Part shown: positions 1 to 64,000 of the stretch, one piece after another | How the letters are laid out: each line of letters starts with the position of its first letter | Numbering within the stretch: position 1 is the stretch's first letter | IMG/VR virus record: IMGVR_UViG_3300018080_000002 | Span: 93,358-157,357 of that record | Source: a virus | Strand: one strand, 5' to 3' | DNA length: 64,000 nucleotides | Notes under the pieces: generated by a model | The model's input: only the letters and a program-made list of their open reading frames with translations | The model's database searches: none | Told to the model about the DNA's origin: nothing | Program-made: the position numbers and the translations under genes

Positions 1-1
1 A

Positions 2-181
2 TGGGGTGTCTACGGTAGATTTAGACGGAGCGGAGAGTTTGTGGAGCCTCATACTAAAGGTAAGATTAGCGTATTAGATGGAAACCATAGGGCTTTAGCA
101 TCTAAAAAGGCGGGTAAATCTCATATTATGGTTATAATTCCAGATATTTCTTTTAATAAATATGTTGAGGACACACCATGA
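2..181 (+). CDS. 3' end of ParB/Srx-like domain protein (partial, runs off window start)
   Basis: Frame 2 reads ...KISVLDGNHRALASKKAG...; (I/V)(I/L)DGxHR is the ParB/sulfiredoxin motif; TGA 179-181 overlaps next ATG. Confidence 0.6.
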   Translation, partial: WGVYGRFRRSGEFVEPHTKGKISVLDGNHRALASKKAGKSHIMVIIPDISFNKYVEDTP

Positions 182-1251
182 TTACTACTCATTTGAATGA
201 GTTTTTATTAGTAAATCAAAAGGCTGTTTCTTTGATGGAGATGGTTTTTTCTGGATATACGAAATACGATAATCTTACGGTATTTTTTTCCAAGCAGAGA
301 AAGCCCTCTATAGCTATTTTGAGAAAAGGCAATAGGTATGATGTTTTGTTTTTCAAGCAAGGTAGGATGGGTCTAGTCCTTTATAATATTTTGGGTATGG
401 GTAGAGGACAGGGGGTTTCTGACGAGAAAATTTTTGATTTGATGTTGGAGAAATCTAAGGAAGTTGGTTTGTTGAAAAAGTTTCATTCCAATTTAACTGG
501 ACCAAAACTGATTGATTTATTGATAGTAAAAAGCGGTGTTCAGACTGAAGTTTTAAAAGACATTTTTCCAGATATTGATTTTGAGGAAAAGGGTGTTAAG
601 ACTCAGATTGGAAAATTCAATATTATAGGCTTATCTAAGAAAAACGAAAAGATCGTAGAATCATTGATTGACAAATCGTCCGATCTAATCAGGAAAGCAG
701 GATATGGTCATATACTTTATGGCGATGTGGTTATTGTTACTAGGGGTTCTATATCCCAGAGAGCTGCGGCTGATTATGGCGAAAAATCAGACAATATCAG
801 GTTGAAATTACCTGTTAAAATATTTGATCATGCTGTCCAGAGTCTCATTCATGAGTTGGGACATAGGCAATATTATAAATTTAAGACTGACCAAACAGCG
901 GTCCATCGGCGATGGCTCCAGGCTACTAGTAAATATCCCATATTGCGAATAGGAGACCGGGTAAAAGAACCTGATTCTGATAGGGAATTTTCGGTTACTG
1001 GTATTAAGTCTATTCGATCTGGAAACGTCAAGTACCAAGGATATTATATGGATGATCCTGGCAGAAAATTGATTGCTAGTGATCATATAGCTCTTTGGGA
1101 TAAGCTGACTGGAGAGAGCGACAGGGATGTTTTATCTGTATCACGATATGCCATGAGTAATGAGAGAGAGTTTTATGCAGAGGTTTTTGCTCATGGGGTT
1201 TTAGGAAATAAAAATGCTTTGCAATGGATCAAAGAGGTGTCATCTAAGTAG
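178..1251 (+). CDS. Zincin-like metallopeptidase (HExxH)
   Basis: IHELGH plus downstream SRYAMSNEREFYAEVF third-ligand motif. Confidence 0.7.
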   Translation: MITTHLNEFLLVNQKAVSLMEMVFSGYTKYDNLTVFFSKQRKPSIAILRKGNRYDVLFFKQGRMGLVLYNILGMGRGQGVSDEKIFDLMLEKSKEVGLLKKFHSNLTGPKLIDLLIVKSGVQTEVLKDIFPDIDFEEKGVKTQIGKFNIIGLSKKNEKIVESLIDKSSDLIRKAGYGHILYGDVVIVTRGSISQRAAADYGEKSDNIRLKLPVKIFDHAVQSLIHELGHRQYYKFKTDQTAVHRRWLQATSKYPILRIGDRVKEPDSDREFSVTGIKSIRSGNVKYQGYYMDDPGRKLIASDHIALWDKLTGESDRDVLSVSRYAMSNEREFYAEVFAHGVLGNKNALQWIKEVSSK

Positions 1252-1260
1252 GGGTTTAAA

Positions 1261-1635
1261 ATGTATAAAGCTAGGGATTTAATTGACGAGACTAACAATG
1301 TGGTGTCTTCGGTATTAGATGAAGAATCAATGAAAGTTATTAGGAAAGTAGATCAAGCTAAACCTGAAGATAAGGTTACAAGTGATTTTTTTGAGTATCT
1401 TTTGAGTAAAAAATTGAGAGTTGGATATAATGTTGATGATATGAGGGGTATTATTGATTTGGGTGAAATTGGAGATTTATATTTTGGTATGTCGTCTAAT
1501 GATCCTAGTGTTTTTTTCTCTATAAATGATAAACATTTTACCCATAGTTTTAAAGTTAGCATGGGTGAAAGTGTTAAATCTGTAATTGAATCTATTTTGA
1601 AATTTCGTAAGGTAGTTAATAATTACAGTGAATAA
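1261..1635 (+). CDS. Hypothetical protein with leader-like N-terminus (putative internal head protein)
   Basis: MYKARDLIDETNNVVSSVLDEE; purine-rich RBS; tight gene packing. Confidence 0.5.
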   Translation: MYKARDLIDETNNVVSSVLDEESMKVIRKVDQAKPEDKVTSDFFEYLLSKKLRVGYNVDDMRGIIDLGEIGDLYFGMSSNDPSVFFSINDKHFTHSFKVSMGESVKSVIESILKFRKVVNNYSE

Positions 1636-1658
1636 TTGATGAATGGAGGTTTGATTTT

Positions 1659-2225
1659 ATGTCGAATATTTTAAAAGAATTTGAAAGTTTTGGTTTAATA
1701 AACAAAAAAAAGACTACTCAAGAGGCTTACATTGATCCTGAGCAAGAGCAGGAACAGGACGGTGCAGAACCAGAGGGTCCAGAGGATGATGAGCCTAGAG
1801 CAGATGATATTGGGCAAGACTCTGAAGAGGAGGGTATGATCCAGGTTCCAGAGGAAACCAAAGAAAAGGTCATGGAGCTGCATAAGCTGGCTGGTGAAGT
1901 CTATGGATTGATGGCTGGTGAGCCTGAGACGGGTCAGGAAACAGAGGAATCATATGATGCCCAACCAGACGACGAAACTCCTCCTGAAGCTGTTGGCGAT
2001 CCTGACGATACTCCTGAAGATGATAAGACCGTTGATGCTACTATTGATGAGCTTATATCGACAAGTTGGGGTGGTGATAACGAGAGTCAGGGGAAAGCGA
2101 TAGAGCTGCTTAAGGGGTTGGCTTTTTCTGATGATCCGAAAGCGAATGCGTTTATGATGAAACTGGATGAGTTGACATCCGGTATGGACGCTAGTGCGTT
2201 AGGTGAGAGTAAAAAGAAAGCTTAA
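1659..2225 (+). CDS. Highly acidic protein, possible prohead core/scaffold-type
   Basis: D/E-rich low complexity; GGAGG RBS; directly upstream of neck gene. Confidence 0.45.
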   Translation: MSNILKEFESFGLINKKKTTQEAYIDPEQEQEQDGAEPEGPEDDEPRADDIGQDSEEEGMIQVPEETKEKVMELHKLAGEVYGLMAGEPETGQETEESYDAQPDDETPPEAVGDPDDTPEDDKTVDATIDELISTSWGGDNESQGKAIELLKGLAFSDDPKANAFMMKLDELTSGMDASALGESKKKA

Positions 2226-2238
2226 ATAGAGGTCCAGT

Positions 2239-3009
2239 ATGGATAATGCAGAATTAATTCATATCGTCCAGAAAAAGCTTGGGATGCCTCAAGTAAAAGT
2301 AGAGATGGATGAATCTCAATGGGATGAGATGGTAGATGAGACTAAGCGTTGGTTCCTTGGTAAGAAAGGGATTATAGGCGCAAAGTCGATGTATATTGTT
2401 CCTAAGAGACCAGTTAAGTTTAGTACGATAGATACCACTCATGGGGTGGACAGCATCGTAGATGTTATCTTTGGTGTAGATCCTGCGTTAAATGGTCTGT
2501 TTTATGATTGCATTTTCGGGGTATTTACCAATGGGTATCCTATTGTGGGAGCGTCTGTTTTTAAAACCCATTTCGGTCTATTTTCCTCTAGTCGCTATGC
2601 TCAGATGGTTATGGCTTTAGAGGAAAGACATAGGATCTATGGTTCTGAATATGACTGGTGGATTCTCGAAGGTGAGAATTATGATGGTGATGATAATCTG
2701 ATCATAGACGGTCGAGATGATGGTACAGGGGTGCTCTGTATCGTTAAATTTAAGCCAAGGTTAAAGCCTAGAGATCTCAACTTAGAATGGCTCAAATCGA
2801 GAGATGAGGAGCTTGTTGTTCGTTGGGCTACAGCAGAGGCTAAGGAGATTCTTGGTCATATCCGATCTAAGTATCCAAGTTATCAGACACCTGGAGGAGA
2901 TGTTTCTTTGAATGGGGAGGCGTTGCTTGAGCAGGCTAAATCCGAAAAGGAAATTTTAAACGTAGAGATATCGGAAAGCCAATTCCCGATGCCTTTTATT
3001 ACGGGGTGA
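2239..3009 (+). CDS. Neck protein, T4 gp13-like
   Basis: LGMPQVKVEMDESQW at N-term and WATAEAKEILG...PGGDVSLNGEALLEQA..EK at C-term match the gp13 pattern. Confidence 0.8.
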   Translation: MDNAELIHIVQKKLGMPQVKVEMDESQWDEMVDETKRWFLGKKGIIGAKSMYIVPKRPVKFSTIDTTHGVDSIVDVIFGVDPALNGLFYDCIFGVFTNGYPIVGASVFKTHFGLFSSSRYAQMVMALEERHRIYGSEYDWWILEGENYDGDDNLIIDGRDDGTGVLCIVKFKPRLKPRDLNLEWLKSRDEELVVRWATAEAKEILGHIRSKYPSYQTPGGDVSLNGEALLEQAKSEKEILNVEISESQFPMPFITG

Positions 3010-3278
3010 TGATTATGAATTTTGTAGAAAACGATAATAAACTTGCAACGAAAGTGATGTTTGGACAGACATTGACGGAGGCAAGTAACGAAGAAAAAAT
3101 AAGCAAACTTGAGGTCAAGTTTAACAAGTTAAGGGAAAAGGCTGAGGTTCTGAGAGATAGGCAGTTTAAGTTAGAGGATGAGCTTGAAAAGATTGTTAAG
3201 GCTGCGGATAAACTTGGAGCTGAAGAATTGTCTGGAGTGCATTTGGATGGTCTGTCTCTATCAGATTTGATGTCTTGA
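3006..3278 (+). CDS. Small coiled-coil protein, paralogue of 24025 and 24299
   Basis: KLEVKFNKL...ELEKIVKAADKLG...LSLSDL aligns with 24299 KLAVRYGKL...ELEKIKKIAERY...IDLSDV. Confidence 0.55.
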   Translation: MMIMNFVENDNKLATKVMFGQTLTEASNEEKISKLEVKFNKLREKAEVLRDRQFKLEDELEKIVKAADKLGAEELSGVHLDGLSLSDLMS

Positions 3279-3284
3279 GTAATG

Positions 3285-3298
3285 CGAAAGCGATTTCG
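3285..3298 (+). repeat. Dispersed 14-bp motif CGAAAGCGATTTCG, copy 1 (intergenic, followed by T run)
   Basis: Exact copy; CGAAA/TTTCG stem with GCGA loop. Confidence 0.85.
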
Positions 3299-3315
3299 TT
3301 TTTTAAGGAGTATGT

Positions 3316-4293
3316 ATGCGTAAGGTAGTCGTCACAGGGGGATGTGGCTTTATTGGAAGTGCGTTTGTTCGTTTATTTCATGAGAAATACGATATTCTGA
3401 TTGTTGATAAATTCACATATGCGGCAGATCCTATTAGGATAGAGGGGTGTAAGCATAGCATTTGGAAAGAGGATATTGCTAAGGAAAATTGGCATGATGA
3501 ACTGGTGAGATGGAAACCGGATGTTATTGTGAATTTCGCGGCTGAGTCTCATGTTGATAGATCGATTCATTCGGACCAGGTTTTTCTTGATGCGAATACT
3601 GGAGGGACTTTAAATCTTTTAAGGTACTGTAACGTCATGGGATGTAGGATGGTTCAGGTATCTACAGACGAGGTGTATGGATCTATACGAGAGGGTGCTT
3701 TTTTTGAGCATGATAGATTTAACCCTCGTAATCCATACAGTGCCTCTAAAGCGGCTGCGGAGCATTTCTGCAACGCTTATTATGCGACACATAAGATTGA
3801 TGTCGTTGGCACCAGAGGAGCTAATACCTACGGTCCTTGGCAGTATGCTGAAAAACTTATACCTGTAGCTTTAAAGAAATTGTATGATGGAGGTAAAGTC
3901 CCGGTATATGGCATAGGTGCTCAGATCAGAGATTGGTTGTATGTGGATGATCACGCCAAAGCCATTGAGCATGTTATGCTGCATGGTAAGGCTGGAGAGT
4001 TTTATAATGTTCCTGGCACCAAAGAATTGCAGAATATTGATTTAGTCAAATCTTTGATACAGACTTGTAAAGCTAGAGGTTGGGACATAGACGTTGATAA
4101 TAGCATTGAATTTGTGGCTGATAGAAAGGGTCACGATTTTAGATACAGCATGAATGGTGGAAAAATACACAGTATAGGCTTTTTTAAAACAACGATGTTT
4201 GAGGATGGATTGAACGCTACTGTGGATCACTATAAGAGGGTGTTTGATAAACAAAAATGTTTAAGAGGGGTAAGTAATGGGAACAATACCTAG
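3316..4293 (+). CDS. rfbB: dTDP-glucose 4,6-dehydratase
   Basis: TGGCGFIG, DKFTYA, FAAESHVDRSI, VSTDEVYG, YSASK, EKLIP, RDWLYVDDH, DRKGHDFRY. Confidence 0.93.
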   Translation: MRKVVVTGGCGFIGSAFVRLFHEKYDILIVDKFTYAADPIRIEGCKHSIWKEDIAKENWHDELVRWKPDVIVNFAAESHVDRSIHSDQVFLDANTGGTLNLLRYCNVMGCRMVQVSTDEVYGSIREGAFFEHDRFNPRNPYSASKAAAEHFCNAYYATHKIDVVGTRGANTYGPWQYAEKLIPVALKKLYDGGKVPVYGIGAQIRDWLYVDDHAKAIEHVMLHGKAGEFYNVPGTKELQNIDLVKSLIQTCKARGWDIDVDNSIEFVADRKGHDFRYSMNGGKIHSIGFFKTTMFEDGLNATVDHYKRVFDKQKCLRGVSNGNNT

Positions 4294-4825
4294 CACAGAA
4301 ATTTGTGGCCGAGCCATCGCAGACGGAATGTTAGTTCCGATCTCATATGATGATGGTGCTAAACAGGAATATGGTTTTATCGGCAATGTGAGAAAAGGTG
4401 GTCCGACAGATTTTTTCTGGAGAGTAACCAAGGCTGAATTAGTAGATTGGAAAATCTCGAAAGATGATTTGATGGATTGCGTTCGTCAATTATCTGAGAT
4501 GGGCAATATAGAGCAGTTGAGAGACATGCTTGGTATTAGCCCAGGTCAGGGTTTAAAGTATTGCGATTTTGGTCTTAGGAGCGAAACCAATCCTAAGATT
4601 TGTTGTCGAGTGGTTGTCAATTCGAGGACAGCATACGGTCATCCGTACTGGGATGCTGATGGTGGTGCTCCAAGCAATTTCAACGATTATGGTCAGGTAA
4701 TAGAGATTTATTTCTATTATGATATTCATAATGTCGTATCTGGGGAAGAAACGGATGATCGATTGGTTGGCGATATGAATAAGCTACTATTTGGAGATGG
4801 TGTAACTGTTCCTACTTTACTTTAA
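4277..4825 (+). CDS. Hypothetical protein
   Basis: 182-aa ORF, GAGGGG RBS, overlaps rfbB end. Confidence 0.5.
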   Translation: MGTIPSTEICGRAIADGMLVPISYDDGAKQEYGFIGNVRKGGPTDFFWRVTKAELVDWKISKDDLMDCVRQLSEMGNIEQLRDMLGISPGQGLKYCDFGLRSETNPKICCRVVVNSRTAYGHPYWDADGGAPSNFNDYGQVIEIYFYYDIHNVVSGEETDDRLVGDMNKLLFGDGVTVPTLL

Positions 4826-4836
4826 GGAAAGAGAAT

Positions 4837-5049
4837 ATGAGGCAGTTCAAAAAAAGACCGATCAAGGATTTTATGGCTGTTGACATTAAAGAGGACATAG
4901 CCTCTAGCGCGACAGTGCCGGGTTTTACGATTGAGGGTGAATGGAATGGTATCAATAATTTCATGTCAGATCTTAAATATCACTTAACGATTTTGAGTCA
5001 GAAACATGGTGTTAAGGTGGTATCATCTGGGGAACCTGAAGATGGGTAG
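4837..5049 (+). CDS. Small hypothetical protein
   Basis: IKEDIASSATVPGF resembles ISEQTTTANVPGF of 28784. Confidence 0.45.
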   Translation: MRQFKKRPIKDFMAVDIKEDIASSATVPGFTIEGEWNGINNFMSDLKYHLTILSQKHGVKVVSSGEPEDG

Positions 5050-5533
5050 ATTACGAGATGGTTATGAAAATCCTTTGTTCCAGCATTACAGCTCTGAGAT
5101 AGTAGATTTGTATGGGACTGACGAGGTGATCTTGTATCGATTTGATGAGGCGTTATCTGATTCTGTAGCAGATCCTCTATGGGACGAGTATGCTCCAGCT
5201 CCTAAATATCGAGCTTTTAAAATCAAGGGATTTAGGTTTGACATAAGTAGGGATGGCAGCACAAATTCCCCTCATGGAAAAAATACTGAGATCGATGTTA
5301 CATCTACGATATCCAGAAATCACTTGGACCATGCAGGAGTCCCTACAGATGTGGATGGGAGGATGGTGAGAGAGGGTGACGTCCTATTGTTTCACGAAAG
5401 AGGAGATACGTTCTACTACGATATTATTGGCACGAACAGAAAAGGTCATGTGAACAACACTGATTCGTGGACATATGTAGAATGTACGATGAAACGACGA
5501 GAAAAGTTCACTCCAGAACGAAAACTTCCGTAG
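5042..5533 (+). CDS. Neck/head-closure protein, T4 gp14-like
   Basis: EIVDLYG.E.ILYR, DPLWDEY, ISRNHL, EGDVLLF..YYDII pattern; near gp13-like gene; start moved to ATG 5042. Confidence 0.6.
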   Translation: MGRLRDGYENPLFQHYSSEIVDLYGTDEVILYRFDEALSDSVADPLWDEYAPAPKYRAFKIKGFRFDISRDGSTNSPHGKNTEIDVTSTISRNHLDHAGVPTDVDGRMVREGDVLLFHERGDTFYYDIIGTNRKGHVNNTDSWTYVECTMKRREKFTPERKLP

Positions 5534-5544
5534 GAGGGTGTTAT

Positions 5545-6087
5545 ATGCCGCTTAAAAAATCATGCAGTATAAAGGCGTATAAAGACAATGTCGCAGAGTT
5601 AATTGGCTCTGGACGCAAACCTAACCAAGCCGTTGCAATCGCCATCAGGACGCTAAAAACGGCTTGTGGGGTGGAATCTGATAAGAGGATGAGTCCCAAG
5701 CAGATTGTTGGAGAATCGCTAAGATTGCCGAGATTACGCGAAATGGCATCCAGTTTAAAAAGCTTTGGAAAATTAGGCTTTTACAACGGATACGATAATT
5801 TTGGCGATGTTTTGGATAAATTCGAGGATTTACGGATAGAGTTACGACCAACCAAAAATGATTTTAAGGTGATTGAGGATTTTAAAAAGCAGAACGAAAG
5901 CGATGGCGATAAGGATCATCGTGATTATTGGTCTGGTATCGCTAGGCAATGTAATTACGTTACTGATTGTTTGAGATTGTATGGTTTAGCTTTGGAAAAT
6001 CAGGTTCCAGGTTTGGATGATATTTTTCAGAAAAGAGCGATTCAGTTGGCTAATAGAGATCGATGGATAAACATAGAGGAGCTATGA
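5545..6087 (+). CDS. Hypothetical virion-associated protein
   Basis: N-terminal MPLKK...NVAELI.SG...QAVAIA module seen in small phage head-region proteins; GGAGGG RBS. Confidence 0.5.
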   Translation: MPLKKSCSIKAYKDNVAELIGSGRKPNQAVAIAIRTLKTACGVESDKRMSPKQIVGESLRLPRLREMASSLKSFGKLGFYNGYDNFGDVLDKFEDLRIELRPTKNDFKVIEDFKKQNESDGDKDHRDYWSGIARQCNYVTDCLRLYGLALENQVPGLDDIFQKRAIQLANRDRWINIEEL

Positions 6088-6428
6088 TGTATAGGTTAGC
6101 AAATGATTTAAACGAATTTGACAAGTTGATCAGAACTCTGAAGGAAGATGATGATGAGCCTCAGATCAAATCGACAGATAAGGTTGATTATGGTGACGAT
6201 GATGTCAATGAGGCTGACTTCGGAGCTTATGTCAAAAAGGTCAAAAATGTCATGAATGCGTTTCGTAAGATAGGCATGAACATAGAGGATTTGATTGCGG
6301 ATCAATCGACACCCTCTGAGTTGAAAGACTATCTTATGGAGTTGGATAAGGATGTGAGTAAGAGTTACATGAAATTGTATAAATTTGCTCACAGGGTTAA
6401 AGTCAGACATTACAAAAATGGAGAATAA
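6084..6428 (+). CDS. Hypothetical protein with leader-like N-terminus
   Basis: MYRLANDLNEFDKLIRTLKE; GAGGAG RBS. Confidence 0.5.
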   Translation: MMYRLANDLNEFDKLIRTLKEDDDEPQIKSTDKVDYGDDDVNEADFGAYVKKVKNVMNAFRKIGMNIEDLIADQSTPSELKDYLMELDKDVSKSYMKLYKFAHRVKVRHYKNGE

Positions 6429-6431
6429 GGT

Positions 6432-6785
6432 ATGAGACACGCAGAAAAAATCAAGACTATTGGTGCTGGACTATTAAGTGAAAGCAATCATGTGTTGAAA
6501 AACGATATTGCGGAGACGAATGCGATCTTGGAAAGGGTTGCTCATGGTTTAGAGGAAGTGAGGACTGCTGAAGAGGATTTTGAAGAATCTCTTTTTGATG
6601 AAATTGTTGAATTTGTAGTTGTGAAATATAAGCAGCAGTATCCTGACATTACTCCAGATGAACTCGCTATGAAAGCATCTGCTCTGTTCCTTACTCTGAG
6701 TAAGGCTAAGTCGGTTGTTAGGAGTGATGCAAAGCGAATGGCTAAAAAAACGGGATTAGAGAGACAAATAAAAAGAGGTTTGTAA
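6432..6785 (+). CDS. Hypothetical protein
   Basis: Helical ORF with LSE/ILE/LEE sites. Confidence 0.5.
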   Translation: MRHAEKIKTIGAGLLSESNHVLKNDIAETNAILERVAHGLEEVRTAEEDFEESLFDEIVEFVVVKYKQQYPDITPDELAMKASALFLTLSKAKSVVRSDAKRMAKKTGLERQIKRGL

Positions 6786-7261
6786 TGCGAGAACAATATT
6801 TACAAGAGATGGAAATTATAACTGATTTACTTGAGGGTTCAGGTGAGTCGGTTGTAGAAAGCGTCAATGATTATTTCTCTGCTGAAGATAAGATGAAGAG
6901 TTTGGTAGTGACTTATCTTAAGGCTAGACAATCTCTCAAAGATTGGATCGACAAAAACAAGCCGGATGATCCTTTAGCTTTTTTAAGTGATGATCCAGAG
7001 CCAAAAGAGGCAAAGTCTTTGAGGTTGAAAAAGGAAAAAGCGGCAAGTAATGCTGAAAAGTTTTTTACTAAGTTTCTTGCTGCTTATATAGCTGAACCTG
7101 AAGTGGGAAGGGCTAATTTCAAATCAGCTATGGATGGATATATTGTATCGCCAAAGTCAGTGGAGATTGAGAAAGGCAAAAAGCATGATACGAGGTCAGC
7201 TTTGTCTGTTGCTAAAAAGATAGCTCCAAATATTGTAAAGAATTATAGACTTTTTGATTAG
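6785..7261 (+). CDS. Putative internal head protein, leader family B
   Basis: MREQYLQEMEIITDLLE. Confidence 0.55.
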   Translation: MREQYLQEMEIITDLLEGSGESVVESVNDYFSAEDKMKSLVVTYLKARQSLKDWIDKNKPDDPLAFLSDDPEPKEAKSLRLKKEKAASNAEKFFTKFLAAYIAEPEVGRANFKSAMDGYIVSPKSVEIEKGKKHDTRSALSVAKKIAPNIVKNYRLFD

Positions 7262-7267
7262 AGGATT

Positions 7268-7543
7268 GTGATGCGTAATCAATATTTGAAAGAGGTATCG
7301 GATATTGTCAATTTCATGATGGGTAAATCGGACGATATCTCTGAGGAGATTGGAGATCCTATCAATGACGATGATGATGCTGAAAAAAGGCTACAGGTTG
7401 CTTTGAAGGACATCAAAGATGTTTTGAAGAAAATACCTCATTTAAAAGATCGCAAATACATCGCTCGTATATTGGGTCAGGTTCAAGTTGATATGGATGA
7501 TTTGATGAATTATTTTTCTAAAAAGAAAAGATTCAAGGGTTGA
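7268..7543 (+). CDS. Putative internal head protein, leader family B
   Basis: MRNQYLKEVSDIVNFMMG...ISEE. Confidence 0.5.
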   Translation: MMRNQYLKEVSDIVNFMMGKSDDISEEIGDPINDDDDAEKRLQVALKDIKDVLKKIPHLKDRKYIARILGQVQVDMDDLMNYFSKKKRFKG

Positions 7544-8730
7544 TGAAAGACAAAGCCTCAACAGGAGTTCCTATTATGGTAGAGGAAGCATTGGGAGACA
7601 TTGTTGAGAGAGTAAAATCGAAAAGCGAAGCTCGTAGGCTGTCTATACAGACGGGAAAGGAGATTGATATGGATGGTTTTGACTTACCGGATATGGATGT
7701 GACTGTATCTGACGATAAGACCAGAATCATTGAGGACGAAAAGAAATCTGCTATTAGAATGGCCTTTCTTGGTCTGGGTCAAGGCGGTGGTAACATAGCG
7801 GATACATTCTGGAAGTATGGATATAGGCGTGTGTTAATAGTGAACACGACTGATCAAGACTTCAAAGACATAGAATGCACGAATCGCTTGGTTATCGGAG
7901 ATGATGTCAGGGGTGCTGGCAAAGATCCAGCAGTAGGTGCGAAGGTGTTTGAGGACCACAAAGAGGATGTTCTTACAGCTATAAAGAATGCCTTTGGTAA
8001 GGACGTGGAGCAAGTAATGATCTGTGTTGGTGCTGGAGGAGGGACCGGAGGAGGTTCTGCTTCAGGTGCAGCCAAAGCGATCAAGGAATTTCTGAAAAAC
8101 AATGGATCTGAAGATGCAAAAATAGGTTTCATTGTGAGTATGCCAGCCAAGCCGGAGGGTAGTGTAGTTGTCAATAACGCGGAGACGTTATTGGGTATGT
8201 TGCGTGAGTCTGTAAAGTTGAAAGAAATAAGTCCATTGGTGGTAGCTGATAATGCGAAAATTCTTAAAATTTTTCCGAATACGAAACTTGGTCAACGTTG
8301 GGATGTTATCAATCGGAGTGTTTGTGGGCTTTTTGATAGCTTTAATGTGCTTGCTGCACAGAGTTCCAGTTATGCGACCTTTGATCCACAGGATTACAAA
8401 AAGGTTCTTAACAGTGGGATGTTGATATTTGGCAGGAGTGTATTAGGGGTTCCTGAGACTGGAACAGAGTTGAGCGATGCTATCAGAAAGAATCTTAAAG
8501 GTGGTTTTTTGAGCGAGAGATTTGCTTTAACAGCAGCCACTCATGCGGCATCCATTATTGTTGCGAACAAAGACACCTTGGACCAGTTGGACCAGGAGGC
8601 TTATGATATGTCGTTTGAAACGCTACAGAGAGTCATAGGTTCAAAGAAACTGGTAATGTATCAGGGAATTTTCGATAACGAGAAAGTTAAGGGGATACAT
8701 TATTTTACGGTAGCGGGTGGTTTAGGATAA
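7540..8730 (+). CDS. Tubulin/FtsZ-family GTPase (PhuZ/TubZ-like)
   Basis: GLGQGGGNIA (T1 loop), GAGKDP, GAGGGTGGG (T4 signature), DN, FDPQDY (T7-loop equivalent). Confidence 0.88.
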   Translation: MMKDKASTGVPIMVEEALGDIVERVKSKSEARRLSIQTGKEIDMDGFDLPDMDVTVSDDKTRIIEDEKKSAIRMAFLGLGQGGGNIADTFWKYGYRRVLIVNTTDQDFKDIECTNRLVIGDDVRGAGKDPAVGAKVFEDHKEDVLTAIKNAFGKDVEQVMICVGAGGGTGGGSASGAAKAIKEFLKNNGSEDAKIGFIVSMPAKPEGSVVVNNAETLLGMLRESVKLKEISPLVVADNAKILKIFPNTKLGQRWDVINRSVCGLFDSFNVLAAQSSSYATFDPQDYKKVLNSGMLIFGRSVLGVPETGTELSDAIRKNLKGGFLSERFALTAATHAASIIVANKDTLDQLDQEAYDMSFETLQRVIGSKKLVMYQGIFDNEKVKGIHYFTVAGGLG

Positions 8731-8744
8731 ACAAAGGAGAAAAT

Positions 8745-9611
8745 ATGTTTAAAATAGCTCATGTTTCAGAGGAATTAGCTCCAGGTGAATTTGAGAATGA
8801 GATCAAAGAAATCGCATATGCCTTAGATACATATGTTCCGAAACCGAAGCTTGGTCAGCCATTCAAAATGAAGATTGAATCAGGATTTTATGATTTGCAA
8901 TGTTCCCTGAATGAGCATTCTGTCAAAAAGCTTAAACCGATGGAGATCATTTCTGACGAGATGATGGAAACATCGTGGAATAGGGTGCTTAGATCGGAGG
9001 TTCATAAGTTTTATACGAGCAGGGACAGGCTGGAGTCGAAGGGATTGCTGCATAAAACGGGTTTATTGCTATACGGACCTCCAGGATCGGGCAAAAGCTC
9101 TCTGCTTAAGATGGAGATGAAAAGGTTAGCTCAAGATGGAAAGGTCATATTTATGGCTCGTAGCCCATATATGATCAAAGAGTCGTTGGCCAATTTCAGG
9201 AAAATGGAGCCAAACAGAGATGTAGTGGTTATCCTGGAAGATATGGATGAGTACGTTAAATATGGTCTGCATGAGATGTTGGAGACAATGGACGGTATGA
9301 ACACCGTTGATCATGTCATGTTTGTCGCTACGACGAATAACATGGAGGGGATGCCTAACAAGATCTTAAGGACTGGAAGGATCGATAAAAAGATAGAGAT
9401 ACCGATGCCTCATGTAAGAGAGAGGCGAAAGTATCTTGAGATGAAAACCAACTGGAGGCCATCATTGATTGAAAATGTGGCGGTTAGGACTGAAGGATTT
9501 GGGTACTCGGATCTCAGGACATTATGTCATTTCGTGGATGGTTATGGAATGAAGATAAGAGATTCATATAGAGAAATACGGAACGATATACGTTCTCGTA
9601 ATAAGAAATAA
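8745..9611 (+). CDS. AAA+ ATPase, classic clade
   Basis: Walker A GPPGSGKS, Walker B VILEDMDE, ATTN sensor, SRH LRTGRID. Confidence 0.9.
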   Translation: MFKIAHVSEELAPGEFENEIKEIAYALDTYVPKPKLGQPFKMKIESGFYDLQCSLNEHSVKKLKPMEIISDEMMETSWNRVLRSEVHKFYTSRDRLESKGLLHKTGLLLYGPPGSGKSSLLKMEMKRLAQDGKVIFMARSPYMIKESLANFRKMEPNRDVVVILEDMDEYVKYGLHEMLETMDGMNTVDHVMFVATTNNMEGMPNKILRTGRIDKKIEIPMPHVRERRKYLEMKTNWRPSLIENVAVRTEGFGYSDLRTLCHFVDGYGMKIRDSYREIRNDIRSRNKK

Positions 9612-9651
9612 TTTCTGTAGGTGATAATTTTATTTTTTATAGAGGTATGTT

Positions 9652-10491
9652 ATGCGAAAAGAATTTAAAAAAGAAATGGCAAGAATAGAGTCTGTTTTAG
9701 GTCGAGATACTGGCGAAAGAGATTCTATTGAGGAATATTCTGAACCTTGGATGAATAAAAAAGTTAAGAGTCAAAAGACTGGTCGAATGGTTAAGATCGG
9801 ATCATTAGAGCCAGCAGAACGAGCAAAATATCGACCAAAATCAGAGCAAAAACCAGCTCATCATCATGCTGCTGAAGCCTTGAGGAAGTCGGGACATCAC
9901 AAGTTGGCAGATAAGGTTATGAGAGATCCAAAGTCTCATGCAAAAATAGCAGATAAAATGGAAGATATAAATAATCATGGTATTGCTGCTATGTTAAGGG
10001 CTGATGATGATACTGATGTTGAGGTTTTAGCCAAGGGTGAGCACGATCATCATGAGTTTGATATGAGAGGTAAGCCTGAGAAATATGGTCATGAAAGAGA
10101 TGATGCCTTGAGGGCAAAATATGAAGCTACTAATCCAGATAAGAGGATGGGTGACGGGGACGAATTTGATAAATGGCAAGCTCCAGGCCATTTGTCTGCT
10201 TTGAGATATCTTCATAAAAACAATCTACATCATACTGATACCTATAAGCGTTTGGCTGATAAGGTCAATAAGCATAAGGATAAGTATAAGAAACTTCATG
10301 ACGAGCATCTGAAGGGCTATAAAGACAATCATAAACAAGCCAAGGCAGAGTTGAAAGAGACTCAGAAAAGATTCAAAGACAAGTATGATAGGAAATATAC
10401 GATGGGTGATCATAAGAGCTATTTGCATAGTATTAAAAGCACTCATGACACACAGAAAGATCTTGGTAGGGTTCTTGGTTTAGATAAATAG
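9652..10491 (+). CDS. His/Lys-rich putative internal head protein, leader family B
   Basis: MRKEFKKEMARIESVLG...IEE; KVKSQKTGRMVKI module; many H/K/D. Confidence 0.55.
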   Translation: MRKEFKKEMARIESVLGRDTGERDSIEEYSEPWMNKKVKSQKTGRMVKIGSLEPAERAKYRPKSEQKPAHHHAAEALRKSGHHKLADKVMRDPKSHAKIADKMEDINNHGIAAMLRADDDTDVEVLAKGEHDHHEFDMRGKPEKYGHERDDALRAKYEATNPDKRMGDGDEFDKWQAPGHLSALRYLHKNNLHHTDTYKRLADKVNKHKDKYKKLHDEHLKGYKDNHKQAKAELKETQKRFKDKYDRKYTMGDHKSYLHSIKSTHDTQKDLGRVLGLDK

Positions 10492-10501
10492 GAGATTTCA
10501 A

Positions 10502-10804
10502 ATGAGACAAGAATATATTGATGAGATGAAAAAGATCGAATCTGTTCTTTCTGAGGTTACTTTTAGTGGCGGTGGTTCTGATGATGCAGCTAAGGCATTT
10601 AAGATCCTGGGTACTAGGCCAAAATCCTCGGTAACGTCAATTGGTATAGTTGCTTATGGTACTGGCTTGAGTGAAATTGATGCGGTTTTGTTGAAAAAGC
10701 TTTTAAAGATCAAAACATTTACGGGTGTATCATTCAATCCTCAATCTAAATTAGAAATCATGTTTGATTTAGGCGATGATTTTGAGGATGAGGATGAGGA
10801 ATAG
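10502..10804 (+). CDS. Putative internal head protein, leader family B
   Basis: MRQEYIDEMKKIESVLSE. Confidence 0.55.
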   Translation: MRQEYIDEMKKIESVLSEVTFSGGGSDDAAKAFKILGTRPKSSVTSIGIVAYGTGLSEIDAVLLKKLLKIKTFTGVSFNPQSKLEIMFDLGDDFEDEDEE

Positions 10805-10818
10805 TTAGGAGATAAGAG

Positions 10819-11700
10819 ATGATTTCATTAGAGAGAAAACTATATGAGGATTCCATTGATGGGTTGGCGTCTGTTTTATGCGAGTCCTCAAGGATCAATG
10901 AAGAGTATGATCTTATCCTACAAAAAGAGTCTTTGGGTAAGCCGAAAGATATTGAAAAGTGGCATAAGGATCTTTTAGCTTGGATGAAAAAATATAAGCT
11001 TAAACCAGGCGCACAGCTAAAGATGTCTGGTGGACGTTTGTATGATCCTTCCAAGATGGCACCGACCAAAGCTGGTGATGAGTTTGAAAAACTATTAAAG
11101 AGAGCCTTAGATCTTAAAATAGGGTCTGAATACAATTTTAGGACTGGAGGTAGTATGCAGACCTCTAGTAAGTTGGCTGTCAATATATTTAATAGTGCAG
11201 ATCTTGTTTTTGGTGAGTATGACGATCTTGAGTATGCTGGTGGTGATAATACCTATGACTATTGCAAAGTAGAAAATGAGGGTGCTGTTTCTATTATAGA
11301 CAGGAATTTCGTAGAGAAATTTATTGAGCATTTAGGTGATGATACTGCTTATGTTATCCCGTCAGAAATTAATAATCAGTGGGAAGATTTTGAGGAGCTT
11401 GCTCATAAGGCGAATGGGTCTGCTGGTTTGAATCCAAAATTCGGAGCCATGATTCGTTTTAAGGCTGTTGAGTTATTTGAAGTGCTCAAAAAGTTGGATG
11501 GCATAAAGATCTCATTGAACAACATTAAAAAGTCTAAGAATAATCCAAAGTATTATTCGACTGTTGAATACAGGATTGAGGTTCCTAAGATTGTTGCATT
11601 TTATGTTTCAGTTAAATCTCAGAGATTACGTGATGGATCTTTTAGAGTGAATGCTGAAGCTGAATTGGATATCAAGCCTGGAAGGTTTCGTTCATTTTAA
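10819..11700 (+). CDS. Hypothetical protein with leader-like N-terminus
   Basis: 293 aa; LCE/INE/QKE sites in the first 40 aa; AGGAG RBS. Confidence 0.5.
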   Translation: MISLERKLYEDSIDGLASVLCESSRINEEYDLILQKESLGKPKDIEKWHKDLLAWMKKYKLKPGAQLKMSGGRLYDPSKMAPTKAGDEFEKLLKRALDLKIGSEYNFRTGGSMQTSSKLAVNIFNSADLVFGEYDDLEYAGGDNTYDYCKVENEGAVSIIDRNFVEKFIEHLGDDTAYVIPSEINNQWEDFEELAHKANGSAGLNPKFGAMIRFKAVELFEVLKKLDGIKISLNNIKKSKNNPKYYSTVEYRIEVPKIVAFYVSVKSQRLRDGSFRVNAEAELDIKPGRFRSF

Positions 11701-11717
11701 TAGCAGAGGGTTTTAAC

Positions 11718-13943
11718 ATGCTAAAGTATGGTTTTCTGAAAGAGACTAATGATGCTGTCTTAGATATTTTTAGAGAGGAAAACGGTTTTCCCAAGAAAAA
11801 TGAATTAACTGAGGGATGGGGAAACGAAGGTTATGATTTTGAGGGGGATGATATTGGTGTTAAGGCTTGGAGCGTAACGCCTACGTTCTGGGAGCTTGAC
11901 CTATATGACAACCTAAAACAGATTGGAAAACGTGGTAAGAGAATAAAGCATCTTTATAAAAGGGTGATCCATAAAGAGGGTAGAACGGCATGGCCTGAAA
12001 CTCTTATAGCTCGTCTTAAGCCTAATATGGGCAAGGCTGAGGTTATGAAAGAGTTTGATAAGATCATCAAAGAAATGGAAAGAGATACCGAGGCTGAAGT
12101 GCAAGTCAGTGGTGGAGAATCTGAGCTTAAAGCTGTGGATAGGTCTATTATTGAGCCATCCTGGGCAAATAAGTTTATCGATAAGGCTGGTAAGGACATC
12201 TCGGTACATTTCAAAAAACCCCATGTAACGATCTCCAGTAAAAAAGATTCTAAGGCGGCTGATGAACAGAGGATGTACCACTATATTGACGTAGACTGGC
12301 ATTATGCTAAGAAAGTCAACATGTTAGTGGATGAGCTAATTAAGGGTGTTGGTCTTTCGTCTGCTGGTAAGATCCTTAAAAGGGAAAAAATCAAGTATAA
12401 AGAGCCTTTCCGTATGGACCCGATGTGGGAATCGAAGCAGTTGCGGTTGAGTGAAGGATCAATAAAGATATCTCCTGATGACCCAGTGAAAAAGCTGTGG
12501 GTTGTTTTAAAGTCTGAATTAACTCAGTTTGACAAAAAGCAATCGACTAAATCTGGATATAATCATTATGCTCTAGCTCAGTATTTGGAGGCGGTAAATA
12601 AAGCTGCAAAGTTGGTTGGCAGTAAGGATGATAAGATACTTATTTTTAAGGCATTAATAAAGTCTTTTACATTCAATAGAAATAGGATGAAATTTGATCT
12701 TCCTCCATTACAGAGAGTTGCTAAAAAATATGGTGTTGATTATGAATCGGTTTCTGCTCTCCATAACAAGCAGGAGTCATCTGATATTGTAGTCAAAGAT
12801 GGTAAGAAATTCTTCAAGCCTAAAAAGCCTGTTTACCACCGTATGCCTGTTGAAAAATTTTCTGACATGACAGAGAGGGAGCTTAATAAGCTCGTACATA
12901 AGGCTATTAAGGGTGTTGATGTTCATTTTGGTTTTTCAGATCTTTTCACAGATAAACAGTTGAATGCTTTGTTGGATAGCGAGGTATTCAATGATTTTTC
13001 TCGTAGCACTAAGGACGATATTTATAACGCTCTGGGTGAGAGTGTGGAGATTTCTGAGTCTAATAAGTTGAAGGATGTTACGAAAAAGACAATAGCCATG
13101 TTGTCTGATCTTCGGCATATAGATGATGAAAATTTGGTTTCAGATTTCCCGACTACATTATTGATGGTTCTTCATAATTTAGCGGTTATGTCTCAGGATC
13201 TTGGGATGGATGATGTTAAACGAGATATTTTGTCTTTGAAGAAAAGGTTAAATTCTAGTGTTGTTAAGTATCAAATGGGTGAGGCTGTTGGCAAAAATTT
13301 GATAGGCAGTGCTCCGAGCTTAGAGAGGATACAAAAATTAATCAGTAAATATTTTATGGGTAGTAAAGTTGATCTGAAAGAGACCGGAGAAAATGAGTGG
13401 TCAGTAGCTACAGGTAAAGGTGTTATCCCGAAGTTAAGAGTCATCAAAAAGAAAAATCGTTTTAGGTTCGAGAGAACCGAGAGTAAATATGATCAAATAA
13501 CGGAAAGAGATACTACTCCTGATGAATGGAAAAAGGCTTTGGATGGTAACAGGCGTGTATTAAAGAGCCTGACAGACAAAGTCAAACGGATGCGAAAAGG
13601 AGAGACCTTCCCTAATCTGACTATGGATGGAGCTATGGGAGCTATTAGGGGGTTGACTGTAGCTATTAAAAACATCGAAAAATCATTGGGTGAGAACGTT
13701 GATAGCATTGTAAATGAATCTTCATATGATGTAGCAGCAGATAGTATTGCTAGATCAGCGGCTTTGAATCCAAAAGCTGTGTTGAAACTTATTGAGAGGC
13801 AGGGGTGGGATGGCGATAAATTGGCCGAATTGATCCATGCAAAAAAAGTAGATGCGATGGATGTTATGGTTGCTCTGGTTGGGAACAAGAAAGGTATGGC
13901 TCAAGCAATAAAGAAAATCGAAAAATCATTGGGTGTTTCGTAA
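11718..13943 (+). CDS. Large multi-module protein, possible protease-processed internal polyprotein
   Basis: 741 aa; basic modules separated by LTE/LSE/LGES/ISES/ITE/VNES linkers. Confidence 0.5.
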   Translation: MLKYGFLKETNDAVLDIFREENGFPKKNELTEGWGNEGYDFEGDDIGVKAWSVTPTFWELDLYDNLKQIGKRGKRIKHLYKRVIHKEGRTAWPETLIARLKPNMGKAEVMKEFDKIIKEMERDTEAEVQVSGGESELKAVDRSIIEPSWANKFIDKAGKDISVHFKKPHVTISSKKDSKAADEQRMYHYIDVDWHYAKKVNMLVDELIKGVGLSSAGKILKREKIKYKEPFRMDPMWESKQLRLSEGSIKISPDDPVKKLWVVLKSELTQFDKKQSTKSGYNHYALAQYLEAVNKAAKLVGSKDDKILIFKALIKSFTFNRNRMKFDLPPLQRVAKKYGVDYESVSALHNKQESSDIVVKDGKKFFKPKKPVYHRMPVEKFSDMTERELNKLVHKAIKGVDVHFGFSDLFTDKQLNALLDSEVFNDFSRSTKDDIYNALGESVEISESNKLKDVTKKTIAMLSDLRHIDDENLVSDFPTTLLMVLHNLAVMSQDLGMDDVKRDILSLKKRLNSSVVKYQMGEAVGKNLIGSAPSLERIQKLISKYFMGSKVDLKETGENEWSVATGKGVIPKLRVIKKKNRFRFERTESKYDQITERDTTPDEWKKALDGNRRVLKSLTDKVKRMRKGETFPNLTMDGAMGAIRGLTVAIKNIEKSLGENVDSIVNESSYDVAADSIARSAALNPKAVLKLIERQGWDGDKLAELIHAKKVDAMDVMVALVGNKKGMAQAIKKIEKSLGVS

Positions 13944-13971
13944 TTTTCTGACTTATACCTGGAGTCAAGGA

Positions 13972-14160
13972 ATGAAAACTCAGAAAGAAAAGATCAAGGA
14001 AGAGAATGACAGGATCTTAGAAAAGATGAGAAATGGAGAGTCGTTATCGAGATGTAAGCCTCAAGACACCTGGTTTCAGCCAAGGCCGATAATTGAAAAG
14101 GATAAAGAGGCTATAAAGAAACTTGAAAAGATGAGCAAAAAGGATGAGCCAGTACAATGA
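13972..14160 (+). CDS. Small hypothetical protein
   Basis: ATG 13972 after GGAG/AAGGA. Confidence 0.45.
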   Translation: MKTQKEKIKEENDRILEKMRNGESLSRCKPQDTWFQPRPIIEKDKEAIKKLEKMSKKDEPVQ

Positions 14161-14419
14161 TTTAAGGTTTACAAGATTGATATCTAGTCGCACAAATATG
14201 TGTGGCTATAAGAAATTGCCGCATAATTTAAAACAAGAGTTTGGAGAGGCTCATTTAATGTTTGAAAAAAGTGCTGCTAAGGAGGATTGGGATTCCGATG
14301 AGGAAACCACTTTAAGGGATTTACTACTAAGATTAGCGGAGGTTTTAGTCAGTCGTATAAACGTGAAAGAAAAGGAAAAGTCGTTAGTCAGTATAAAGGG
14401 TAATATTGAAAGGTTGTAA
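14144..14419 (+). CDS. Hypothetical protein
   Basis: 91-aa ORF coupled to both neighbours. Confidence 0.45.
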   Translation: MSQYNDLRFTRLISSRTNMCGYKKLPHNLKQEFGEAHLMFEKSAAKEDWDSDEETTLRDLLLRLAEVLVSRINVKEKEKSLVSIKGNIERL

Positions 14420-15753
14420 TGTTAAATCTTGGTAATATTGTAAAGTCCGTACAAAAAGTTTCTAAGGAAATAGAGGAATATCGTAATAGTAGGGTGTTAA
14501 TTTATAACGAAGATTGTTTGTCTCGTTTAAAAAAAGTCGAAAGCGATTTCGTTGATTCATTGGTTGCAGATCCACCCGCTGGCATCTCGTTCATGAACAA
14601 AGATTGGGATAAAGATAAAGGCGGTAGGGATGAATGGATATCTTGGATGACTGAAGTAATGAAAGAATGCCACAGAGTAATGAAACCAGGAGCACATGGT
14701 TTAGTGTGGGCTATTCCCAGAACATCCCATTGGACTGCTACAGCATTAGAAGAGGCTGGTTTTGAAGTCAAAGATGTTGTGACGCATCTTTTTGGGTCAG
14801 GATTTCCTAAAAGTTTAAATATAAGCAAAGCTATCGATAAGCTGAAAGGGGTTGATAGGGAAGTTGTTGGTAGTGTTCCACACACAACTGGCATTCATAG
14901 AAATCATTCTTTACAGAGGAGTGAGTGGGATGAAAAAGATACTAAACAAGGCACTTTGAAAAATGATGAGATGAAAATAACCAAACCAGCCACACCCGAA
15001 GCTGAACAATGGGATGGCTGGGGTAGTGCGCTAAAACCGAGCAATGAACATTGGATTTTAATAAGAAAACCATTATCTGAAAAGTCGATAGCGGAAAATG
15101 TTTTAAAACATGGGGCGGGGGGTATTAACATTGACGGGTCTAGGATTGGTACAAGTGGAAGTGCATTACACGCATCAAAACCAAGATCAAAGAGGACTGG
15201 ATTTATAAAGGGATTTGTATCGGGCACCGAAACAGAGATAAGAAATCAAGGCCGATTTCCATCGAACACGGTCATGACACATCATCCTGAATGCGAACTA
15301 ACGGTGTATCCGGATCATACTACAACATGGGAATGCCATGATGATTGCCCGGTGAAGATGTTGGATGATCAATCTGGAATATTGAAAAACGGTGGTGCTG
15401 TAGCAGGTAAAGGGTATGAAAAAAATGGGATGTTTTCTATGGGAAATATAAATAATGCAAAGATTGATTTTGCTGGTGATAAAGGTGGTGCATCCCGATT
15501 CTTTTATTGTGCTAAAGCATCACGTTCGGATAGGGGTGAAGGAAACAATCACCCTACGGTTAAAAACACAAAATTGATGGAATATTTAGTAACACTCGTA
15601 ACTCCAAAGAACGGTCGGGTATTAGATCCTTTTATGGGTAGTGGTAGTACAGGTGTGGCGTGTGCTAGACTTGGGTATAGATTTTTCGGAATAGAAAAAG
15701 AAAAAGAATATTTTGATATTGCAGACACAAGGATAAAGAACGTCCTGGATTAG
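14419..15753 (+). CDS. DNA N6-adenine/N4-cytosine methyltransferase (beta class)
   Basis: Motif IV DPPA, GSGFPKS, HPTVK..LM.YL, motif I VLDPFMGSGSTG, GIEKE.EY. Confidence 0.9.
   Translation: MLNLGNIVKSVQKVSKEIEEYRNSRVLIYNEDCLSRLKKVESDFVDSLVADPPAGISFMNKDWDKDKGGRDEWISWMTEVMKECHRVMKPGAHGLVWAIPRTSHWTATALEEAGFEVKDVVTHLFGSGFPKSLNISKAIDKLKGVDREVVGSVPHTTGIHRNHSLQRSEWDEKDTKQGTLKNDEMKITKPATPEAEQWDGWGSALKPSNEHWILIRKPLSEKSIAENVLKHGAGGINIDGSRIGTSGSALHASKPRSKRTGFIKGFVSGTETEIRNQGRFPSNTVMTHHPECELTVYPDHTTTWECHDDCPVKMLDDQSGILKNGGAVAGKGYEKNGMFSMGNINNAKIDFAGDKGGASRFFYCAKASRSDRGEGNNHPTVKNTKLMEYLVTLVTPKNGRVLDPFMGSGSTGVACARLGYRFFGIEKEKEYFDIADTRIKNVLD
14538..14551 (+). repeat. Dispersed 14-bp motif CGAAAGCGATTTCG, copy 2 (in MTase)
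   Basis: Exact copy. Confidence 0.85.
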
Positions 15754-15761
15754 AGGTTTGT

Positions 15762-16298
15762 ATGAATAGTTGGCTTTTAATAGAGGAAATAACTGAGGCG
15801 GTAAATCGTAAGAGGACACGTCCAAGGAAGATGTCTCTCAGAAAAGAGAGAACATGGAATAGGATTGATCAGGTCCAGGATGATATTGATGAAATATTGG
15901 ATAAATTGGGGAAAAAGGAAACTATCTCGGTAGCTAAGATTGTTGAGTTGAATAACAGAGGTCGGATGCCGACTTTGTTAAAACATGCGGTTGTAGCGAT
16001 TACCAAATATTTGTTGAAAAAGACCAATGAGAGTCGATCTCAGGCGTTTATTGGAGGTCATAATATAGCGTTTTGGTCTCTTAGACGGTATGGTTATGTC
16101 AAACGAAATGGATATGCCTTAACAGGAAAAGGTGTTCTGCGGAGTAAGCTGCACGAAAGAGAGGGTGCTGAGGGTGGTCGAAAGACCGACAGGTATGGTA
16201 TTATGTATAATCAGGTATTCAAACGCAAAAAGAGCTATTCGGGTAAAGACAAATATCGTCATAAAACTGAACCGAAGATAAGAAATGTGAAAAAATGA
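15762..16298 (+). CDS. Basic protein, possible winged-helix DNA-binding
   Basis: Short leader ending ITE; R/K-rich; LRRYGYV...YALTGKG wing-like motif. Confidence 0.45.
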   Translation: MNSWLLIEEITEAVNRKRTRPRKMSLRKERTWNRIDQVQDDIDEILDKLGKKETISVAKIVELNNRGRMPTLLKHAVVAITKYLLKKTNESRSQAFIGGHNIAFWSLRRYGYVKRNGYALTGKGVLRSKLHEREGAEGGRKTDRYGIMYNQVFKRKKSYSGKDKYRHKTEPKIRNVKK

Positions 16299-16492
16299 AT
16301 ATGAAAGAGATCAATGAAAAGCTAAAGTTGATTGAGAGAAATCTTTTCAATGATGATGAAGAGGGTTTAGCGGATAAGGTAAATTCTCGTTTGAGAAAAC
16401 GCCAAAAAAAATCTGGTGACAAAATGAAAGATAGATTGCGCCGTTCTCGTAAGTCTAGGATTTCAGATAGGAAAATTAGTAACAACGCTTGA
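16295..16492 (+). CDS. Small basic protein with family-A-like leader
   Basis: MNMKEINEKLKLIE then R/K-rich tail. Confidence 0.45.
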   Translation: MNMKEINEKLKLIERNLFNDDEEGLADKVNSRLRKRQKKSGDKMKDRLRRSRKSRISDRKISNNA

Positions 16493-16514
16493 TGTTTACA
16501 AGGGGTATGATTAT

Positions 16515-16778
16515 ATGCAGAAATGTACTGGAAAAGTGAAGTGGTTTAATACCGAAAAGGGTTTTGGATTCTTAGCCAGAGATGGCCATCCAGAGGACAT
16601 GGAGCCAAAGAAAGGTGTCTTTGTCCATTATGATGCCATTGAGAGGGTTGATGGTTTAGATAAGAAAACTTTGGTAAAGGACCAGATAGTAGAGTTTTTC
16701 GCTGTAACTTCGGAGAAAGGTCTTAAGGCGTTAAGGGTAAAATTTGTTGAGGTTGGCGATGACAGTGACGAATCATAA
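16515..16778 (+). CDS. Cold-shock domain protein
   Basis: GKVKWFNTEKGFGFL (RNP1), VFVHYDAI (RNP2), L..DQ.VEF...KG..A..V. Confidence 0.9.
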   Translation: MQKCTGKVKWFNTEKGFGFLARDGHPEDMEPKKGVFVHYDAIERVDGLDKKTLVKDQIVEFFAVTSEKGLKALRVKFVEVGDDSDES

Positions 16779-16779
16779 A

Positions 16780-17469
16780 ATGCCTGAACTCCCTTTTCGG
16801 TCAACTCCGAATCATGGTGGAGAGATATCGCCGAGGATCATTGTGTTGAATTACACCCTTAGCAGGACGTTGATTAGTACGGTACGTTGGATGAGTACAT
16901 CTGAGAGTCAGGCATCAGCACATATCATCATCGGTCGTGATGGTAAGGCTATGCAGATGTTGCCGTTTAACATCAAGGCATGGCATTGTGGTTTTTCTGA
17001 ATTTAAGGGATTATCCAGATGTAATGATTTTTCGATAGGCGTTGAGTTGTGTAATTGGGGACCGCTTCAATACAAGCATGGCATGTATCAAACATGGGCA
17101 AAGACTACTGTTCATGATGACGATGTTGTCCAATTTGCTCATGACCTAGAGCCTGGTAAGCAGAAATTTTGGGAGCGATACAGGGAGGAACAGATAGCAT
17201 CCTGTATCAGCATTTGCAAAAAGATCTGCGAGCACTATCCGATTGAGGCGATTGTTGGTCATTCCGATATTGCTAGACCGTTGGGTAGGAGCCTTGGACC
17301 TGGACCAGCATTTGATATTAACAAGGTCAGGGAAGAGGTTGGCATTGGTTATTGTAAAGATACTGACGACTGTATCAAAAGCAGCAATTTTGAGTTATAT
17401 TTACTCAGGAATGAAATTGAGTCTGTTTTAAAAAAGGTCAATAGGTTTCTGGATAGGCGTAGCGATTGA
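16780..17469 (+). CDS. N-acetylmuramoyl-L-alanine amidase fold (Amidase_2), catalytic site degenerate
   Basis: SAHIIIGRDG, AWHCG, N.FSIGVEL.N, VGHSDIA, PGPAFD present; Zn-ligand positions read IVLNYT and RSLGPGP. Confidence 0.8.
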   Translation: MPELPFRSTPNHGGEISPRIIVLNYTLSRTLISTVRWMSTSESQASAHIIIGRDGKAMQMLPFNIKAWHCGFSEFKGLSRCNDFSIGVELCNWGPLQYKHGMYQTWAKTTVHDDDVVQFAHDLEPGKQKFWERYREEQIASCISICKKICEHYPIEAIVGHSDIARPLGRSLGPGPAFDINKVREEVGIGYCKDTDDCIKSSNFELYLLRNEIESVLKKVNRFLDRRSD

Positions 17470-17500
17470 AAGTCGCCATCGATTTCGTTCGGGGGATATC

Positions 17501-17731
17501 GTGAAGGAGTATTTTCTCAAATTTGATTGTCCTAATTTTGTGGATTCGGAGAAAGTTCTTCGAGCTATACAAGAGATTTTGGTTACGTACAAATGTAAGA
17601 TGACTCAATGTGGTGAATTTGAAACGTTAAAAGAGGTGATATTTAGACATAGCACAGGAGCGTGTAAGGGACGATCGGTTCCACCTAAATACACCAAAAA
17701 AGTATCGGACGATTTTAGTGTTAAAGGTTAA
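17501..17731 (+). CDS. Hypothetical protein
   Basis: GTG start after GGGGGA. Confidence 0.4.
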   Translation: MKEYFLKFDCPNFVDSEKVLRAIQEILVTYKCKMTQCGEFETLKEVIFRHSTGACKGRSVPPKYTKKVSDDFSVKG

Positions 17732-18584
17732 ATTAAAGCCCAGGGATAAGCGCAGAATCGAGACCTATCTCAGAAAGATAGATAGGCGTGTGTCTGCTTT
17801 TTTTCGTGGGACTGCTACTCATGCAGGTCGTCTAGTAGCTCACCAGGTTAACCAGAAATTAGATCCTAGTCGAGATCCGCTGTCCAAGGAATACAGTGAC
17901 GGTGTTAGGACTCTCAGAGTTAAAGGTGCTGAGAGGATTCCAAAAGACGAGCTAGGATTGCCGAAGCCTCTGACGAGAGTAAGAGAGGAGCATTGGGCTG
18001 CTATTGCTGTTAGAGCTGAAGCACAAAAAGGTGACGATCTATTTAGGCAGTCGAAAAATATTATAATCAAAATCAAGCCACATAGGCGTAAGTTATTGAA
18101 AAATAGGATGTCTCATTTGATTCCATTGATTCGATATGGTCCTTGGACACCAGATACCATACCTTATATCCCAAAGCCATCTGAGGCTTTGGTTTTGTAT
18201 GTAAAGGTTCCGGTTATGGATCGAAAGTATTTTAGGGATCGAAACATTAAAGATATGCGAAAAGTAAGGTCTATGTTGGCTAGGGAAGGGATATCAACGA
18301 AAGATCCTTTAAAGAATCTCTCGAAGATATATGCCGTTGAAGAGATAGAATACTATGCTCTAAGACGGGAATTTGGTTTGTTAGCTGCTGAGAAACCTAT
18401 TTGGAAACCCTCGATCAAGTTTATGAAGAAAAAGGGTGCCGAATATCTAATCACTACTAACAAGCAGTTGTGGCGCACATTGTTTGATCCAAGTTACAAG
18501 GGGTATGGTATGTTAGGTCGTTTTACAGAGATCGATGCCGATCACGTAAAGTCGTTTCAGTCGTTTCAGGATAAAGTTCGATAA
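17718..18584 (+). CDS. Basic hypothetical protein, possible tail-completion component
   Basis: 288 aa, position upstream of terminator/sheath genes. Confidence 0.45.
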   Translation: MLKVKLKPRDKRRIETYLRKIDRRVSAFFRGTATHAGRLVAHQVNQKLDPSRDPLSKEYSDGVRTLRVKGAERIPKDELGLPKPLTRVREEHWAAIAVRAEAQKGDDLFRQSKNIIIKIKPHRRKLLKNRMSHLIPLIRYGPWTPDTIPYIPKPSEALVLYVKVPVMDRKYFRDRNIKDMRKVRSMLAREGISTKDPLKNLSKIYAVEEIEYYALRREFGLLAAEKPIWKPSIKFMKKKGAEYLITTNKQLWRTLFDPSYKGYGMLGRFTEIDADHVKSFQSFQDKVR

Positions 18585-18593
18585 TGGAGGAGT

Positions 18594-18920
18594 TTGGATA
18601 TGGCAAGAAAATTTTTGTCTGAATCCGAGATTGAAACTCCGATGGATTACAGCACTCAGACACCTCTCAGTCAGCCTGATGAGCAACATGATCTTGTTGA
18701 TGAGGCGATATGGGGTGTGATGGACGAGGTGATAGCCTTTGGACATTCGGAGTCTGCTGCTGAAAAAAGGGTTCGTGATGCTATTGACAAACTGGTAAAG
18801 GATGAAGTTGTATCCGAGACGCCAGAGTATGACGAGCCAGATGGGGTTAAATCTGCATGGATTTCAAATTCTTTGCCGAGGGTGAAGAACTATCTACGAA
18901 TGAAGGGAGATATCCTATAA
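18594..18920 (+). CDS. Hypothetical protein
   Basis: GGAGGAG RBS; acidic 108 aa. Confidence 0.5.
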   Translation: MDMARKFLSESEIETPMDYSTQTPLSQPDEQHDLVDEAIWGVMDEVIAFGHSESAAEKRVRDAIDKLVKDEVVSETPEYDEPDGVKSAWISNSLPRVKNYLRMKGDIL

Positions 18921-19634
18921 ATGTCTGGTGCAGGATACGATTTTAGCCGTAGAACTGGAGAGGTTTTCATAAGAAACTTCGACAGGGGTGTTGTCGAAAC
19001 GATGGGGGGTTATATTGACAATCCATCTAGTTTTGGTATCGATATGGTTAAGATGCTCGGAGGGGATAAGAAAAATTATTTTATCGATGTCCCTGATGCG
19101 AGTGAAGATCCTATACCTGTTATTTTCGGGAATCCCGAAGCAATCAAAGAAAGACAGATTTATCCTAGTTTCTTAGTAATAAGGGGTGATCCTGCTCCAG
19201 CTTTAAACCGATGGCATTCTGTTGGCCAAAAGGAATACAGGATACCTGGACCAAATGCGGTAGTTGAATACTCTGCTGAGTATGGTGTCAGTGGCTATTC
19301 TGAATATGAGGAAACTGTTCAGAATTGGCCTTATGACATACCGTATCAAATCCAAGTATACGCTCGTTTAGAGAACGAAGTTATTCCAATGCTTAAAAAG
19401 GTGTTGAGGACATATAAGCCTTATTGTAGAATAATTTTACAGGATTCACTTGAAGAAACAAGGACTTACACTGCATTTCAACAGTCAGTTAATGATATTA
19501 GTGAGTTGGTTGATATAGCTGATAGGGTCAAAGCTTATTCCGTCGAACTTATGGTTGAGGGTGAGCTTACGTTAAGTGATCCTGTTGTTAAGCCGAGTGT
19601 TACAGACATTAGGCATACAGTTCATAGGCGTTAG
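18921..19634 (+). CDS. Tail terminator / sheath stabiliser (T4 gp15-like)
   Basis: PYDIPYQIQVYAR motif; immediately upstream of sheath. Confidence 0.6.
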   Translation: MSGAGYDFSRRTGEVFIRNFDRGVVETMGGYIDNPSSFGIDMVKMLGGDKKNYFIDVPDASEDPIPVIFGNPEAIKERQIYPSFLVIRGDPAPALNRWHSVGQKEYRIPGPNAVVEYSAEYGVSGYSEYEETVQNWPYDIPYQIQVYARLENEVIPMLKKVLRTYKPYCRIILQDSLEETRTYTAFQQSVNDISELVDIADRVKAYSVELMVEGELTLSDPVVKPSVTDIRHTVHRR

Positions 19635-19655
19635 ATTTTTTGGGAGGATGAAAAA

Positions 19656-21443
19656 ATGCCAGAATTTTTAAGCCCAGGTGTATATATCGAAGAAAGACCT
19701 TCCGGGGTTACTCCGATTACTGGTGTTTCTACCTCTAATTTCGCAGGAGTCGGTTACACAGAAAGGGGACCGTCTAATACTGCTACTTTGGTAACAAGTT
19801 TGGAGCAATATCTTCAGACTTTTGGTGGATACACGAAGTATAGTGATTTAGCGTTGGCGATGACTGCGTTCTTTAACAATGGTGGTTTAAGGGCTTACAT
19901 TGTGAGAGTGGTAGCATCGGATGCGGTTACGGCTTGGAAAAACCTTGCCTCTCTATGGAAGTTTTCAGCTTCATCTGAGGGTGCGTGGGGAAATTTACTC
20001 CGAGTTCGTATCCAGGGTAATGAAAACTATTATGACGCTGATACGGCGACATATAGTCGTTTTGACGTTTTTGTCGATGAAGAAAGTGCTGATGGCGAGG
20101 GAGATTTCTCTACTCAAGAGCAGTATGAAGGTTTGATTTTAGATGATTCTGAAGACAAGGATTACATCGTTTCAGTTCTTAATGATCAGTCTGCCTTAGT
20201 TGTTGCAGAGGATCTAGGGAATGGCGGTATTCCGACCGATCTTCAATCCACCCAATATACGGATGTTGCTTTGGGTACTGGTGATAACATTGAACAGAGT
20301 TTCAGTGCTAGTGTCTCCGGTATGGTTGAAGTAGCTGAAGATACGTTTATCGTAAAAGTTGATAGTTCTCAGGTTGCCGCTGACGATGGTGACGGTGTTA
20401 TTAGCGGTACTGGCGTAAGCGGAACGATTGATTATGAGACTGGCGATATCACTCTGTACTTTACCACACCTCCTGGTAGTGGTGCTGCGATCACTGCTGA
20501 CTTTTACAAGCGTGGTGATGATGCGGTTAATACAGAGCTTGAGAATGGAAGCGATGGAGATCCTACATCTATCGGTCGAAGTGAGATCAGTGATCCTGGT
20601 CTTTCTGACGATAAGCATGGGATCTATGCGATGGATGACGTTGAAGAAATGTTTTCTCTTGCCGTTCCAGATTTCTCAGATGATGAGCTGATTTCTCTTG
20701 ATTTGATTTCGTATGCTGAATTGAGGAAATATGCTTTTGCTATTCTTGATGTCCCTGCTGGTTACACTCCACAAAAGGCATTGAAGTACAAGCGTACTAC
20801 GCTTGGAAGTCTGAGCAACTATGCTTCGATCTACTATCCTAAGATCACGATTGCTGATCCTTTGAAGGATAATAGGCCGAGAAATATCAGTTGTGTAGGT
20901 CACGTTGCTGGTGTATTTGCTCGAACGGATACTCAGCAAACTGTCGGTAAAGCTCCTGCTGGCGTCAATGACGGTCGGTTAAATTTTGCTCTTGGTCTTG
21001 AAAGGGAACTTTCGAGAGGTGAGATGGATTTAATTTATCCTGCAAACGTTAACCCGCTGTATGTCAGTACAGCTACAGGGAGAGTTGTTTGGGGTGCTAG
21101 AACGCTGCAAGTAGTAGGGGATTTCACTCAGATCAACGCACGACGATTGTTCCAATTCTTAGAACTGAGCGTTTTCAACCAGACACATGATGTCGTGTTT
21201 GAGAACGTTGGTGCTGAGTTATGGTCACGTATCAAGATGAGAGTTGATGGCTTTTTCTTTGCTTTATTCCAAGACGGATATTTCAAAGGTGATAGCCCAG
21301 ATCAAGCTTATCGGATTGTGGTTGATCAAAGTAATAACCCACCCGCTATTCAGGCGCAGAGAATGGTAATTGTTGATTATTATGTGGCAGTTAATGAGCC
21401 TGGAGAATTTTTGAGGCATCGTTTTCAAAGACGCTTCGACTGA
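19656..21443 (+). CDS. Contractile tail sheath protein
   Basis: SPGVYIEE, G...RGP, FFNNGG.RAYIVRV, GAWGN, KAPAG, VWGARTL, INARRL, PGEFL. Confidence 0.95.
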   Translation: MPEFLSPGVYIEERPSGVTPITGVSTSNFAGVGYTERGPSNTATLVTSLEQYLQTFGGYTKYSDLALAMTAFFNNGGLRAYIVRVVASDAVTAWKNLASLWKFSASSEGAWGNLLRVRIQGNENYYDADTATYSRFDVFVDEESADGEGDFSTQEQYEGLILDDSEDKDYIVSVLNDQSALVVAEDLGNGGIPTDLQSTQYTDVALGTGDNIEQSFSASVSGMVEVAEDTFIVKVDSSQVAADDGDGVISGTGVSGTIDYETGDITLYFTTPPGSGAAITADFYKRGDDAVNTELENGSDGDPTSIGRSEISDPGLSDDKHGIYAMDDVEEMFSLAVPDFSDDELISLDLISYAELRKYAFAILDVPAGYTPQKALKYKRTTLGSLSNYASIYYPKITIADPLKDNRPRNISCVGHVAGVFARTDTQQTVGKAPAGVNDGRLNFALGLERELSRGEMDLIYPANVNPLYVSTATGRVVWGARTLQVVGDFTQINARRLFQFLELSVFNQTHDVVFENVGAELWSRIKMRVDGFFFALFQDGYFKGDSPDQAYRIVVDQSNNPPAIQAQRMVIVDYYVAVNEPGEFLRHRFQRRFD

Positions 21444-21531
21444 TCTGTGGTCTTTTACCGATTGTAACGGAGATTTAATTATGCTACTCTTTAACCAAGT
21501 AAATTTTGTACTTACGTTATGGAGTAGCCGT

Positions 21532-22500
21532 ATGAACAATAAGTATTTTTTTGACGAGTCCGAATTGGAAAAAATGGTTGAGGGATATAATTCTGGTATG
21601 TCTCCTGGTGAGATAGGTAAGGCTTTTGGTGTGTCTAGGCAAGTAATACATCATTGGTTGAAAAAACGTGGTGTTGAGATCAAGCCTAGATCCCCGTATG
21701 GAGTTCTTACGACCAAGAAAGATGTGTCTCAATGGAAGAGATGGTATCTGGATGATGGTATGAGTGTACGACAGATAGCTAAGAAAGCTGGAGTTGTTAG
21801 CTCTACTGTTGTCAAGCATTTGAACAAAGCTGGTATTCAGATGAGGACAATTTCTGAGGGTAAAACCAAGGTTACTGATGATGATCGAAAAAAGATCATT
21901 GATGATTATGAGCTTGGTTTGAACATGGAGGATTGTGCTAGGAATGTTGGTTTTTCGATGGATACTGTCAAAAGAGTTTTGTATGAGTCTGGTATTGAGA
22001 CGAAACGGGGTCGTATGATCAAGTTTAGACGCAAAGAGCAGCAGGAAAAGATTCGTGATCTTTATAACAAAGGTTGGAGTCTTTCTGCTCTTGAGCGGGA
22101 ATTAGATACCAGTAGGGATAGCATCAAAGCTGTTTTGAGGATTTATGGGATTTCGATAAAATCCTATGGAGAGCTGAATGGTTTTGATTTTGAGGATCGG
22201 AAAGGCAGAAAATACTTCATGAGGAGTGGTTGGGAGATGTCTTATGCGAGATATCTCGATAAACTAGGTCTCGATTGGGATTACGAATTAGAGTCCTTTG
22301 ATATTGGGGAAGGTCGAAAATATACGCCTGATTTTTGGGTGTATAAGAAAGATGGTTCATTAGGTTACATAGTAGAAATCAAAGGGTGGTACACCGAGAA
22401 AGCTAAGAGACGAGTGAAACTTTTCAAAGAAAATTTTCCTAAGTTAAATTTTAAGCTTTTGCAGGAGAAAAATTTGCAAGTTCTAGGTGTTCTGACTTAA
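21532..22500 (+). CDS. Free-standing endonuclease: tandem HTH repeats + PD-(D/E)xK domain (homing-endonuclease-like)
   Basis: Four Y..G.S...I....VS..TV...L...GI repeats; C-term RSGWE...YTPDF...EIKG; start moved to ATG 21532 with GGAG RBS. Confidence 0.75.
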   Translation: MNNKYFFDESELEKMVEGYNSGMSPGEIGKAFGVSRQVIHHWLKKRGVEIKPRSPYGVLTTKKDVSQWKRWYLDDGMSVRQIAKKAGVVSSTVVKHLNKAGIQMRTISEGKTKVTDDDRKKIIDDYELGLNMEDCARNVGFSMDTVKRVLYESGIETKRGRMIKFRRKEQQEKIRDLYNKGWSLSALERELDTSRDSIKAVLRIYGISIKSYGELNGFDFEDRKGRKYFMRSGWEMSYARYLDKLGLDWDYELESFDIGEGRKYTPDFWVYKKDGSLGYIVEIKGWYTEKAKRRVKLFKENFPKLNFKLLQEKNLQVLGVLT

Positions 22501-22515
22501 GGAGGGTTATTAAAA

Positions 22516-22998
22516 ATGGCTAGAGCACAATCAAGTGATTATTATCACGTCATGAAATTTCATGTTGTTGATAATCAAGATAGGCTTAATAGGTTAGCTG
22601 GTTTTACCAGCGTGACGGTTCCCGAATACACTCTTGAGGCTGTAGAGTACAAAGAGGGTATTTGGACGTATCGAAGAAAATATCCTGGGGATGTGACTGT
22701 TAGTGATATCACTCTGACGAGGGGTGTTGCTCGACAGGCGACCTATTTCTATGACTGGATAAAAGAGGCCATAGAGGGTAATCCGTACAGGGTTGACTTT
22801 GTTATTTATCAGTATCACAGAGAGGATGTTCAAGGCATGACATCTTATCTTGATGCAACGCCATCGAGACGGATTGAATGTTTTGAAGCTTTTCCGATCA
22901 GGGTTAAGCCTGGAGCGGATTTTGATTCTCAGACTGGCGATGTCAGTGTTGAGGAGATGGATCTGGCAATTGAGCGGTTTAACATTGTAGCTGAGTAA
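22516..22998 (+). CDS. Tail tube protein (T4 gp19/Afp1-like)
   Basis: GF..V..P...EY.EG...KYPG...DITLTRGV...YDW...AFP...VEEMDL. Confidence 0.9.
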   Translation: MARAQSSDYYHVMKFHVVDNQDRLNRLAGFTSVTVPEYTLEAVEYKEGIWTYRRKYPGDVTVSDITLTRGVARQATYFYDWIKEAIEGNPYRVDFVIYQYHREDVQGMTSYLDATPSRRIECFEAFPIRVKPGADFDSQTGDVSVEEMDLAIERFNIVAE

Positions 22999-23009
22999 TT
23001 GGAAAAGCT

Positions 23010-23558
23010 ATGGCTAGAGATCAGATTACTGACTTTCTGTTGTCTAATCGGTTTCATTTACTGGATGTATCTTTGACGATACCTCCAGTATTGATTCCTA
23101 TATGGGGTTTTACGAGTATCAGTGCTCCAGAGATGACTGTTTCTTATCGAGAGATAAAAGAGGGTAACTACGAGTTTCCCCGAAAGGTTGTCGAGCGAGC
23201 GTCTGTATCTGTTCTAACCCTAGAGAACGGAAGTCAGATCTTCAATTCCGGTTTTTGGGACTGGATTAGTAAGATGCCGGAAGGTAATTACGAGAAAAAA
23301 GATTTATTGTTGATGCACCTGACTGGTATTAACCCGACAGATTCAGATAGTGTTGGGATAGATATTGGTGGTTTTGGTGTGGCTACAGGGGAATTTGCAT
23401 TTAGGGTTCCAGGTAAGGCATGGCTGTTAAAAAATTGTGCAGCGGCTAGGTACAAGGCGGGTTCAGACTTTAGTTCTATGGGTGGTTCAGAGGTTAGCAT
23501 CCAGCAATTAGATTTAGAGTATGAGGAGTTTCTTGAGTTTAACGTAGGTATTGGTTGA
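23010..23558 (+). CDS. Second tail tube-like protein
   Basis: GFTSISAPE...EIKEGN...LTLENG...FWDW...IQQLDLEYE; paralogue of 22516. Confidence 0.8.
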   Translation: MARDQITDFLLSNRFHLLDVSLTIPPVLIPIWGFTSISAPEMTVSYREIKEGNYEFPRKVVERASVSVLTLENGSQIFNSGFWDWISKMPEGNYEKKDLLLMHLTGINPTDSDSVGIDIGGFGVATGEFAFRVPGKAWLLKNCAAARYKAGSDFSSMGGSEVSIQQLDLEYEEFLEFNVGIG

Positions 23559-23566
23559 GGTGTATT

Positions 23567-24025
23567 ATGAGAAACGAAAGCGATTTCGCATCTAAGACAA
23601 AATCGATGGATAATGTTCTTACATTTGCGAAGGTGATGTCCAAGAGTTATAAACAATTGACCGAGGAAGAGTTTGATACGGTCGATGAGCAGTTAGAAAA
23701 AGTCAAGATAGCATTCGAGTCGGAGCTGTCTTTATTCATATTTGAGCTATTAAAAGATTATTCGCATAAGTTCAATTGGAGCTTTGCGTCTCCGAATAGC
23801 GAGTTATTTGGTCAAAGCTGGCAGTCTCTACAGGATAGATATCAGCTCATGGGTGATGCTGATAAAATCGATCTGTATAAAAAGATCGGCATGTATATGA
23901 TCAAAGTATTTTTAGAGTTGTTTCCGAATGCAGGAGAGCAGGCAGCGGTAGAGATGGCTATGGTCTTTAAGGATCTTATGGTCGAAAGGCTGAGGGAAAA
24001 ATCTGTTCAAGCAAGGAAAGTATAA
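23567..24025 (+). CDS. Hypothetical protein
   Basis: ATG after GAGGTG; LTEEE site at about aa 31. Confidence 0.5.
   Translation: MRNESDFASKTKSMDNVLTFAKVMSKSYKQLTEEEFDTVDEQLEKVKIAFESELSLFIFELLKDYSHKFNWSFASPNSELFGQSWQSLQDRYQLMGDADKIDLYKKIGMYMIKVFLELFPNAGEQAAVEMAMVFKDLMVERLREKSVQARKV
23575..23588 (+). repeat. Dispersed 14-bp motif CGAAAGCGATTTCG, copy 3
   Basis: Exact copy, just inside the start of 23567. Confidence 0.85.
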
Positions 24026-24294
24026 TGAATCTTAAAAAACTAAATCGAACCCTCGAAGATATTGAGATGATTTTGAATGAGAATGCGTATATGACTAAGG
24101 TTCATGATGAATATGTAAAATTAAATAAGAAGATTCATGAGCATCTTATTAGGCAAGGCAAATTAGACCGTCAGTTGGACAAGATCAAGAAATTAGCAAA
24201 AAAATATGGGATATTTGAGTTATACATAAATGGTCAGACAATACAGATTCAAGAGATAAAAATAGAGGATATTTTTAAGAATATGGGGCATTAG
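24025..24294 (+). CDS. Leader family A protein
   Basis: MNLKKLNRTLEDIEMILNE. Confidence 0.65.
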   Translation: MNLKKLNRTLEDIEMILNENAYMTKVHDEYVKLNKKIHEHLIRQGKLDRQLDKIKKLAKKYGIFELYINGQTIQIQEIKIEDIFKNMGH

Positions 24295-24298
24295 TGAT

Positions 24299-24562
24299 AT
24301 GAATCTCAAAAAGCTTAATGAACAGATGGAAGAGAGCATTTCGATATTAGAGGATAAGACCGAGGAGATGAAAAAAAAGTTGGCTGTTAGGTACGGCAAA
24401 CTTCAGATGAAGGTCAATAGACTTACTGATATGGAATGGAAATGTGGCGAGGAATTGGAAAAGATAAAGAAAATAGCTGAAAGATATAAGATAAGTGAGA
24501 TTGAAGTTGATGGAGGGACTATTGATTTATCTGATGTTTATCTAGGTGATATGAAAGCTTAA
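24299..24562 (+). CDS. Leader family A protein
   Basis: MNLKKLNEQMEESISILED. Confidence 0.65.
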   Translation: MNLKKLNEQMEESISILEDKTEEMKKKLAVRYGKLQMKVNRLTDMEWKCGEELEKIKKIAERYKISEIEVDGGTIDLSDVYLGDMKA

Positions 24563-24572
24563 GGTGGTAACA

Positions 24573-25304
24573 ATGGATCTCAAAAAACTAAATCGAACCC
24601 TCGAAGAGAGCATTCGGATTTTAGAGGAAGATAAGGTTCATACCATAATGTTAGAGGCTAAGTCTAAGGTGAATGAGTCGATTATACCGAATATCCAGAA
24701 ATGGGTTGATGCTGAACCAAGAAATACCATTGGTGATATCTCGTTTGAGATGGTCGAGGGTCATATTATTATCCCTAAAGATATCGTTACTCAGGAAGTG
24801 GTTGATCGGTATACGTATGAAGATAAGTGGGAAGTTGGTGAAGAGATCAGAGAATGGTTTTGGATGAGCTATGAGGAAAAGGGTAGTAAAGATATCCCTA
24901 AAGGTCACTGGGTTGCTTTAATGTTTGATGCTAGTATTATGGGAAAACCAGCGAAAGATATCAAGACTGCTTTGAATAATTTTATCAAAGAGGAGCGGGA
25001 TTGGTTCAAGAGTATAGGTGTTAAAGTAAAAACAAAGGTTAAGCTCACAAAAGCAACTGGTTCAGAGGCAGAACATACAAATGATAGTATTGGTTGGGAA
25101 TATTTATACACGGAATTTGATTTGACTGATAGTCATATGAGCCTTTTAGGCAAGATAAAAGATTCTGACGAGTCTTATAAGCCGGATAGCTATGATACGA
25201 AGTATTATATCCCCAAGATGGAAAAAAATGGCTTAGTGGTTTCTCAAGGTGGTGGTTATGTGATTACACCGAAAGGCGAAAAACTTTTGGCTAAGGGTTG
25301 GTAA
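24573..25304 (+). CDS. Leader family A protein with C-terminal winged-helix-like module
   Basis: MDLKKLNRTLEESIRILEE; C-term KMEKNGLV...YVITPKGEKLL. Confidence 0.65.
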   Translation: MDLKKLNRTLEESIRILEEDKVHTIMLEAKSKVNESIIPNIQKWVDAEPRNTIGDISFEMVEGHIIIPKDIVTQEVVDRYTYEDKWEVGEEIREWFWMSYEEKGSKDIPKGHWVALMFDASIMGKPAKDIKTALNNFIKEERDWFKSIGVKVKTKVKLTKATGSEAEHTNDSIGWEYLYTEFDLTDSHMSLLGKIKDSDESYKPDSYDTKYYIPKMEKNGLVVSQGGGYVITPKGEKLLAKGW

Positions 25305-25690
25305 TGGATCTCAAAAAACTCAACAAAGTTCTCAGAGAAAGTATTTCTATTTTACGAACAGAGTCCGATAAGTTTCGAGATCTTCCGATATATGGTGATG
25401 CGATTCCAGCGGGAAGCACCTTAATTAAAAAGAAAAGGGCTAAAAAGGATGCCATTTTTAAGCCTGTATTAATTAAGCAAGATGCTTATAGGACAAATAA
25501 AACCATATGGGTAAGAGCTATGGGTGTGTATGAAGGCGGGAAGGTTGTCAGGAGTTTTGAATATACCAGGAGTGGTAGAGTACAACTGTCGCTATGGTTA
25601 AAATACACAGACGACCCTGTGGTTGAAGATAAAATAACAAAATACAGGAAAGGGACTATTAACGATTTGCCAGCATTGATTGTTCGATGA
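25304..25690 (+). CDS. Leader family A protein
   Basis: MDLKKLNKVLRESISILRTE; TAATG coupling. Confidence 0.65.
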   Translation: MDLKKLNKVLRESISILRTESDKFRDLPIYGDAIPAGSTLIKKKRAKKDAIFKPVLIKQDAYRTNKTIWVRAMGVYEGGKVVRSFEYTRSGRVQLSLWLKYTDDPVVEDKITKYRKGTINDLPALIVR

Positions 25691-25703
25691 CATGGGGGTA
25701 ACG

Positions 25704-26048
25704 ATGAATCTTAAAAAATTAAACCAAGCTCTAGGCGAGAGTATTAAGATATTGGAAGGAAAATCGGATAAATATTTAGCTATTAAACGTGGTTCAGGTA
25801 CAAATAGATACTATTTAACTACTGCAAAAAAATATCGTGGTCGTTGGATGATTGGTGGTGATGTTGATACAACTAATGTAACTATTCTCAAAAAGGATCA
25901 AACGGACGATCGATGGAAAGCTTATACCCTTAAAGGTAATCGTATGGTTTTTTCTGATTATGTGGATGAGGATGATTTAAGGAAATATGAGAAAGGTCTG
26001 GATGATAAAGATTTGGAAGATGTTGGTTTGAAGGACTTGTATAAGTGA
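25704..26048 (+). CDS. Leader family A protein
   Basis: MNLKKLNQALGESIKILEG. Confidence 0.65.
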   Translation: MNLKKLNQALGESIKILEGKSDKYLAIKRGSGTNRYYLTTAKKYRGRWMIGGDVDTTNVTILKKDQTDDRWKAYTLKGNRMVFSDYVDEDDLRKYEKGLDDKDLEDVGLKDLYK

Positions 26049-26054
26049 AAAAAT

Positions 26055-26327
26055 ATGGGAAAAGATATGGACAATAAGACAATCAATGAAACTGTATCTA
26101 AGGTACTTTTTAAGGATAAACCCCTTAATGAGTCTTTTCATATGAAAGACAGTGTTCTGGATGGTTTTACGTTTGAGGATTTGATTACGACCATTCAGAC
26201 TAGCGAAGCAAAAATTGATGAAAAAACTGTTCTTAGGATTCTTGAAAAGGTCATCAAGCTTGATGTTGCTGGTGCTAGGTCTGTTGTTAAAAAGGAAATG
26301 AAGAATATTTTAGATGCTTTGCAATAG
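26055..26327 (+). CDS. Hypothetical protein with leader similar to 3006
   Basis: NETVSKVLFKDKPLNE vs NKLATKVMFGQTLTE. Confidence 0.5.
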   Translation: MGKDMDNKTINETVSKVLFKDKPLNESFHMKDSVLDGFTFEDLITTIQTSEAKIDEKTVLRILEKVIKLDVAGARSVVKKEMKNILDALQ

Positions 26328-26336
26328 AGGTATGTT

Positions 26337-26915
26337 ATGAATCTCAAAAAACTGAATGAAACCTTGGAAGAAAGTATAGAGATACTGTCTGATAATAAGG
26401 TTAGAAATCCAAAGACAGGCAGGATGGTGGGTCAGAGATATCTCAGGAAAGTGATTGCTAAAGAGCATGAGACGATTGGTAATCTTGGTTTTGAGAAACT
26501 GGAGACGTTCGTAAAGCATAAAAAGAAAAGAATGAAAAAGATAAGTGAGGCTGAGGACTTTCGTACTTTGAAGCGTGGAAAAGCAGAGAAATTAATGCGA
26601 ACTATTCTTGACAAACACACGAAAGGTGTTTTTAAGGATGAACATTGGGCACCTTGGCACAAGATCTTGGATGATTTCGTTGATCATAAGGTTGATTATA
26701 CGATCGATAAGACTGAGTATTACAAACATCCGAGTACCAAGGATGAGATGCCTGATGGTAAGAGGTGGATGCTTACTGTTTATCATGGTGAAAAAGGCGG
26801 CTGGAAAGTTAATATAACAGCCTCATTTGGTCCATCTAAGCCGGGTGATACGGATAAGTACGACATGATTTATACGATAAATTGGTTAGGACGTTTAAGA
26901 AAGCCGAAAGATTAG
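26337..26915 (+). CDS. Leader family A protein
   Basis: MNLKKLNETLEESIEILSD; KVRNPKTGRMV module. Confidence 0.65.
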   Translation: MNLKKLNETLEESIEILSDNKVRNPKTGRMVGQRYLRKVIAKEHETIGNLGFEKLETFVKHKKKRMKKISEAEDFRTLKRGKAEKLMRTILDKHTKGVFKDEHWAPWHKILDDFVDHKVDYTIDKTEYYKHPSTKDEMPDGKRWMLTVYHGEKGGWKVNITASFGPSKPGDTDKYDMIYTINWLGRLRKPKD

Positions 26916-26924
26916 AGGTGAAGT

Positions 26925-27263
26925 ATGAATCTTAAAAAATTGAATGAACAGCTTGAACGGAGTATTTCTCTCTTGGAGAATAAGGATTCTGTTGATGGAG
27001 AATATCTTGTCAAAGTAGAGAGACAACCGATTTATAGTGATTCAGCTAAACACGCAACGTATAAAGTGTCGCAGAAAAAACTAAAGGTTTCTGATGGTAG
27101 TGTTTTCTTAAATGGAAAATCATTTAGGTTGAGTTCGCCTTTTGATTGGTTGCAAAAGGCGTTAGAAAAAGGTTTTGATTCTTTGAAAGCTGATGAGCAT
27201 ATCGTTTTTACGACACAAAAATTAAAGTATGAGCTGGTCGATATAATAAAGAAAATACGTTAG
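26925..27263 (+). CDS. Leader family A protein
   Basis: MNLKKLNEQLERSISLLEN. Confidence 0.65.
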   Translation: MNLKKLNEQLERSISLLENKDSVDGEYLVKVERQPIYSDSAKHATYKVSQKKLKVSDGSVFLNGKSFRLSSPFDWLQKALEKGFDSLKADEHIVFTTQKLKYELVDIIKKIR

Positions 27264-27272
27264 AGGTGAAGT

Positions 27273-27746
27273 ATGGCCGTAAAAGACGAAATTGATATTG
27301 CCAATATGATCATGGCAAAACCAAAAATTAGAATGAATGCTGGAGAGAAACAGCCAGCTCAGTGCATAGGTGGAGCTAGTAAGACTGGTCCTAATAGCGA
27401 GATAGCTACAGGTCAGTTAATGGCCGAGGAAGTTAAAATGAGCGATTTAAGGCCACAAAGGAGAGCTAAACCCTCATTATCCAATGATCGGAAAAACGAG
27501 CTTAAAGAGGCAATGAGGAGGTCTCATCTACATAATACGAGACAGGAGCCTATCACTGAGGATATGGGTTTTGAGGAATCTGTTGAGAGTTTATTTGAGG
27601 CTGTGAATAATATTGAGTTAGGGATCGAGGAAATTGGTTCACAAACTGGTCGAGTTGGTCGTAAGATGGTTGAGGAGTGGGATATGCTACTCAAGCGTCT
27701 GAAAAGGTTTGAGTTGTATTATGATCGAGCAATGTCAAAATTATAA
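27273..27746 (+). CDS. Hypothetical protein
   Basis: Same TAGAGGTGAAGTATG start context as 26925. Confidence 0.5.
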   Translation: MAVKDEIDIANMIMAKPKIRMNAGEKQPAQCIGGASKTGPNSEIATGQLMAEEVKMSDLRPQRRAKPSLSNDRKNELKEAMRRSHLHNTRQEPITEDMGFEESVESLFEAVNNIELGIEEIGSQTGRVGRKMVEEWDMLLKRLKRFELYYDRAMSKL

Positions 27747-27758
27747 GGTGATTGTCGT

Positions 27759-28412
27759 ATGATAGAACAGTTGATTGAGCTGGAGGCTGCGAATAGATAT
27801 CAGCCTTGGGTTGATCCTGGGTTAGATCCTGAATTTGTAAGGATGAAAGATGCCGTTCAAGAGCATACCGTGCTTTGTATTTATCGTTTATATACAGCAT
27901 ATCAATTTCTAAAACATGCTTTACGAATGGTTCATGGCAACGTAGCTGATATTGGTGTTTATAAGGGTGGATCTGTCAGGCTTTTTGGAGAAATGGCGAC
28001 CAAAGCTGGTCGAAAGACTTATGGCTTTGATACTTTTACTGGAGAACCGGAAACTGCTCCTTGGATAGATATTCATAAAGAGGGCGATTTTTCTGATGTT
28101 AATTTTGAAGATGTTCAAAAATTTGTGAAGAATTTTGATGTTGAGTTGTTTAAGGGGGTATTTCCTGAGACTGGGGACGTTATTAAAGACGATAGATTTT
28201 GTTTTGTTCATATAGATGTTGATTTGTATTTATCATGCCAGGATTGTTTAGAGTTTTTTTGTCCGAGAATGTCTGATGGAGCGATTATTTTATTGGATGA
28301 TTATGGCACCAAGTCATGTCCAGGTATCAAGCTTGCTACGGATGAGTTTGTTTTTGACAAAGATAAAAGTTTGATATTTTTGCCGACAGGACAGGCGGTG
28401 ATTATCTGTTAG
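27759..28412 (+). CDS. TylF/MycF/NovP-family sugar O-methyltransferase
   Basis: DIGVYKGGS, YGFDTFTG.P, KG.FPET, FVHIDVDLY, LLDDYG. Confidence 0.88.
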   Translation: MIEQLIELEAANRYQPWVDPGLDPEFVRMKDAVQEHTVLCIYRLYTAYQFLKHALRMVHGNVADIGVYKGGSVRLFGEMATKAGRKTYGFDTFTGEPETAPWIDIHKEGDFSDVNFEDVQKFVKNFDVELFKGVFPETGDVIKDDRFCFVHIDVDLYLSCQDCLEFFCPRMSDGAIILLDDYGTKSCPGIKLATDEFVFDKDKSLIFLPTGQAVIIC

Positions 28413-28422
28413 GAGAATAACG

Positions 28423-28791
28423 ATGGATCTACGTAGTCTGAATAAAAAGCTGGAGGAATCTATTTCTCTTTTAAATGAGGGAAAGACTGCTGATGGAACA
28501 GTCACCATTGAAGGATGGTATGACAAGGACGATAACGAGTGGAATCTGGAGATTGAATATACGGTTGCTGACTATGAGTATGGTGCTGATAGAGATAGCA
28601 GGCGGGGTATGAGGCGAGTAGACCTTGAGGATTGGAGCGTTTCTCATGCTGAGTTAGTTTATCCGACCAAAAAAGATCTGGAGCCTGGGGAAAAATTGCC
28701 TAAATTCAATGAAAGAAAGCTCTCTCGCAAAGAATTGAAGGATCTCGGAGATCAGATTGAGGATTTGGCTAGGGAAGATTATCATGGATAA
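28423..28791 (+). CDS. Leader family A protein
   Basis: MDLRSLNKKLEESISLLNE. Confidence 0.65.
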   Translation: MDLRSLNKKLEESISLLNEGKTADGTVTIEGWYDKDDNEWNLEIEYTVADYEYGADRDSRRGMRRVDLEDWSVSHAELVYPTKKDLEPGEKLPKFNERKLSRKELKDLGDQIEDLAREDYHG

Positions 28792-28969
28792 AATATCGGA
28801 ACAAACGACTACTGCTAATGTCCCTGGATTTGTTGTCCCATTGGGGATGAAATCTCCATTTATGACGAAAAAGGACTATGCTGATTTCGTTAAAAATGCT
28901 TCCAAATCTAAAAAATCCAGAAAAATGAGTTACCCTCTCCTGCGTTGGGATTACTTCCTTAGAAAATAA
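28784..28969 (+). CDS. Small hypothetical protein
   Basis: MDKISEQTTTANVPGFVVPLG. Confidence 0.45.
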   Translation: MDKISEQTTTANVPGFVVPLGMKSPFMTKKDYADFVKNASKSKKSRKMSYPLLRWDYFLRK

Positions 28970-28985
28970 AATCCAACTATGTGTA

Positions 28986-29014
28986 TTGACTTAATAAGTT
29001 TTTCTTTTTAAACT
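28986..29014 (+). promoter_or_regulatory. Sigma70-type promoter
   Basis: TTGACT-N17-TAAACT in an AT-rich intergenic gap. Confidence 0.6.
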
Positions 29015-29053
29015 TTGAGCATGTTTTGTGTATTATATACGTAAGGGTGTAAC

Positions 29054-29284
29054 ATGGGTAAACCGATTGTAGGCAAAGTTCGTTTGAATTTGTTTATGCA
29101 GGCAAAGTTGTATATCGAATTGTGTCATATCGCGGAGACTGATGATCGAAGCATGGCTGACGTTATCAGGGAAGCGTGTAGAGATTACGTGGTTCGATAC
29201 AAAAGACGTGGAACGCATAAGTATTTTAATCAAGGAGTAAGCGATGAGCGAAGTGACGAAAGAGGTAGGGACAACGACAGTTGA
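29054..29284 (+). CDS. Ribbon-helix-helix (CopG/Arc-like) DNA-binding protein
   Basis: VRLNLFM...LY.EL..IA....RSMADVIREA...Y. Confidence 0.7.
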   Translation: MGKPIVGKVRLNLFMQAKLYIELCHIAETDDRSMADVIREACRDYVVRYKRRGTHKYFNQGVSDERSDERGRDNDS

Positions 29285-30044
29285 TCAGATTGTTTCAGGG
29301 GTAAAGAGTGATACTAAATCCAGCCATACCTGTATAGAGCTGCCGACAGGTTATATCGATCAGGATGGAAATCTTCAAAAAGCGGTGGATATCAGACCGT
29401 ACACAGGTGAGGAGGAGGATATATTAGCCTCTCAGAAAATGCCTATGTATCGAAGATTGGGCAAGTTGCTGGAGAATTGTGTAACCAGGATTGGTGATAT
29501 TGATGATCCGAAGAGATTGAAAAGCATTATTCGTCAGTTAGTTTTTTCTGACAGATTGTTTTTGATCGTACAAGTAAGGGCTGCAACAAACGGAAATATC
29601 TATTCTTTAGATGTAAAATGCCCTGAAGAGGATTGTGGCTTGAACAGTATGCAGCATATTGATCTAGCTGATATCAAATGGGTTGGATTGCAAGATCCCA
29701 TGAAGCGTCAATACTCGTTTAAGCTGCCTGGTAGTGGTGTTGATGTGACATGGAACGTTATGGATGGAATAAGAGAGGAGAGGATTCATCAGCATTCCTT
29801 GGATCGAGATTTATTATCTGTGGGAATTTTGGCTAGGTTGAACGATCTCGATACTCGCCGAGTTACGATGGCGATGGTTAAAAAGATGACGCCTCCACAG
29901 AGACGAGCATTAAGGAAAGAGTTTGAAAAGGCTGAAGGGACTTTAGATGATCAGGTAACGTTTGAGTGTAAGCATTGCGGTCATGAATGGACGGATTCTG
30001 TTGATTACGCGCAACCAAGTTTTTTCTTCCCTACGGACGAGTAG
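29244..30044 (+). CDS. Tail assembly chaperone / T4 gp26-like, Zn-ribbon containing
   Basis: LP.GY, IRP.TG.EEDIL, DRLFL...R, CPEEDC and CKHC; ends FFFP; upstream of tape measure. Confidence 0.7.
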   Translation: MSEVTKEVGTTTVDQIVSGVKSDTKSSHTCIELPTGYIDQDGNLQKAVDIRPYTGEEEDILASQKMPMYRRLGKLLENCVTRIGDIDDPKRLKSIIRQLVFSDRLFLIVQVRAATNGNIYSLDVKCPEEDCGLNSMQHIDLADIKWVGLQDPMKRQYSFKLPGSGVDVTWNVMDGIREERIHQHSLDRDLLSVGILARLNDLDTRRVTMAMVKKMTPPQRRALRKEFEKAEGTLDDQVTFECKHCGHEWTDSVDYAQPSFFFPTDE

Positions 30045-30193
30045 AATATCTGGAATATCACATTGAATTATTGATGTATAATTTCAATGCGAGCTATTCG
30101 TCCGTTATGCAGATGCCAGTTGATCGTCGCTATCGTATAGTGGAGAGGATCGAGAATGAGTTGCGTAAAAGAAAGAATCAGAAACAGGCTTAG
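30020..30193 (+). other. Programmed -1 frameshift site (T TTT TTC) and chaperone extension ORF
   Basis: Slippery heptamer 30020-30026; -1 frame open to TAG 30191-30193: LPYGRVEYLEYHIELLMYNFNASYSSVMQMPVDRRYRIVERIENE... Confidence 0.75.
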
Positions 30194-30202
30194 GAGTGTA
30201 AC

Positions 30203-30838
30203 ATGGAAGATCGTAAGCCGTGGAGATTGACCTGGGATGAAGAGGGATATACTTATGCTTATTTTGTTAAAGGGAAAGACAGTGATAGGCATGAGGAGTT
30301 ATTTAAGGAAGTTGTTAACCGACATATAGATAACAAGGCAGATTGTCTGCAAGTGGGTATCCCTCATGGTATTGATCGAGAATTTGGTGGAGAGGGTAAG
30401 AAATTTGGCAAAAATTTCATAGCCATTGATTTATATGATCAGAATCCCGAAATAGATTACAATGTGGATTTGTCCGATACTCCTTTCGATAGTGATTGTT
30501 TTGATTTTATAGTTTGTCCGGCAATATTAGAACATGTTAAAGATCCGTTTAAATGCGTAGATGAAATATATAGAATCCTTAAAAATGGCGGTGAAGTATG
30601 GTGTGAGGTTCCATTTTTTCAACCCTTTCATCCATTTAAGGGCTATAATGAAGATGATATGGGATTAGCATTAGATGATCAACAGATCGAATTTACAGGC
30701 GATGAGGATCATGGTGGAGATTACTGGAGGTTTACGCCTCAAGGTGTAAGGCAATTATTTAGGCGATTTGAATTGATCGAGATGTTCCTATGTAGAGAGG
30801 GTGGAATTTGTTTCTATGGCCGTAAACCGGAGGCATGA
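30203..30838 (+). CDS. Class I SAM-dependent methyltransferase (glycan-locus type)
   Basis: PF.SD.FD.IV..AILEHV.DP...EIYRILK.GG, VPF..PFH, DYWRFT..G. Confidence 0.82.
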   Translation: MEDRKPWRLTWDEEGYTYAYFVKGKDSDRHEELFKEVVNRHIDNKADCLQVGIPHGIDREFGGEGKKFGKNFIAIDLYDQNPEIDYNVDLSDTPFDSDCFDFIVCPAILEHVKDPFKCVDEIYRILKNGGEVWCEVPFFQPFHPFKGYNEDDMGLALDDQQIEFTGDEDHGGDYWRFTPQGVRQLFRRFELIEMFLCREGGICFYGRKPEA

Positions 30839-31620
30839 ATTTGAAAACCGATATTACAGGGACTCTTTTTGTTAAAGATAATTTTAGATTAGATTACTGT
30901 TTAGAGGAATCGGTCAGGAGTTTACTTCCTTTTTGCGATGAAATAATTGTTTTGGATTGCGGGAGTCGGGATGGCACTCAGGAATTGATCAGAAATCTTG
31001 CCAATGAGAATACTAAAATTAAAGCTGTTTATGACCATCCTTGGGATGTTGCGTATGGGTATCATAGGCTAAGGATTATTGCAGATGATGCTCGTAGAAT
31101 GGTTAAGACCAATTGGCATTTCATGTTACAGGCTGATGAGGTTGTTCATGAAGATAGTGTTCCATTTATTTTAGATGCTGTTAAATCGGGTTGTGGTGAT
31201 AGGTTTTTCTGTCGTCGTTATAATTTATTTGGAGGCATGGATCACTATATAAGATTTGGAAGTTCGTATCAGCCGTGTAATGATCAAGTAGTACGGTTAG
31301 GTAAACAGGTTTTTGCAGTTGTTGGAGATGCCGAGAATATTGATTCGGATCATGCTGTTGATGATTATTTGGATAAGATAAATATCGTGCATTACGGTTT
31401 TGTTAGAACGGGGTCTATTTTGTTGGATAAGGCTATCGAGATGCAGGAATGGTTTGGATTAGGGGTTGATTCTCGGTTGTTGGCTATGAAGAAAAGAGGA
31501 GAAATTTATGAATCTGAGGTCTTTATATCCAAAGATTATTTAGATGCGATACCATTTAGCCATCCGAAAGTTGCTCAAAAATGGGTTGATAGTAGGCGTA
31601 ATGATTTAACAAGGAAGTGA
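30835..31620 (+). CDS. Glycosyltransferase family 2 (GT-A fold)
   Basis: ESVRSLLP.CDEIIVLD.GS.DGT, W.F.LQADE (DxD-like), HYG. Confidence 0.85.
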   Translation: MNLKTDITGTLFVKDNFRLDYCLEESVRSLLPFCDEIIVLDCGSRDGTQELIRNLANENTKIKAVYDHPWDVAYGYHRLRIIADDARRMVKTNWHFMLQADEVVHEDSVPFILDAVKSGCGDRFFCRRYNLFGGMDHYIRFGSSYQPCNDQVVRLGKQVFAVVGDAENIDSDHAVDDYLDKINIVHYGFVRTGSILLDKAIEMQEWFGLGVDSRLLAMKKRGEIYESEVFISKDYLDAIPFSHPKVAQKWVDSRRNDLTRK

Positions 31621-31623
31621 TAG

Positions 31624-34600
31624 ATGGACAAGAAATATCTTGGCTTAGGTTTTACGTTTGCGGCCATTGATGATGGTTTGAAAAATGCTTTTCGTCAGAC
31701 TGCAAATAGTTTTGGACAGCTTGATGACCAAATGGGATCAGTGAACAAAAAGGGTAAGACCTTTTCTGAGATGTTTGAAGGTCTGAAAATGATCGGATTA
31801 GGTGCTGCTTACTCTAAGCTTAAGGATATCAGTGCAGCGATACAGGGTGTTGATACCAGTGATGTTACGTTCGGCACCTTAGAAACATTTGAGATGCAGT
31901 TTAAGTCTTTGACGGGATCTGTTGAGGCGGCCAAGGATTTAAGGTCTGTAATGATGCGGATAGCCACAGAGACTAATGCGACTGTGGAGGATTTGTCAGG
32001 TGCGTCAATATCTCTATCTCAGTCAGGCATTGATATGAATCGTATCAATAAAAGCATGACTATGATGGGTCAGTTGATGGGTGTCTTTAAGGTTGGAGCT
32101 GAGGATACAGCAGATATTTTTCGACAAGGATTGAGCGAACAGGGTTTAAAACTCAGTGTGAATCAGATGCAACAGCTCATTAAAGAGTCGTTTGCGTTCG
32201 GGAAAGGGATGGATACTGCGGTTGGTACTACGGTGACGAACCTTAATGGTATGAAAGACATCCTAGCGGCTGTTATCAATCAGCAGGAAAACTTTCGATT
32301 GAGGGGTATCGGAGCATTAGATGCAGCTAAATCTATCCAGAGATTATCATATTCATTCCAAGTGTTAGGGTTAAGCCAGGGGGATGCTACGAAAACCTCC
32401 ATAGATCTTTTCTCAAGAACCAAGGATATTGTTGGTAGTTTTAAAGATATGACTGCGGGATTGGATCAGAATGTTGATGAATATGCGGCATTAGCAAGGA
32501 TCATGGGTGATACCAATAAATTAAACAAGGCTTTGCTATCCAATGATCCTACTGTGATTTTCAACACTCTCTCAGCAGCTTTAGGCCGAGCGAGAAAGAT
32601 GGGTGGTCAGTCACAACAGGTTATGGAACGTTGGGTAGAGGCTAATTTTAAGGGTTTGGGTGTTACTCGATTATTAACATCGAATACTCAGCGTTTAAAT
32701 AAGGCTCTTGCTGGTGGTACTAAGCAGTTAAATATGTTTCGTAAGGGGTCTGTGGACGCATATGATGACTATGTCAAGGCGACTTTGGGGACTACTACAG
32801 CCTTACGAGAACAGATCAAAACAACCAGAGAGGCTACCGAGGTAGCGTTACAGTTTGCCATTAACAAGGATGTCAACCAGGGTCTTGAGAGGCAATTTAC
32901 GGCCAATAAAAAGCTAAATGCAGCTATTGTCGAATACAATAAGATCATGTCTGATACGACTATGACAGATCAGCAGAGGACAAAAGCTCTCGATGAGTTT
33001 AATAAAAAACACGATGAGGCTACACGTAGCTTGATGGATTTTGCTATTTTGGCAGAAAAAGTGGAAAAAGCTCCGTTGCCAGAGGCATTAAATGCGATTG
33101 CTAAAGAGATGGGCTTTGTTGGTTTTGATAATGATCAGTTACAGACGATAGCGGACGCCAATACCAGATTTTCTCTGTTATTTGGCTCAATTGATAAGGT
33201 GATTGATAAGGCGTTGGTCCTTGGTGGTATTTGGTTGATTTTCAGGAAACCTATTGTTGGTCTGGGCAAATTATTTTCCAAGGTGTTTACGATTCCTGCA
33301 AAGTTGTTAGGTAAAACAGCGACTATGGTTATGCCTAAGATTTTACCTCAGTTTTTTAAAGATTTGCCGACATGGATAAAATTATATTCTGAAGAGGCCA
33401 TTAAGGTCTTTAAGGGAAACTGGTTTAATGCGGTGAAATGGACCGGGAAGAAAATGTTGGTTTTTTCCAAACGAGCGGTGCAGATCATGGCTAGACCTTT
33501 TACTTTCTTTTGGAAAGAATTGCCACAGCTCTTATATAAAAACATGCCATCCATTACCAAAGCTATGATGAAAGCCTTTCAGGTATCGATTTCTTTTATC
33601 AAGGATATTCCCACTTGGACTAAATTGTATTGGGAAGAGGGAATCAAGATTATCAAGCGTAAGGCTATTGATCTTGGCAAATGGTTTGTAACGACTGGCT
33701 GGAGGTTTATCAAGGATATTCCGACATGGATCAACCTTTATTTTGACGAGGGTATTCGGGTTCTTAAGAGTAAATGGTCTAGCGGGGTGAAGTGGTTGAT
33801 CAATACGACTAAGAGTTTCCCTGGAGTTATGCTGAAGTCTTTTCAGTGGTTATGGACGACTTTGCCACAAAAAGTCATGGGAATATTGCCGCAAATAGGC
33901 GGGAAAATAACCGCTTTTATGGCGAAATTCGGAGCCAAAGGTGGTTTCTTAGCGAAAGTGTTTAGCACCGCTACTTTGAAAGGAGCTTTGGGATTTCTTG
34001 CTAAGTTTACTGGTCCGATATTTGCGATTGCTGATGCCATTTATATTTTATGGAGAGACTGGGGTAAGTTTACATCCTCTCTTGAAGGATTGACTCTTGG
34101 TGAGAAAATAGCGGCAAGCTTTAGGTTTGGTGTCGGTGTTTTGGCTGAGGTGTTGGATGATGTCTTATTTGGCATACCTTCGATGATCACCAAATATTTC
34201 TCTGGTATGACTCTGCGAGAGGGCATCGAAAACGTCTTTGATTGGATGAAATATGGATTTAAAGCGGTGGTCGATGTCTGGACTGAGTGGATAACATTGC
34301 CTTTCCAGAAAGCTAAGGAGGGGTTTGCTGAACTCATGGTCGACATGATGGAGTCTATGAATAAGGCTGCTGATATGTTGCCAGGTTTTATCGGAGATAA
34401 GCTTAAAATCGATGATCAGACGATTCAATACTGGAAGGATGTGGCAGATGGTGCAGCCAAGGTCCGAGAAAGTGTTGAGGGTATGTCTTTAGAAAAAGCC
34501 ATAGGTGAGATTGGTAAGATCGGAGATGCGGCAAAGCAGATGGCTGCTTTAGACAAATTTATGGCCGAATATGCTGGTCGAGAGGATGTGACTACTGGAG

Positions 34601-35379
34601 GACTGAAGCAACTAGCTAAAATGAGATCTGATATTGGTAAGAAACTGAAAAAAGAGACCAATGTTATTCCATTTGACCCTGTTCAAAGGCCAGTTTTTAA
34701 GGAAAAGAAAAAAGTTACGCCTGTTCCCAAGCCAATTCGTAAAGAACAGAAAAAAGTTGAACCTATTCCCAAACCTGTCCGTAAAGAGCAGAAAAAAGTT
34801 GTTTTAGATCCGTTGGTGGTTGAGTTTAAGGCTTTAGGCAGAAAAATAGAAATGCTGGAAAAACGCTATGCGTTAGAGAGAGCTAAGGCCAAGAAAAAAG
34901 GCTTTACTAAAAAAGAAATGGTGGGGATTGAAAGACGTTGGGCTGAGGAAGATGCTGCATTAGAAAAGATGAAGGAAAAGGAAGGATCTCTGATGCAGGA
35001 TTATTTGGATAAAGCGGCTCGGCAAGATCCGTTTCCTGTAGATGAGGGTGGTTATTCTGGTGCGTCTGCTGCTCCTGGTGAGGGTGGTGTATTTGCGATG
35101 AATCAACTTCCTGGTGCGTCTGCTCCTTCGATTCAAGATAGGATACATCAGAGAGAGGTTGAGCGTAAGCGTAATGCTATGCTTGAGGATAGAGCCGATA
35201 AGCAGGATGTCGGTGGTCAATTAGTTGCTGCATTGCAAACGGTTAAGACTGCTGATGGCAGGGATTTGAATGTTAATGTGGTCATTCAGGGTGATATGGG
35301 TAAATTCTTGAGAGTCCATAAAAAGGCGGTAAATGATCAGGCAGCTCATTCTGGTCATTATGGGATGAGAGGATCTTGA
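31624..35379 (+). CDS. Tape measure protein
   Basis: 1251 aa helical; LGLGFTF.A.D N-term; W-spaced repeats PTW(I/T)(K/N)LY; precedes baseplate genes. Confidence 0.85.
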   Translation: MDKKYLGLGFTFAAIDDGLKNAFRQTANSFGQLDDQMGSVNKKGKTFSEMFEGLKMIGLGAAYSKLKDISAAIQGVDTSDVTFGTLETFEMQFKSLTGSVEAAKDLRSVMMRIATETNATVEDLSGASISLSQSGIDMNRINKSMTMMGQLMGVFKVGAEDTADIFRQGLSEQGLKLSVNQMQQLIKESFAFGKGMDTAVGTTVTNLNGMKDILAAVINQQENFRLRGIGALDAAKSIQRLSYSFQVLGLSQGDATKTSIDLFSRTKDIVGSFKDMTAGLDQNVDEYAALARIMGDTNKLNKALLSNDPTVIFNTLSAALGRARKMGGQSQQVMERWVEANFKGLGVTRLLTSNTQRLNKALAGGTKQLNMFRKGSVDAYDDYVKATLGTTTALREQIKTTREATEVALQFAINKDVNQGLERQFTANKKLNAAIVEYNKIMSDTTMTDQQRTKALDEFNKKHDEATRSLMDFAILAEKVEKAPLPEALNAIAKEMGFVGFDNDQLQTIADANTRFSLLFGSIDKVIDKALVLGGIWLIFRKPIVGLGKLFSKVFTIPAKLLGKTATMVMPKILPQFFKDLPTWIKLYSEEAIKVFKGNWFNAVKWTGKKMLVFSKRAVQIMARPFTFFWKELPQLLYKNMPSITKAMMKAFQVSISFIKDIPTWTKLYWEEGIKIIKRKAIDLGKWFVTTGWRFIKDIPTWINLYFDEGIRVLKSKWSSGVKWLINTTKSFPGVMLKSFQWLWTTLPQKVMGILPQIGGKITAFMAKFGAKGGFLAKVFSTATLKGALGFLAKFTGPIFAIADAIYILWRDWGKFTSSLEGLTLGEKIAASFRFGVGVLAEVLDDVLFGIPSMITKYFSGMTLREGIENVFDWMKYGFKAVVDVWTEWITLPFQKAKEGFAELMVDMMESMNKAADMLPGFIGDKLKIDDQTIQYWKDVADGAAKVRESVEGMSLEKAIGEIGKIGDAAKQMAALDKFMAEYAGREDVTTGGLKQLAKMRSDIGKKLKKETNVIPFDPVQRPVFKEKKKVTPVPKPIRKEQKKVEPIPKPVRKEQKKVVLDPLVVEFKALGRKIEMLEKRYALERAKAKKKGFTKKEMVGIERRWAEEDAALEKMKEKEGSLMQDYLDKAARQDPFPVDEGGYSGASAAPGEGGVFAMNQLPGASAPSIQDRIHQREVERKRNAMLEDRADKQDVGGQLVAALQTVKTADGRDLNVNVVIQGDMGKFLRVHKKAVNDQAAHSGHYGMRGS

Positions 35380-35380
35380 T

Positions 35381-35701
35381 ATGGCAGAAAAAATTACGAA
35401 CAATTCTCAATTGCATTTTGCTACGTTGTTTAATGTTGATTCGGTAAATTTTTGGGATTTACCTGGTTATCCAACCATAATTCCTCAAGACGACGATTTA
35501 ACTCATACGGTTAGCTCAGATGAAGTCGCTAGGGTAGATTTAATTGCTTACGATTATTACGGCGATTCTGAGTTATGGTGGGTTATTATGTTAGCAAACA
35601 GCAAACAGGATATGAGTGCCTTTAGTATGGGTGAACAGATTACTATTCCTGCTCCGAGGTATGTCACGGAATTGATCGGGGATAGAAAAAGAGGGGATTG
35701 A
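35381..35701 (+). CDS. LysM-like baseplate protein (T4 gp53 / P2 gpX-like)
   Basis: RVDLIAYDYYGDSELWWVIMLAN...G..I.IP. Confidence 0.85.
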   Translation: MAEKITNNSQLHFATLFNVDSVNFWDLPGYPTIIPQDDDLTHTVSSDEVARVDLIAYDYYGDSELWWVIMLANSKQDMSAFSMGEQITIPAPRYVTELIGDRKRGD

Positions 35702-35702
35702 T

Positions 35703-37232
35703 ATGCCGTTTGATATGAGGGGTGCTGTCATTGAAGCTTTTATCGATCGGGGAGAGGATTCGTTCGATATCAGTGCTATTCAAGGTCTAGCAAACTCTTT
35801 AACATCTATGAAGCTAACTTTTAAGGCTGGTGGAGCATCATCCTGTGAATTAACATTAAGTCCTCCATTTGATGTTGCTAAATCGATTATTGAGTCAGGT
35901 CTATTGGGTATCGGATTTCCTGCTGTTGGAGGTGGTTCCTCAATATTAAACTTTTCTAGTGTTGGGGATGTCCTAGCTGGTGTCGCCAGTTATGCGGGGG
36001 TATCCGTTGTAAAAGATGTTGTGGGTAGCTTTTTTTCTGGTCCGATTCAAAAAGTTGAAAAGGGGAAAGGAGATCCATCAGCAAAACCAGTTCGATCGAA
36101 TACCGCAGTATCTCTTCGGGTGAAGTGGAAATATACCGATGGAAGCAAATATTCTGAAAGTCCTATGTTTTTCGGCATATTGCATCCTCCATCTGTTTCT
36201 TTTGGTGAAGAGATATCTATTACTTTGAATGCAACCGATGGTATCGGTGGAGTTCTGGCTAGAATGGACATTCCTGAGACGAGGGACGGGCTTAAAGTTT
36301 CGGAAGTTGTTCAGAAAATTGCTGATAAGATGAGTGCAACTATTATTTGGCATAAAAATTCTGAGTCCAGGGCATCCAATAAAACAGTCAAAGAGCAGCA
36401 GGACGTGAATTTGTTGGTTTATCTGAACGAGGTTTTAGAGAAAATCGGCTGTACGTTTATGATGGGTGACATTACTAAGGACGGAAAAATATCCATTAAT
36501 ATAATCTCTCATGAGGATTTGAACGAAACTAATCCTGTTTGTACTCTGGCTATGTATCGACAGATCTATCCTGATCCTGGTAGCGGTGCTCCGGTTTATC
36601 CGGTTAATTCGGTGGAATCTAATATCAGCCATGCTTTTAGTATGGGGATGATGAAAGGTTCGACTCATGTTGCTGTTGATTCAAATAAAAAAAAGGCGAA
36701 ATTATATCGTAATGATGCCAGTGATTATAAAAGAAAGTCAGTAGGCAAAACTGCTGAGGGTAAGATGCCTGAAGCTCATTCTACGATAGGGGTGAAGACC
36801 AGTTTGCCAGCTAAAGATTTCGAGAGTGGTTTCCATAATAAATCGGTTGAAATGAATAAAGAACATCCAGAGGAAGGATTTCAAGACAATCAAGAATACT
36901 TTAATGATTCGATTGAAAAAGGTTGGGAAATGAATCTTTCTGGTCCTGGTATTCCCTGGGTTCAGCCTCTTCAATTGGTTCGTGTCGATATCGGAGGAAT
37001 TAGACATTTGACGGGTTTGTATAAGGTAAAAGAGATTACTCATACTGTAGATCAGAATGGTGCTCAGACTGATTTTGCTTTATACAAAAATGTGGGTCTT
37101 AGTGATATCGAAGATATTGGTGGTATTTCTATGAATACTAGAGAGCCAGAGTATCCTGGAGATGCCTCTCAGGATTCTTTTGGTAATAGTGTTGGCGGGA
37201 TTATAGATTCAGCCGCAACATTGTTAGGATAA
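35703..37232 (+). CDS. Baseplate hub protein (gp27/gpD-like)
   Basis: C-term PGIPWVQP...V.I.GI..LTGLY.V.EITH....G..T.F; position between LysM and spike. Confidence 0.75.
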   Translation: MPFDMRGAVIEAFIDRGEDSFDISAIQGLANSLTSMKLTFKAGGASSCELTLSPPFDVAKSIIESGLLGIGFPAVGGGSSILNFSSVGDVLAGVASYAGVSVVKDVVGSFFSGPIQKVEKGKGDPSAKPVRSNTAVSLRVKWKYTDGSKYSESPMFFGILHPPSVSFGEEISITLNATDGIGGVLARMDIPETRDGLKVSEVVQKIADKMSATIIWHKNSESRASNKTVKEQQDVNLLVYLNEVLEKIGCTFMMGDITKDGKISINIISHEDLNETNPVCTLAMYRQIYPDPGSGAPVYPVNSVESNISHAFSMGMMKGSTHVAVDSNKKKAKLYRNDASDYKRKSVGKTAEGKMPEAHSTIGVKTSLPAKDFESGFHNKSVEMNKEHPEEGFQDNQEYFNDSIEKGWEMNLSGPGIPWVQPLQLVRVDIGGIRHLTGLYKVKEITHTVDQNGAQTDFALYKNVGLSDIEDIGGISMNTREPEYPGDASQDSFGNSVGGIIDSAATLLG

Positions 37233-37236
37233 TATC

Positions 37237-38313
37237 ATGTCAGATGTATGGGGTGAAATGGTAGCAGCCGTAAGAAAGTTCGGCTTTGAGAGTGTTTTCC
37301 GCAAATATTATTCTAAATATCGCGCACTTGTCGTTGATGTGGCTGACGAAGAGGATCGATGTCGTGTTTTGGTAAAAGTCCCAACGTTGTTTGCAGATAG
37401 TCCGTTGGCTAATTGGGCTGAACCGATGGTACATGGCGGCAAGATGGATCTGCTCGGTAGTATTACCGGGAAACCGTCTACGACTGGCGGGAAATTCTGC
37501 GGTTCATTTTTTCCTCCGAAAGTTGGTGATTGGATATGGGTAGAATTTAAGAACGGAGATTCAAGATATCCTCTCTATCATTGTGAGTCGTGGTATGGGG
37601 ATGATGAGCGACCAGATGCCTTTGGGGAAGCGTCAGACTGGAATATGATGAATCCTATCTTTATATCGAGATACGGTCATCAGATGTATTTCGATGAGAG
37701 TGCTGGTGCAGCCAAGTTCATGCTGAAGATGAACAACGGCAACATGATCACTATAGATGAGACTACTGGCGATGAAAAAATAGAGATTCAATCAGAGAGG
37801 GGGGCGTATTGGAGATGGACGCTTAATCCTGATTTACAGAATACTGATATTAAGCTTGTGTTGGGGGGAGAATACGAAGAGACTATCAGCCAAGCCGTAG
37901 CCATAGAGCATGAGGATGACGTTGAGTATACGATAGGTGGAACATATGACCTCACGGTATCAGACGCGGTCGCTTTTGAGTTTGAGGATGATTTTGGTCT
38001 AACTATTGGTGGAGATTATGACGTTGAAGTTTCTGGCGACTATTCTATGACGTCAAAAGGTGATACGACAATAGAAGCCAGTGGTGAGGCAACGCTAAAA
38101 GGTAAAACTCAAACGATCGGGAGCGGGGGACATCCCGTAGCTCACGGAGATGTGTTAAAGGATGCTTTGGATGCGTTGGCTGATGAGCTGACTAAGTTGA
38201 CGCCAGGTAGCCCAGCTAATAACGCTTCAGCGATTGCGGCTCTCATAGCGGCTGGAACGGCGTTTAAGTCAGCGATAGCCAAAATGAATAGCGAAAAGAC
38301 AGAGACGGACTGA
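37237..38313 (+). CDS. Baseplate central spike (gp5/gpV/VgrG-like OB fold + beta-helix)
   Basis: YRALVVD..D....RV.V.VP, WAEP, FFPPKVGD.IWVEF.NGD..YP, GH...FDE, beta-repeats. Confidence 0.9.
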   Translation: MSDVWGEMVAAVRKFGFESVFRKYYSKYRALVVDVADEEDRCRVLVKVPTLFADSPLANWAEPMVHGGKMDLLGSITGKPSTTGGKFCGSFFPPKVGDWIWVEFKNGDSRYPLYHCESWYGDDERPDAFGEASDWNMMNPIFISRYGHQMYFDESAGAAKFMLKMNNGNMITIDETTGDEKIEIQSERGAYWRWTLNPDLQNTDIKLVLGGEYEETISQAVAIEHEDDVEYTIGGTYDLTVSDAVAFEFEDDFGLTIGGDYDVEVSGDYSMTSKGDTTIEASGEATLKGKTQTIGSGGHPVAHGDVLKDALDALADELTKLTPGSPANNASAIAALIAAGTAFKSAIAKMNSEKTETD

Positions 38314-39002
38314 TGGGTGCAAAGGATAAATTCATAGATGCGATTATCAAACTGAACTCCGAAGGTCTCGAAGGTGATGCGAAGGATAATGCTGAGAAAG
38401 ATGCGGAGGCAGAGGCGAAAGCGATTTCGTCGGCTATGCTATTGATGAAAATTCCTCCAGGCGCAATTTGCTCAGAGATGACGATTAGTGGTGCTCCTGG
38501 AGGCGTAAAAAACACGTCTTTGATAAAGTTGGTGGATGCAACTCAAGCAGCTCAAGTACTTAAGTCTGCTTTAGTCGGAATCAATTCTGGAGGTCCACCA
38601 TCGGGTGCATCAAAATTGGTTGGTTGGGCTGAGAAATATGCCGATGCAATTAAAGATTTATGCACAAGCGTTGGCATCCCGAAAGGTTCGATTATTGAGA
38701 ATCCTGCTCCAGCTACAATTACTGTTCCTAACCTACCGTTTCCAATTGCAGATTTAACTGGTGCTTTGGCAAAATTTCAGACAGACTACGTAAAAGTTAA
38801 AAAGGGTGATACGACAGATCCATCTGCGATTGCGAGTATATCGGGGTGGGCTAGTCAAGTTGCATCTGCTATAAGTGCTTTTATGATTACGTTAACCGTA
38901 CCGCCTGGTGTTGGCTTTCTTACGATTTCACAACCCGTACCGCCTGGACCTCCGATTGCAGGCATTCCGAACCCCGTTCCATTGCCTTTGGCAGATTCAT
39001 AA
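38313..39002 (+). CDS. Putative spike-tip protein with three internal repeats
   Basis: A..(I/Y/V)..A(M/I).....(I/V)P.G x3; translationally coupled to spike. Confidence 0.5.
   Translation: MGAKDKFIDAIIKLNSEGLEGDAKDNAEKDAEAEAKAISSAMLLMKIPPGAICSEMTISGAPGGVKNTSLIKLVDATQAAQVLKSALVGINSGGPPSGASKLVGWAEKYADAIKDLCTSVGIPKGSIIENPAPATITVPNLPFPIADLTGALAKFQTDYVKVKKGDTTDPSAIASISGWASQVASAISAFMITLTVPPGVGFLTISQPVPPGPPIAGIPNPVPLPLADS
38416..38429 (+). repeat. Dispersed 14-bp motif CGAAAGCGATTTCG, copy 4
   Basis: Exact copy, read in a different frame (AKAIS) from copies 2, 3 and 5 (ESDF). Confidence 0.85.
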
Positions 39003-39012
39003 TGTTGTAATG

Positions 39013-39042
39013 TTGTTTCAATGTCGTGTATTGTGATAAAAT
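39013..39042 (+). promoter_or_regulatory. Possible extended -10 promoter
   Basis: TTGTTT-N18-TAAAAT with TGn extension, in 80-bp gap with AATGT(T/C)GT repeats. Confidence 0.35.
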
Positions 39043-39082
39043 TAACTCAATTGTTACATCGTGTTTACTCAAGGCAGAATAA

Positions 39083-39451
39083 ATGGCAAAGTATCGAGGG
39101 TTAGCATTTCCAATTCAGAAAGGATCTGATGGCTATCCAAAGATGGTTGAAGATGATGAATTGGTATGGAACGATGTAAAGGCATTGTTCAATACTAGAC
39201 GAAGAGTTCGGGTTATGCGTCCAACCCTGGGCATGTTGCTAGAGGGTATTGTTTTCGATAATACCGGACCATTATTGAATGCTAAGGCTTATAGAGAGAT
39301 TGCTACAGCGTTGGCTAGTTTTGAGCCAAGAGTGACTTTGGAAAGTGTTGGTATTGCAGATGAGGATACTACGGTGACGATTGAAACCATAATCAGCATA
39401 AATGGGTTTAAGTATAAATTGACTCATGCAGTTAGCAGAAATAGGGTGTAA
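39083..39451 (+). CDS. Baseplate gp25/GPW-like protein
   Basis: GLAFP, L..T....RVMRP.LG..L..IVF, AL..FEPRV. Confidence 0.88.
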   Translation: MAKYRGLAFPIQKGSDGYPKMVEDDELVWNDVKALFNTRRRVRVMRPTLGMLLEGIVFDNTGPLLNAKAYREIATALASFEPRVTLESVGIADEDTTVTIETIISINGFKYKLTHAVSRNRV

Positions 39452-39453
39452 AT

Positions 39454-41781
39454 ATGGCTGTGACGAGTGCTGTAGATGCGTTAACCAGAGTAAGGTATGT
39501 AGGTCAGGATTTTCAGACGCACGTTAATGAGTCTACGGAATTTCTAAAGACCAAGTACCCTGATGAGTATAACGATTGGGTTGATAGCAATGCTGGTATA
39601 GCCCTGATTCAGTTAATTGGTTATACGGCGCAGGGTTTGTCTTTCTATATGAACAGACGAACCACTGATATTTACATGAACACGGCTCAAACTCCTTCGG
39701 CGATTTCTAAAATTGCTAGGATGTTGAACTACACGATAGAGGCTGCTTCGTCTGCATCGGCTGATATTGTGGTCACTCTAAAAAATGGTCCATACACCTA
39801 TCCTATCACGATCAGAAAGGGCTTTAGATTCTCCGGTCCTAATGGGTTGATTTTTGAATATAGAAACAATGAGCCTATTGTTTACAGTCCTGGAGAGACC
39901 GAAAAAACCTTTACGGTTTATGAGGGTGAGACTAAAGAGAACACCTTTGTTTCTGATGGCACAGAGAATCAGAAATTTTCTCTGGTTGGTGTCCCTGAAG
40001 AAAATTATTTGATCGGAGCTTCCACAGAGGTATATGTTCAGAACCAATTGTGGAGTGAAAGAAACCAGATCCCTTATGCGATTGGTGATTTTTATGAAAT
40101 AGATTATGTCAGTGAGCCTCCTACGATCAAATTTGGGGATGGTATTGCTGGATCGATACCCGACTCTGGATCAGAGATTCGGGTTATTTTTATTGTCGGC
40201 AGCGGTCGTCAGGGACGGATTGGTAGCGGTCTGATATCTACGTCATTAGATGCGTTAGTGGTTCGCAATGAGACTGTTGAGCTTGAGGTTAATAACCCTA
40301 GCCCGTCCAGCGGTGGTGATGATTACGAAGATCTTAGAAAGGTCAAATCACTTGCTCCTGAGTTTTTTCAATCACAAGATAGGGCTATCTCTAAACGAGA
40401 TTACGATGCGATTGCTAATACTTATCCAGGTGTCGCTAAGTCTAATGCGTACATAGTCAGGGGTATTGACGACGATTACACTATCAATTTTTATCTTGAT
40501 AGAATCGTAGCGACAGTAAATGAGGGTGTCAGTGGTATCATTGACGATTCTCAGGCTTATCTTGATATTATTGAGAGTAATGCGAGTGCCATCAATGAAG
40601 CTGTTGATGACATGGAGACAGATATTTTAGCCGTAGTCAATCCAATCATTACGAATATTAAGACTGAATATTCGACAATGGCGACTGAGGTGTCTGGCGT
40701 TGTAGATCAAATGATTAGCGACATCTCGACTTATTGGACTGGCGTTGAGAGTGATTTGTCGGATATCGAGACAGCGACAGATGCGGCAATTACTACTCAG
40801 GAAAAAGAGGTCACTTTACCTCAATCGACAATTATTTCTTTGGTGCAGCAAATAAACGACACGGTGTCTGGTTGTGGATCTGGAGTTACCACTCAGGTTG
40901 CATCTCTTGGAAATGAGATAAACAGCGAAGTGGCGGGGATACGCACAGGGGTAAGGACTGGAGCGGAAACTCTTGATACTGCTGTGAATGCGTTAACAGC
41001 TTCGATAAGGTCTAGGATTGGAGATATCCAGACCGAAATAGATGATCTTAATAGCGAGATTGATACTGTTATTACCGCTAGAGGGACTAATATTGATACG
41101 TATCTCGATAGTATCCCGACAACGATTTCGGCTTTTGTGCTGGATTTTCAAAACTCAGTAAGTGGTAATGTCGAGAATATCAATGATGCTGTTAGCGGTA
41201 TTGACCAAGTATATAAGAGTCATTCTACGGACATTATTGAGAGTGTTGAATCTGATGTTGATGACTTAAAAACGTATCTTGGAGAGACATTATCGACCTC
41301 ATGCTCATCTAATACCGTTGAGGTTCAGGTTTTACAGGTTGACGCGAACAATACTTATGTGGCTCCTACATCTGGTTTGCTGGAATCGTTAAGGAGTCAT
41401 TTGCAGGAAAGAGCCGATGCGGTGCATGTTGTTAAAACGATAGATGGTTCGATTGCGATTGTTCAGGTTGATTTAGAGGTGAGAATTAAAGTGGCTGACG
41501 ATGCTATTCAGGCTGATGTCAGGGATAGGGCTGAGCAGTCTTTGGTTAAGTATGACGATCAACCGTATGGTCTTTTAGTGTTGCGAGATTATGGAGATAG
41601 CCTCTATAAATACGAGATTCAGAAAGCTGTTAGGGATATTCAGTTGAGAGATACCGATGTGGAGTATGCTAATATTGATATTACTTACCCGACATCGAAA
41701 TTGGATTCTGCTGGCAATTTAATTATTGCATCAAATGAAGTAATTGTTCCGAGGACAATAACTGTTGCGGCTATTTTATAA
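39454..41781 (+). CDS. Baseplate wedge protein (T4 gp6 / gpJ-like) with large helical insertion
   Basis: DF......FLK..YP...ND...N.G, IA.MLNY, SDGT.NQ.F, I.FGDG..G.IP, GG.D.E, QDRA....DY. Confidence 0.88.
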   Translation: MAVTSAVDALTRVRYVGQDFQTHVNESTEFLKTKYPDEYNDWVDSNAGIALIQLIGYTAQGLSFYMNRRTTDIYMNTAQTPSAISKIARMLNYTIEAASSASADIVVTLKNGPYTYPITIRKGFRFSGPNGLIFEYRNNEPIVYSPGETEKTFTVYEGETKENTFVSDGTENQKFSLVGVPEENYLIGASTEVYVQNQLWSERNQIPYAIGDFYEIDYVSEPPTIKFGDGIAGSIPDSGSEIRVIFIVGSGRQGRIGSGLISTSLDALVVRNETVELEVNNPSPSSGGDDYEDLRKVKSLAPEFFQSQDRAISKRDYDAIANTYPGVAKSNAYIVRGIDDDYTINFYLDRIVATVNEGVSGIIDDSQAYLDIIESNASAINEAVDDMETDILAVVNPIITNIKTEYSTMATEVSGVVDQMISDISTYWTGVESDLSDIETATDAAITTQEKEVTLPQSTIISLVQQINDTVSGCGSGVTTQVASLGNEINSEVAGIRTGVRTGAETLDTAVNALTASIRSRIGDIQTEIDDLNSEIDTVITARGTNIDTYLDSIPTTISAFVLDFQNSVSGNVENINDAVSGIDQVYKSHSTDIIESVESDVDDLKTYLGETLSTSCSSNTVEVQVLQVDANNTYVAPTSGLLESLRSHLQERADAVHVVKTIDGSIAIVQVDLEVRIKVADDAIQADVRDRAEQSLVKYDDQPYGLLVLRDYGDSLYKYEIQKAVRDIQLRDTDVEYANIDITYPTSKLDSAGNLIIASNEVIVPRTITVAAIL

Positions 41782-41793
41782 TGGGGTTTTGTT

Positions 41794-42234
41794 ATGCCTG
41801 AAACTATGTTGAACAGATATACATATCCAGAATGGGATGCTAAACCGTATTGGGATGTTATAAAGAGTTTTTATGGAGAGCTAGATGTAGCTGTTTATCA
41901 GGCAAAAAACAGGGATCATGCTTTCCTATGTGGGGGTGGATCTCTAACTTGGAACCCGTTGACGTTTACGTTTGCGTGGACGGATGATTTTAAAATTCCA
42001 TTGGTTATGTCTGGCTTTGTTACTAGCGTAGAATATGGTCCTAATGGTACGAGTAGATCTGCTGCAATTCAATCTGGCGAATGTTTGTACTGCGTATTGC
42101 CGACACAAGTAACTGCAAACGTTACTAGAAATGCTGCTGTTGCATCGACTTTATCGAACACCGATAGTAATTTCGTTATTGCTTATAACTGCGATAATAT
42201 TTTGTATGTCCGTAACGGTCAGATTTTAACTTAG
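41794..42234 (+). CDS. Baseplate/tail-associated protein, single copy of a domain repeated in 43568
   Basis: GGG.LTW......W...F.I...IAY....LYVRNG.IL. Confidence 0.55.
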   Translation: MPETMLNRYTYPEWDAKPYWDVIKSFYGELDVAVYQAKNRDHAFLCGGGSLTWNPLTFTFAWTDDFKIPLVMSGFVTSVEYGPNGTSRSAAIQSGECLYCVLPTQVTANVTRNAAVASTLSNTDSNFVIAYNCDNILYVRNGQILT

Positions 42235-42244
42235 GGGATCAGTA

Positions 42245-43102
42245 GTGGCTGGTGGATTTGGAAATCACCCATTTGGAAATGCTCCGTTTGGTAGAGGCGA
42301 CTACTCTCAGGACATTCTGGTAGCCAATTATCCGAGAGAATATTACCAGGATGAGGATGATGTAGAGAATGATCCTGCATATCATTATTTGACTGTTGCG
42401 AAAGAGTCTTTGGACTCTAGGTATGCTGAGGTGGATGCTATGAATACGTTGATGGCTCCATTGGAGATGCCATCAGGTTTGATTCCGTATTTAGCAGATT
42501 CGATCGGTGTAGGTGTTAATGATTATGAGCCTGAAGGGTTTCAGAGATCCATCGTTAACAATGCGGTTAGGTATTACACATTAAAAGGGACGTCTACTGC
42601 ATATAGTATTCGGGGGTTAATGTCTGGTTATGAAGTTGAAGTTTTACAGATGTGGCAAGTTACTCCTGATATTGCGAGTGGAATTGATGACGAATATTTG
42701 AGGCGAATAGGTGATAATTTTTATTCAGAATTAAATCCTACGGAAGTGAGCGGTGTAAGTGGCGATATCCCGTATTATGGAAATTGTGATTTTTGTTTGA
42801 CTGCGTTTGTTGGTATCGTAATGACTTTGAGGCGGGAAGCTCCAGAGGGATACAATGTGTATGTCTTAGACAGGACATTGGATGCTATTAAATCGATTAT
42901 GCCGATTCATGTCCGAGAGTTATTTCTTGAATCGAAGTTGATTTTCAAGGATATTGATATGGCGATTGAAGAAATAAATCAAGAATTTGAAGAAATCTCT
43001 TACAGGAATGTGGGTGTTAATTATTATTACGATTTATGGCCTGCTGATGTGGTTTCGACTGACGTTGGCATAAATGTTCGTGGTTATACACAGGAAATAT
43101 AG
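42245..43102 (+). CDS. Baseplate wedge protein (P2 gpI / gp7-like)
   Basis: LIPYLA..IG......R.....A..YY..KGT, IK..MP.HV. Confidence 0.75.
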   Translation: MAGGFGNHPFGNAPFGRGDYSQDILVANYPREYYQDEDDVENDPAYHYLTVAKESLDSRYAEVDAMNTLMAPLEMPSGLIPYLADSIGVGVNDYEPEGFQRSIVNNAVRYYTLKGTSTAYSIRGLMSGYEVEVLQMWQVTPDIASGIDDEYLRRIGDNFYSELNPTEVSGVSGDIPYYGNCDFCLTAFVGIVMTLRREAPEGYNVYVLDRTLDAIKSIMPIHVRELFLESKLIFKDIDMAIEEINQEFEEISYRNVGVNYYYDLWPADVVSTDVGINVRGYTQEI

Positions 43103-43111
43103 AGGAACACA

Positions 43112-43558
43112 ATGGCTGTATTAGTAGGAACAATTACTGATGTTGGTCGCAGGAGACAGGCTGAATCGTTTATAAGCACTCTTGCTGGCTACGATGTTTT
43201 AAGTTTGAAATATTTCAAGATTGGTGAGGGTGGTTGGATTTCAGATGGAGTATCTAAGATACCCAAAAATCCTAATCCATCTTTGACTGATATTGAGGCA
43301 GACGGAACGCCTGGTAATACCTACGTTCAGAAAGATTTGACTGCTGATAAGGTCCAGTTTATTTTGCCATCCACAGCACAAGTGGAATGTACGTTAGAGA
43401 TGACTGAAGGTAACGATAACGGATACGGTGAAGCTCCTCAGTATTTTGAGATTGGATTGTTTGACGAACAGGACAACATGATTGTTTATGCGACTTTTCC
43501 TGGTGAGACAAAGAACGATGTGAAGATATTGAGACACTTTTTGCTGTGTGTATTCTAG
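43112..43558 (+). CDS. Tail-fibre attachment (DUF3751-like) protein
   Basis: ITDVGR, YFKIG.G, FEIGLFD...NMI.YATFP..K. Confidence 0.7.
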   Translation: MAVLVGTITDVGRRRQAESFISTLAGYDVLSLKYFKIGEGGWISDGVSKIPKNPNPSLTDIEADGTPGNTYVQKDLTADKVQFILPSTAQVECTLEMTEGNDNGYGEAPQYFEIGLFDEQDNMIVYATFPGETKNDVKILRHFLLCVF

Positions 43559-43567
43559 GGGATTGCA

Positions 43568-46500
43568 ATGATCGTACATCAACTACCTATAAATCCTGAA
43601 TATATTAAAGTCCGTTGGCAAGAGCCGTATGTCAGTGGTGGATTGAACAGGAAAACTTTTGGAGTTATCCCCACAGGTATATATCACGGTTTTTCTATCG
43701 AGGCTGGTCCAGGTAACAGAGAGGTCACTGTTACAACGGATGATCCGTTTGGTGACAGTGGTTCGGTATCGGGTCATTCAGGTGGAAATTATGATGCGGC
43801 TGGCGGTTATTCCATAGCTGTCATCAATGACCGCAGAGGTATGCAGACCACTGTAAACATGGATAGTGGTGTATCTGGTACTTTCACATTTGATGCGACT
43901 GGTTACGACGATACTGATCTGTATGCAGTTATTAAGGCAAGATATTACATCGGTCAGTGGTCTGATGGTTGGGTAGCCTTAGTCACCGCAGATGAGATTG
44001 ATGATAATCCTGAGTATGTGGTGATCGGCAAAGTGGCGGTTCCAAGCTCAGGTACTCCTATTGATTCCAGTCATATTTCGTATCGAGATGACACCGATTA
44101 TCCGCGAACAGAGCCATTTGCGACATGGTACAAATGGGGTTTTATGCACTCCGATTATGTTCGCAAAGTCGATGCTATTGAAGAATTGATGTATCGAAAG
44201 CTGACTGGCGGTGGATTTATCGAGTTTGATGCTAATCTGCTGGAATGGAGCAGTCAGATTAGGGTCTATATTCCTGGACGAAACGATGTTTATTACATCG
44301 ATCCTGGCTCTCAGACGTTTGATTCTAATGGTCAGGTTTTATATACGGTCATACCTCATGAAGAACCGACCACAGCTTTACCGACATATTTTGGCACGAT
44401 TGATACTATCACGACCGAAAGCGTGAGTGGTGTAGCTGTTCCGATTTTCATCAGAGCATTTAACCGGGTTTATTCAGGTGACGGTGGTACTCTCCAGTTA
44501 GTCCAAGGTGACGCTGTTTCTGGTGGTATCGATACCGATTTACCAGCCAATATTGAATCTCTGCTTGGCATTACAGATACGAGTACCGAGTGGGGGTTTA
44601 CGAATAATTTTCCAGGATCTCAATTTCAGAATGCAGTTGAGCGATGGTCGTCATTGTCTGAAGATGATGAGAATCTTCATGAGGATAGAAATGTACTACT
44701 TAGCTGTTCTGGTAATGTCAGTTGGGATTTATCCAATGAAACTTTGGATATTGGTGATCCGTTTGTCCTGACGGTGCCAAATGAGTCGTTTGACTGGTAT
44801 GTCAATTCGGGGTCAGTGAGTGGAATTTCTGACGGTGATATTCTGTATGTCACTGTGAACCGTTCGGCTCAAGCCTGGTTGAATTTTTCTAAAACGTCTA
44901 ATGGATCTTTGCCGTTAGATGCAAGCAATAAGAACCACTATGCCATTGCATATAGGTTGGGTGATCGCATAGTTTTCCGTAATGGTTATGTTTTACAGGA
45001 TGGTGCTAACACACCGTTCGAGAATTTGATCGATAGAGATGTTCATATTAGGTGGGATTCGGTGATGAACCGAGTTCTGGCGGTTGGCAATATCTCGAAT
45101 ATCGATGGTTCGTCAGGCCAGGTTCAGTGGGATTACCCGATAAAAATACGGTCGCTGGCTGGCAATCTTTATTATGAGGTTGCCTCTGGATCTGTTACTC
45201 TAGCAGATGAGTATGTTGGTTATTTAGACCTCGATCGTGATACTGATATTGGACCTCATTTACTATGGGTTAACGGAAGTGATACATTAGCTTCCGTTGG
45301 CTCAGTTTCTTGGACTGGTAGTTTAAGCGCAGGCGATTGGGTCAAGAAAAAGCTGCTAGGCTACAGTAAATATTACAAGATTGCCAGTGTCGATAATGCG
45401 TGGACGGTTACTCTCGATGAGAATGTTGCGGAGGATTCATCTCCGGTTACTGGAGAGAAATCTCAGTACGCATTAGCCAATCCAACCTTACAGACTGCTC
45501 ATAGACAATATGTTCCAGAGGATGCTTTCTGGTTATTTTATCGTGATGATTTAGGATCTCCGCGAACGAGAATCCATGTCAGAGATATAGGTCAGATCCT
45601 TGAGGGTGACATGATCACCCCGATAGCATGGGTTTATAATGAGGATCTTTTAACGACTGAAGTATCTGGAATCGGGTCTTTGATGACCTTGCCGAATGAT
45701 AGCAGGGACGGTGATGCTCCGAAATATTACCGAGTTGGTATTGGAGACATGCTGGTTTTTGCTAATGGAGTGCTCCTAACCAGTGACCGAGTGGATGTTA
45801 CTACTCAGTTTATGCTGGACAGCTATAACTCAACTACGGGTGAGTGTTTCGTAAATGCTTCTTATAACGCCAGTTTAGTCCGTCCTGGAGATTGGTTTAC
45901 GGATGCTTTAGGTCGGACTAATTTGGTGAAAAGCAAACCGACAGGAACAAACTCATTCAAGGTTGCTCCAGGATCTTTGGTTGATACTGGGTTTGGCGGT
46001 TTTGTTTATCGACATGATTATGATGAGGTTGGGGTAACTAATTCGTTATCCAATCAGATAGAGCTACTAAGGCCATTCCCGGCTGGTGTAACGTTTAAAT
46101 TCTGGATACAGCCATTCTCTCGTCCTTATGCAGAAAGCAGCGGTACAGGCGTTTCTGGCGATGTTGGAGGCGGTGGAGGAGCTGGTACTCTCCAGGAGGC
46201 ATATGATGGCGGTCATGTTGTCAATGTCGCTGAAGGTCGTCCTGTAACATTTAATGGAGCAGGCATTTCTGGAAAGACTTTCCGAGTCCTCGGTCATATG
46301 GAGGTTTCGGGGGTAGTTGATCCAACAGGTGTTACCTATGATGAGGTATCGTCTGATCCCGATCCTGGAAAAAATACTCAATGGATGAATCTCGGCGGTG
46401 ATTTGATTCAGCAGGATACCATTAGGGGTATCACCCATATCCTAACTGAGCAAGGAAAATGGAAGCAATCGTATCAGAATACGACTGGATCTGTTCTAAA

Positions 46501-46840
46501 TAGCGGTCGTATCGTTGTTAAGGATGGATCTGGTAAGGTCAAATATGCAAGTAGGGATACCGAGTTAAATTCCAATGTTATTGGTGTCTTGATGCAGAAT
46601 ATTGCTCATACTGCGACTGGTTTTGTTCAGAGATCAGGATGGATTGAGTCAAGTATATTCACAACTTCATGTTTTACAGAGGGTTCGTTTCCATCCGAAG
46701 GTGTTGCGGTTTGGCTGGCGACTAATGGTCAGATGACGGTGACTGGTCCTGCAACTGGAAGTGGTGAAAGAGCTATTAAGGTTGGTATTTGGGATGAAGG
46801 TGGACTGTTATGGCAGATAAGAGATTATGGAACGGCATAG
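43568..46840 (+). CDS. Large tail fibre/baseplate-associated protein
   Basis: 1090 aa beta-rich; three copies of the 41794 domain; TLQEAYDGG; 9 VSG. Confidence 0.7.
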   Translation: MIVHQLPINPEYIKVRWQEPYVSGGLNRKTFGVIPTGIYHGFSIEAGPGNREVTVTTDDPFGDSGSVSGHSGGNYDAAGGYSIAVINDRRGMQTTVNMDSGVSGTFTFDATGYDDTDLYAVIKARYYIGQWSDGWVALVTADEIDDNPEYVVIGKVAVPSSGTPIDSSHISYRDDTDYPRTEPFATWYKWGFMHSDYVRKVDAIEELMYRKLTGGGFIEFDANLLEWSSQIRVYIPGRNDVYYIDPGSQTFDSNGQVLYTVIPHEEPTTALPTYFGTIDTITTESVSGVAVPIFIRAFNRVYSGDGGTLQLVQGDAVSGGIDTDLPANIESLLGITDTSTEWGFTNNFPGSQFQNAVERWSSLSEDDENLHEDRNVLLSCSGNVSWDLSNETLDIGDPFVLTVPNESFDWYVNSGSVSGISDGDILYVTVNRSAQAWLNFSKTSNGSLPLDASNKNHYAIAYRLGDRIVFRNGYVLQDGANTPFENLIDRDVHIRWDSVMNRVLAVGNISNIDGSSGQVQWDYPIKIRSLAGNLYYEVASGSVTLADEYVGYLDLDRDTDIGPHLLWVNGSDTLASVGSVSWTGSLSAGDWVKKKLLGYSKYYKIASVDNAWTVTLDENVAEDSSPVTGEKSQYALANPTLQTAHRQYVPEDAFWLFYRDDLGSPRTRIHVRDIGQILEGDMITPIAWVYNEDLLTTEVSGIGSLMTLPNDSRDGDAPKYYRVGIGDMLVFANGVLLTSDRVDVTTQFMLDSYNSTTGECFVNASYNASLVRPGDWFTDALGRTNLVKSKPTGTNSFKVAPGSLVDTGFGGFVYRHDYDEVGVTNSLSNQIELLRPFPAGVTFKFWIQPFSRPYAESSGTGVSGDVGGGGGAGTLQEAYDGGHVVNVAEGRPVTFNGAGISGKTFRVLGHMEVSGVVDPTGVTYDEVSSDPDPGKNTQWMNLGGDLIQQDTIRGITHILTEQGKWKQSYQNTTGSVLNSGRIVVKDGSGKVKYASRDTELNSNVIGVLMQNIAHTATGFVQRSGWIESSIFTTSCFTEGSFPSEGVAVWLATNGQMTVTGPATGSGERAIKVGIWDEGGLLWQIRDYGTA

Positions 46841-46869
46841 TCTGCGATTTCGTGTAATGAGGGGATGAG

Positions 46870-47967
46870 ATGGCAAACATCAATTATATTCGTGGAATAC
46901 TGAATGGCACACCCTACACGATCAATTTGTGGGATGATGGCACGTTCTTGGAAGTTTATGGTATTCGCCTTAAGTATTCTACCAATCCTAATTTTTCCTT
47001 ACAGAAACCCCTAAAGGTTGGGGTGGATGGATATGTCGAGACGAGTTTGATTGATATGGTTTCGGATACGTTGGTATCTGGTACTGTTGATTGGAACAAT
47101 CAGACGATAGTGAATTTGGCTCCAGCCTCAGCGGGTAGTAATCCTGTTATCCTTGACCAGTTGGATTATGTTTCTGGTTATACGGCTGCTGTGTTGGCAG
47201 CTCTTGAAGCGAAACATGACGCCGAAATCGATTATGTGTCGGGTGTTCTTCAGGGGAATATAAATGATCTGGAGTCGAAGCATGATTCTGAGATTGATTA
47301 TGTTTCGGGATATTTCCAGACCGAGATTACGGATCTTGAGACCAAGCATGATTCTGAGATTGATTATGTCTCAGGCGTCCTTCAGAGTCGCATTGATGCT
47401 ATTGAAACAGGTGGAAGTGCTGATATTGATTATGTTTCAGGCGTTCTTCAGAACAATATTGATAACTTGGAATTGACTCATAATCAAGAAATTGACTATG
47501 TCAGCGGTGTTTTGCAGGACCAGATTGACGCGATAACCAGTGATGTTCCAAGGGAGGTCTATACGACTGTTTCGGGGGTTGCTGGTGAGACTGATTTTGA
47601 TTTTTCCCCATATACGTTTAGCTCAAACAATTCGATTTATGACATCCAAGTTTTTATAAATAGAGGAAGAATTTTTCAGAATCGGGATTTTTATAAACTT
47701 GATGATCATACTATCAGAACATATGTGGCTGTTCCTCAGAATAGCAAAGTCACCATAAGGGAGGAAAGAACTGGAGGTTCTGGTGGTGGTGGAGGAGGTT
47801 CCACTGATTTAGAAAACATTACGGTTGATCCACAGCCAGATACAGATGGAAATCATTCTCTTGGTGGAACGAAAGCTTGGAGTTATGTAGTATTAAAAGA
47901 TCAAGTAACAGGTGATCATTATCAGTTATCGGTTAGCGGCGGTGATATCGTTGCTGAAACGGTGTAG
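46870..47967 (+). CDS. Fibre protein with coiled-coil DYVSG repeats
   Basis: Six DYVSG(V/Y) repeats mostly 22 aa apart; Gly linker; C-terminal beta domain. Confidence 0.7.
   Translation: MANINYIRGILNGTPYTINLWDDGTFLEVYGIRLKYSTNPNFSLQKPLKVGVDGYVETSLIDMVSDTLVSGTVDWNNQTIVNLAPASAGSNPVILDQLDYVSGYTAAVLAALEAKHDAEIDYVSGVLQGNINDLESKHDSEIDYVSGYFQTEITDLETKHDSEIDYVSGVLQSRIDAIETGGSADIDYVSGVLQNNIDNLELTHNQEIDYVSGVLQDQIDAITSDVPREVYTTVSGVAGETDFDFSPYTFSSNNSIYDIQVFINRGRIFQNRDFYKLDDHTIRTYVAVPQNSKVTIREERTGGSGGGGGGSTDLENITVDPQPDTDGNHSLGGTKAWSYVVLKDQVTGDHYQLSVSGGDIVAETV
47160..47540 (+). repeat. Coding tandem repeat, about 66 bp (LExKHDxEIDYVSGVLQxxIxD)
   Basis: GCATGATTCTGAGATTGATTATGT occurs twice; other units synonymous-diverged. 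Confidence 0.8.
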
Positions 47968-47978
47968 AGGAGGAATCT

Positions 47979-48530
47979 ATGACACTCGCTGGTGTGAAAG
48001 CTAAGTATGTACTTTTAGAGCCTGTGGATAGTTCTGAGGTTCCACCGAATAGTGTCTTTGTTGAAAGTGGCACTAATCAGATGAATACGAAAACAAGCCT
48101 TGGTGTTCCCGTTCCTATAGTTGGAGATGTCACATCGTATTTTGTCAAGCAGATGGAAGCGGAGAATGTGTTTCCGCAGCATACTCCGTTAGCTAAAAAA
48201 TCAAACGGTAAAGTGGTTCCCGATGATTCAGATGCTCCAGGTCAGGCATTTATTGGATATGCACAGCAAGAGTCAGTGAGTGGTGGATCTCTCATTGATG
48301 TTTTGTTGGTTGGACCGAATGTTGAGGGTGCTATTTCTGGATTAGGTTTTGTTCCAGGACAACAGATTTATTTGTCGCCTGTTGCTGGAGGTTATACGAA
48401 TGATGCCAGCAGTCTTGGTGATGATGATAAAATAGTCAAAGTGGGTATTGCAGATTGTGCGGCTGGTACAGCAAGTGGTGCTGCGGTGGATTTAATTTCG
48501 TTTGCAGAAAAGCTAGTTGAACCGACTTAA
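47979..48530 (+). CDS. Structural protein with DUF2190-like domain
   Basis: G.V.P.D....FIG.A, GL...G..IYLS...G.YT shared with the C-term of 48815. Confidence 0.55.
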   Translation: MTLAGVKAKYVLLEPVDSSEVPPNSVFVESGTNQMNTKTSLGVPVPIVGDVTSYFVKQMEAENVFPQHTPLAKKSNGKVVPDDSDAPGQAFIGYAQQESVSGGSLIDVLLVGPNVEGAISGLGFVPGQQIYLSPVAGGYTNDASSLGDDDKIVKVGIADCAAGTASGAAVDLISFAEKLVEPT

Positions 48531-48539
48531 CAGGGATTT

Positions 48540-48806
48540 ATGATGGCCGTATGTAAAAGTAAATCAAAAAAGAAATCGCCTAGCGTTGTTCAAGGGACCG
48601 GAGAGGTCACTCACCCTGAGAACAAGCCTGGTGAAATCCTATTTCGTAATACGAAAGATGAAATTGCCGTTATTTCCGATCTCGAAAATTTTACGATCGA
48701 ATTAGACAAAGAGGTTTTGAAATTTCACGAAGCAGTAACGATGATCTCGAAAAAGTATGACGTAAAAGTTAAGGATTTCATTAGTTTTGAAATAATTGAA
48801 GGGTGA
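48540..48806 (+). CDS. Hypothetical protein
   Basis: 88-aa ORF. Confidence 0.45.
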   Translation: MMAVCKSKSKKKSPSVVQGTGEVTHPENKPGEILFRNTKDEIAVISDLENFTIELDKEVLKFHEAVTMISKKYDVKVKDFISFEIIEG

Positions 48807-48814
48807 GGTGAAAG

Positions 48815-50293
48815 ATGGCAACTAGAACGTATATTACCTGGGAAGATGGCTATAAACGCCGTCCCTCCAACACTGATACGGTAGATTTTTCGAGCATTAG
48901 AATTGGTGCATCTCTTTTAGAAATTAAAGAAACTGCTGGTCATTTTGATTTTTCAGCAAAAAAATTAGTAAACGTGGCTCCAGGCGGGGTCAGTGGTGAG
49001 GCGGTTGAATACGGTCAGTACAATACTGCTTTAGGTTTGAAGGAAGATACGGCAAATAGAGGATCGGCAAATGGCTACTGTCCTCTTGATGCGAGTAGCA
49101 AGGTTCCTGCTGTAAACCTTCCAAACGCGATCATGGAGTACAAAGGTACATGGAACGCAACGACCAACACCCCGACACTTGCTGACGGTGGTGGAAATGC
49201 TGATGAAGCGATTGGTGATGTTTATCGTGTAAGTGTTTCGGGTACTCAGGACTTAGGTTCTGGATCTATTGATTTTGACGTTGGTGACTATGTAATTCTC
49301 AATGCCAGTAAGGTTTGGGAAAGGTCTCCTGGTGGTGATAATGTTGATTCTGTCAATGGTCAGAGCGGTGTTGTTGTTCTCGATACTGATGATATTGGTG
49401 AAGGTTCAACCAATAAGTATTACAGCGAGACGTTGTTTAATAGTAGCTTTAGCGGCAAGTCCACGGATGATCTAACTGAAGGATCAACGAATAAGTATTA
49501 TAGTGAGACTCTTTTTAATTCCAGTTTCAGTGGCAAGACGACTACTGATCTGACGGAAGGAGATAACAAATATTACACCGCAGCTCAGGCTAGGTCGGAT
49601 CTTATTACCCAGGTCATAACCGATGGTGTGACGGGTACTGCTCCGAGTGAAGATGCTGTTTATGACGCATTAGCTCTTAAGGCTGCTGCTGATCATAACC
49701 ATGATGGTGTTTATTCTCCTGTAGGTCATGACCATAGTGGTGTTTATGCTCCTATCAGTCATAACCATACGGCATCTGATGTCACCGATTTTAGTGCTGC
49801 TGCCAAGGCTGCGACTATTTCTCAGGTGATTACGGATGGTGTAACAGGTCTTGCACCAAGCGAAGATGCTGTTTTCGATGCGTTGGCTCTCAAAGCTGAT
49901 TTGACCGATGTATCGGCTCCAAAAACCACTTTGACCAACAAAGAGGGTGGTGAGATTACGATTCGTCAGGTTTGCTATTTGACTGCTGCTGGTGAGGTAA
50001 ACCTTGCTCAAGCGAATGACAGTTTGAGTCTAGCGACTGCGTTCTACATGGTTGAGGATGCTTCGATTGCAAATGATGCGTCTGGTGAGTTCTATATGCC
50101 TGATAGGGGTACTGAGGTTGATGGATTCTCAGGATTGACTGTAGGATCTCCTATTTATCTCAGTAGGTCATCTGCTGGTGGTTATCAGCAGGATCTTTCT
50201 GGCTTTGTTGCTGGAGAGCATGTTGTAACTCTTGGTAGGGTTGTATCTGCGACCAAGATTGTTTGGAATCCTAAATACGAGTTTGAGTGGTAG
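48815..50293 (+). CDS. Tail fibre protein
   Basis: YKGTWNATTNTP, VDSVNGQSG.V.L, T(D/T)D(I/L).EG..NKYY x3, APSEDAV.DALALKA x2, HxH motifs. Confidence 0.8.
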   Translation: MATRTYITWEDGYKRRPSNTDTVDFSSIRIGASLLEIKETAGHFDFSAKKLVNVAPGGVSGEAVEYGQYNTALGLKEDTANRGSANGYCPLDASSKVPAVNLPNAIMEYKGTWNATTNTPTLADGGGNADEAIGDVYRVSVSGTQDLGSGSIDFDVGDYVILNASKVWERSPGGDNVDSVNGQSGVVVLDTDDIGEGSTNKYYSETLFNSSFSGKSTDDLTEGSTNKYYSETLFNSSFSGKTTTDLTEGDNKYYTAAQARSDLITQVITDGVTGTAPSEDAVYDALALKAAADHNHDGVYSPVGHDHSGVYAPISHNHTASDVTDFSAAAKAATISQVITDGVTGLAPSEDAVFDALALKADLTDVSAPKTTLTNKEGGEITIRQVCYLTAAGEVNLAQANDSLSLATAFYMVEDASIANDASGEFYMPDRGTEVDGFSGLTVGSPIYLSRSSAGGYQQDLSGFVAGEHVVTLGRVVSATKIVWNPKYEFEW

Positions 50294-50347
50294 AAATATC
50301 TTTGTTTTCCGTAATTTACGTCTTGTCGTTTTCCGTACATAGTGTCC

Positions 50348-50373
50348 ACTGAGAGGGGTTATTCCCTCTCAGT
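50348..50373 (+). terminator. Intergenic stem-loop (terminator or RNA-stability hairpin)
   Basis: ACTGAGAGGGG-TTAT-TCCCTCTCAGT; no clear U-tract. Confidence 0.5.
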
Positions 50374-50405
50374 ATCCGTTGCACTAAGCATAGTGGGGAA
50401 TATAG

Positions 50406-50705
50406 ATGGGCAAGCATTTATCACTGATAAATACTGATTCGATAGCAAAGCAGAAACGAGTTGAATCTGCATACACCGATTATGTTTCAGTTGTTACGAA
50501 TGTTGATGGCGAAAGCGATTTCGTCATAGCTGGAGGTACGGTGACAGCCAACGGCAAAATCGATGTGTTAATAAACGGGGTTGTTTATTATGAGGGTGCC
50601 GACACTGAAGAGTGGCAAAGAGATACCGAAAATAATAAGATAGTGACAAACAGAGCGATACCTAAAAATGCCGAAGTAATTGTTCGGCTTTATGAATATG
50701 AGTGA
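50406..50705 (+). CDS. Small structural beta-domain protein
   Basis: GESDF...IDV.INGV...W.......I.....IP....V.VR, like domains in 46870 and 50714. Confidence 0.55.
   Translation: MGKHLSLINTDSIAKQKRVESAYTDYVSVVTNVDGESDFVIAGGTVTANGKIDVLINGVVYYEGADTEEWQRDTENNKIVTNRAIPKNAEVIVRLYEYE
50510..50523 (+). repeat. Dispersed 14-bp motif CGAAAGCGATTTCG, copy 5
   Basis: Exact copy; stem extendable ATGG/TCAT. Confidence 0.85.
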
Positions 50706-50713
50706 GGTAGGCG

Positions 50714-51490
50714 ATGCCTGGTAGTAGCCCTTATACCTATAATAGACCGACTGATATCCTAGCCGATGAGATTTTAGCGCGGTTAGGCAATGACGGTACG
50801 AGTTTATTGAAGGATTTATTGAACCGTTTGCATCAAGCATTTGGCTTTCCTGTTGAGATTAGAGCGCAAGATCCAGCGTCTAAACAGGTTAATGTCGGAG
50901 TTGGAATATACACCATGCCTGATGGTCAGAGGGTCATTCTCTATGAGGAGGGTGAGGTTTCTGATTTGGCCTCTGGTGTTATTGATTTCGAGGCGGGAGA
51001 GATAACAGCGGGATCGGTTTCTGGTTTCAGTTTACCGTCCATGACTGCTGGTTATTATATTCGGTCGCTAGTTTCGTATGATGCGATCGATAATGCTTTC
51101 GATGTTACGTTTGGGGATGAGGCATCTAGTTTAGATGTGGCAGAGTTTCCCAAGCCTACTGGAAGATATGAGCCTCTGTATTCTGTTGAGCTTTATAGTC
51201 CTACGAGTGGGGTTGGGAATTGGGATAATATCGAGCAAACTGATATTATCAGGGTTATGAATATAGGGCATACAATATCCCCGCAGGAGGAGGTACAGAC
51301 GGTGTCTGGATCGCCTCAGAGTATTTTTACGCTAACGACAATAGAGATCCCAAATGATCGGAACAGATTGTTTGTTCAATGGAACGGAGTCGGAAAAAAG
51401 AATACAGCATACACGGTGACTGGTGATACTGAGGTGACGTTTTCGCCAGCGGTTCCGGTAGGGGTAGAGGTAAGGTTTATAATTGTTTAG
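50714..51490 (+). CDS. Structural/fibre-associated protein
   Basis: MTAGY.I...FGDE module shared with 51516; C-term small beta domain. Confidence 0.55.
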   Translation: MPGSSPYTYNRPTDILADEILARLGNDGTSLLKDLLNRLHQAFGFPVEIRAQDPASKQVNVGVGIYTMPDGQRVILYEEGEVSDLASGVIDFEAGEITAGSVSGFSLPSMTAGYYIRSLVSYDAIDNAFDVTFGDEASSLDVAEFPKPTGRYEPLYSVELYSPTSGVGNWDNIEQTDIIRVMNIGHTISPQEEVQTVSGSPQSIFTLTTIEIPNDRNRLFVQWNGVGKKNTAYTVTGDTEVTFSPAVPVGVEVRFIIV

Positions 51491-51515
51491 TCGCATAAAT
51501 GAGGCAGGGTAAGTT

Positions 51516-53312
51516 ATGACAATTCAATATTTTCAGTTAGCCGACGATTTCGCCAGGAGTAAAATCCGCAGTTTAATTGGCACACAGTTAAAAACCCAGA
51601 TGTATCTGATTGACGATAAGCTGGATTATCCGTTAGCTGTCGAGATCAGTGGCGATACGGTACAGATTGAGGCTGGAGTTAAACAGAAATATACATCTGA
51701 TGGCACAGATGACGGGGTTAGCGGAACGTATAAATGGAGGTTAGCACCGTTGAATGGTGCTGATGTTCAACCGTCTGCGAGCACATTAGATCTTACGGAC
51801 GGTTCAACGACTGGAGATTTTGCCAATAATCCTGCGACTGGTGTGACGATGACTGCTGGATACCATATTCAGATGGGTATCGAGCTTAGGGATGATGGTA
51901 AACACTATGTTGTTTGGGGTGATGAGTCTGCGACATCTGGAGGGACAACGTTTCCGAGGTTTAATTCGGATGCTCTTTCGGTGATGTTGATTCGTTTGGA
52001 AGATAGCGGAAGTGGGGGATCTTGGAATTTCAATACCCCGGATGATTCCGATGTTGAGATTATGCCTGTTGGTGGAGGTGCTGGCGGTGGAGGCGATACG
52101 AGCTTTAAGCTGGCGTCCATGTCTGGTAGCAGTGCCAATTTCAAAAAGGGCTATATCCGTTGGGATGACGGTATTGTATTGGCGGCTGGAGATGTTTCAG
52201 GTTCAGGGGATTTGGAGGATTTTTCGATAGATCTAACGGATCTCATAGCCAGTCCAGACAACAGTTCAACGTACTGGATGTATATAGATATTACGAAATT
52301 ACCAGACGAGAGAACTTACACCGATAATGGCCGAGAGGTATATCCGGTTTACGACGATTCTCATTTTGTTCTGAGAAAAGACATGCCGTTCATGAATCCA
52401 TCAAGGTTTGTTTTTGTTGGTGGATTTAAGACGCCAGGTTCCGGCAATACTTGGGTTGGATCAGAGTTTTGGTCTGCTGCGACTAGGCTGCATACTCAGT
52501 TTGGTGGTTTTATGGCCTTATGCGAGGTGTTTGAGGATACCTCGATTGACGGTGTTTCGGCATCGGTTGCATTGGAGCATGGTTTCAATCCAGATAGACC
52601 GCAGTTGGTGGAGATTGATTTTTACGATGATTCCACAGGCAAGCAGTATCCGCTGCTAAATACTAGCCATGTGTTAGATATAAACACGACGAATATCGTT
52701 GTAAATTCGCTAGGTTTGACATTTGATAGCGGCGACTATTTAGTGGTCAAAGCTTACAGGCTGCCAGAGTTACCGAATACGGTTCTGGATGCTACGAGGG
52801 TTTTTAGATCTTCATGGTACACCGATACATCGACGACTCAAGAGGCTCATGGATTAGATGATAAGCATGAGATTGTGAGTGCTGTTCTTTTAGAATGGGA
52901 TGTGGTTTCAGGCACTATCCGAGAAATCGATCAGGCGAGCTTGGTGAAATGGTGGGATGATGATAACATCTATTATGACTGGACTGGATTGAGTCCATCA
53001 GCCAACCTGAAATATCGGGTGATTACGTCTCCGACCGCTCAACCGTATGCGAAACCGTTCAAAGGAAATGTTTTTACGTTCACCGATGGAGCTACGTTGA
53101 CAAATGTTACGACAGCGTTCCCTTGTGATAAATTGTATTTTGATTTTCCGTTTAGCATACGAGCTGTTCAGAAAATGACGAATGGCTGGCAAAATGTGGA
53201 TAATATTGGTGCATTAGTCTGGGTGACTGATGATGTGAATAAGTATTTGAGGGGGGATATTTCGAGCTTGTCTCCGACATCGACGTACCCCGTCAAGATA
53301 ATGATCGAGTAG
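51516..53312 (+). CDS. Structural/fibre-associated protein
   Basis: MTAGYHI...WGDE module, GGGAGGGG linker, H-G-(F/L) type beta domains. Confidence 0.6.
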   Translation: MTIQYFQLADDFARSKIRSLIGTQLKTQMYLIDDKLDYPLAVEISGDTVQIEAGVKQKYTSDGTDDGVSGTYKWRLAPLNGADVQPSASTLDLTDGSTTGDFANNPATGVTMTAGYHIQMGIELRDDGKHYVVWGDESATSGGTTFPRFNSDALSVMLIRLEDSGSGGSWNFNTPDDSDVEIMPVGGGAGGGGDTSFKLASMSGSSANFKKGYIRWDDGIVLAAGDVSGSGDLEDFSIDLTDLIASPDNSSTYWMYIDITKLPDERTYTDNGREVYPVYDDSHFVLRKDMPFMNPSRFVFVGGFKTPGSGNTWVGSEFWSAATRLHTQFGGFMALCEVFEDTSIDGVSASVALEHGFNPDRPQLVEIDFYDDSTGKQYPLLNTSHVLDINTTNIVVNSLGLTFDSGDYLVVKAYRLPELPNTVLDATRVFRSSWYTDTSTTQEAHGLDDKHEIVSAVLLEWDVVSGTIREIDQASLVKWWDDDNIYYDWTGLSPSANLKYRVITSPTAQPYAKPFKGNVFTFTDGATLTNVTTAFPCDKLYFDFPFSIRAVQKMTNGWQNVDNIGALVWVTDDVNKYLRGDISSLSPTSTYPVKIMIE

Positions 53313-53325
53313 TGGAGGATGAATC

Positions 53326-54828
53326 ATGAGATATTTTTTACTTTTATTAGCGTTTGTTTCTAGTTTCGCCTTTGCTGCGAGAGAGGATTTTGTAATTCCA
53401 GCAAGGGAGGATGGTGGCAATGTCATTATTGCTCCGAAAGATGCCGGAGGTACGTCAAGGACTTTGTTAACTGCTGATCCTGATGCTCAACAGATAACAT
53501 TTGAAAAAAGTTATTTTAACGCCAATTTAGGTATTGGTGTTGCTCCGACATATCCTTTACAGGTTGCCGGATCTGTTAGGTTTCAGAACTCAGGAGATAT
53601 CACAGATTATGCTCATTTTGGAGTTGGTTCTGATGTTTATTTGGATCTGAAAAAAGATGATGGTAGTAAGATATTCTTAAGTACCGGAGGTAATAGCTAT
53701 ATAGATAGTGGATATAATTTTGGGATTGGGACTAGTTCAGTAGACGAGAAGTTACATGTAGAGACTGCGGCAGATAATACAACAATTAAGATTCAGACAG
53801 GCGCAGATGCTAATGCTGTAGTACGCTTCCAAAATGATACTAAATCTTACCTAACAGGAGTATTAGGCGGCACGTCAGATGCCTGGCACGTCTATGATGT
53901 TGATAATACAGCATCGAGGATGACAGTACAAGCTGATGGCGATGTTATCATAAATCAGAGATTAGCAATTGGCGGCTCCTCTCATGTACAGAGACTTACT
54001 GTAGGAAGTTCCTCGTCAACAACAGTCGAGGGGGCCTATTTTGTAAATGATTCTGGAAATATGACCATGGGGGTTAGTCAAGGCGGTGGTTCCTTGTGTC
54101 TAAATGATTCTGATGGTGCTACTGAACTTTGTGCTAGTGGTCAATTAGAGCTTGGTTCTAATAATACTGTCAGGGCAAAGATCGAAACTGATGGTGACCT
54201 TGTTCTATTGAAACGATTGCTTATTGATAGCGTAGGAGTTCAGCCAGAAATATGGTTGGACACACCATCTGGTTCTTATAATGGTCTTATTGGTTTTAGT
54301 GAAAACGGTGTAGACAAATGGAAAATAGACTACAATTATTCAAGTGAAAATCTATCTATTTATAGTAATACTTTAAGCTCAAATATTTTAGAATTTCAAC
54401 CAGGTGGAAGGATAAAAACTGACTATACTGTTGAAATAAATGAAGGGGTTTTTTCTGATAGATTTGAAAAGTCATCTGGTGCTAGTGGTTCCCACGCTAT
54501 CTTTTCCTTGAGTGGGTTTGCTTCTGTCAATTCTGCAGTTAAAATTGATACAGTAACATCATGCACACATGTATCTACATCGAACTACAGGCTGATTCAA
54601 ACAACACTATTAGATCAGTATGTGTCTAGCACATGGACACAAACAGATGTTCATAGCCAGGGGAATGCTGGAATAGTAGGCTATAGCACCACAGGCGATA
54701 CTATTCAGGCTAGGGTGTATTTGGGTGATGGTATCAATATTGTAAAATGTTCACATTCAGTGAATATAATAGCTACATCTACAGATGGCGCTGGGAACAG
54801 AAACGCTATCACATACACAAGACTATAA
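53326..54828 (+). CDS. Fibre-like adhesin with predicted Sec signal peptide
   Basis: MRYFLLLLAFVSSFAFA; GIG...P...L.V and RM.I..DG.V.I fibre repeats. Confidence 0.7.
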   Translation: MRYFLLLLAFVSSFAFAAREDFVIPAREDGGNVIIAPKDAGGTSRTLLTADPDAQQITFEKSYFNANLGIGVAPTYPLQVAGSVRFQNSGDITDYAHFGVGSDVYLDLKKDDGSKIFLSTGGNSYIDSGYNFGIGTSSVDEKLHVETAADNTTIKIQTGADANAVVRFQNDTKSYLTGVLGGTSDAWHVYDVDNTASRMTVQADGDVIINQRLAIGGSSHVQRLTVGSSSSTTVEGAYFVNDSGNMTMGVSQGGGSLCLNDSDGATELCASGQLELGSNNTVRAKIETDGDLVLLKRLLIDSVGVQPEIWLDTPSGSYNGLIGFSENGVDKWKIDYNYSSENLSIYSNTLSSNILEFQPGGRIKTDYTVEINEGVFSDRFEKSSGASGSHAIFSLSGFASVNSAVKIDTVTSCTHVSTSNYRLIQTTLLDQYVSSTWTQTDVHSQGNAGIVGYSTTGDTIQARVYLGDGINIVKCSHSVNIIATSTDGAGNRNAITYTRL

Positions 54829-54839
54829 GGGGAAACAAC

Positions 54840-54953
54840 ATGAAAACAATATTAATGATCATCGGTTTTTTAATTGTGCAAGAAAACCAGATGATGAAAT
54901 CATGGATATGCAACCAATACGATGCGCCTGAAAAACTATGTGTAAATGAATAA
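54840..54953 (+). pseudogene. Internally deleted relic of a signal-peptide/S74 fibre gene
   Basis: MKTILMIIGFLIV joined to QENQMMKSWICNQYDAPEKLC, homologous to the end of 56727. Confidence 0.6.
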
Positions 54954-54963
54954 GGAGATAGAA

Positions 54964-56088
54964 ATGAAAAAGTTGTTTCCATTTATAACGTTATTGGCTC
55001 TGTCTCTTATATCGACAGGAGCAGTAATAAAAGAGAGCAAGCAGGGTGGATCGATTGAATTTTACACGAATGAATCGGGTACTGTTGTTAAAAAAGCCGA
55101 GATTACGGCTGCTGGGAAAATGAAGGTGGATCAAATTGAGAATCTTTCAGGCGGGACACCTCCTGGGATGATTCCGATAGGCGGGATGGTAGCTGTTATG
55201 CCTACAATTCACGCGAACGCTTGGCAGCCTCCAGTAAGCGGGGCCATAAAAGACGGTTTTATGCGTGCTGATGGATGGCAAATCACGGCACAAAACGTCA
55301 CTGACGGATCGTTAATACCAGCCGGAACATATTTACCGAATATGGTTTATATGGTTCCGCGCGGCGATACAGATAGTTGTAATGGCTCATCTGCCTGCAA
55401 TACAAAAACAGGTGGAAGTGATAATGCAACACTGACAATGAATAACATACCAGAGCACAATCACGGAGCGACCGGATTAAGTGGTTCGATGGCCGCAAGT
55501 GAATTTGAGCATAGTCATTCATTGTCAGGAAGTGTTGCAGGTGGAACCGCAAGTTTGACGGGTTCTATAACAAGTGGTGGAGCAAGTTTGAGCGGAAGTG
55601 TTTCTGGGGGAACCGCAAGTGGAACCTTTGCTTCGTCAGGACATACACATGGTTTGGCTTCTGGTGCAGCGGCGATCGGTATGCCTGGAAATACAACAGG
55701 CTATTTAATTTTTTCAAGATCGGGTCAGGCTTTTACTGGCTCATATTATGCATCAATGGCATCAGCATGGGCATCAACAGGAGATAGCCACCTTGGAACG
55801 AACTTAATTGGAACAACCGATGCAAACACGGCGACAGCATCAGTATCATCAACGGCTGCATCGAATGGAACGCTTGGCGTGTCATACACGGCACCAACCA
55901 ATGGAACCCTCGCTGTTTCAAATACCCCTGCAAACAATGGAACGCTCGCAGTTGGAGCCGATAATATTACAACGGCAAGATCGGTTGGGATATCAGGAAA
56001 TACAGCCAACGCAGGGCAAGCCTCTCCAACTGCTGTTGATACGCTTCCTAATTATCAAAAAGTCGTTTGGGTTATTCGAGTATATTAA
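54964..56088 (+). CDS. Collar-domain short fibre (gp12-like) with predicted signal peptide
   Basis: MKKLFPFITLLALSLISTGA; IPIGGMV...GF..ADG collar; GG.....LT..NIPEHNH; HxH motifs; LPNY..V.WVIR. Confidence 0.7.
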   Translation: MKKLFPFITLLALSLISTGAVIKESKQGGSIEFYTNESGTVVKKAEITAAGKMKVDQIENLSGGTPPGMIPIGGMVAVMPTIHANAWQPPVSGAIKDGFMRADGWQITAQNVTDGSLIPAGTYLPNMVYMVPRGDTDSCNGSSACNTKTGGSDNATLTMNNIPEHNHGATGLSGSMAASEFEHSHSLSGSVAGGTASLTGSITSGGASLSGSVSGGTASGTFASSGHTHGLASGAAAIGMPGNTTGYLIFSRSGQAFTGSYYASMASAWASTGDSHLGTNLIGTTDANTATASVSSTAASNGTLGVSYTAPTNGTLAVSNTPANNGTLAVGADNITTARSVGISGNTANAGQASPTAVDTLPNYQKVVWVIRVY

Positions 56089-56104
56089 ATAGAAAGGATA
56101 TAAG

Positions 56105-56341
56105 ATGAAAGCAAGACATTGGGCAATGTTATCAACATTTATAACCGTTATCGTTTCTCTTGCAATTTTCTTGGTAATATGGGGATTAAAAAATCCACCG
56201 GAACCAAAGAAAGTTGGAGAGTTTGAGATTGAAGGAACAAAGACAACTTTATTCCAAGCAGGAGATTGTCAAATATATGTAACAAAGTGGCAAAGTCAAC
56301 CAGAGCCAAGATTTTTCTTCAGTTGTCCACAACGCAAATGA
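56105..56341 (+). CDS. Small membrane-anchored protein
   Basis: N-terminal TM helix; Cys pair. Confidence 0.6.
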   Translation: MKARHWAMLSTFITVIVSLAIFLVIWGLKNPPEPKKVGEFEIEGTKTTLFQAGDCQIYVTKWQSQPEPRFFFSCPQRK

Positions 56342-56349
56342 GGTAAAGT

Positions 56350-56718
56350 ATGAGATATTTAATGTTAGTTTTAATGTTAGTTTTAGTAGGTTGTACTACG
56401 TCTAAATTCAAGAAAGACGTATTAGACAATTTAACCTCTACGTTTGCTGGTCATGGTGAGTGTGGAGGTTATGATGATATGCGTGATGATTTAGATAGTC
56501 TTTTAGATAAATCAAAATGTTTAGAGGACAATGAAATTGCTCCTAATTACATGAAAAGTTTACCAGATGGAGTATGGTCAGCTAAGGCTATGTGTTGTTT
56601 TGCTGTTTTACAGGAGTTAGATTATTCTGATAAAACGGTGAAACCTAAAGATAGTTGGAATTGCAAGAAACCTATCGATTATGAAACGGCATTGTTAGAA
56701 TGTCAGAAATTGGAGTGA
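56350..56718 (+). CDS. Cys-rich lipoprotein
   Basis: MRYLMLVLMLVLVG-C lipobox; six further Cys. Confidence 0.7.
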   Translation: MRYLMLVLMLVLVGCTTSKFKKDVLDNLTSTFAGHGECGGYDDMRDDLDSLLDKSKCLEDNEIAPNYMKSLPDGVWSAKAMCCFAVLQELDYSDKTVKPKDSWNCKKPIDYETALLECQKLE

Positions 56719-56726
56719 GGTGAGTT

Positions 56727-58574
56727 ATGAGAAAATTATGGTTAGCATTAATTTGTTTGCTGTTTACATCGGTAGCGTTTTCCCGTCCTGTGGTGGTGGT
56801 AAACCCAGAGCAGGATGAGGACATTGAGTTTAAGGTGAATGATGGTGGTACTATTAAAGAGGCTTTGAATATAGATGGTGCTACATCTTATGTTAAGGTT
56901 CTTGAGAGACTGGGTATTGGGACTGCGCCATCCGTGACGTTTCATACGGTGGTGTCAGGAAATCATAATATAAGTAGATTGCAGGGTGGTGATTCTAACC
57001 ATACCAGTATCCAGTTGTCAAACTCAGACACTTCTGATTTGTGGGGTTTGGTTAGGGACGGCGGTGATTCTGACAAGTTTAAGATTTACTATAATACGAC
57101 TCCTGGTAATGATTATTTTACAATAAGTACTGATGGAAAAGTTGAGATAGATGGAGCTGGTACTGCTGCATCAGGATATGATTTAAAGGTAAACTCAGTA
57201 GCTACTACTGATGCTGGCGATAACAATTTTATGACTACGTTTTATAACGGGTCTAAAATGATCGGTGGGTTTTATAAAACTCATGCTAATGGGGGTATTT
57301 TAAGCCTTAAGAAAACAGATGGAACATCTAATGGTGTTTGGTTAGCTGGAGGTGCTACTTCCTATTTTGATAATAATGAACAGGGTGTTGCTTTTGGTGA
57401 TGCTGGTAAAGATTCAGATGTCCCGTTTTATTTCAATGCTTATAAGTCTGGTTGTGGTTATGCGTCAGGAGCGAATTACCCGAATGGTACTGTTGCAGCT
57501 TTTAGTAGAGCAGCGACCAACTGTACGGCTGGTATAGCGCAGGTTTATATAACAGGCGGTGGTCCATATGCTTATTTGTATTTAGGTGATCATACGAATC
57601 CATCAAGGGGTGGGATTTTCTACGATACTGATACACTGCATTTGGCTAATGGTGGGAGTGCAGTGAGGATAGATGCGTCTAAAACTGTTGTAGTTAATGG
57701 ATCTAATTTAACTGGTGGTCAGCTTGAGGTACAAAGTACAGGTAATGCTCAATTATCTATAGTGTCTGATAATGACAATAACACAGCGCAGGCTTTTGCT
57801 AGTATTTTCTTTAGTGACTACACTAATGCCAAGGGGGTTATTAGAGGTGACTATGGCGGTGCTAGTGAGGCTTTAAGGATTAACCCTAGTGGATATGGAG
57901 GCAATATATCTCTAGCTGAGGGTGGGGGTAAAGTAGGTTTTGGCGTTAATCCAACGTATTTACATCATGTAGAGTATAACACTAGTACTCGTATGGCTGT
58001 GTTTAAGAATACGAGTACATCTAATGGTCAAATTTTGGGTCTCGAAACAAACATAAATAGTAATTCAAATTTACAACAGATATTTCATATTTATACTCAA
58101 AGAGGTGGTGCTTCAAGTACTGAAATGTACGTTTCCAATAACGGCCAGATTTATGTAGATCCGGATAATTGGGCAACAGGCGGTACTGCAATAGGTGTAA
58201 GTTCAACATCAGGAGGGCATTTAACAACAAGTCCTTCAAGTAGGCGATATAAGGAAAATATAAGTACAGAAAATTTCTATAATGAAATAGATACAAGTAA
58301 GATTTTTGATTTAGAGCCTGTTGTTTTCGATTATAAGGTGGATGGTAGGCATTCCTTTGGCTACATAGCTGAAGATGTTTATCCCAATGTCCCAAGTGTT
58401 GTTTATATTGCAGAGCAAGAGGATGGTTCAAGGCAGATTGAATCTGTGGATTATAGAATGCTGTCAGTGCTCATTATTGAAGAATTTAAAAAGACTAAAA
58501 AAGAAAATGAATTAATGAAATCATGGATTTGTTCTCAAGATAATGCTCCAGAAGCATTATGCGTAGGTTATTAG
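56727..58574 (+). CDS. Trimeric fibre adhesin with signal peptide and C-terminal peptidase S74 (intramolecular chaperone) domain
   Basis: MRKLWLALICLLFTSVAFS; fibre repeats; SSRRYKENI...L.PV.F.YK...GYIAEDV...SVDY..L. Confidence 0.85.
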   Translation: MRKLWLALICLLFTSVAFSRPVVVVNPEQDEDIEFKVNDGGTIKEALNIDGATSYVKVLERLGIGTAPSVTFHTVVSGNHNISRLQGGDSNHTSIQLSNSDTSDLWGLVRDGGDSDKFKIYYNTTPGNDYFTISTDGKVEIDGAGTAASGYDLKVNSVATTDAGDNNFMTTFYNGSKMIGGFYKTHANGGILSLKKTDGTSNGVWLAGGATSYFDNNEQGVAFGDAGKDSDVPFYFNAYKSGCGYASGANYPNGTVAAFSRAATNCTAGIAQVYITGGGPYAYLYLGDHTNPSRGGIFYDTDTLHLANGGSAVRIDASKTVVVNGSNLTGGQLEVQSTGNAQLSIVSDNDNNTAQAFASIFFSDYTNAKGVIRGDYGGASEALRINPSGYGGNISLAEGGGKVGFGVNPTYLHHVEYNTSTRMAVFKNTSTSNGQILGLETNINSNSNLQQIFHIYTQRGGASSTEMYVSNNGQIYVDPDNWATGGTAIGVSSTSGGHLTTSPSSRRYKENISTENFYNEIDTSKIFDLEPVVFDYKVDGRHSFGYIAEDVYPNVPSVVYIAEQEDGSRQIESVDYRMLSVLIIEEFKKTKKENELMKSWICSQDNAPEALCVGY

Positions 58575-58638
58575 TAACGTTGTTTTGATGAATTACTGAG
58601 TGTATTGCTTAGTAAGAAACATTTTAAAGGAGTAAATT

Positions 58639-58842
58639 ATGAAAGAGAAATTGTCATTACCTACGTTTGTTGTTGTAATTTTTTTGGCTGGATGTTTGTT
58701 TGGCGCTCATTCTTTGTATTTGCATTTAAAGATTGATAGTGCGCTGTCAAACCATGCTGCATTACAGAAAGGTGTTGAGGGATTTGCCAAACAGGTCAAT
58801 GACGAGTTTAAGAAGCGCCCTGTAAAAGATGACAAAAAATAG
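58639..58842 (+). CDS. Small membrane protein (possible lipobox LAGC)
   Basis: Hydrophobic N-term then short helix; AAGGAG RBS. Confidence 0.55.
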   Translation: MKEKLSLPTFVVVIFLAGCLFGAHSLYLHLKIDSALSNHAALQKGVEGFAKQVNDEFKKRPVKDDKK

Positions 58843-58851
58843 GATTGGTAG

Positions 58852-59139
58852 ATGAGTGGACCTGCACAAAATTGCAAGTTTGATATTCCGGGTAGGTTTC
58901 CGCTCAAAGCTACCGATGTTAGAGAGATAAGTGTACTCCGCCTTCGTATTCCAGCATTAAGCGAGGTAGGAGTACAGGTTCATAACAGGGCTATATTGAA
59001 CCCGATATTTAAGAGGTTTGATAACTGGTGGGTTGATGCTATGGGTTCAGTGGATGTCCGTTATGATTTTGATTTTGTAGAGGCGATTCTCAGAAACGTG
59101 ACAGACTGTGATTTGGATATTTTGATCAGGATATTGTAG
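58852..59139 (+). CDS. Hypothetical (putative structural) protein
   Basis: 95-aa beta-rich ORF. Confidence 0.45.
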   Translation: MSGPAQNCKFDIPGRFPLKATDVREISVLRLRIPALSEVGVQVHNRAILNPIFKRFDNWWVDAMGSVDVRYDFDFVEAILRNVTDCDLDILIRIL

Positions 59140-59141
59140 AA

Positions 59142-59627
59142 ATGGTTCAAGGACAATGTGTACCGTACACGTTTGCAGACGAATTTCAGAGAATCAGAGA
59201 GTGTCTAGCCGAGCTAGGTTGCACTCCGAGTGATGGTTCTACGACTGGTGTACCTATCGATATCCGAACCAGTGGTCGTGTAGATATTTCTGGAGATTCA
59301 TTTCAGACTGTTTTGGAGTGGTGTATTCCTGACAATCAGAAGTTTCAGTTAAAACATTTTTATGTAAGTTTACTTGGGTTTTCAGGCGAAGTGGTTGTCG
59401 ATTACACTAGAGATAAGATAAACTATGAATTGATACGCAGTTATATTTTGAATGTCCAGAGTCCTAATTTTGAGGAAAATTTAGCTGGCTGTATTACAAA
59501 GTTTCCTAAAATATCTGATGAATACAGTTGTTTTCGTATTAGGGCTAAGATGAATGGTGGAGCATGCACAAACCTAGAAGGTACTGTGTTTGCTGCTATA
59601 AATGGTTTCCTACTTCCGTACCCGTAG
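59142..59627 (+). CDS. Putative decoration protein, beta-sandwich
   Basis: C-term domain parallels 59697 (ends AAINGF vs GRINGY). Confidence 0.5.
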   Translation: MVQGQCVPYTFADEFQRIRECLAELGCTPSDGSTTGVPIDIRTSGRVDISGDSFQTVLEWCIPDNQKFQLKHFYVSLLGFSGEVVVDYTRDKINYELIRSYILNVQSPNFEENLAGCITKFPKISDEYSCFRIRAKMNGGACTNLEGTVFAAINGFLLPYP

Positions 59628-59696
59628 ATTGTTCAGACGTTTAGGTTATTGGTTTTTTCTTAATTAATCTATGGTCATATCAGATGGAGGTAGCAC

Positions 59697-60431
59697 ATGA
59701 ATGATCTAGGTACAGTAATTTCCCGTTATAGGGACACATTGTCGGCATACTGTGACAATCAGTATGTTCCGATTGCGGTCGATCCTTATGGAAGGATCGT
59801 TTTTACTCACGAAGAATCAAGTGTAAGTGGTAGTGGTCTTTATTCGTCTGTCAGGATTGGCGACGGTACGGATCTGTTAGATGTTATCAATTATGGTGAT
59901 ACGGTCAGTGGCAACACAGGTCTTATTGTTTATGGGGAGGATGAAAGTGGTAATGCTTATCCGATTCCTATTGACAATGATAGGGTTAAAGTTGTTCTTC
60001 CTGATCAGCCTATTGGTGTTAGCGGTACTATCAATGTCGATTTTACTCCTGGTACGGAAGGTGATACGCACAGTGATGAAGCTGGTGCAAATACAGAGCC
60101 AGGTGTTGTCGATAGCGTTGGAACATCGACTTGGGTGGATGTTGTTTCTGTGCCTGTCGGTGCTGGTACGACATACAACCTATTAGGCGTTCATTACACA
60201 GCGGACAGGACGTCTCAGTTCCGTCTAATAGTAGAGGATAATGGTACTCCTGCTGAGTATATTGGAAACTGGATTGCGACACAGAACGTAGCTAGTTATG
60301 ACATGCAGCTCCAGAGAGCGAGAGAGATTGCTGGTGCTGCTAATAGGATTATTAAGCTACAGGCGATTCGTTTGGCTGCTTGTACTGTTGATGCTAATGT
60401 CTCAGGCCGTATTAATGGTTATACCGAATAA
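59697..60431 (+). CDS. Putative decoration/fibre protein
   Basis: P..VD..GR repeats, 4 VSG, GGAGG RBS. Confidence 0.55.
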   Translation: MNDLGTVISRYRDTLSAYCDNQYVPIAVDPYGRIVFTHEESSVSGSGLYSSVRIGDGTDLLDVINYGDTVSGNTGLIVYGEDESGNAYPIPIDNDRVKVVLPDQPIGVSGTINVDFTPGTEGDTHSDEAGANTEPGVVDSVGTSTWVDVVSVPVGAGTTYNLLGVHYTADRTSQFRLIVEDNGTPAEYIGNWIATQNVASYDMQLQRAREIAGAANRIIKLQAIRLAACTVDANVSGRINGYTE

Positions 60432-60476
60432 CGTTAGGTATTTTTGGTTATTGAGGATTCGATGTTGATTTTTCAG

Positions 60477-60497
60477 GGGGAGTTGTTCTAGCTCCCC
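60477..60497 (+). terminator. Intergenic stem-loop
   Basis: GGGGAGTT-GTTCT-AGCTCCCC. Confidence 0.4.
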
Positions 60498-60518
60498 TCG
60501 ACATATGTTTTGGGGTTT

Positions 60519-60878
60519 ATGATGTCTGAATTGTCTAAAATTGTTGAAACTTTAAAATCGTCTCCGGTTCCTTTGGTTGATTCTGATGAGGGTTGGGAGA
60601 CTGTTGATGAGATAGCTTTGACGCCAAAGACTGGTATAGAGATGAAAAAGATACATATCCAGGGTGCTCCTGGTTCGTTGGTTCGTATCAGGTCAGAGGC
60701 CATTAAGGGCAAATCCTACGATGCTACGATTTGGAAATATAAAAGTCGAGGTATCCCGAAAACGTTTGATTTAGATGGCTACGATTGTGGTGGTCACGAT
60801 GTTAGGCGTATAAAGATTCAGCGTCTTATAGGTAATGAGTGTGAGGCGAAGATAGAATACAAGCGTCACGGAGATTAG
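60519..60878 (+). CDS. Hypothetical protein
   Basis: Beta-rich, about 119 aa. Confidence 0.45.
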   Translation: MMSELSKIVETLKSSPVPLVDSDEGWETVDEIALTPKTGIEMKKIHIQGAPGSLVRIRSEAIKGKSYDATIWKYKSRGIPKTFDLDGYDCGGHDVRRIKIQRLIGNECEAKIEYKRHGD

Positions 60879-60881
60879 TAG

Positions 60882-61211
60882 ATGTATGATGTCCAGACTG
60901 AGATAGTTGACTCATTGATATCTGAGCACTATGAGGGTTCGGTTAGTGGTATTGGTGCGGTTGTGGATATTGCAAGCACAAAAGTTGTTCGTGGCGGTTT
61001 AGTTTATAATCCTACGGTTGGTCCTAATGCGACTACTAACGGGGTTAATAAGTATATCAGGGTGAGCTTAGACGGTGGTAGCGGTTGGATTACCATCCCA
61101 TATGGAGGCAAACTGTGCTTTGGTATTAGACCTGATGACGACACAGTTAAGATAGATGCTGGAGTAAGTGGCGGCATTGGTTATGAAGTAGTGTTGGCGG
61201 TGGAAAAATGA
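60882..61211 (+). CDS. Putative structural protein
   Basis: Beta-rich, 2 VSG. Confidence 0.5.
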   Translation: MYDVQTEIVDSLISEHYEGSVSGIGAVVDIASTKVVRGGLVYNPTVGPNATTNGVNKYIRVSLDGGSGWITIPYGGKLCFGIRPDDDTVKIDAGVSGGIGYEVVLAVEK

Positions 61212-61705
61212 GAAATCACCCAATTTGTTTGCATACGGTTCCTAGAGCTGGAGAGGTTCCTACTGAATATGTAAGTGGAATTCCTGAGGATGTTGATAAT
61301 GTTCAGGAGTTTTTGGAGTATTTGCTAACAATAGCTGGTATCTCTGCGTCTCCAGGTTTTACATGGGGTCGATCTGGAAATGTTGTTTCTAATTCATGGC
61401 TTTTGAATGATACGGTTCCGTCAAATTTGACTGGTAGAACTGTGTTTATTTATAACGCAGAGGTAATTCAATTTTTCACATCGAATCAAGATGATCCTTC
61501 GACATATACGCTGGGATTGTATGAACATGATGGTGTTACATATACGTTATTGGAGACTATCGCTGTTGTTGGTGCGAGGACGGCGACTAAGGATTTGACT
61601 GGAGTGTACCCAACAAAGGGTAATGAGTTGGCGGTTAAAGTGGAGAGTGGATCAGGTAAGAACATAACTTGTGGTGTTCTTATGAAAGGGACATTAGTGC
61701 CATGA
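61208..61705 (+). CDS. Putative trimeric decoration/fibre protein
   Basis: DNVQEFLEYL trimer-neck motif; C-domain paralogous to 61702. Confidence 0.5.
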   Translation: MRNHPICLHTVPRAGEVPTEYVSGIPEDVDNVQEFLEYLLTIAGISASPGFTWGRSGNVVSNSWLLNDTVPSNLTGRTVFIYNAEVIQFFTSNQDDPSTYTLGLYEHDGVTYTLLETIAVVGARTATKDLTGVYPTKGNELAVKVESGSGKNITCGVLMKGTLVP

Positions 61706-62499
61706 AACGAATTAAGTACGTTGGTCCTGGTGACTTTTATGAGATTCCTGAAGTCGGAGAGACTGTTAGCGGTACTAGTTTTTATGAAACTGGATACCGT
61801 GAGATTCACCCGACTATATATCCGTATTATGCTGATGCTGCTTATATCACTGATTCTACGTTGGTTTCTGGCATTGATATGGAATATTTAGTTATTAATG
61901 ACGGAGAGTTGGATGTAGCGGTTAGTGGTGTTGGAAATCAGTATGATGGTGTAGGAACTGAGAAACATGGGTTTGCCAGGGACTACATGAAATACCCTGA
62001 TGAGGCGTTTAATGTTAGGTTTAGATCTAGTCCTGAGCGATTGAATGGGTTTGAGTCTAAAGATGTTCAGAGAGCAATAGAGGAATCTAAGCAGTCGGCG
62101 TTTGGAAACGATTCTGATACGTTACAGTTTGCAAAACAGGGATCGTCTAGTAATAACACGTATTTGCTGACGCTGAATAATATTTCGGGTAATGATTCAC
62201 CTGATCATGTGCCGTGGGATGTTTTGTTTTTAAGATGGTCAGTAGCGACTGCTGCTGCTCCACCGGCTCCGTTTACGTTGGCTCTGTGGAAAATCAATCC
62301 AGATCATTCAGTGGCATCGATTGTATATACAGAGACGTTTTCTATTACTAACGGTAATTTTACGGGACATTCAGGCTATACGCTGTCAAATCAGAATATT
62401 GTTATTGAAAAAGGGTATGGTATTTATGTTCAGGTTACAGCTGTAGGCAATCCGAAGCCTACAGATTTGAACGTACTTTGTTGGACTAGGAGGTTGTAA
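61702..62499 (+). CDS. Putative trimeric decoration/fibre protein
   Basis: KDVQRAIEE motif; 3 VSG; start moved to ATG 61702. Confidence 0.5.
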   Translation: MKRIKYVGPGDFYEIPEVGETVSGTSFYETGYREIHPTIYPYYADAAYITDSTLVSGIDMEYLVINDGELDVAVSGVGNQYDGVGTEKHGFARDYMKYPDEAFNVRFRSSPERLNGFESKDVQRAIEESKQSAFGNDSDTLQFAKQGSSSNNTYLLTLNNISGNDSPDHVPWDVLFLRWSVATAAAPPAPFTLALWKINPDHSVASIVYTETFSITNGNFTGHSGYTLSNQNIVIEKGYGIYVQVTAVGNPKPTDLNVLCWTRRL

Positions 62500-62500
62500 G

Positions 62501-63337
62501 ATGTCTTTTAATGCGTGTTATGTGAAGCAGGTAACTTATGAGTCTAGGACATATTACAACAAAGTCTTTGATCTGAATGAGGAATACCTGATACCTGATT
62601 CTGACAGAATTGGGTTTATGAGTAACCTTGCATTGTTATCTGATGTTGTTAGTGGTGCAGCTTTAATAGGAAATGGGACTGAGTATTTTGATGATATTGG
62701 TTTCCAGTTAGATTGGTTGAGAAATAGGGATATTAATGCGCGAGACGATGAGAATCACTTAGAAATTAAGCAGGTGATGGCCAAGGATACATATCATTAT
62801 GAGCCGCGATCGTTGGACTTTACAACTGCCAAATATAACTCTCTTTATAATAGAAAACACGATGGAAATTGTATTCCTGACGGAACGGATTACGGTGATG
62901 CGTTCATGTATTTCTATAACGTCAGTGGCGTAGCGATGGAGAGAGATGACTATGATAGCGATGAGGATTTTCAGTTAGCGTTATCGAATAGCGTGAGTGG
63001 TTGTTGTAAGACGGTCGTTAAATTTATTCCTGACTATGATTATTCGATCAAGTCAGGTGTTTTGATGCTGGCTGAAGAGTGGGATTATGATGGATATGTT
63101 TGGTGTTTATTGGCTCCAGATATTCCGGAGGCATGGGGTGGTCAAGCTCCGTTTTTGGCTGGCGGGTATAATATGAGATTTTTTCCTGCCCGTTCGTATA
63201 TTCGCATGGATGGACAGACGACTTTCCATATACTACAGGATTTAGTTTACTATTCGCACGTTATAGGATTAGTCGTAAAACACGATCCTGGGGATCAAAA
63301 AGGTATCCAGATGATTTACGAGCACTATAAGGAATAG
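62501..63337 (+). CDS. Putative structural protein
   Basis: 278 aa; 3 VSG. Confidence 0.5.
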   Translation: MSFNACYVKQVTYESRTYYNKVFDLNEEYLIPDSDRIGFMSNLALLSDVVSGAALIGNGTEYFDDIGFQLDWLRNRDINARDDENHLEIKQVMAKDTYHYEPRSLDFTTAKYNSLYNRKHDGNCIPDGTDYGDAFMYFYNVSGVAMERDDYDSDEDFQLALSNSVSGCCKTVVKFIPDYDYSIKSGVLMLAEEWDYDGYVWCLLAPDIPEAWGGQAPFLAGGYNMRFFPARSYIRMDGQTTFHILQDLVYYSHVIGLVVKHDPGDQKGIQMIYEHYKE

Positions 63338-63343
63338 AGGGAG

Positions 63344-63874
63344 ATGAGGATATTATATGCTAAGAATAATAAGTATTATTCGAAGTTAATGATGAAAGTA
63401 GAGGGTAGTCCCGTCAGTCATGTCGGGATTTTATTTTTCAACGATAGTTTAGACATAGTAATTGATTGTACGAAACCGTATGGGAAAAGGTATCCATTAG
63501 AGGCTTGGGTCAAAAAGTACGAGATTGTATTGATTCAGGAGATACCGATGGTTCCTCGTTTTGAGAGAGATTGTATGGAAAAAGTTCGTAAAGCATGTGT
63601 TGGAACGCCCTATGATTGGGGTGCGTATTGGTACGCATGGTGTTGGGGTTTACGCCATTTGATAACGAAAGAGCCATATCCAGATAGGAATAAATGGGCC
63701 ACGGAGGGCGGGATGTGGTGTAGCGAGATCTTTAACCCGATCAAACCGGAGTTGAAAAGTCTAGGTATAGACATCACCGATGTTCACTTAGACGCTAAGA
63801 CTCCGTGGATGGTGTATAATATTTTTAAAGAAAGAGGGGTTAAAGATGTATGCAATAAAGCGAGTAAGGGATGA
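63344..63874 (+). CDS. Permuted papain-like NlpC/P60 (YaeF/YiiX-type) enzyme
   Basis: SHVGI early, G.PYDW, late CSEI, TP. Confidence 0.75.
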   Translation: MRILYAKNNKYYSKLMMKVEGSPVSHVGILFFNDSLDIVIDCTKPYGKRYPLEAWVKKYEIVLIQEIPMVPRFERDCMEKVRKACVGTPYDWGAYWYAWCWGLRHLITKEPYPDRNKWATEGGMWCSEIFNPIKPELKSLGIDITDVHLDAKTPWMVYNIFKERGVKDVCNKASKG

Positions 63875-64000
63875 CTCGAAGCTGGATGAGTTCGTAGTGG
63901 AGTTCTGTAAGCAGATAAGTTACAGGGTTCCACTACAGTTTTTTGAAGATGAGGAGGTTTGGGGTTTATATAAGGACGGAAAACTTGTTGGTGGATTTGC
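63846..64000 (+). CDS. 5' part of an ORF running off the window (possibly GNAT-like)
   Basis: MYAIKRV...EVWGLYKDGKLVGGF open to the end; AGAGGGG RBS. Confidence 0.4.
   Translation, partial: MYAIKRVRDDSKLDEFVVEFCKQISYRVPLQFFEDEEVWGLYKDGKLVGGF

What the first reader, a model, noticed from the sequence alone, without database searches (positions are those of the whole stretch)
53326..58842. Exported fibre-adhesin island: tail-fibre-like proteins with signal peptides
Seen: 53326, 54964 and 56727 have fibre architecture (GIG repeats, collar domain, S74 chaperone) yet begin with basic-hydrophobic signal-like peptides. 54964 and 56727 then share an IEFxxNxxGT module, weaker in 53326. They carry closely spaced Cys pairs and are VSG-poor (3 in about 1,500 aa). 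Their neighbours are a TM protein, a Cys-rich lipoprotein and another membrane protein. Established: virion fibres fold in the cytoplasm without signal peptides, whereas Bdellovibrio uses exported trimeric S74-containing fibres (MAT adhesins) for prey recognition. The tail ENELMKSWICSQDNAPEALC resembles, from memory, C-termini of such proteins. Inference: the phage either remodels the host surface (prey range, exclusion) or matures its receptor-binding fibres in the periplasm; the host may be a predatory Bdellovibrionota-type bacterium.
Basis: partly seen in the sequence, partly recalled or inferred. Interest (0 to 1): 0.8.

Follow-up and report, generated by a model that had tools for sequence, protein, structure and literature searches.

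The report
Phage tail-fibre genes carrying export signals
A large uncultured phage encodes, inside its tail-fibre genes, a conserved set of three fibre proteins, a lipoprotein and two small membrane proteins that all carry bacterial export signals, so these fibres probably fold outside the cytoplasm where phage particles are built, which is not described for tailed phages.

Summary
The window is the last 64 kb of a complete 157-kb myovirus-type virus record. Six consecutive genes (53326-58842) are the only ones in its 85 genes with export signals. They are three fibre proteins with signal-peptidase-I-type leaders, a lipobox lipoprotein and two bitopic membrane proteins.

Protein 56727 has a real S74 chaperone domain. 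The "collar" call for 54964 is not confirmed.

The module recurs in the same order in three other uncultured phage lineages. Only the leader plus a 40-75-residue N-terminal module is conserved; the distal parts are swapped.

Two results argue for real export. Signal-bearing relatives have even cysteine counts. A C-terminal Cys-x(8-10)-Cys tail occurs only with a signal peptide.

Between two related siphovirus-like contigs, one 790-residue tail-module protein occurs with and without the leader.

My best reading (about 0.4) is that the fibres mature in the periplasm and join the virion at lysis. The main rival (about 0.33) is exported fibres that never join the virion.

Nothing supports a Bdellovibrio-type host or the remembered MAT-like C-terminus.

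Earlier follow-ups of this scan reported export signals on phage fibres in other genomes. Four full-text searches found no published description.

The parts
51516..53312 (+). Conserved 598-aa protein with no signal peptide. It directly precedes the exported module in all four lineages and is a candidate virion docking partner (inferred).
   Evidence: Full-length orthologs have 62, 48 and 37% identity in L009, L012 and L006. No Pfam or PHROG hit. The nearest Atlas clusters are viral tail proteins, but the scores are below 0.9.
53326..54828 (+). Fibre A, 500 aa. Signal peptide in residues 1-17 (AFA|A), N-module IPAREDGGNVIIAPKDAGGT, GIG motifs, and four Cys (258/269 and 413/475).
   Evidence: The N-terminal 55-300 residues are 31-62% identical to the position-A proteins of L009 and L012, and the rest is unrelated. 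The middle part is 60% identical to P0219, a signal-bearing protein of a siphovirus-like contig.
54840..54953 (+). 37-codon relic ORF. It is the 3' end of an ancestral S74/Cys-tail version of gene A, left behind by a cassette replacement. It has its own SD; expression is unknown.
   Evidence: It aligns with the C-terminal tails of 56727 and of P0031 in L009 (A5). The DNA junction up to the RBS of gene B is nearly identical to L009 (A11). tblastn also finds the tail in L003, L011 and L016.
54964..56088 (+). Fibre B, 374 aa. Signal peptide in residues 1-20, N-module VIKESKQGGSIEFYTNESGT, a conserved PIGGMVAVMP...AWQPP...KDGFMRADG domain, three HxH motifs, a Gly/Ser/Thr-rich shaft, the C-terminal motif VVWVIRVY, and one Cys pair (139/145).
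   Evidence: It has 67 homologs, of which 52 or more have a signal peptide. The AF2 model has pLDDT 57, with residues 80-130 above 84. Fold matches to phage fibre tips are weak. No Pfam Collar hit.
56105..56341 (+). 78-aa bitopic membrane protein with an N-terminal anchor and a roughly 45-aa outside domain holding two Cys. It is co-inherited with the B-type head, so it is a candidate membrane-tethered fibre chaperone (inferred).
   Evidence: A 57%-identical homolog lies next to the collar-type signal-bearing fibres in L014. A weaker homolog lies in an uncalled ORF between two such genes in L015.
56350..56718 (+). 122-aa Cys-rich lipoprotein with lipobox LVGC and six further Cys. It is a conserved member of the module, lying between B and C.
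   Evidence: Homologs sit at the same position in L012 (37%) and L006 (25%), with all six Cys aligned (A2 and A7). No relative was found in genome contigs, Pfam, NCBIfam or PDB.
56727..58574 (+). Fibre C, 615 aa. Signal peptide in residues 1-19, N-module NPEQDEDIEFKVNDGGT, GIG motifs, a Cys pair at 243/266, and an S74 chaperone running from Ser504 to the end.
   Evidence: The exhaustive HMMER search gave 1,204 hits, mostly to S74 alone. The N-terminal 72-114 residues are 37-49% identical to the position-C proteins of L009, L006 and L012.
58236..58574 (+). S74 intramolecular chaperone of fibre C (SSRRYK Ser/Lys motif) plus the C-terminal tail WICSQDNAPEALC (Cys602/Cys612). Autocleavage would release this part.
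   Evidence: Pfam PF13884. Ser and Lys are invariant in A6. Among the 149 best S74 hits, the tail occurs in 12; 10 of these have a clear signal peptide, one is a fragment and one has a miscalled start (Fisher p 1.4e-6).
58639..58842 (+). 67-aa membrane protein (about 24 hydrophobic residues, or an LAGC lipobox) with a charged helical C-terminus. It is the last gene of the island. It may be holin- or spanin-like, which was not tested.
   Evidence: No family hit and no homolog in the fetched loci.
58852..63337 (+). Downstream flank of conserved genes without signal peptides, colinear with L009. It marks the right border of the variable island.
   Evidence: Full-length orthologs have 42-68% identity in L009. 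No PHROG or Pfam hits.

Best explanation
The island is a phage-encoded export module.

Fibres A, B and C would be made late, together with the tail genes. The host Sec system would move them unfolded across the inner membrane, and signal peptidase I would cut off the leader. In the periplasm they would trimerise and form disulfides. Fibre C would use its own S74 chaperone, which then cuts itself off at Ser504. The collar-like head of fibre B would be helped by the co-inherited membrane-tethered 56105 protein. The Cys-rich lipoprotein would act as holder or helper.

The fibres would stay in the periplasm until the lysis proteins breach the inner membrane. Their conserved 40-75-residue N-modules would then dock onto finished particles, perhaps on the conserved 51516-type protein. 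They would act as exchangeable receptor-binding fibres.

Shown here:
- the export signals;
- the fibre domains;
- conservation of the module and its gene order;
- swapping of the distal domains;
- the cysteine statistics;
- gain or loss of the leader on an orthologous tail-module protein.

Inferred:
- export and leader cleavage themselves;
- disulfide formation;
- the helper roles of 56105 and 56350;
- the docking partner;
- above all, attachment to the virion.
For: 1. Textbook leaders on six adjacent genes and on no other gene of the window, all with SD sites.

2. The same order A, B, lipoprotein, C, directly after a 51516-type gene, in L009/L010, L006-L008 and L012. Flanking genes are full-length orthologs, whereas island genes share only the leader plus the N-module. 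This is the mosaic typical of receptor-binding proteins.

3. Distal parts move between positions. The S74 end of window C matches the S74 end of L009 A at 43%, and a relic of the old A terminus survives at 54840.

4. Signs of an oxidising compartment. Mature parts of signal-bearing relatives have even Cys counts 52 times and odd counts 12 times, against 37 and 60 for relatives without a signal (Fisher 5.8e-8). The Cys-x(8-10)-Cys tail is tied to the signal peptide (p 1.4e-6).

5. Signal-bearing fibres sit where receptor-binding proteins are normally encoded in other phage types. In L016, all eight genes after the tape-measure and tip genes carry leaders. P0157 lies between the portal and adaptor genes of a podovirus-like contig.

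6. L016 5999 and L014 6562 are orthologs, 37% identical over 775 residues. The L016 copy starts with a 20-residue leader. The L014 copy has a stop codon just before its ATG. The protein's place of work must therefore be reachable from either compartment, meaning after lysis.

7. The same head types also occur on relatives without a signal that have ordinary fibre N-termini.
Against: - No tailed phage is known to add exported parts to its virion. Particles form in the cytoplasm, and dilution at lysis would slow docking.
- No virion proteome, host or cultured relative exists for any of these phages.
- The phage keeps fibre candidates without signal peptides (43568, 48815, 51516), so the exported ones are not needed as its only fibres.
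- In L003, four paralogous signal-bearing fibres lie among replication and sugar-modifying genes, next to an exported nuclease lipoprotein, not in a virion module.
- The genome encodes many other exported proteins that are clearly not virion parts, including a GH18 lipoprotein and a CAP-domain lipoprotein.
- All known signal-bearing proteins encoded in the tail regions of model phages (lambda Lom and Bor, T5 Llp) are non-virion proteins (established knowledge).
- The signal peptides were judged by rule, not by SignalP.
Confidence: 0.42

Rival explanations
1. The fibres are exported but never join the virion. They act on or in the envelope of the infected cell, or as free proteins after lysis. 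Possible roles are masking receptors on the cell or its debris (superinfection exclusion or protection of progeny), or MAT-like adhesins tethered through the N-module to the lipoprotein or membrane partners.
For: - Export signals sit on the fibres and on their three small partners.
- The lipoprotein correlates with the N-module set rather than with the head type.
- The L003 context lies among non-structural and sugar-modifying genes, with an exported SNase lipoprotein.
- The phage has a large further repertoire of exported proteins.
- L015 has signal-bearing and signal-less collar-type proteins side by side, as expected if only the latter are virion parts.
- Precedents exist: lambda Lom and Bor, T5 Llp (PMC9586334) and Bdellovibrio MAT fibres (PMC10769870).
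Against: - The genes appear co-transcribed with late tail genes. Gaps are tight and there is no terminator at the island borders. That is late for exclusion.
- No route across an outer membrane is evident.
- Free masking fibres would not need three strictly conserved N-modules.
- The leader is gained or lost on an orthologous tail-module protein, and an envelope-anchored role cannot tolerate that.
Confidence: 0.33
2. The hydrophobic N-termini are not export signals. The proteins are ordinary cytoplasmic tail fibres, and their N-termini are buried anchors in the baseplate or transient membrane tethers.
For: No experimental or SignalP evidence was available. Virion fibres normally fold in the cytoplasm. 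N-termini of fibres are usually docking domains.
Against: - The leaders have the full n-h-c layout: 10-13-residue cores and small residues at -3 and -1. The neighbours carry lipoboxes.
- Leader sequences drift while keeping their hydrophobicity, and the conserved module starts right after the cleavage site.
- The Cys parity and the tie between the Cys tail and the leader are hard to explain in the cytoplasm.
- An ortholog works without the segment.
Confidence: 0.07
3. The island is a recent capture of bacterial surface-fibre genes (MAT-like) from a predatory Bdellovibrionota-type host.
For: The layout resembles MAT fibres: signal peptide, conserved N-terminal module, variable fibre, and S74 or other tip. 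There are also capping-loop-like GIG motifs.
Against: - The Cys-tail motif has no match, and the lipoprotein no relative, in one genome each of 185,579 species.
- All contexts that could be read are phage-like.
- The module is old within phages: same order, 25-62% identity, and it occurs in myo-, sipho- and podovirus-like contigs.
- The N-module has about 40-75 conserved residues, against about 130 in MATs.
- GC content and GC skew in the island are like the rest of the window.
Confidence: 0.04

Closest known systems
Tail fibres and spikes with a C-terminal S74 intramolecular chaperone (K1F endosialidase, T5 L-shaped fibre pb1)
   Same: Fibre C ends in a Pfam-positive S74 domain with the catalytic Ser and Lys. 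It follows a beta-rich fibre with GIG or capping-loop motifs and lies in a tail-fibre module.
   Different: Fibre C starts with a cleavable-looking Sec leader. Its chaperone carries an extra Cys-x10-Cys tail that is found only in signal-bearing relatives. The gene travels with a lipoprotein and membrane proteins. The Asp of the SDxxxK motif is Ser here.
Bdellovibrio bacteriovorus MAT (mosaic adhesive trimer) fibres, PMC10769870
   Same: Signal peptide, then a conserved N-terminal module, then a variable trimeric fibre ending in S74 or another tip. Tip swapping occurs, and so do capping-loop-like motifs.
   Different: These proteins are encoded by phages, not by a predator's chromosome. The conserved N-module is about 40-75 residues rather than about 130. 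No sequence link to MATs was shown. No relative of the tail motif or of the partner lipoprotein was found in bacterial genomes.
Signal-bearing proteins encoded in the tail regions of model phages (lambda Lom and Bor, T5 Llp next to pb5; PMC9586334)
   Same: Exported proteins or lipoproteins encoded beside receptor-binding genes. Protein 56350 is a small Cys-containing lipoprotein next to fibre genes, as Llp is.
   Different: Those are small single proteins, not fibres. They have no conserved N-module with a variable head. No sequence similarity of 56350 to any PDB chain, Llp included, was found.
Fibre tip plus downstream chaperone pairs (T4 gp37 with gp38, lambda Stf with Tfa)
   Same: The B-type head, with its collar-like stretch and HxH motifs, is followed by a small gene that is co-inherited with that head in three lineages.
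   Different: The small protein is a bitopic membrane protein with a domain facing outward, not a cytoplasmic chaperone. Pfam Collar is not detected. The fold match to the gp37 tip is weak (Z 3.2).
Adsorption protein pIII of filamentous Ff phages
   Same: A virion receptor-binding protein made with a Sec leader and periplasmic disulfides.
   Different: Ff particles are assembled at, and extruded through, the envelope. Tailed phages assemble in the cytoplasm. There is no homology.

Membership tests
Peptidase_S74 intramolecular-chaperone fibres | C-terminal S74 domain above the Pfam gathering score | tested here: met
   56727 residues 504-559 score 26.6 bits against a cut-off of 22, and 31.2 bits in the genome search, where it is the only copy in the genome. 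Proteins 53326 and 54964 have none.
Peptidase_S74 intramolecular-chaperone fibres | Catalytic Ser and Lys (SDxxxK) | tested here: met
   SSRRYK at residue 504. Ser and Lys are invariant in six signal-bearing relatives (A6). Asp is replaced by Ser here. Cleavage itself was not tested.
Peptidase_S74 intramolecular-chaperone fibres | Cytoplasmic folding and incorporation into the virion | not testable with these tools
   No cultured relative and no proteome exist. The leader argues against cytoplasmic folding.
Bdellovibrio MAT fibres | Signal peptide followed by a conserved N-terminal domain | tested here: inconclusive
   A leader and a conserved N-module are present (A3). However, the module is about 40-75 residues, not about 130. 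No MAT N-domain sequence was at hand to compare.
Bdellovibrio MAT fibres | Encoded in the genome of a predatory bacterium | tested here: not met
   The genes lie on a complete virus record. Relatives lie in phage-like contigs. There is no match to the tail motif or the partner lipoprotein in 185,579 species genomes.
Bdellovibrio MAT fibres | Capping-loop motif V-G-G/N-small-x-x-P-x-x-x-L | tested here: inconclusive
   LGIGVAPTYPL, LGIGTAPSVTF and VGFGVNPTYLH fit except at position 3, and at the last position in two of them (motif taken).
Phage tail collar domain fibres (PF07484; T4 gp37 type) | Collar domain detectable by profile | tested here: not met
   54964 has no hit at E 0.1. Only 1 of 49 family members hits Collar, and it does so in a region that does not align with 54964. 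A PDB profile search found nothing.
Phage tail collar domain fibres (PF07484; T4 gp37 type) | Fold like a solved fibre tip | tested here: inconclusive
   The best VIA matches are T4 gp37 tip (Z 3.2), cyanophage A-1(L) fibre (Z 3.0) and a T4 baseplate chain (Z 2.8). All are below Z 5, on a model with pLDDT 57.
Llp/Cor-type exclusion lipoproteins | Small lipoprotein encoded beside the receptor-binding gene | tested here: met
   Lipobox LVGC; the gene lies between fibres B and C in three lineages.
Llp/Cor-type exclusion lipoproteins | Sequence or functional relation to Llp | tested here: inconclusive
   No PDB, Pfam or NCBIfam match. Function was not testable.
Sec/signal peptidase I substrates | n-, h- and c-regions with small residues at -3 and -1, and an h-region too short for a membrane span | tested here: met
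   Read directly from the sequence for 53326, 54964 and 56727, and conserved in the positional orthologs. This is a rule-based reading; SignalP was not available.

The most novel reading that the evidence does not exclude
Tailed phages of several morphotypes build part of their host-recognition apparatus in a second compartment. Fibres are exported by Sec and oxidatively folded in the periplasm, with self-contained (S74) or membrane-tethered helpers. They are bolted onto cytoplasm-built particles only when lysis merges the two compartments.
Probability: 0.4. Interest if true: 0.88.

Novelty: new variant of a known kind. Interest (0 to 1): 0.68.

Why it matters
Textbook assembly of tailed phages happens entirely in the cytoplasm. 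A conserved, exchangeable set of exported, disulfide-bonded fibres would mean one of two things. Either there is a two-compartment assembly route, or there is a widespread class of phage-made envelope fibres that has not been studied.

Either outcome bears on several things:
- how host range is encoded and predicted from metagenomes;
- how fibres for phage engineering should be expressed (in the periplasm rather than the cytoplasm);
- what phage-encoded lipoproteins next to fibre genes do.

The module gives concrete handles for testing: three N-modules, a lipoprotein, a head-linked membrane protein, and an ortholog pair with and without the leader.

Tried and rejected
**Searches for relatives**
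- Megablast and tblastn against 50,697 phage records found nothing. The only exception was the S74 stretch, which matched Streptomyces phages.
- A word-indexed homolog search with 56727 found only itself.
- An IMG/VR scan for the 51516 family found nothing. The metagenome scan gave one locus, L012.
- Two alignments were too divergent to scan genome contigs. The Cys-tail DNA pattern and the lipoprotein profile found nothing there.

**Structure and fold**
- The single-sequence AF2 model of 56727 was useless (pLDDT 35).
- Foldseek on the fibre B model gave no match at E 0.001 or better.
- PDB sequence searches with 56727, the B family and the lipoprotein gave nothing meaningful.
- Atlas look-ups for 51516 and 56350 stayed below 0.9.
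The planned test of the A N-module trimer against the 51516 protein was therefore not run.

**Host**
- Gln at +1, the Bacteroidota Q-rule (PMC10653852), is absent from the three window fibres. By eye it is present in only about a quarter of the leaders in related loci. I draw no host call from this.

**Rejected links and other negatives**
- The NlpC/P60 lysin that follows the module in L006 and L012 has no counterpart in this genome.
- The BppL_N hits in two B-family members lie in a shaft motif, not in the N-module, so they are not a link to baseplate docking.
- The Collar hit of P0201 lies outside the region it shares with 54964.
- The sigma-70 promoter scan was at shuffle level.
- Four full-text literature searches found the MAT paper but no report of Sec leaders on fibres of tailed phages.

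Full report
**What the window is.** The window is the last 64 kb of a complete 157,357-bp virus record with direct terminal repeats. All long ORFs lie on the + strand, and GC skew is strongly positive throughout. Genes at 37237-43102 match a baseplate hub, a gp6-like wedge and P2 gpI. Genes at 43568 and 48815 match tail-fibre and minor-tail families. The finding therefore sits in the tail-fibre part of a myovirus-type genome. Neither DNA nor protein matches any cultured phage, apart from the S74 stretch.

**Checking the observation.**
- *Starts.* The three large ORFs start at 53326, 54964 and 56727, each with a Shine-Dalgarno site.
- *Leaders.* Their N-termini have the classic layout of signal-peptidase-I substrates. 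There are one or two basic residues, a hydrophobic core of 10-13 residues (too short to span a membrane), and small residues at -3 and -1 (AFA|A, TGA|V, AFS|R).
- *Small neighbours.* Protein 56350 has a lipobox (LVGC). Proteins 56105 and 58639 have hydrophobic stretches of about 23-24 residues after a basic start, so they are bitopic membrane proteins. 58639 could alternatively be read as an LAGC lipobox.
- *Clustering.* A simple hydrophobicity scan of all 240 called ORFs of the genome flags these six and no other gene in the window. The chance that six of 85 genes are adjacent is 1.8e-7.
- *Fibre features.* Pfam confirms S74 in 56727, with the Ser/Lys motif SSRRYK at residue 504.
- *Shared module.* The shared module after the leader is real, and in weaker form all three proteins have it (A3).
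- *VSG.* The island has 3 VSG in 1,762 residues. The flanking tail genes have 46 in 6,275, where about 4 are expected from composition.
- *Collar domain.* The collar label for 54964 is the one item not borne out. Pfam sees nothing. A model built on 49 relatives is confident only for residues 80-130 and the C-terminus. Its best fold matches are all weak (Z 3.2 and below). They are nonetheless all phage fibre tips: T4 gp37, cyanophage A-1(L) and a T4 baseplate chain.

**The island is a conserved module.** Exhaustive HMMER with 56727 gave 1,204 hits, mostly to the S74 domain alone. Reading the contigs of the closest full-length relatives revealed the pattern.

L009/L010 are colinear relatives of this phage. 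Flanking genes are full-length orthologs at 42-68% identity. The island genes match only in the leader plus the first 55-75 residues, or about 300 residues for A.

Two further lineages, L006-L008 and L012, have the same order: a 51516-type gene, fibres A and B, a Cys-rich lipoprotein with all six Cys aligned, then fibre C. In these two lineages the module is followed by a single-span protein and an NlpC/P60 lysin.

The distal parts differ in every lineage and move between positions:
- The S74 end of window C matches the S74 end of L009 A at 43% identity.
- In L012, proteins A and C share a different C-terminal domain.
- In the window, a 37-codon ORF at 54840 is the leftover 3' end of an S74/Cys-tail version of gene A. 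The DNA from the tail to the ribosome-binding site of gene B is nearly identical to L009.

The small membrane protein 56105 travels with the B-type head. It has a 57%-identical homolog beside collar-type leader-bearing fibres in L014, and a weaker homolog in an uncalled ORF between two such genes in L015.

**Is the export real?** No experiment or trained predictor was available, so I looked for independent marks of an oxidising compartment.
- *The Cys tail.* Among the 149 best S74 hits, 12 carry a C-terminal Cys-x(8-10)-Cys tail. Ten of these have a clear leader, one is a fragment and one has a miscalled start. Only 20 of the 137 hits without the tail have a leader (Fisher p 1.4e-6).
- *Cysteine parity.* In the mature parts of leader-bearing relatives of fibres B and C, Cys counts are even 52 times and odd 12 times. 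Relatives without a leader give 37 even and 60 odd (Fisher 5.8e-8). All five Cys-containing island proteins are even.
- *The B family.* At least 52 of the 67 homologs carry a leader.
- *Leader drift.* Leaders drift in sequence while keeping their form, and the conserved module begins right after the cleavage site.

I take export and disulfide bonding as likely (about 0.85), though not shown.

**Where else it occurs.** Leader-bearing fibres are found in other phage types at the place where receptor-binding proteins are normally encoded.
- In L016, a tape-measure gene and tip genes are followed by eight genes that all carry leaders or lipoboxes. One of them is an S74 protein with the Cys tail.
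- P0157 lies between the portal and adaptor genes of a 40.9-kb podovirus-like contig.
- L011 has three in a row.
- L003 is different. Four paralogous leader-bearing fibres and an exported nuclease lipoprotein lie among replication and sugar-modifying genes.
- L015 has leader-bearing and leaderless collar-type proteins side by side.

**A telling pair.** L016 5999 and L014 6562 are orthologs, 37% identical over 775 residues. The L016 copy begins with a 20-residue leader. The L014 copy has a stop codon directly before its ATG. A protein that works with or without export must act somewhere that can be reached from both compartments, and that means after lysis.

**Explanation and rivals.** I hold the first tier with high confidence. 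This is a phage module of Sec-exported, periplasm-folded fibres with their own helpers.

The second tier, the fibres' destination, is open. I favour arming of the virion at lysis (0.42), for these reasons:
- the genes are placed among tail genes and appear co-transcribed with them (tight gaps, no terminator at the borders);
- the proteins have the mosaic of receptor-binding proteins;
- three related N-modules in a fixed order call for a conserved docking partner;
- the leader can be gained or lost on an ortholog.

Against this reading: no such route is known, the phage keeps leaderless fibre candidates, the L003 context is not structural, and the genome exports many proteins that are clearly not virion parts. 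These include a GH18 plus beta-helix lipoprotein, a CAP-domain lipoprotein, a lipocalin-like lipoprotein and a collagen-repeat lipoprotein.

The main rival (0.33) is that the fibres never join the virion. They would mask receptors, or serve as adhesins tethered by the lipoprotein or membrane partners, as lambda Lom and Bor, T5 Llp and the Bdellovibrio MAT fibres suggest. A non-export reading gets 0.07.

- the tail motif has no match in one genome each of 185,579 species;
- the lipoprotein has no relative there;
- all contexts that could be read are phage-like;
- the MAT comparison rests on layout only.

The host remains unknown. The Bacteroidota Q-rule (PMC10653852) is not followed by the three window fibres. 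I judged this by eye only.

**Novelty.** S74 fibres, fibre-plus-chaperone pairs and exported MAT fibres are known. The following are not described in the papers I could search:
- a conserved phage module that puts Sec leaders on three fibres;
- a Cys-tailed S74 chaperone;
- a head-linked membrane protein and a partner lipoprotein.

Earlier follow-ups of this scan noted leader-bearing phage fibres in other genomes. Those notes are unchecked leads and agree in kind. The module structure, the Cys statistics and the ortholog pair were worked out here. I class the finding as a new variant of a known kind, with interest 0.68.

Noticed in passing
window 54840-54953: A 37-codon ORF with its own Shine-Dalgarno site. 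It is the relic 3' end of an S74/Cys-tail gene. Its hydrophobic start followed by the Cys loop could still make a small membrane peptide.
   Followed up: partly
window 39454-63337: VSG tripeptides are about 12-fold over expectation in the leaderless tail and fibre proteins (46 seen, about 4 expected). In the exported island they are near expectation (3 seen, 1.3 expected).
   Followed up: partly
window 1-64000: Every ORF of 150 aa or more is on the + strand, and GC skew is +0.15 to +0.34 in all 2-kb bins. That is an unusually strong and uniform strand asymmetry.
   Followed up: no
G000:C1:74711-77571 (L020): Two adjacent lipoproteins outside the window. One has a CAP (cysteine-rich secretory protein) domain. 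The other has a GH18 chitinase-type domain followed by a beta-helix.
   Followed up: partly
G000:C1:5487-6032, 56856-57269, 59224-60084, 64873-65976: Further exported proteins of the same phage: a collagen-repeat lipoprotein, a lipocalin-like lipoprotein, and two leader-bearing paralogs that share a PENDLHLED motif. About one ORF in ten of this genome has an export-type N-terminus.
   Followed up: partly
L003:10001-15053: A phage contig (this copy 59 kb; the protein also lies on a 207-kb contig) has four paralogous leader-bearing fibres with one shared N-module (SGDLILDA) and an exported SNase-domain lipoprotein. They lie among DNA-ligase, DndB and sugar-nucleotide genes rather than tail genes.
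   Followed up: partly
L016:5999-14440: In a siphovirus-like contig, eight consecutive genes after the tape-measure and tip genes all carry leaders or lipoboxes. They include a Peptidase_C1 lipoprotein and a proline-rich lipoprotein.
   Followed up: partly
L006:14581-17676: A 1,031-aa helicase gene in the related phage carries intein-splicing, LAGLIDADG and HNH hits, which suggests one or two inteins.
   Followed up: no
window 39454-41781: The gp6-like wedge protein carries a long C-terminal coiled-coil stretch that hits tape-measure and Baculo_PEP_C profiles.
   Followed up: no
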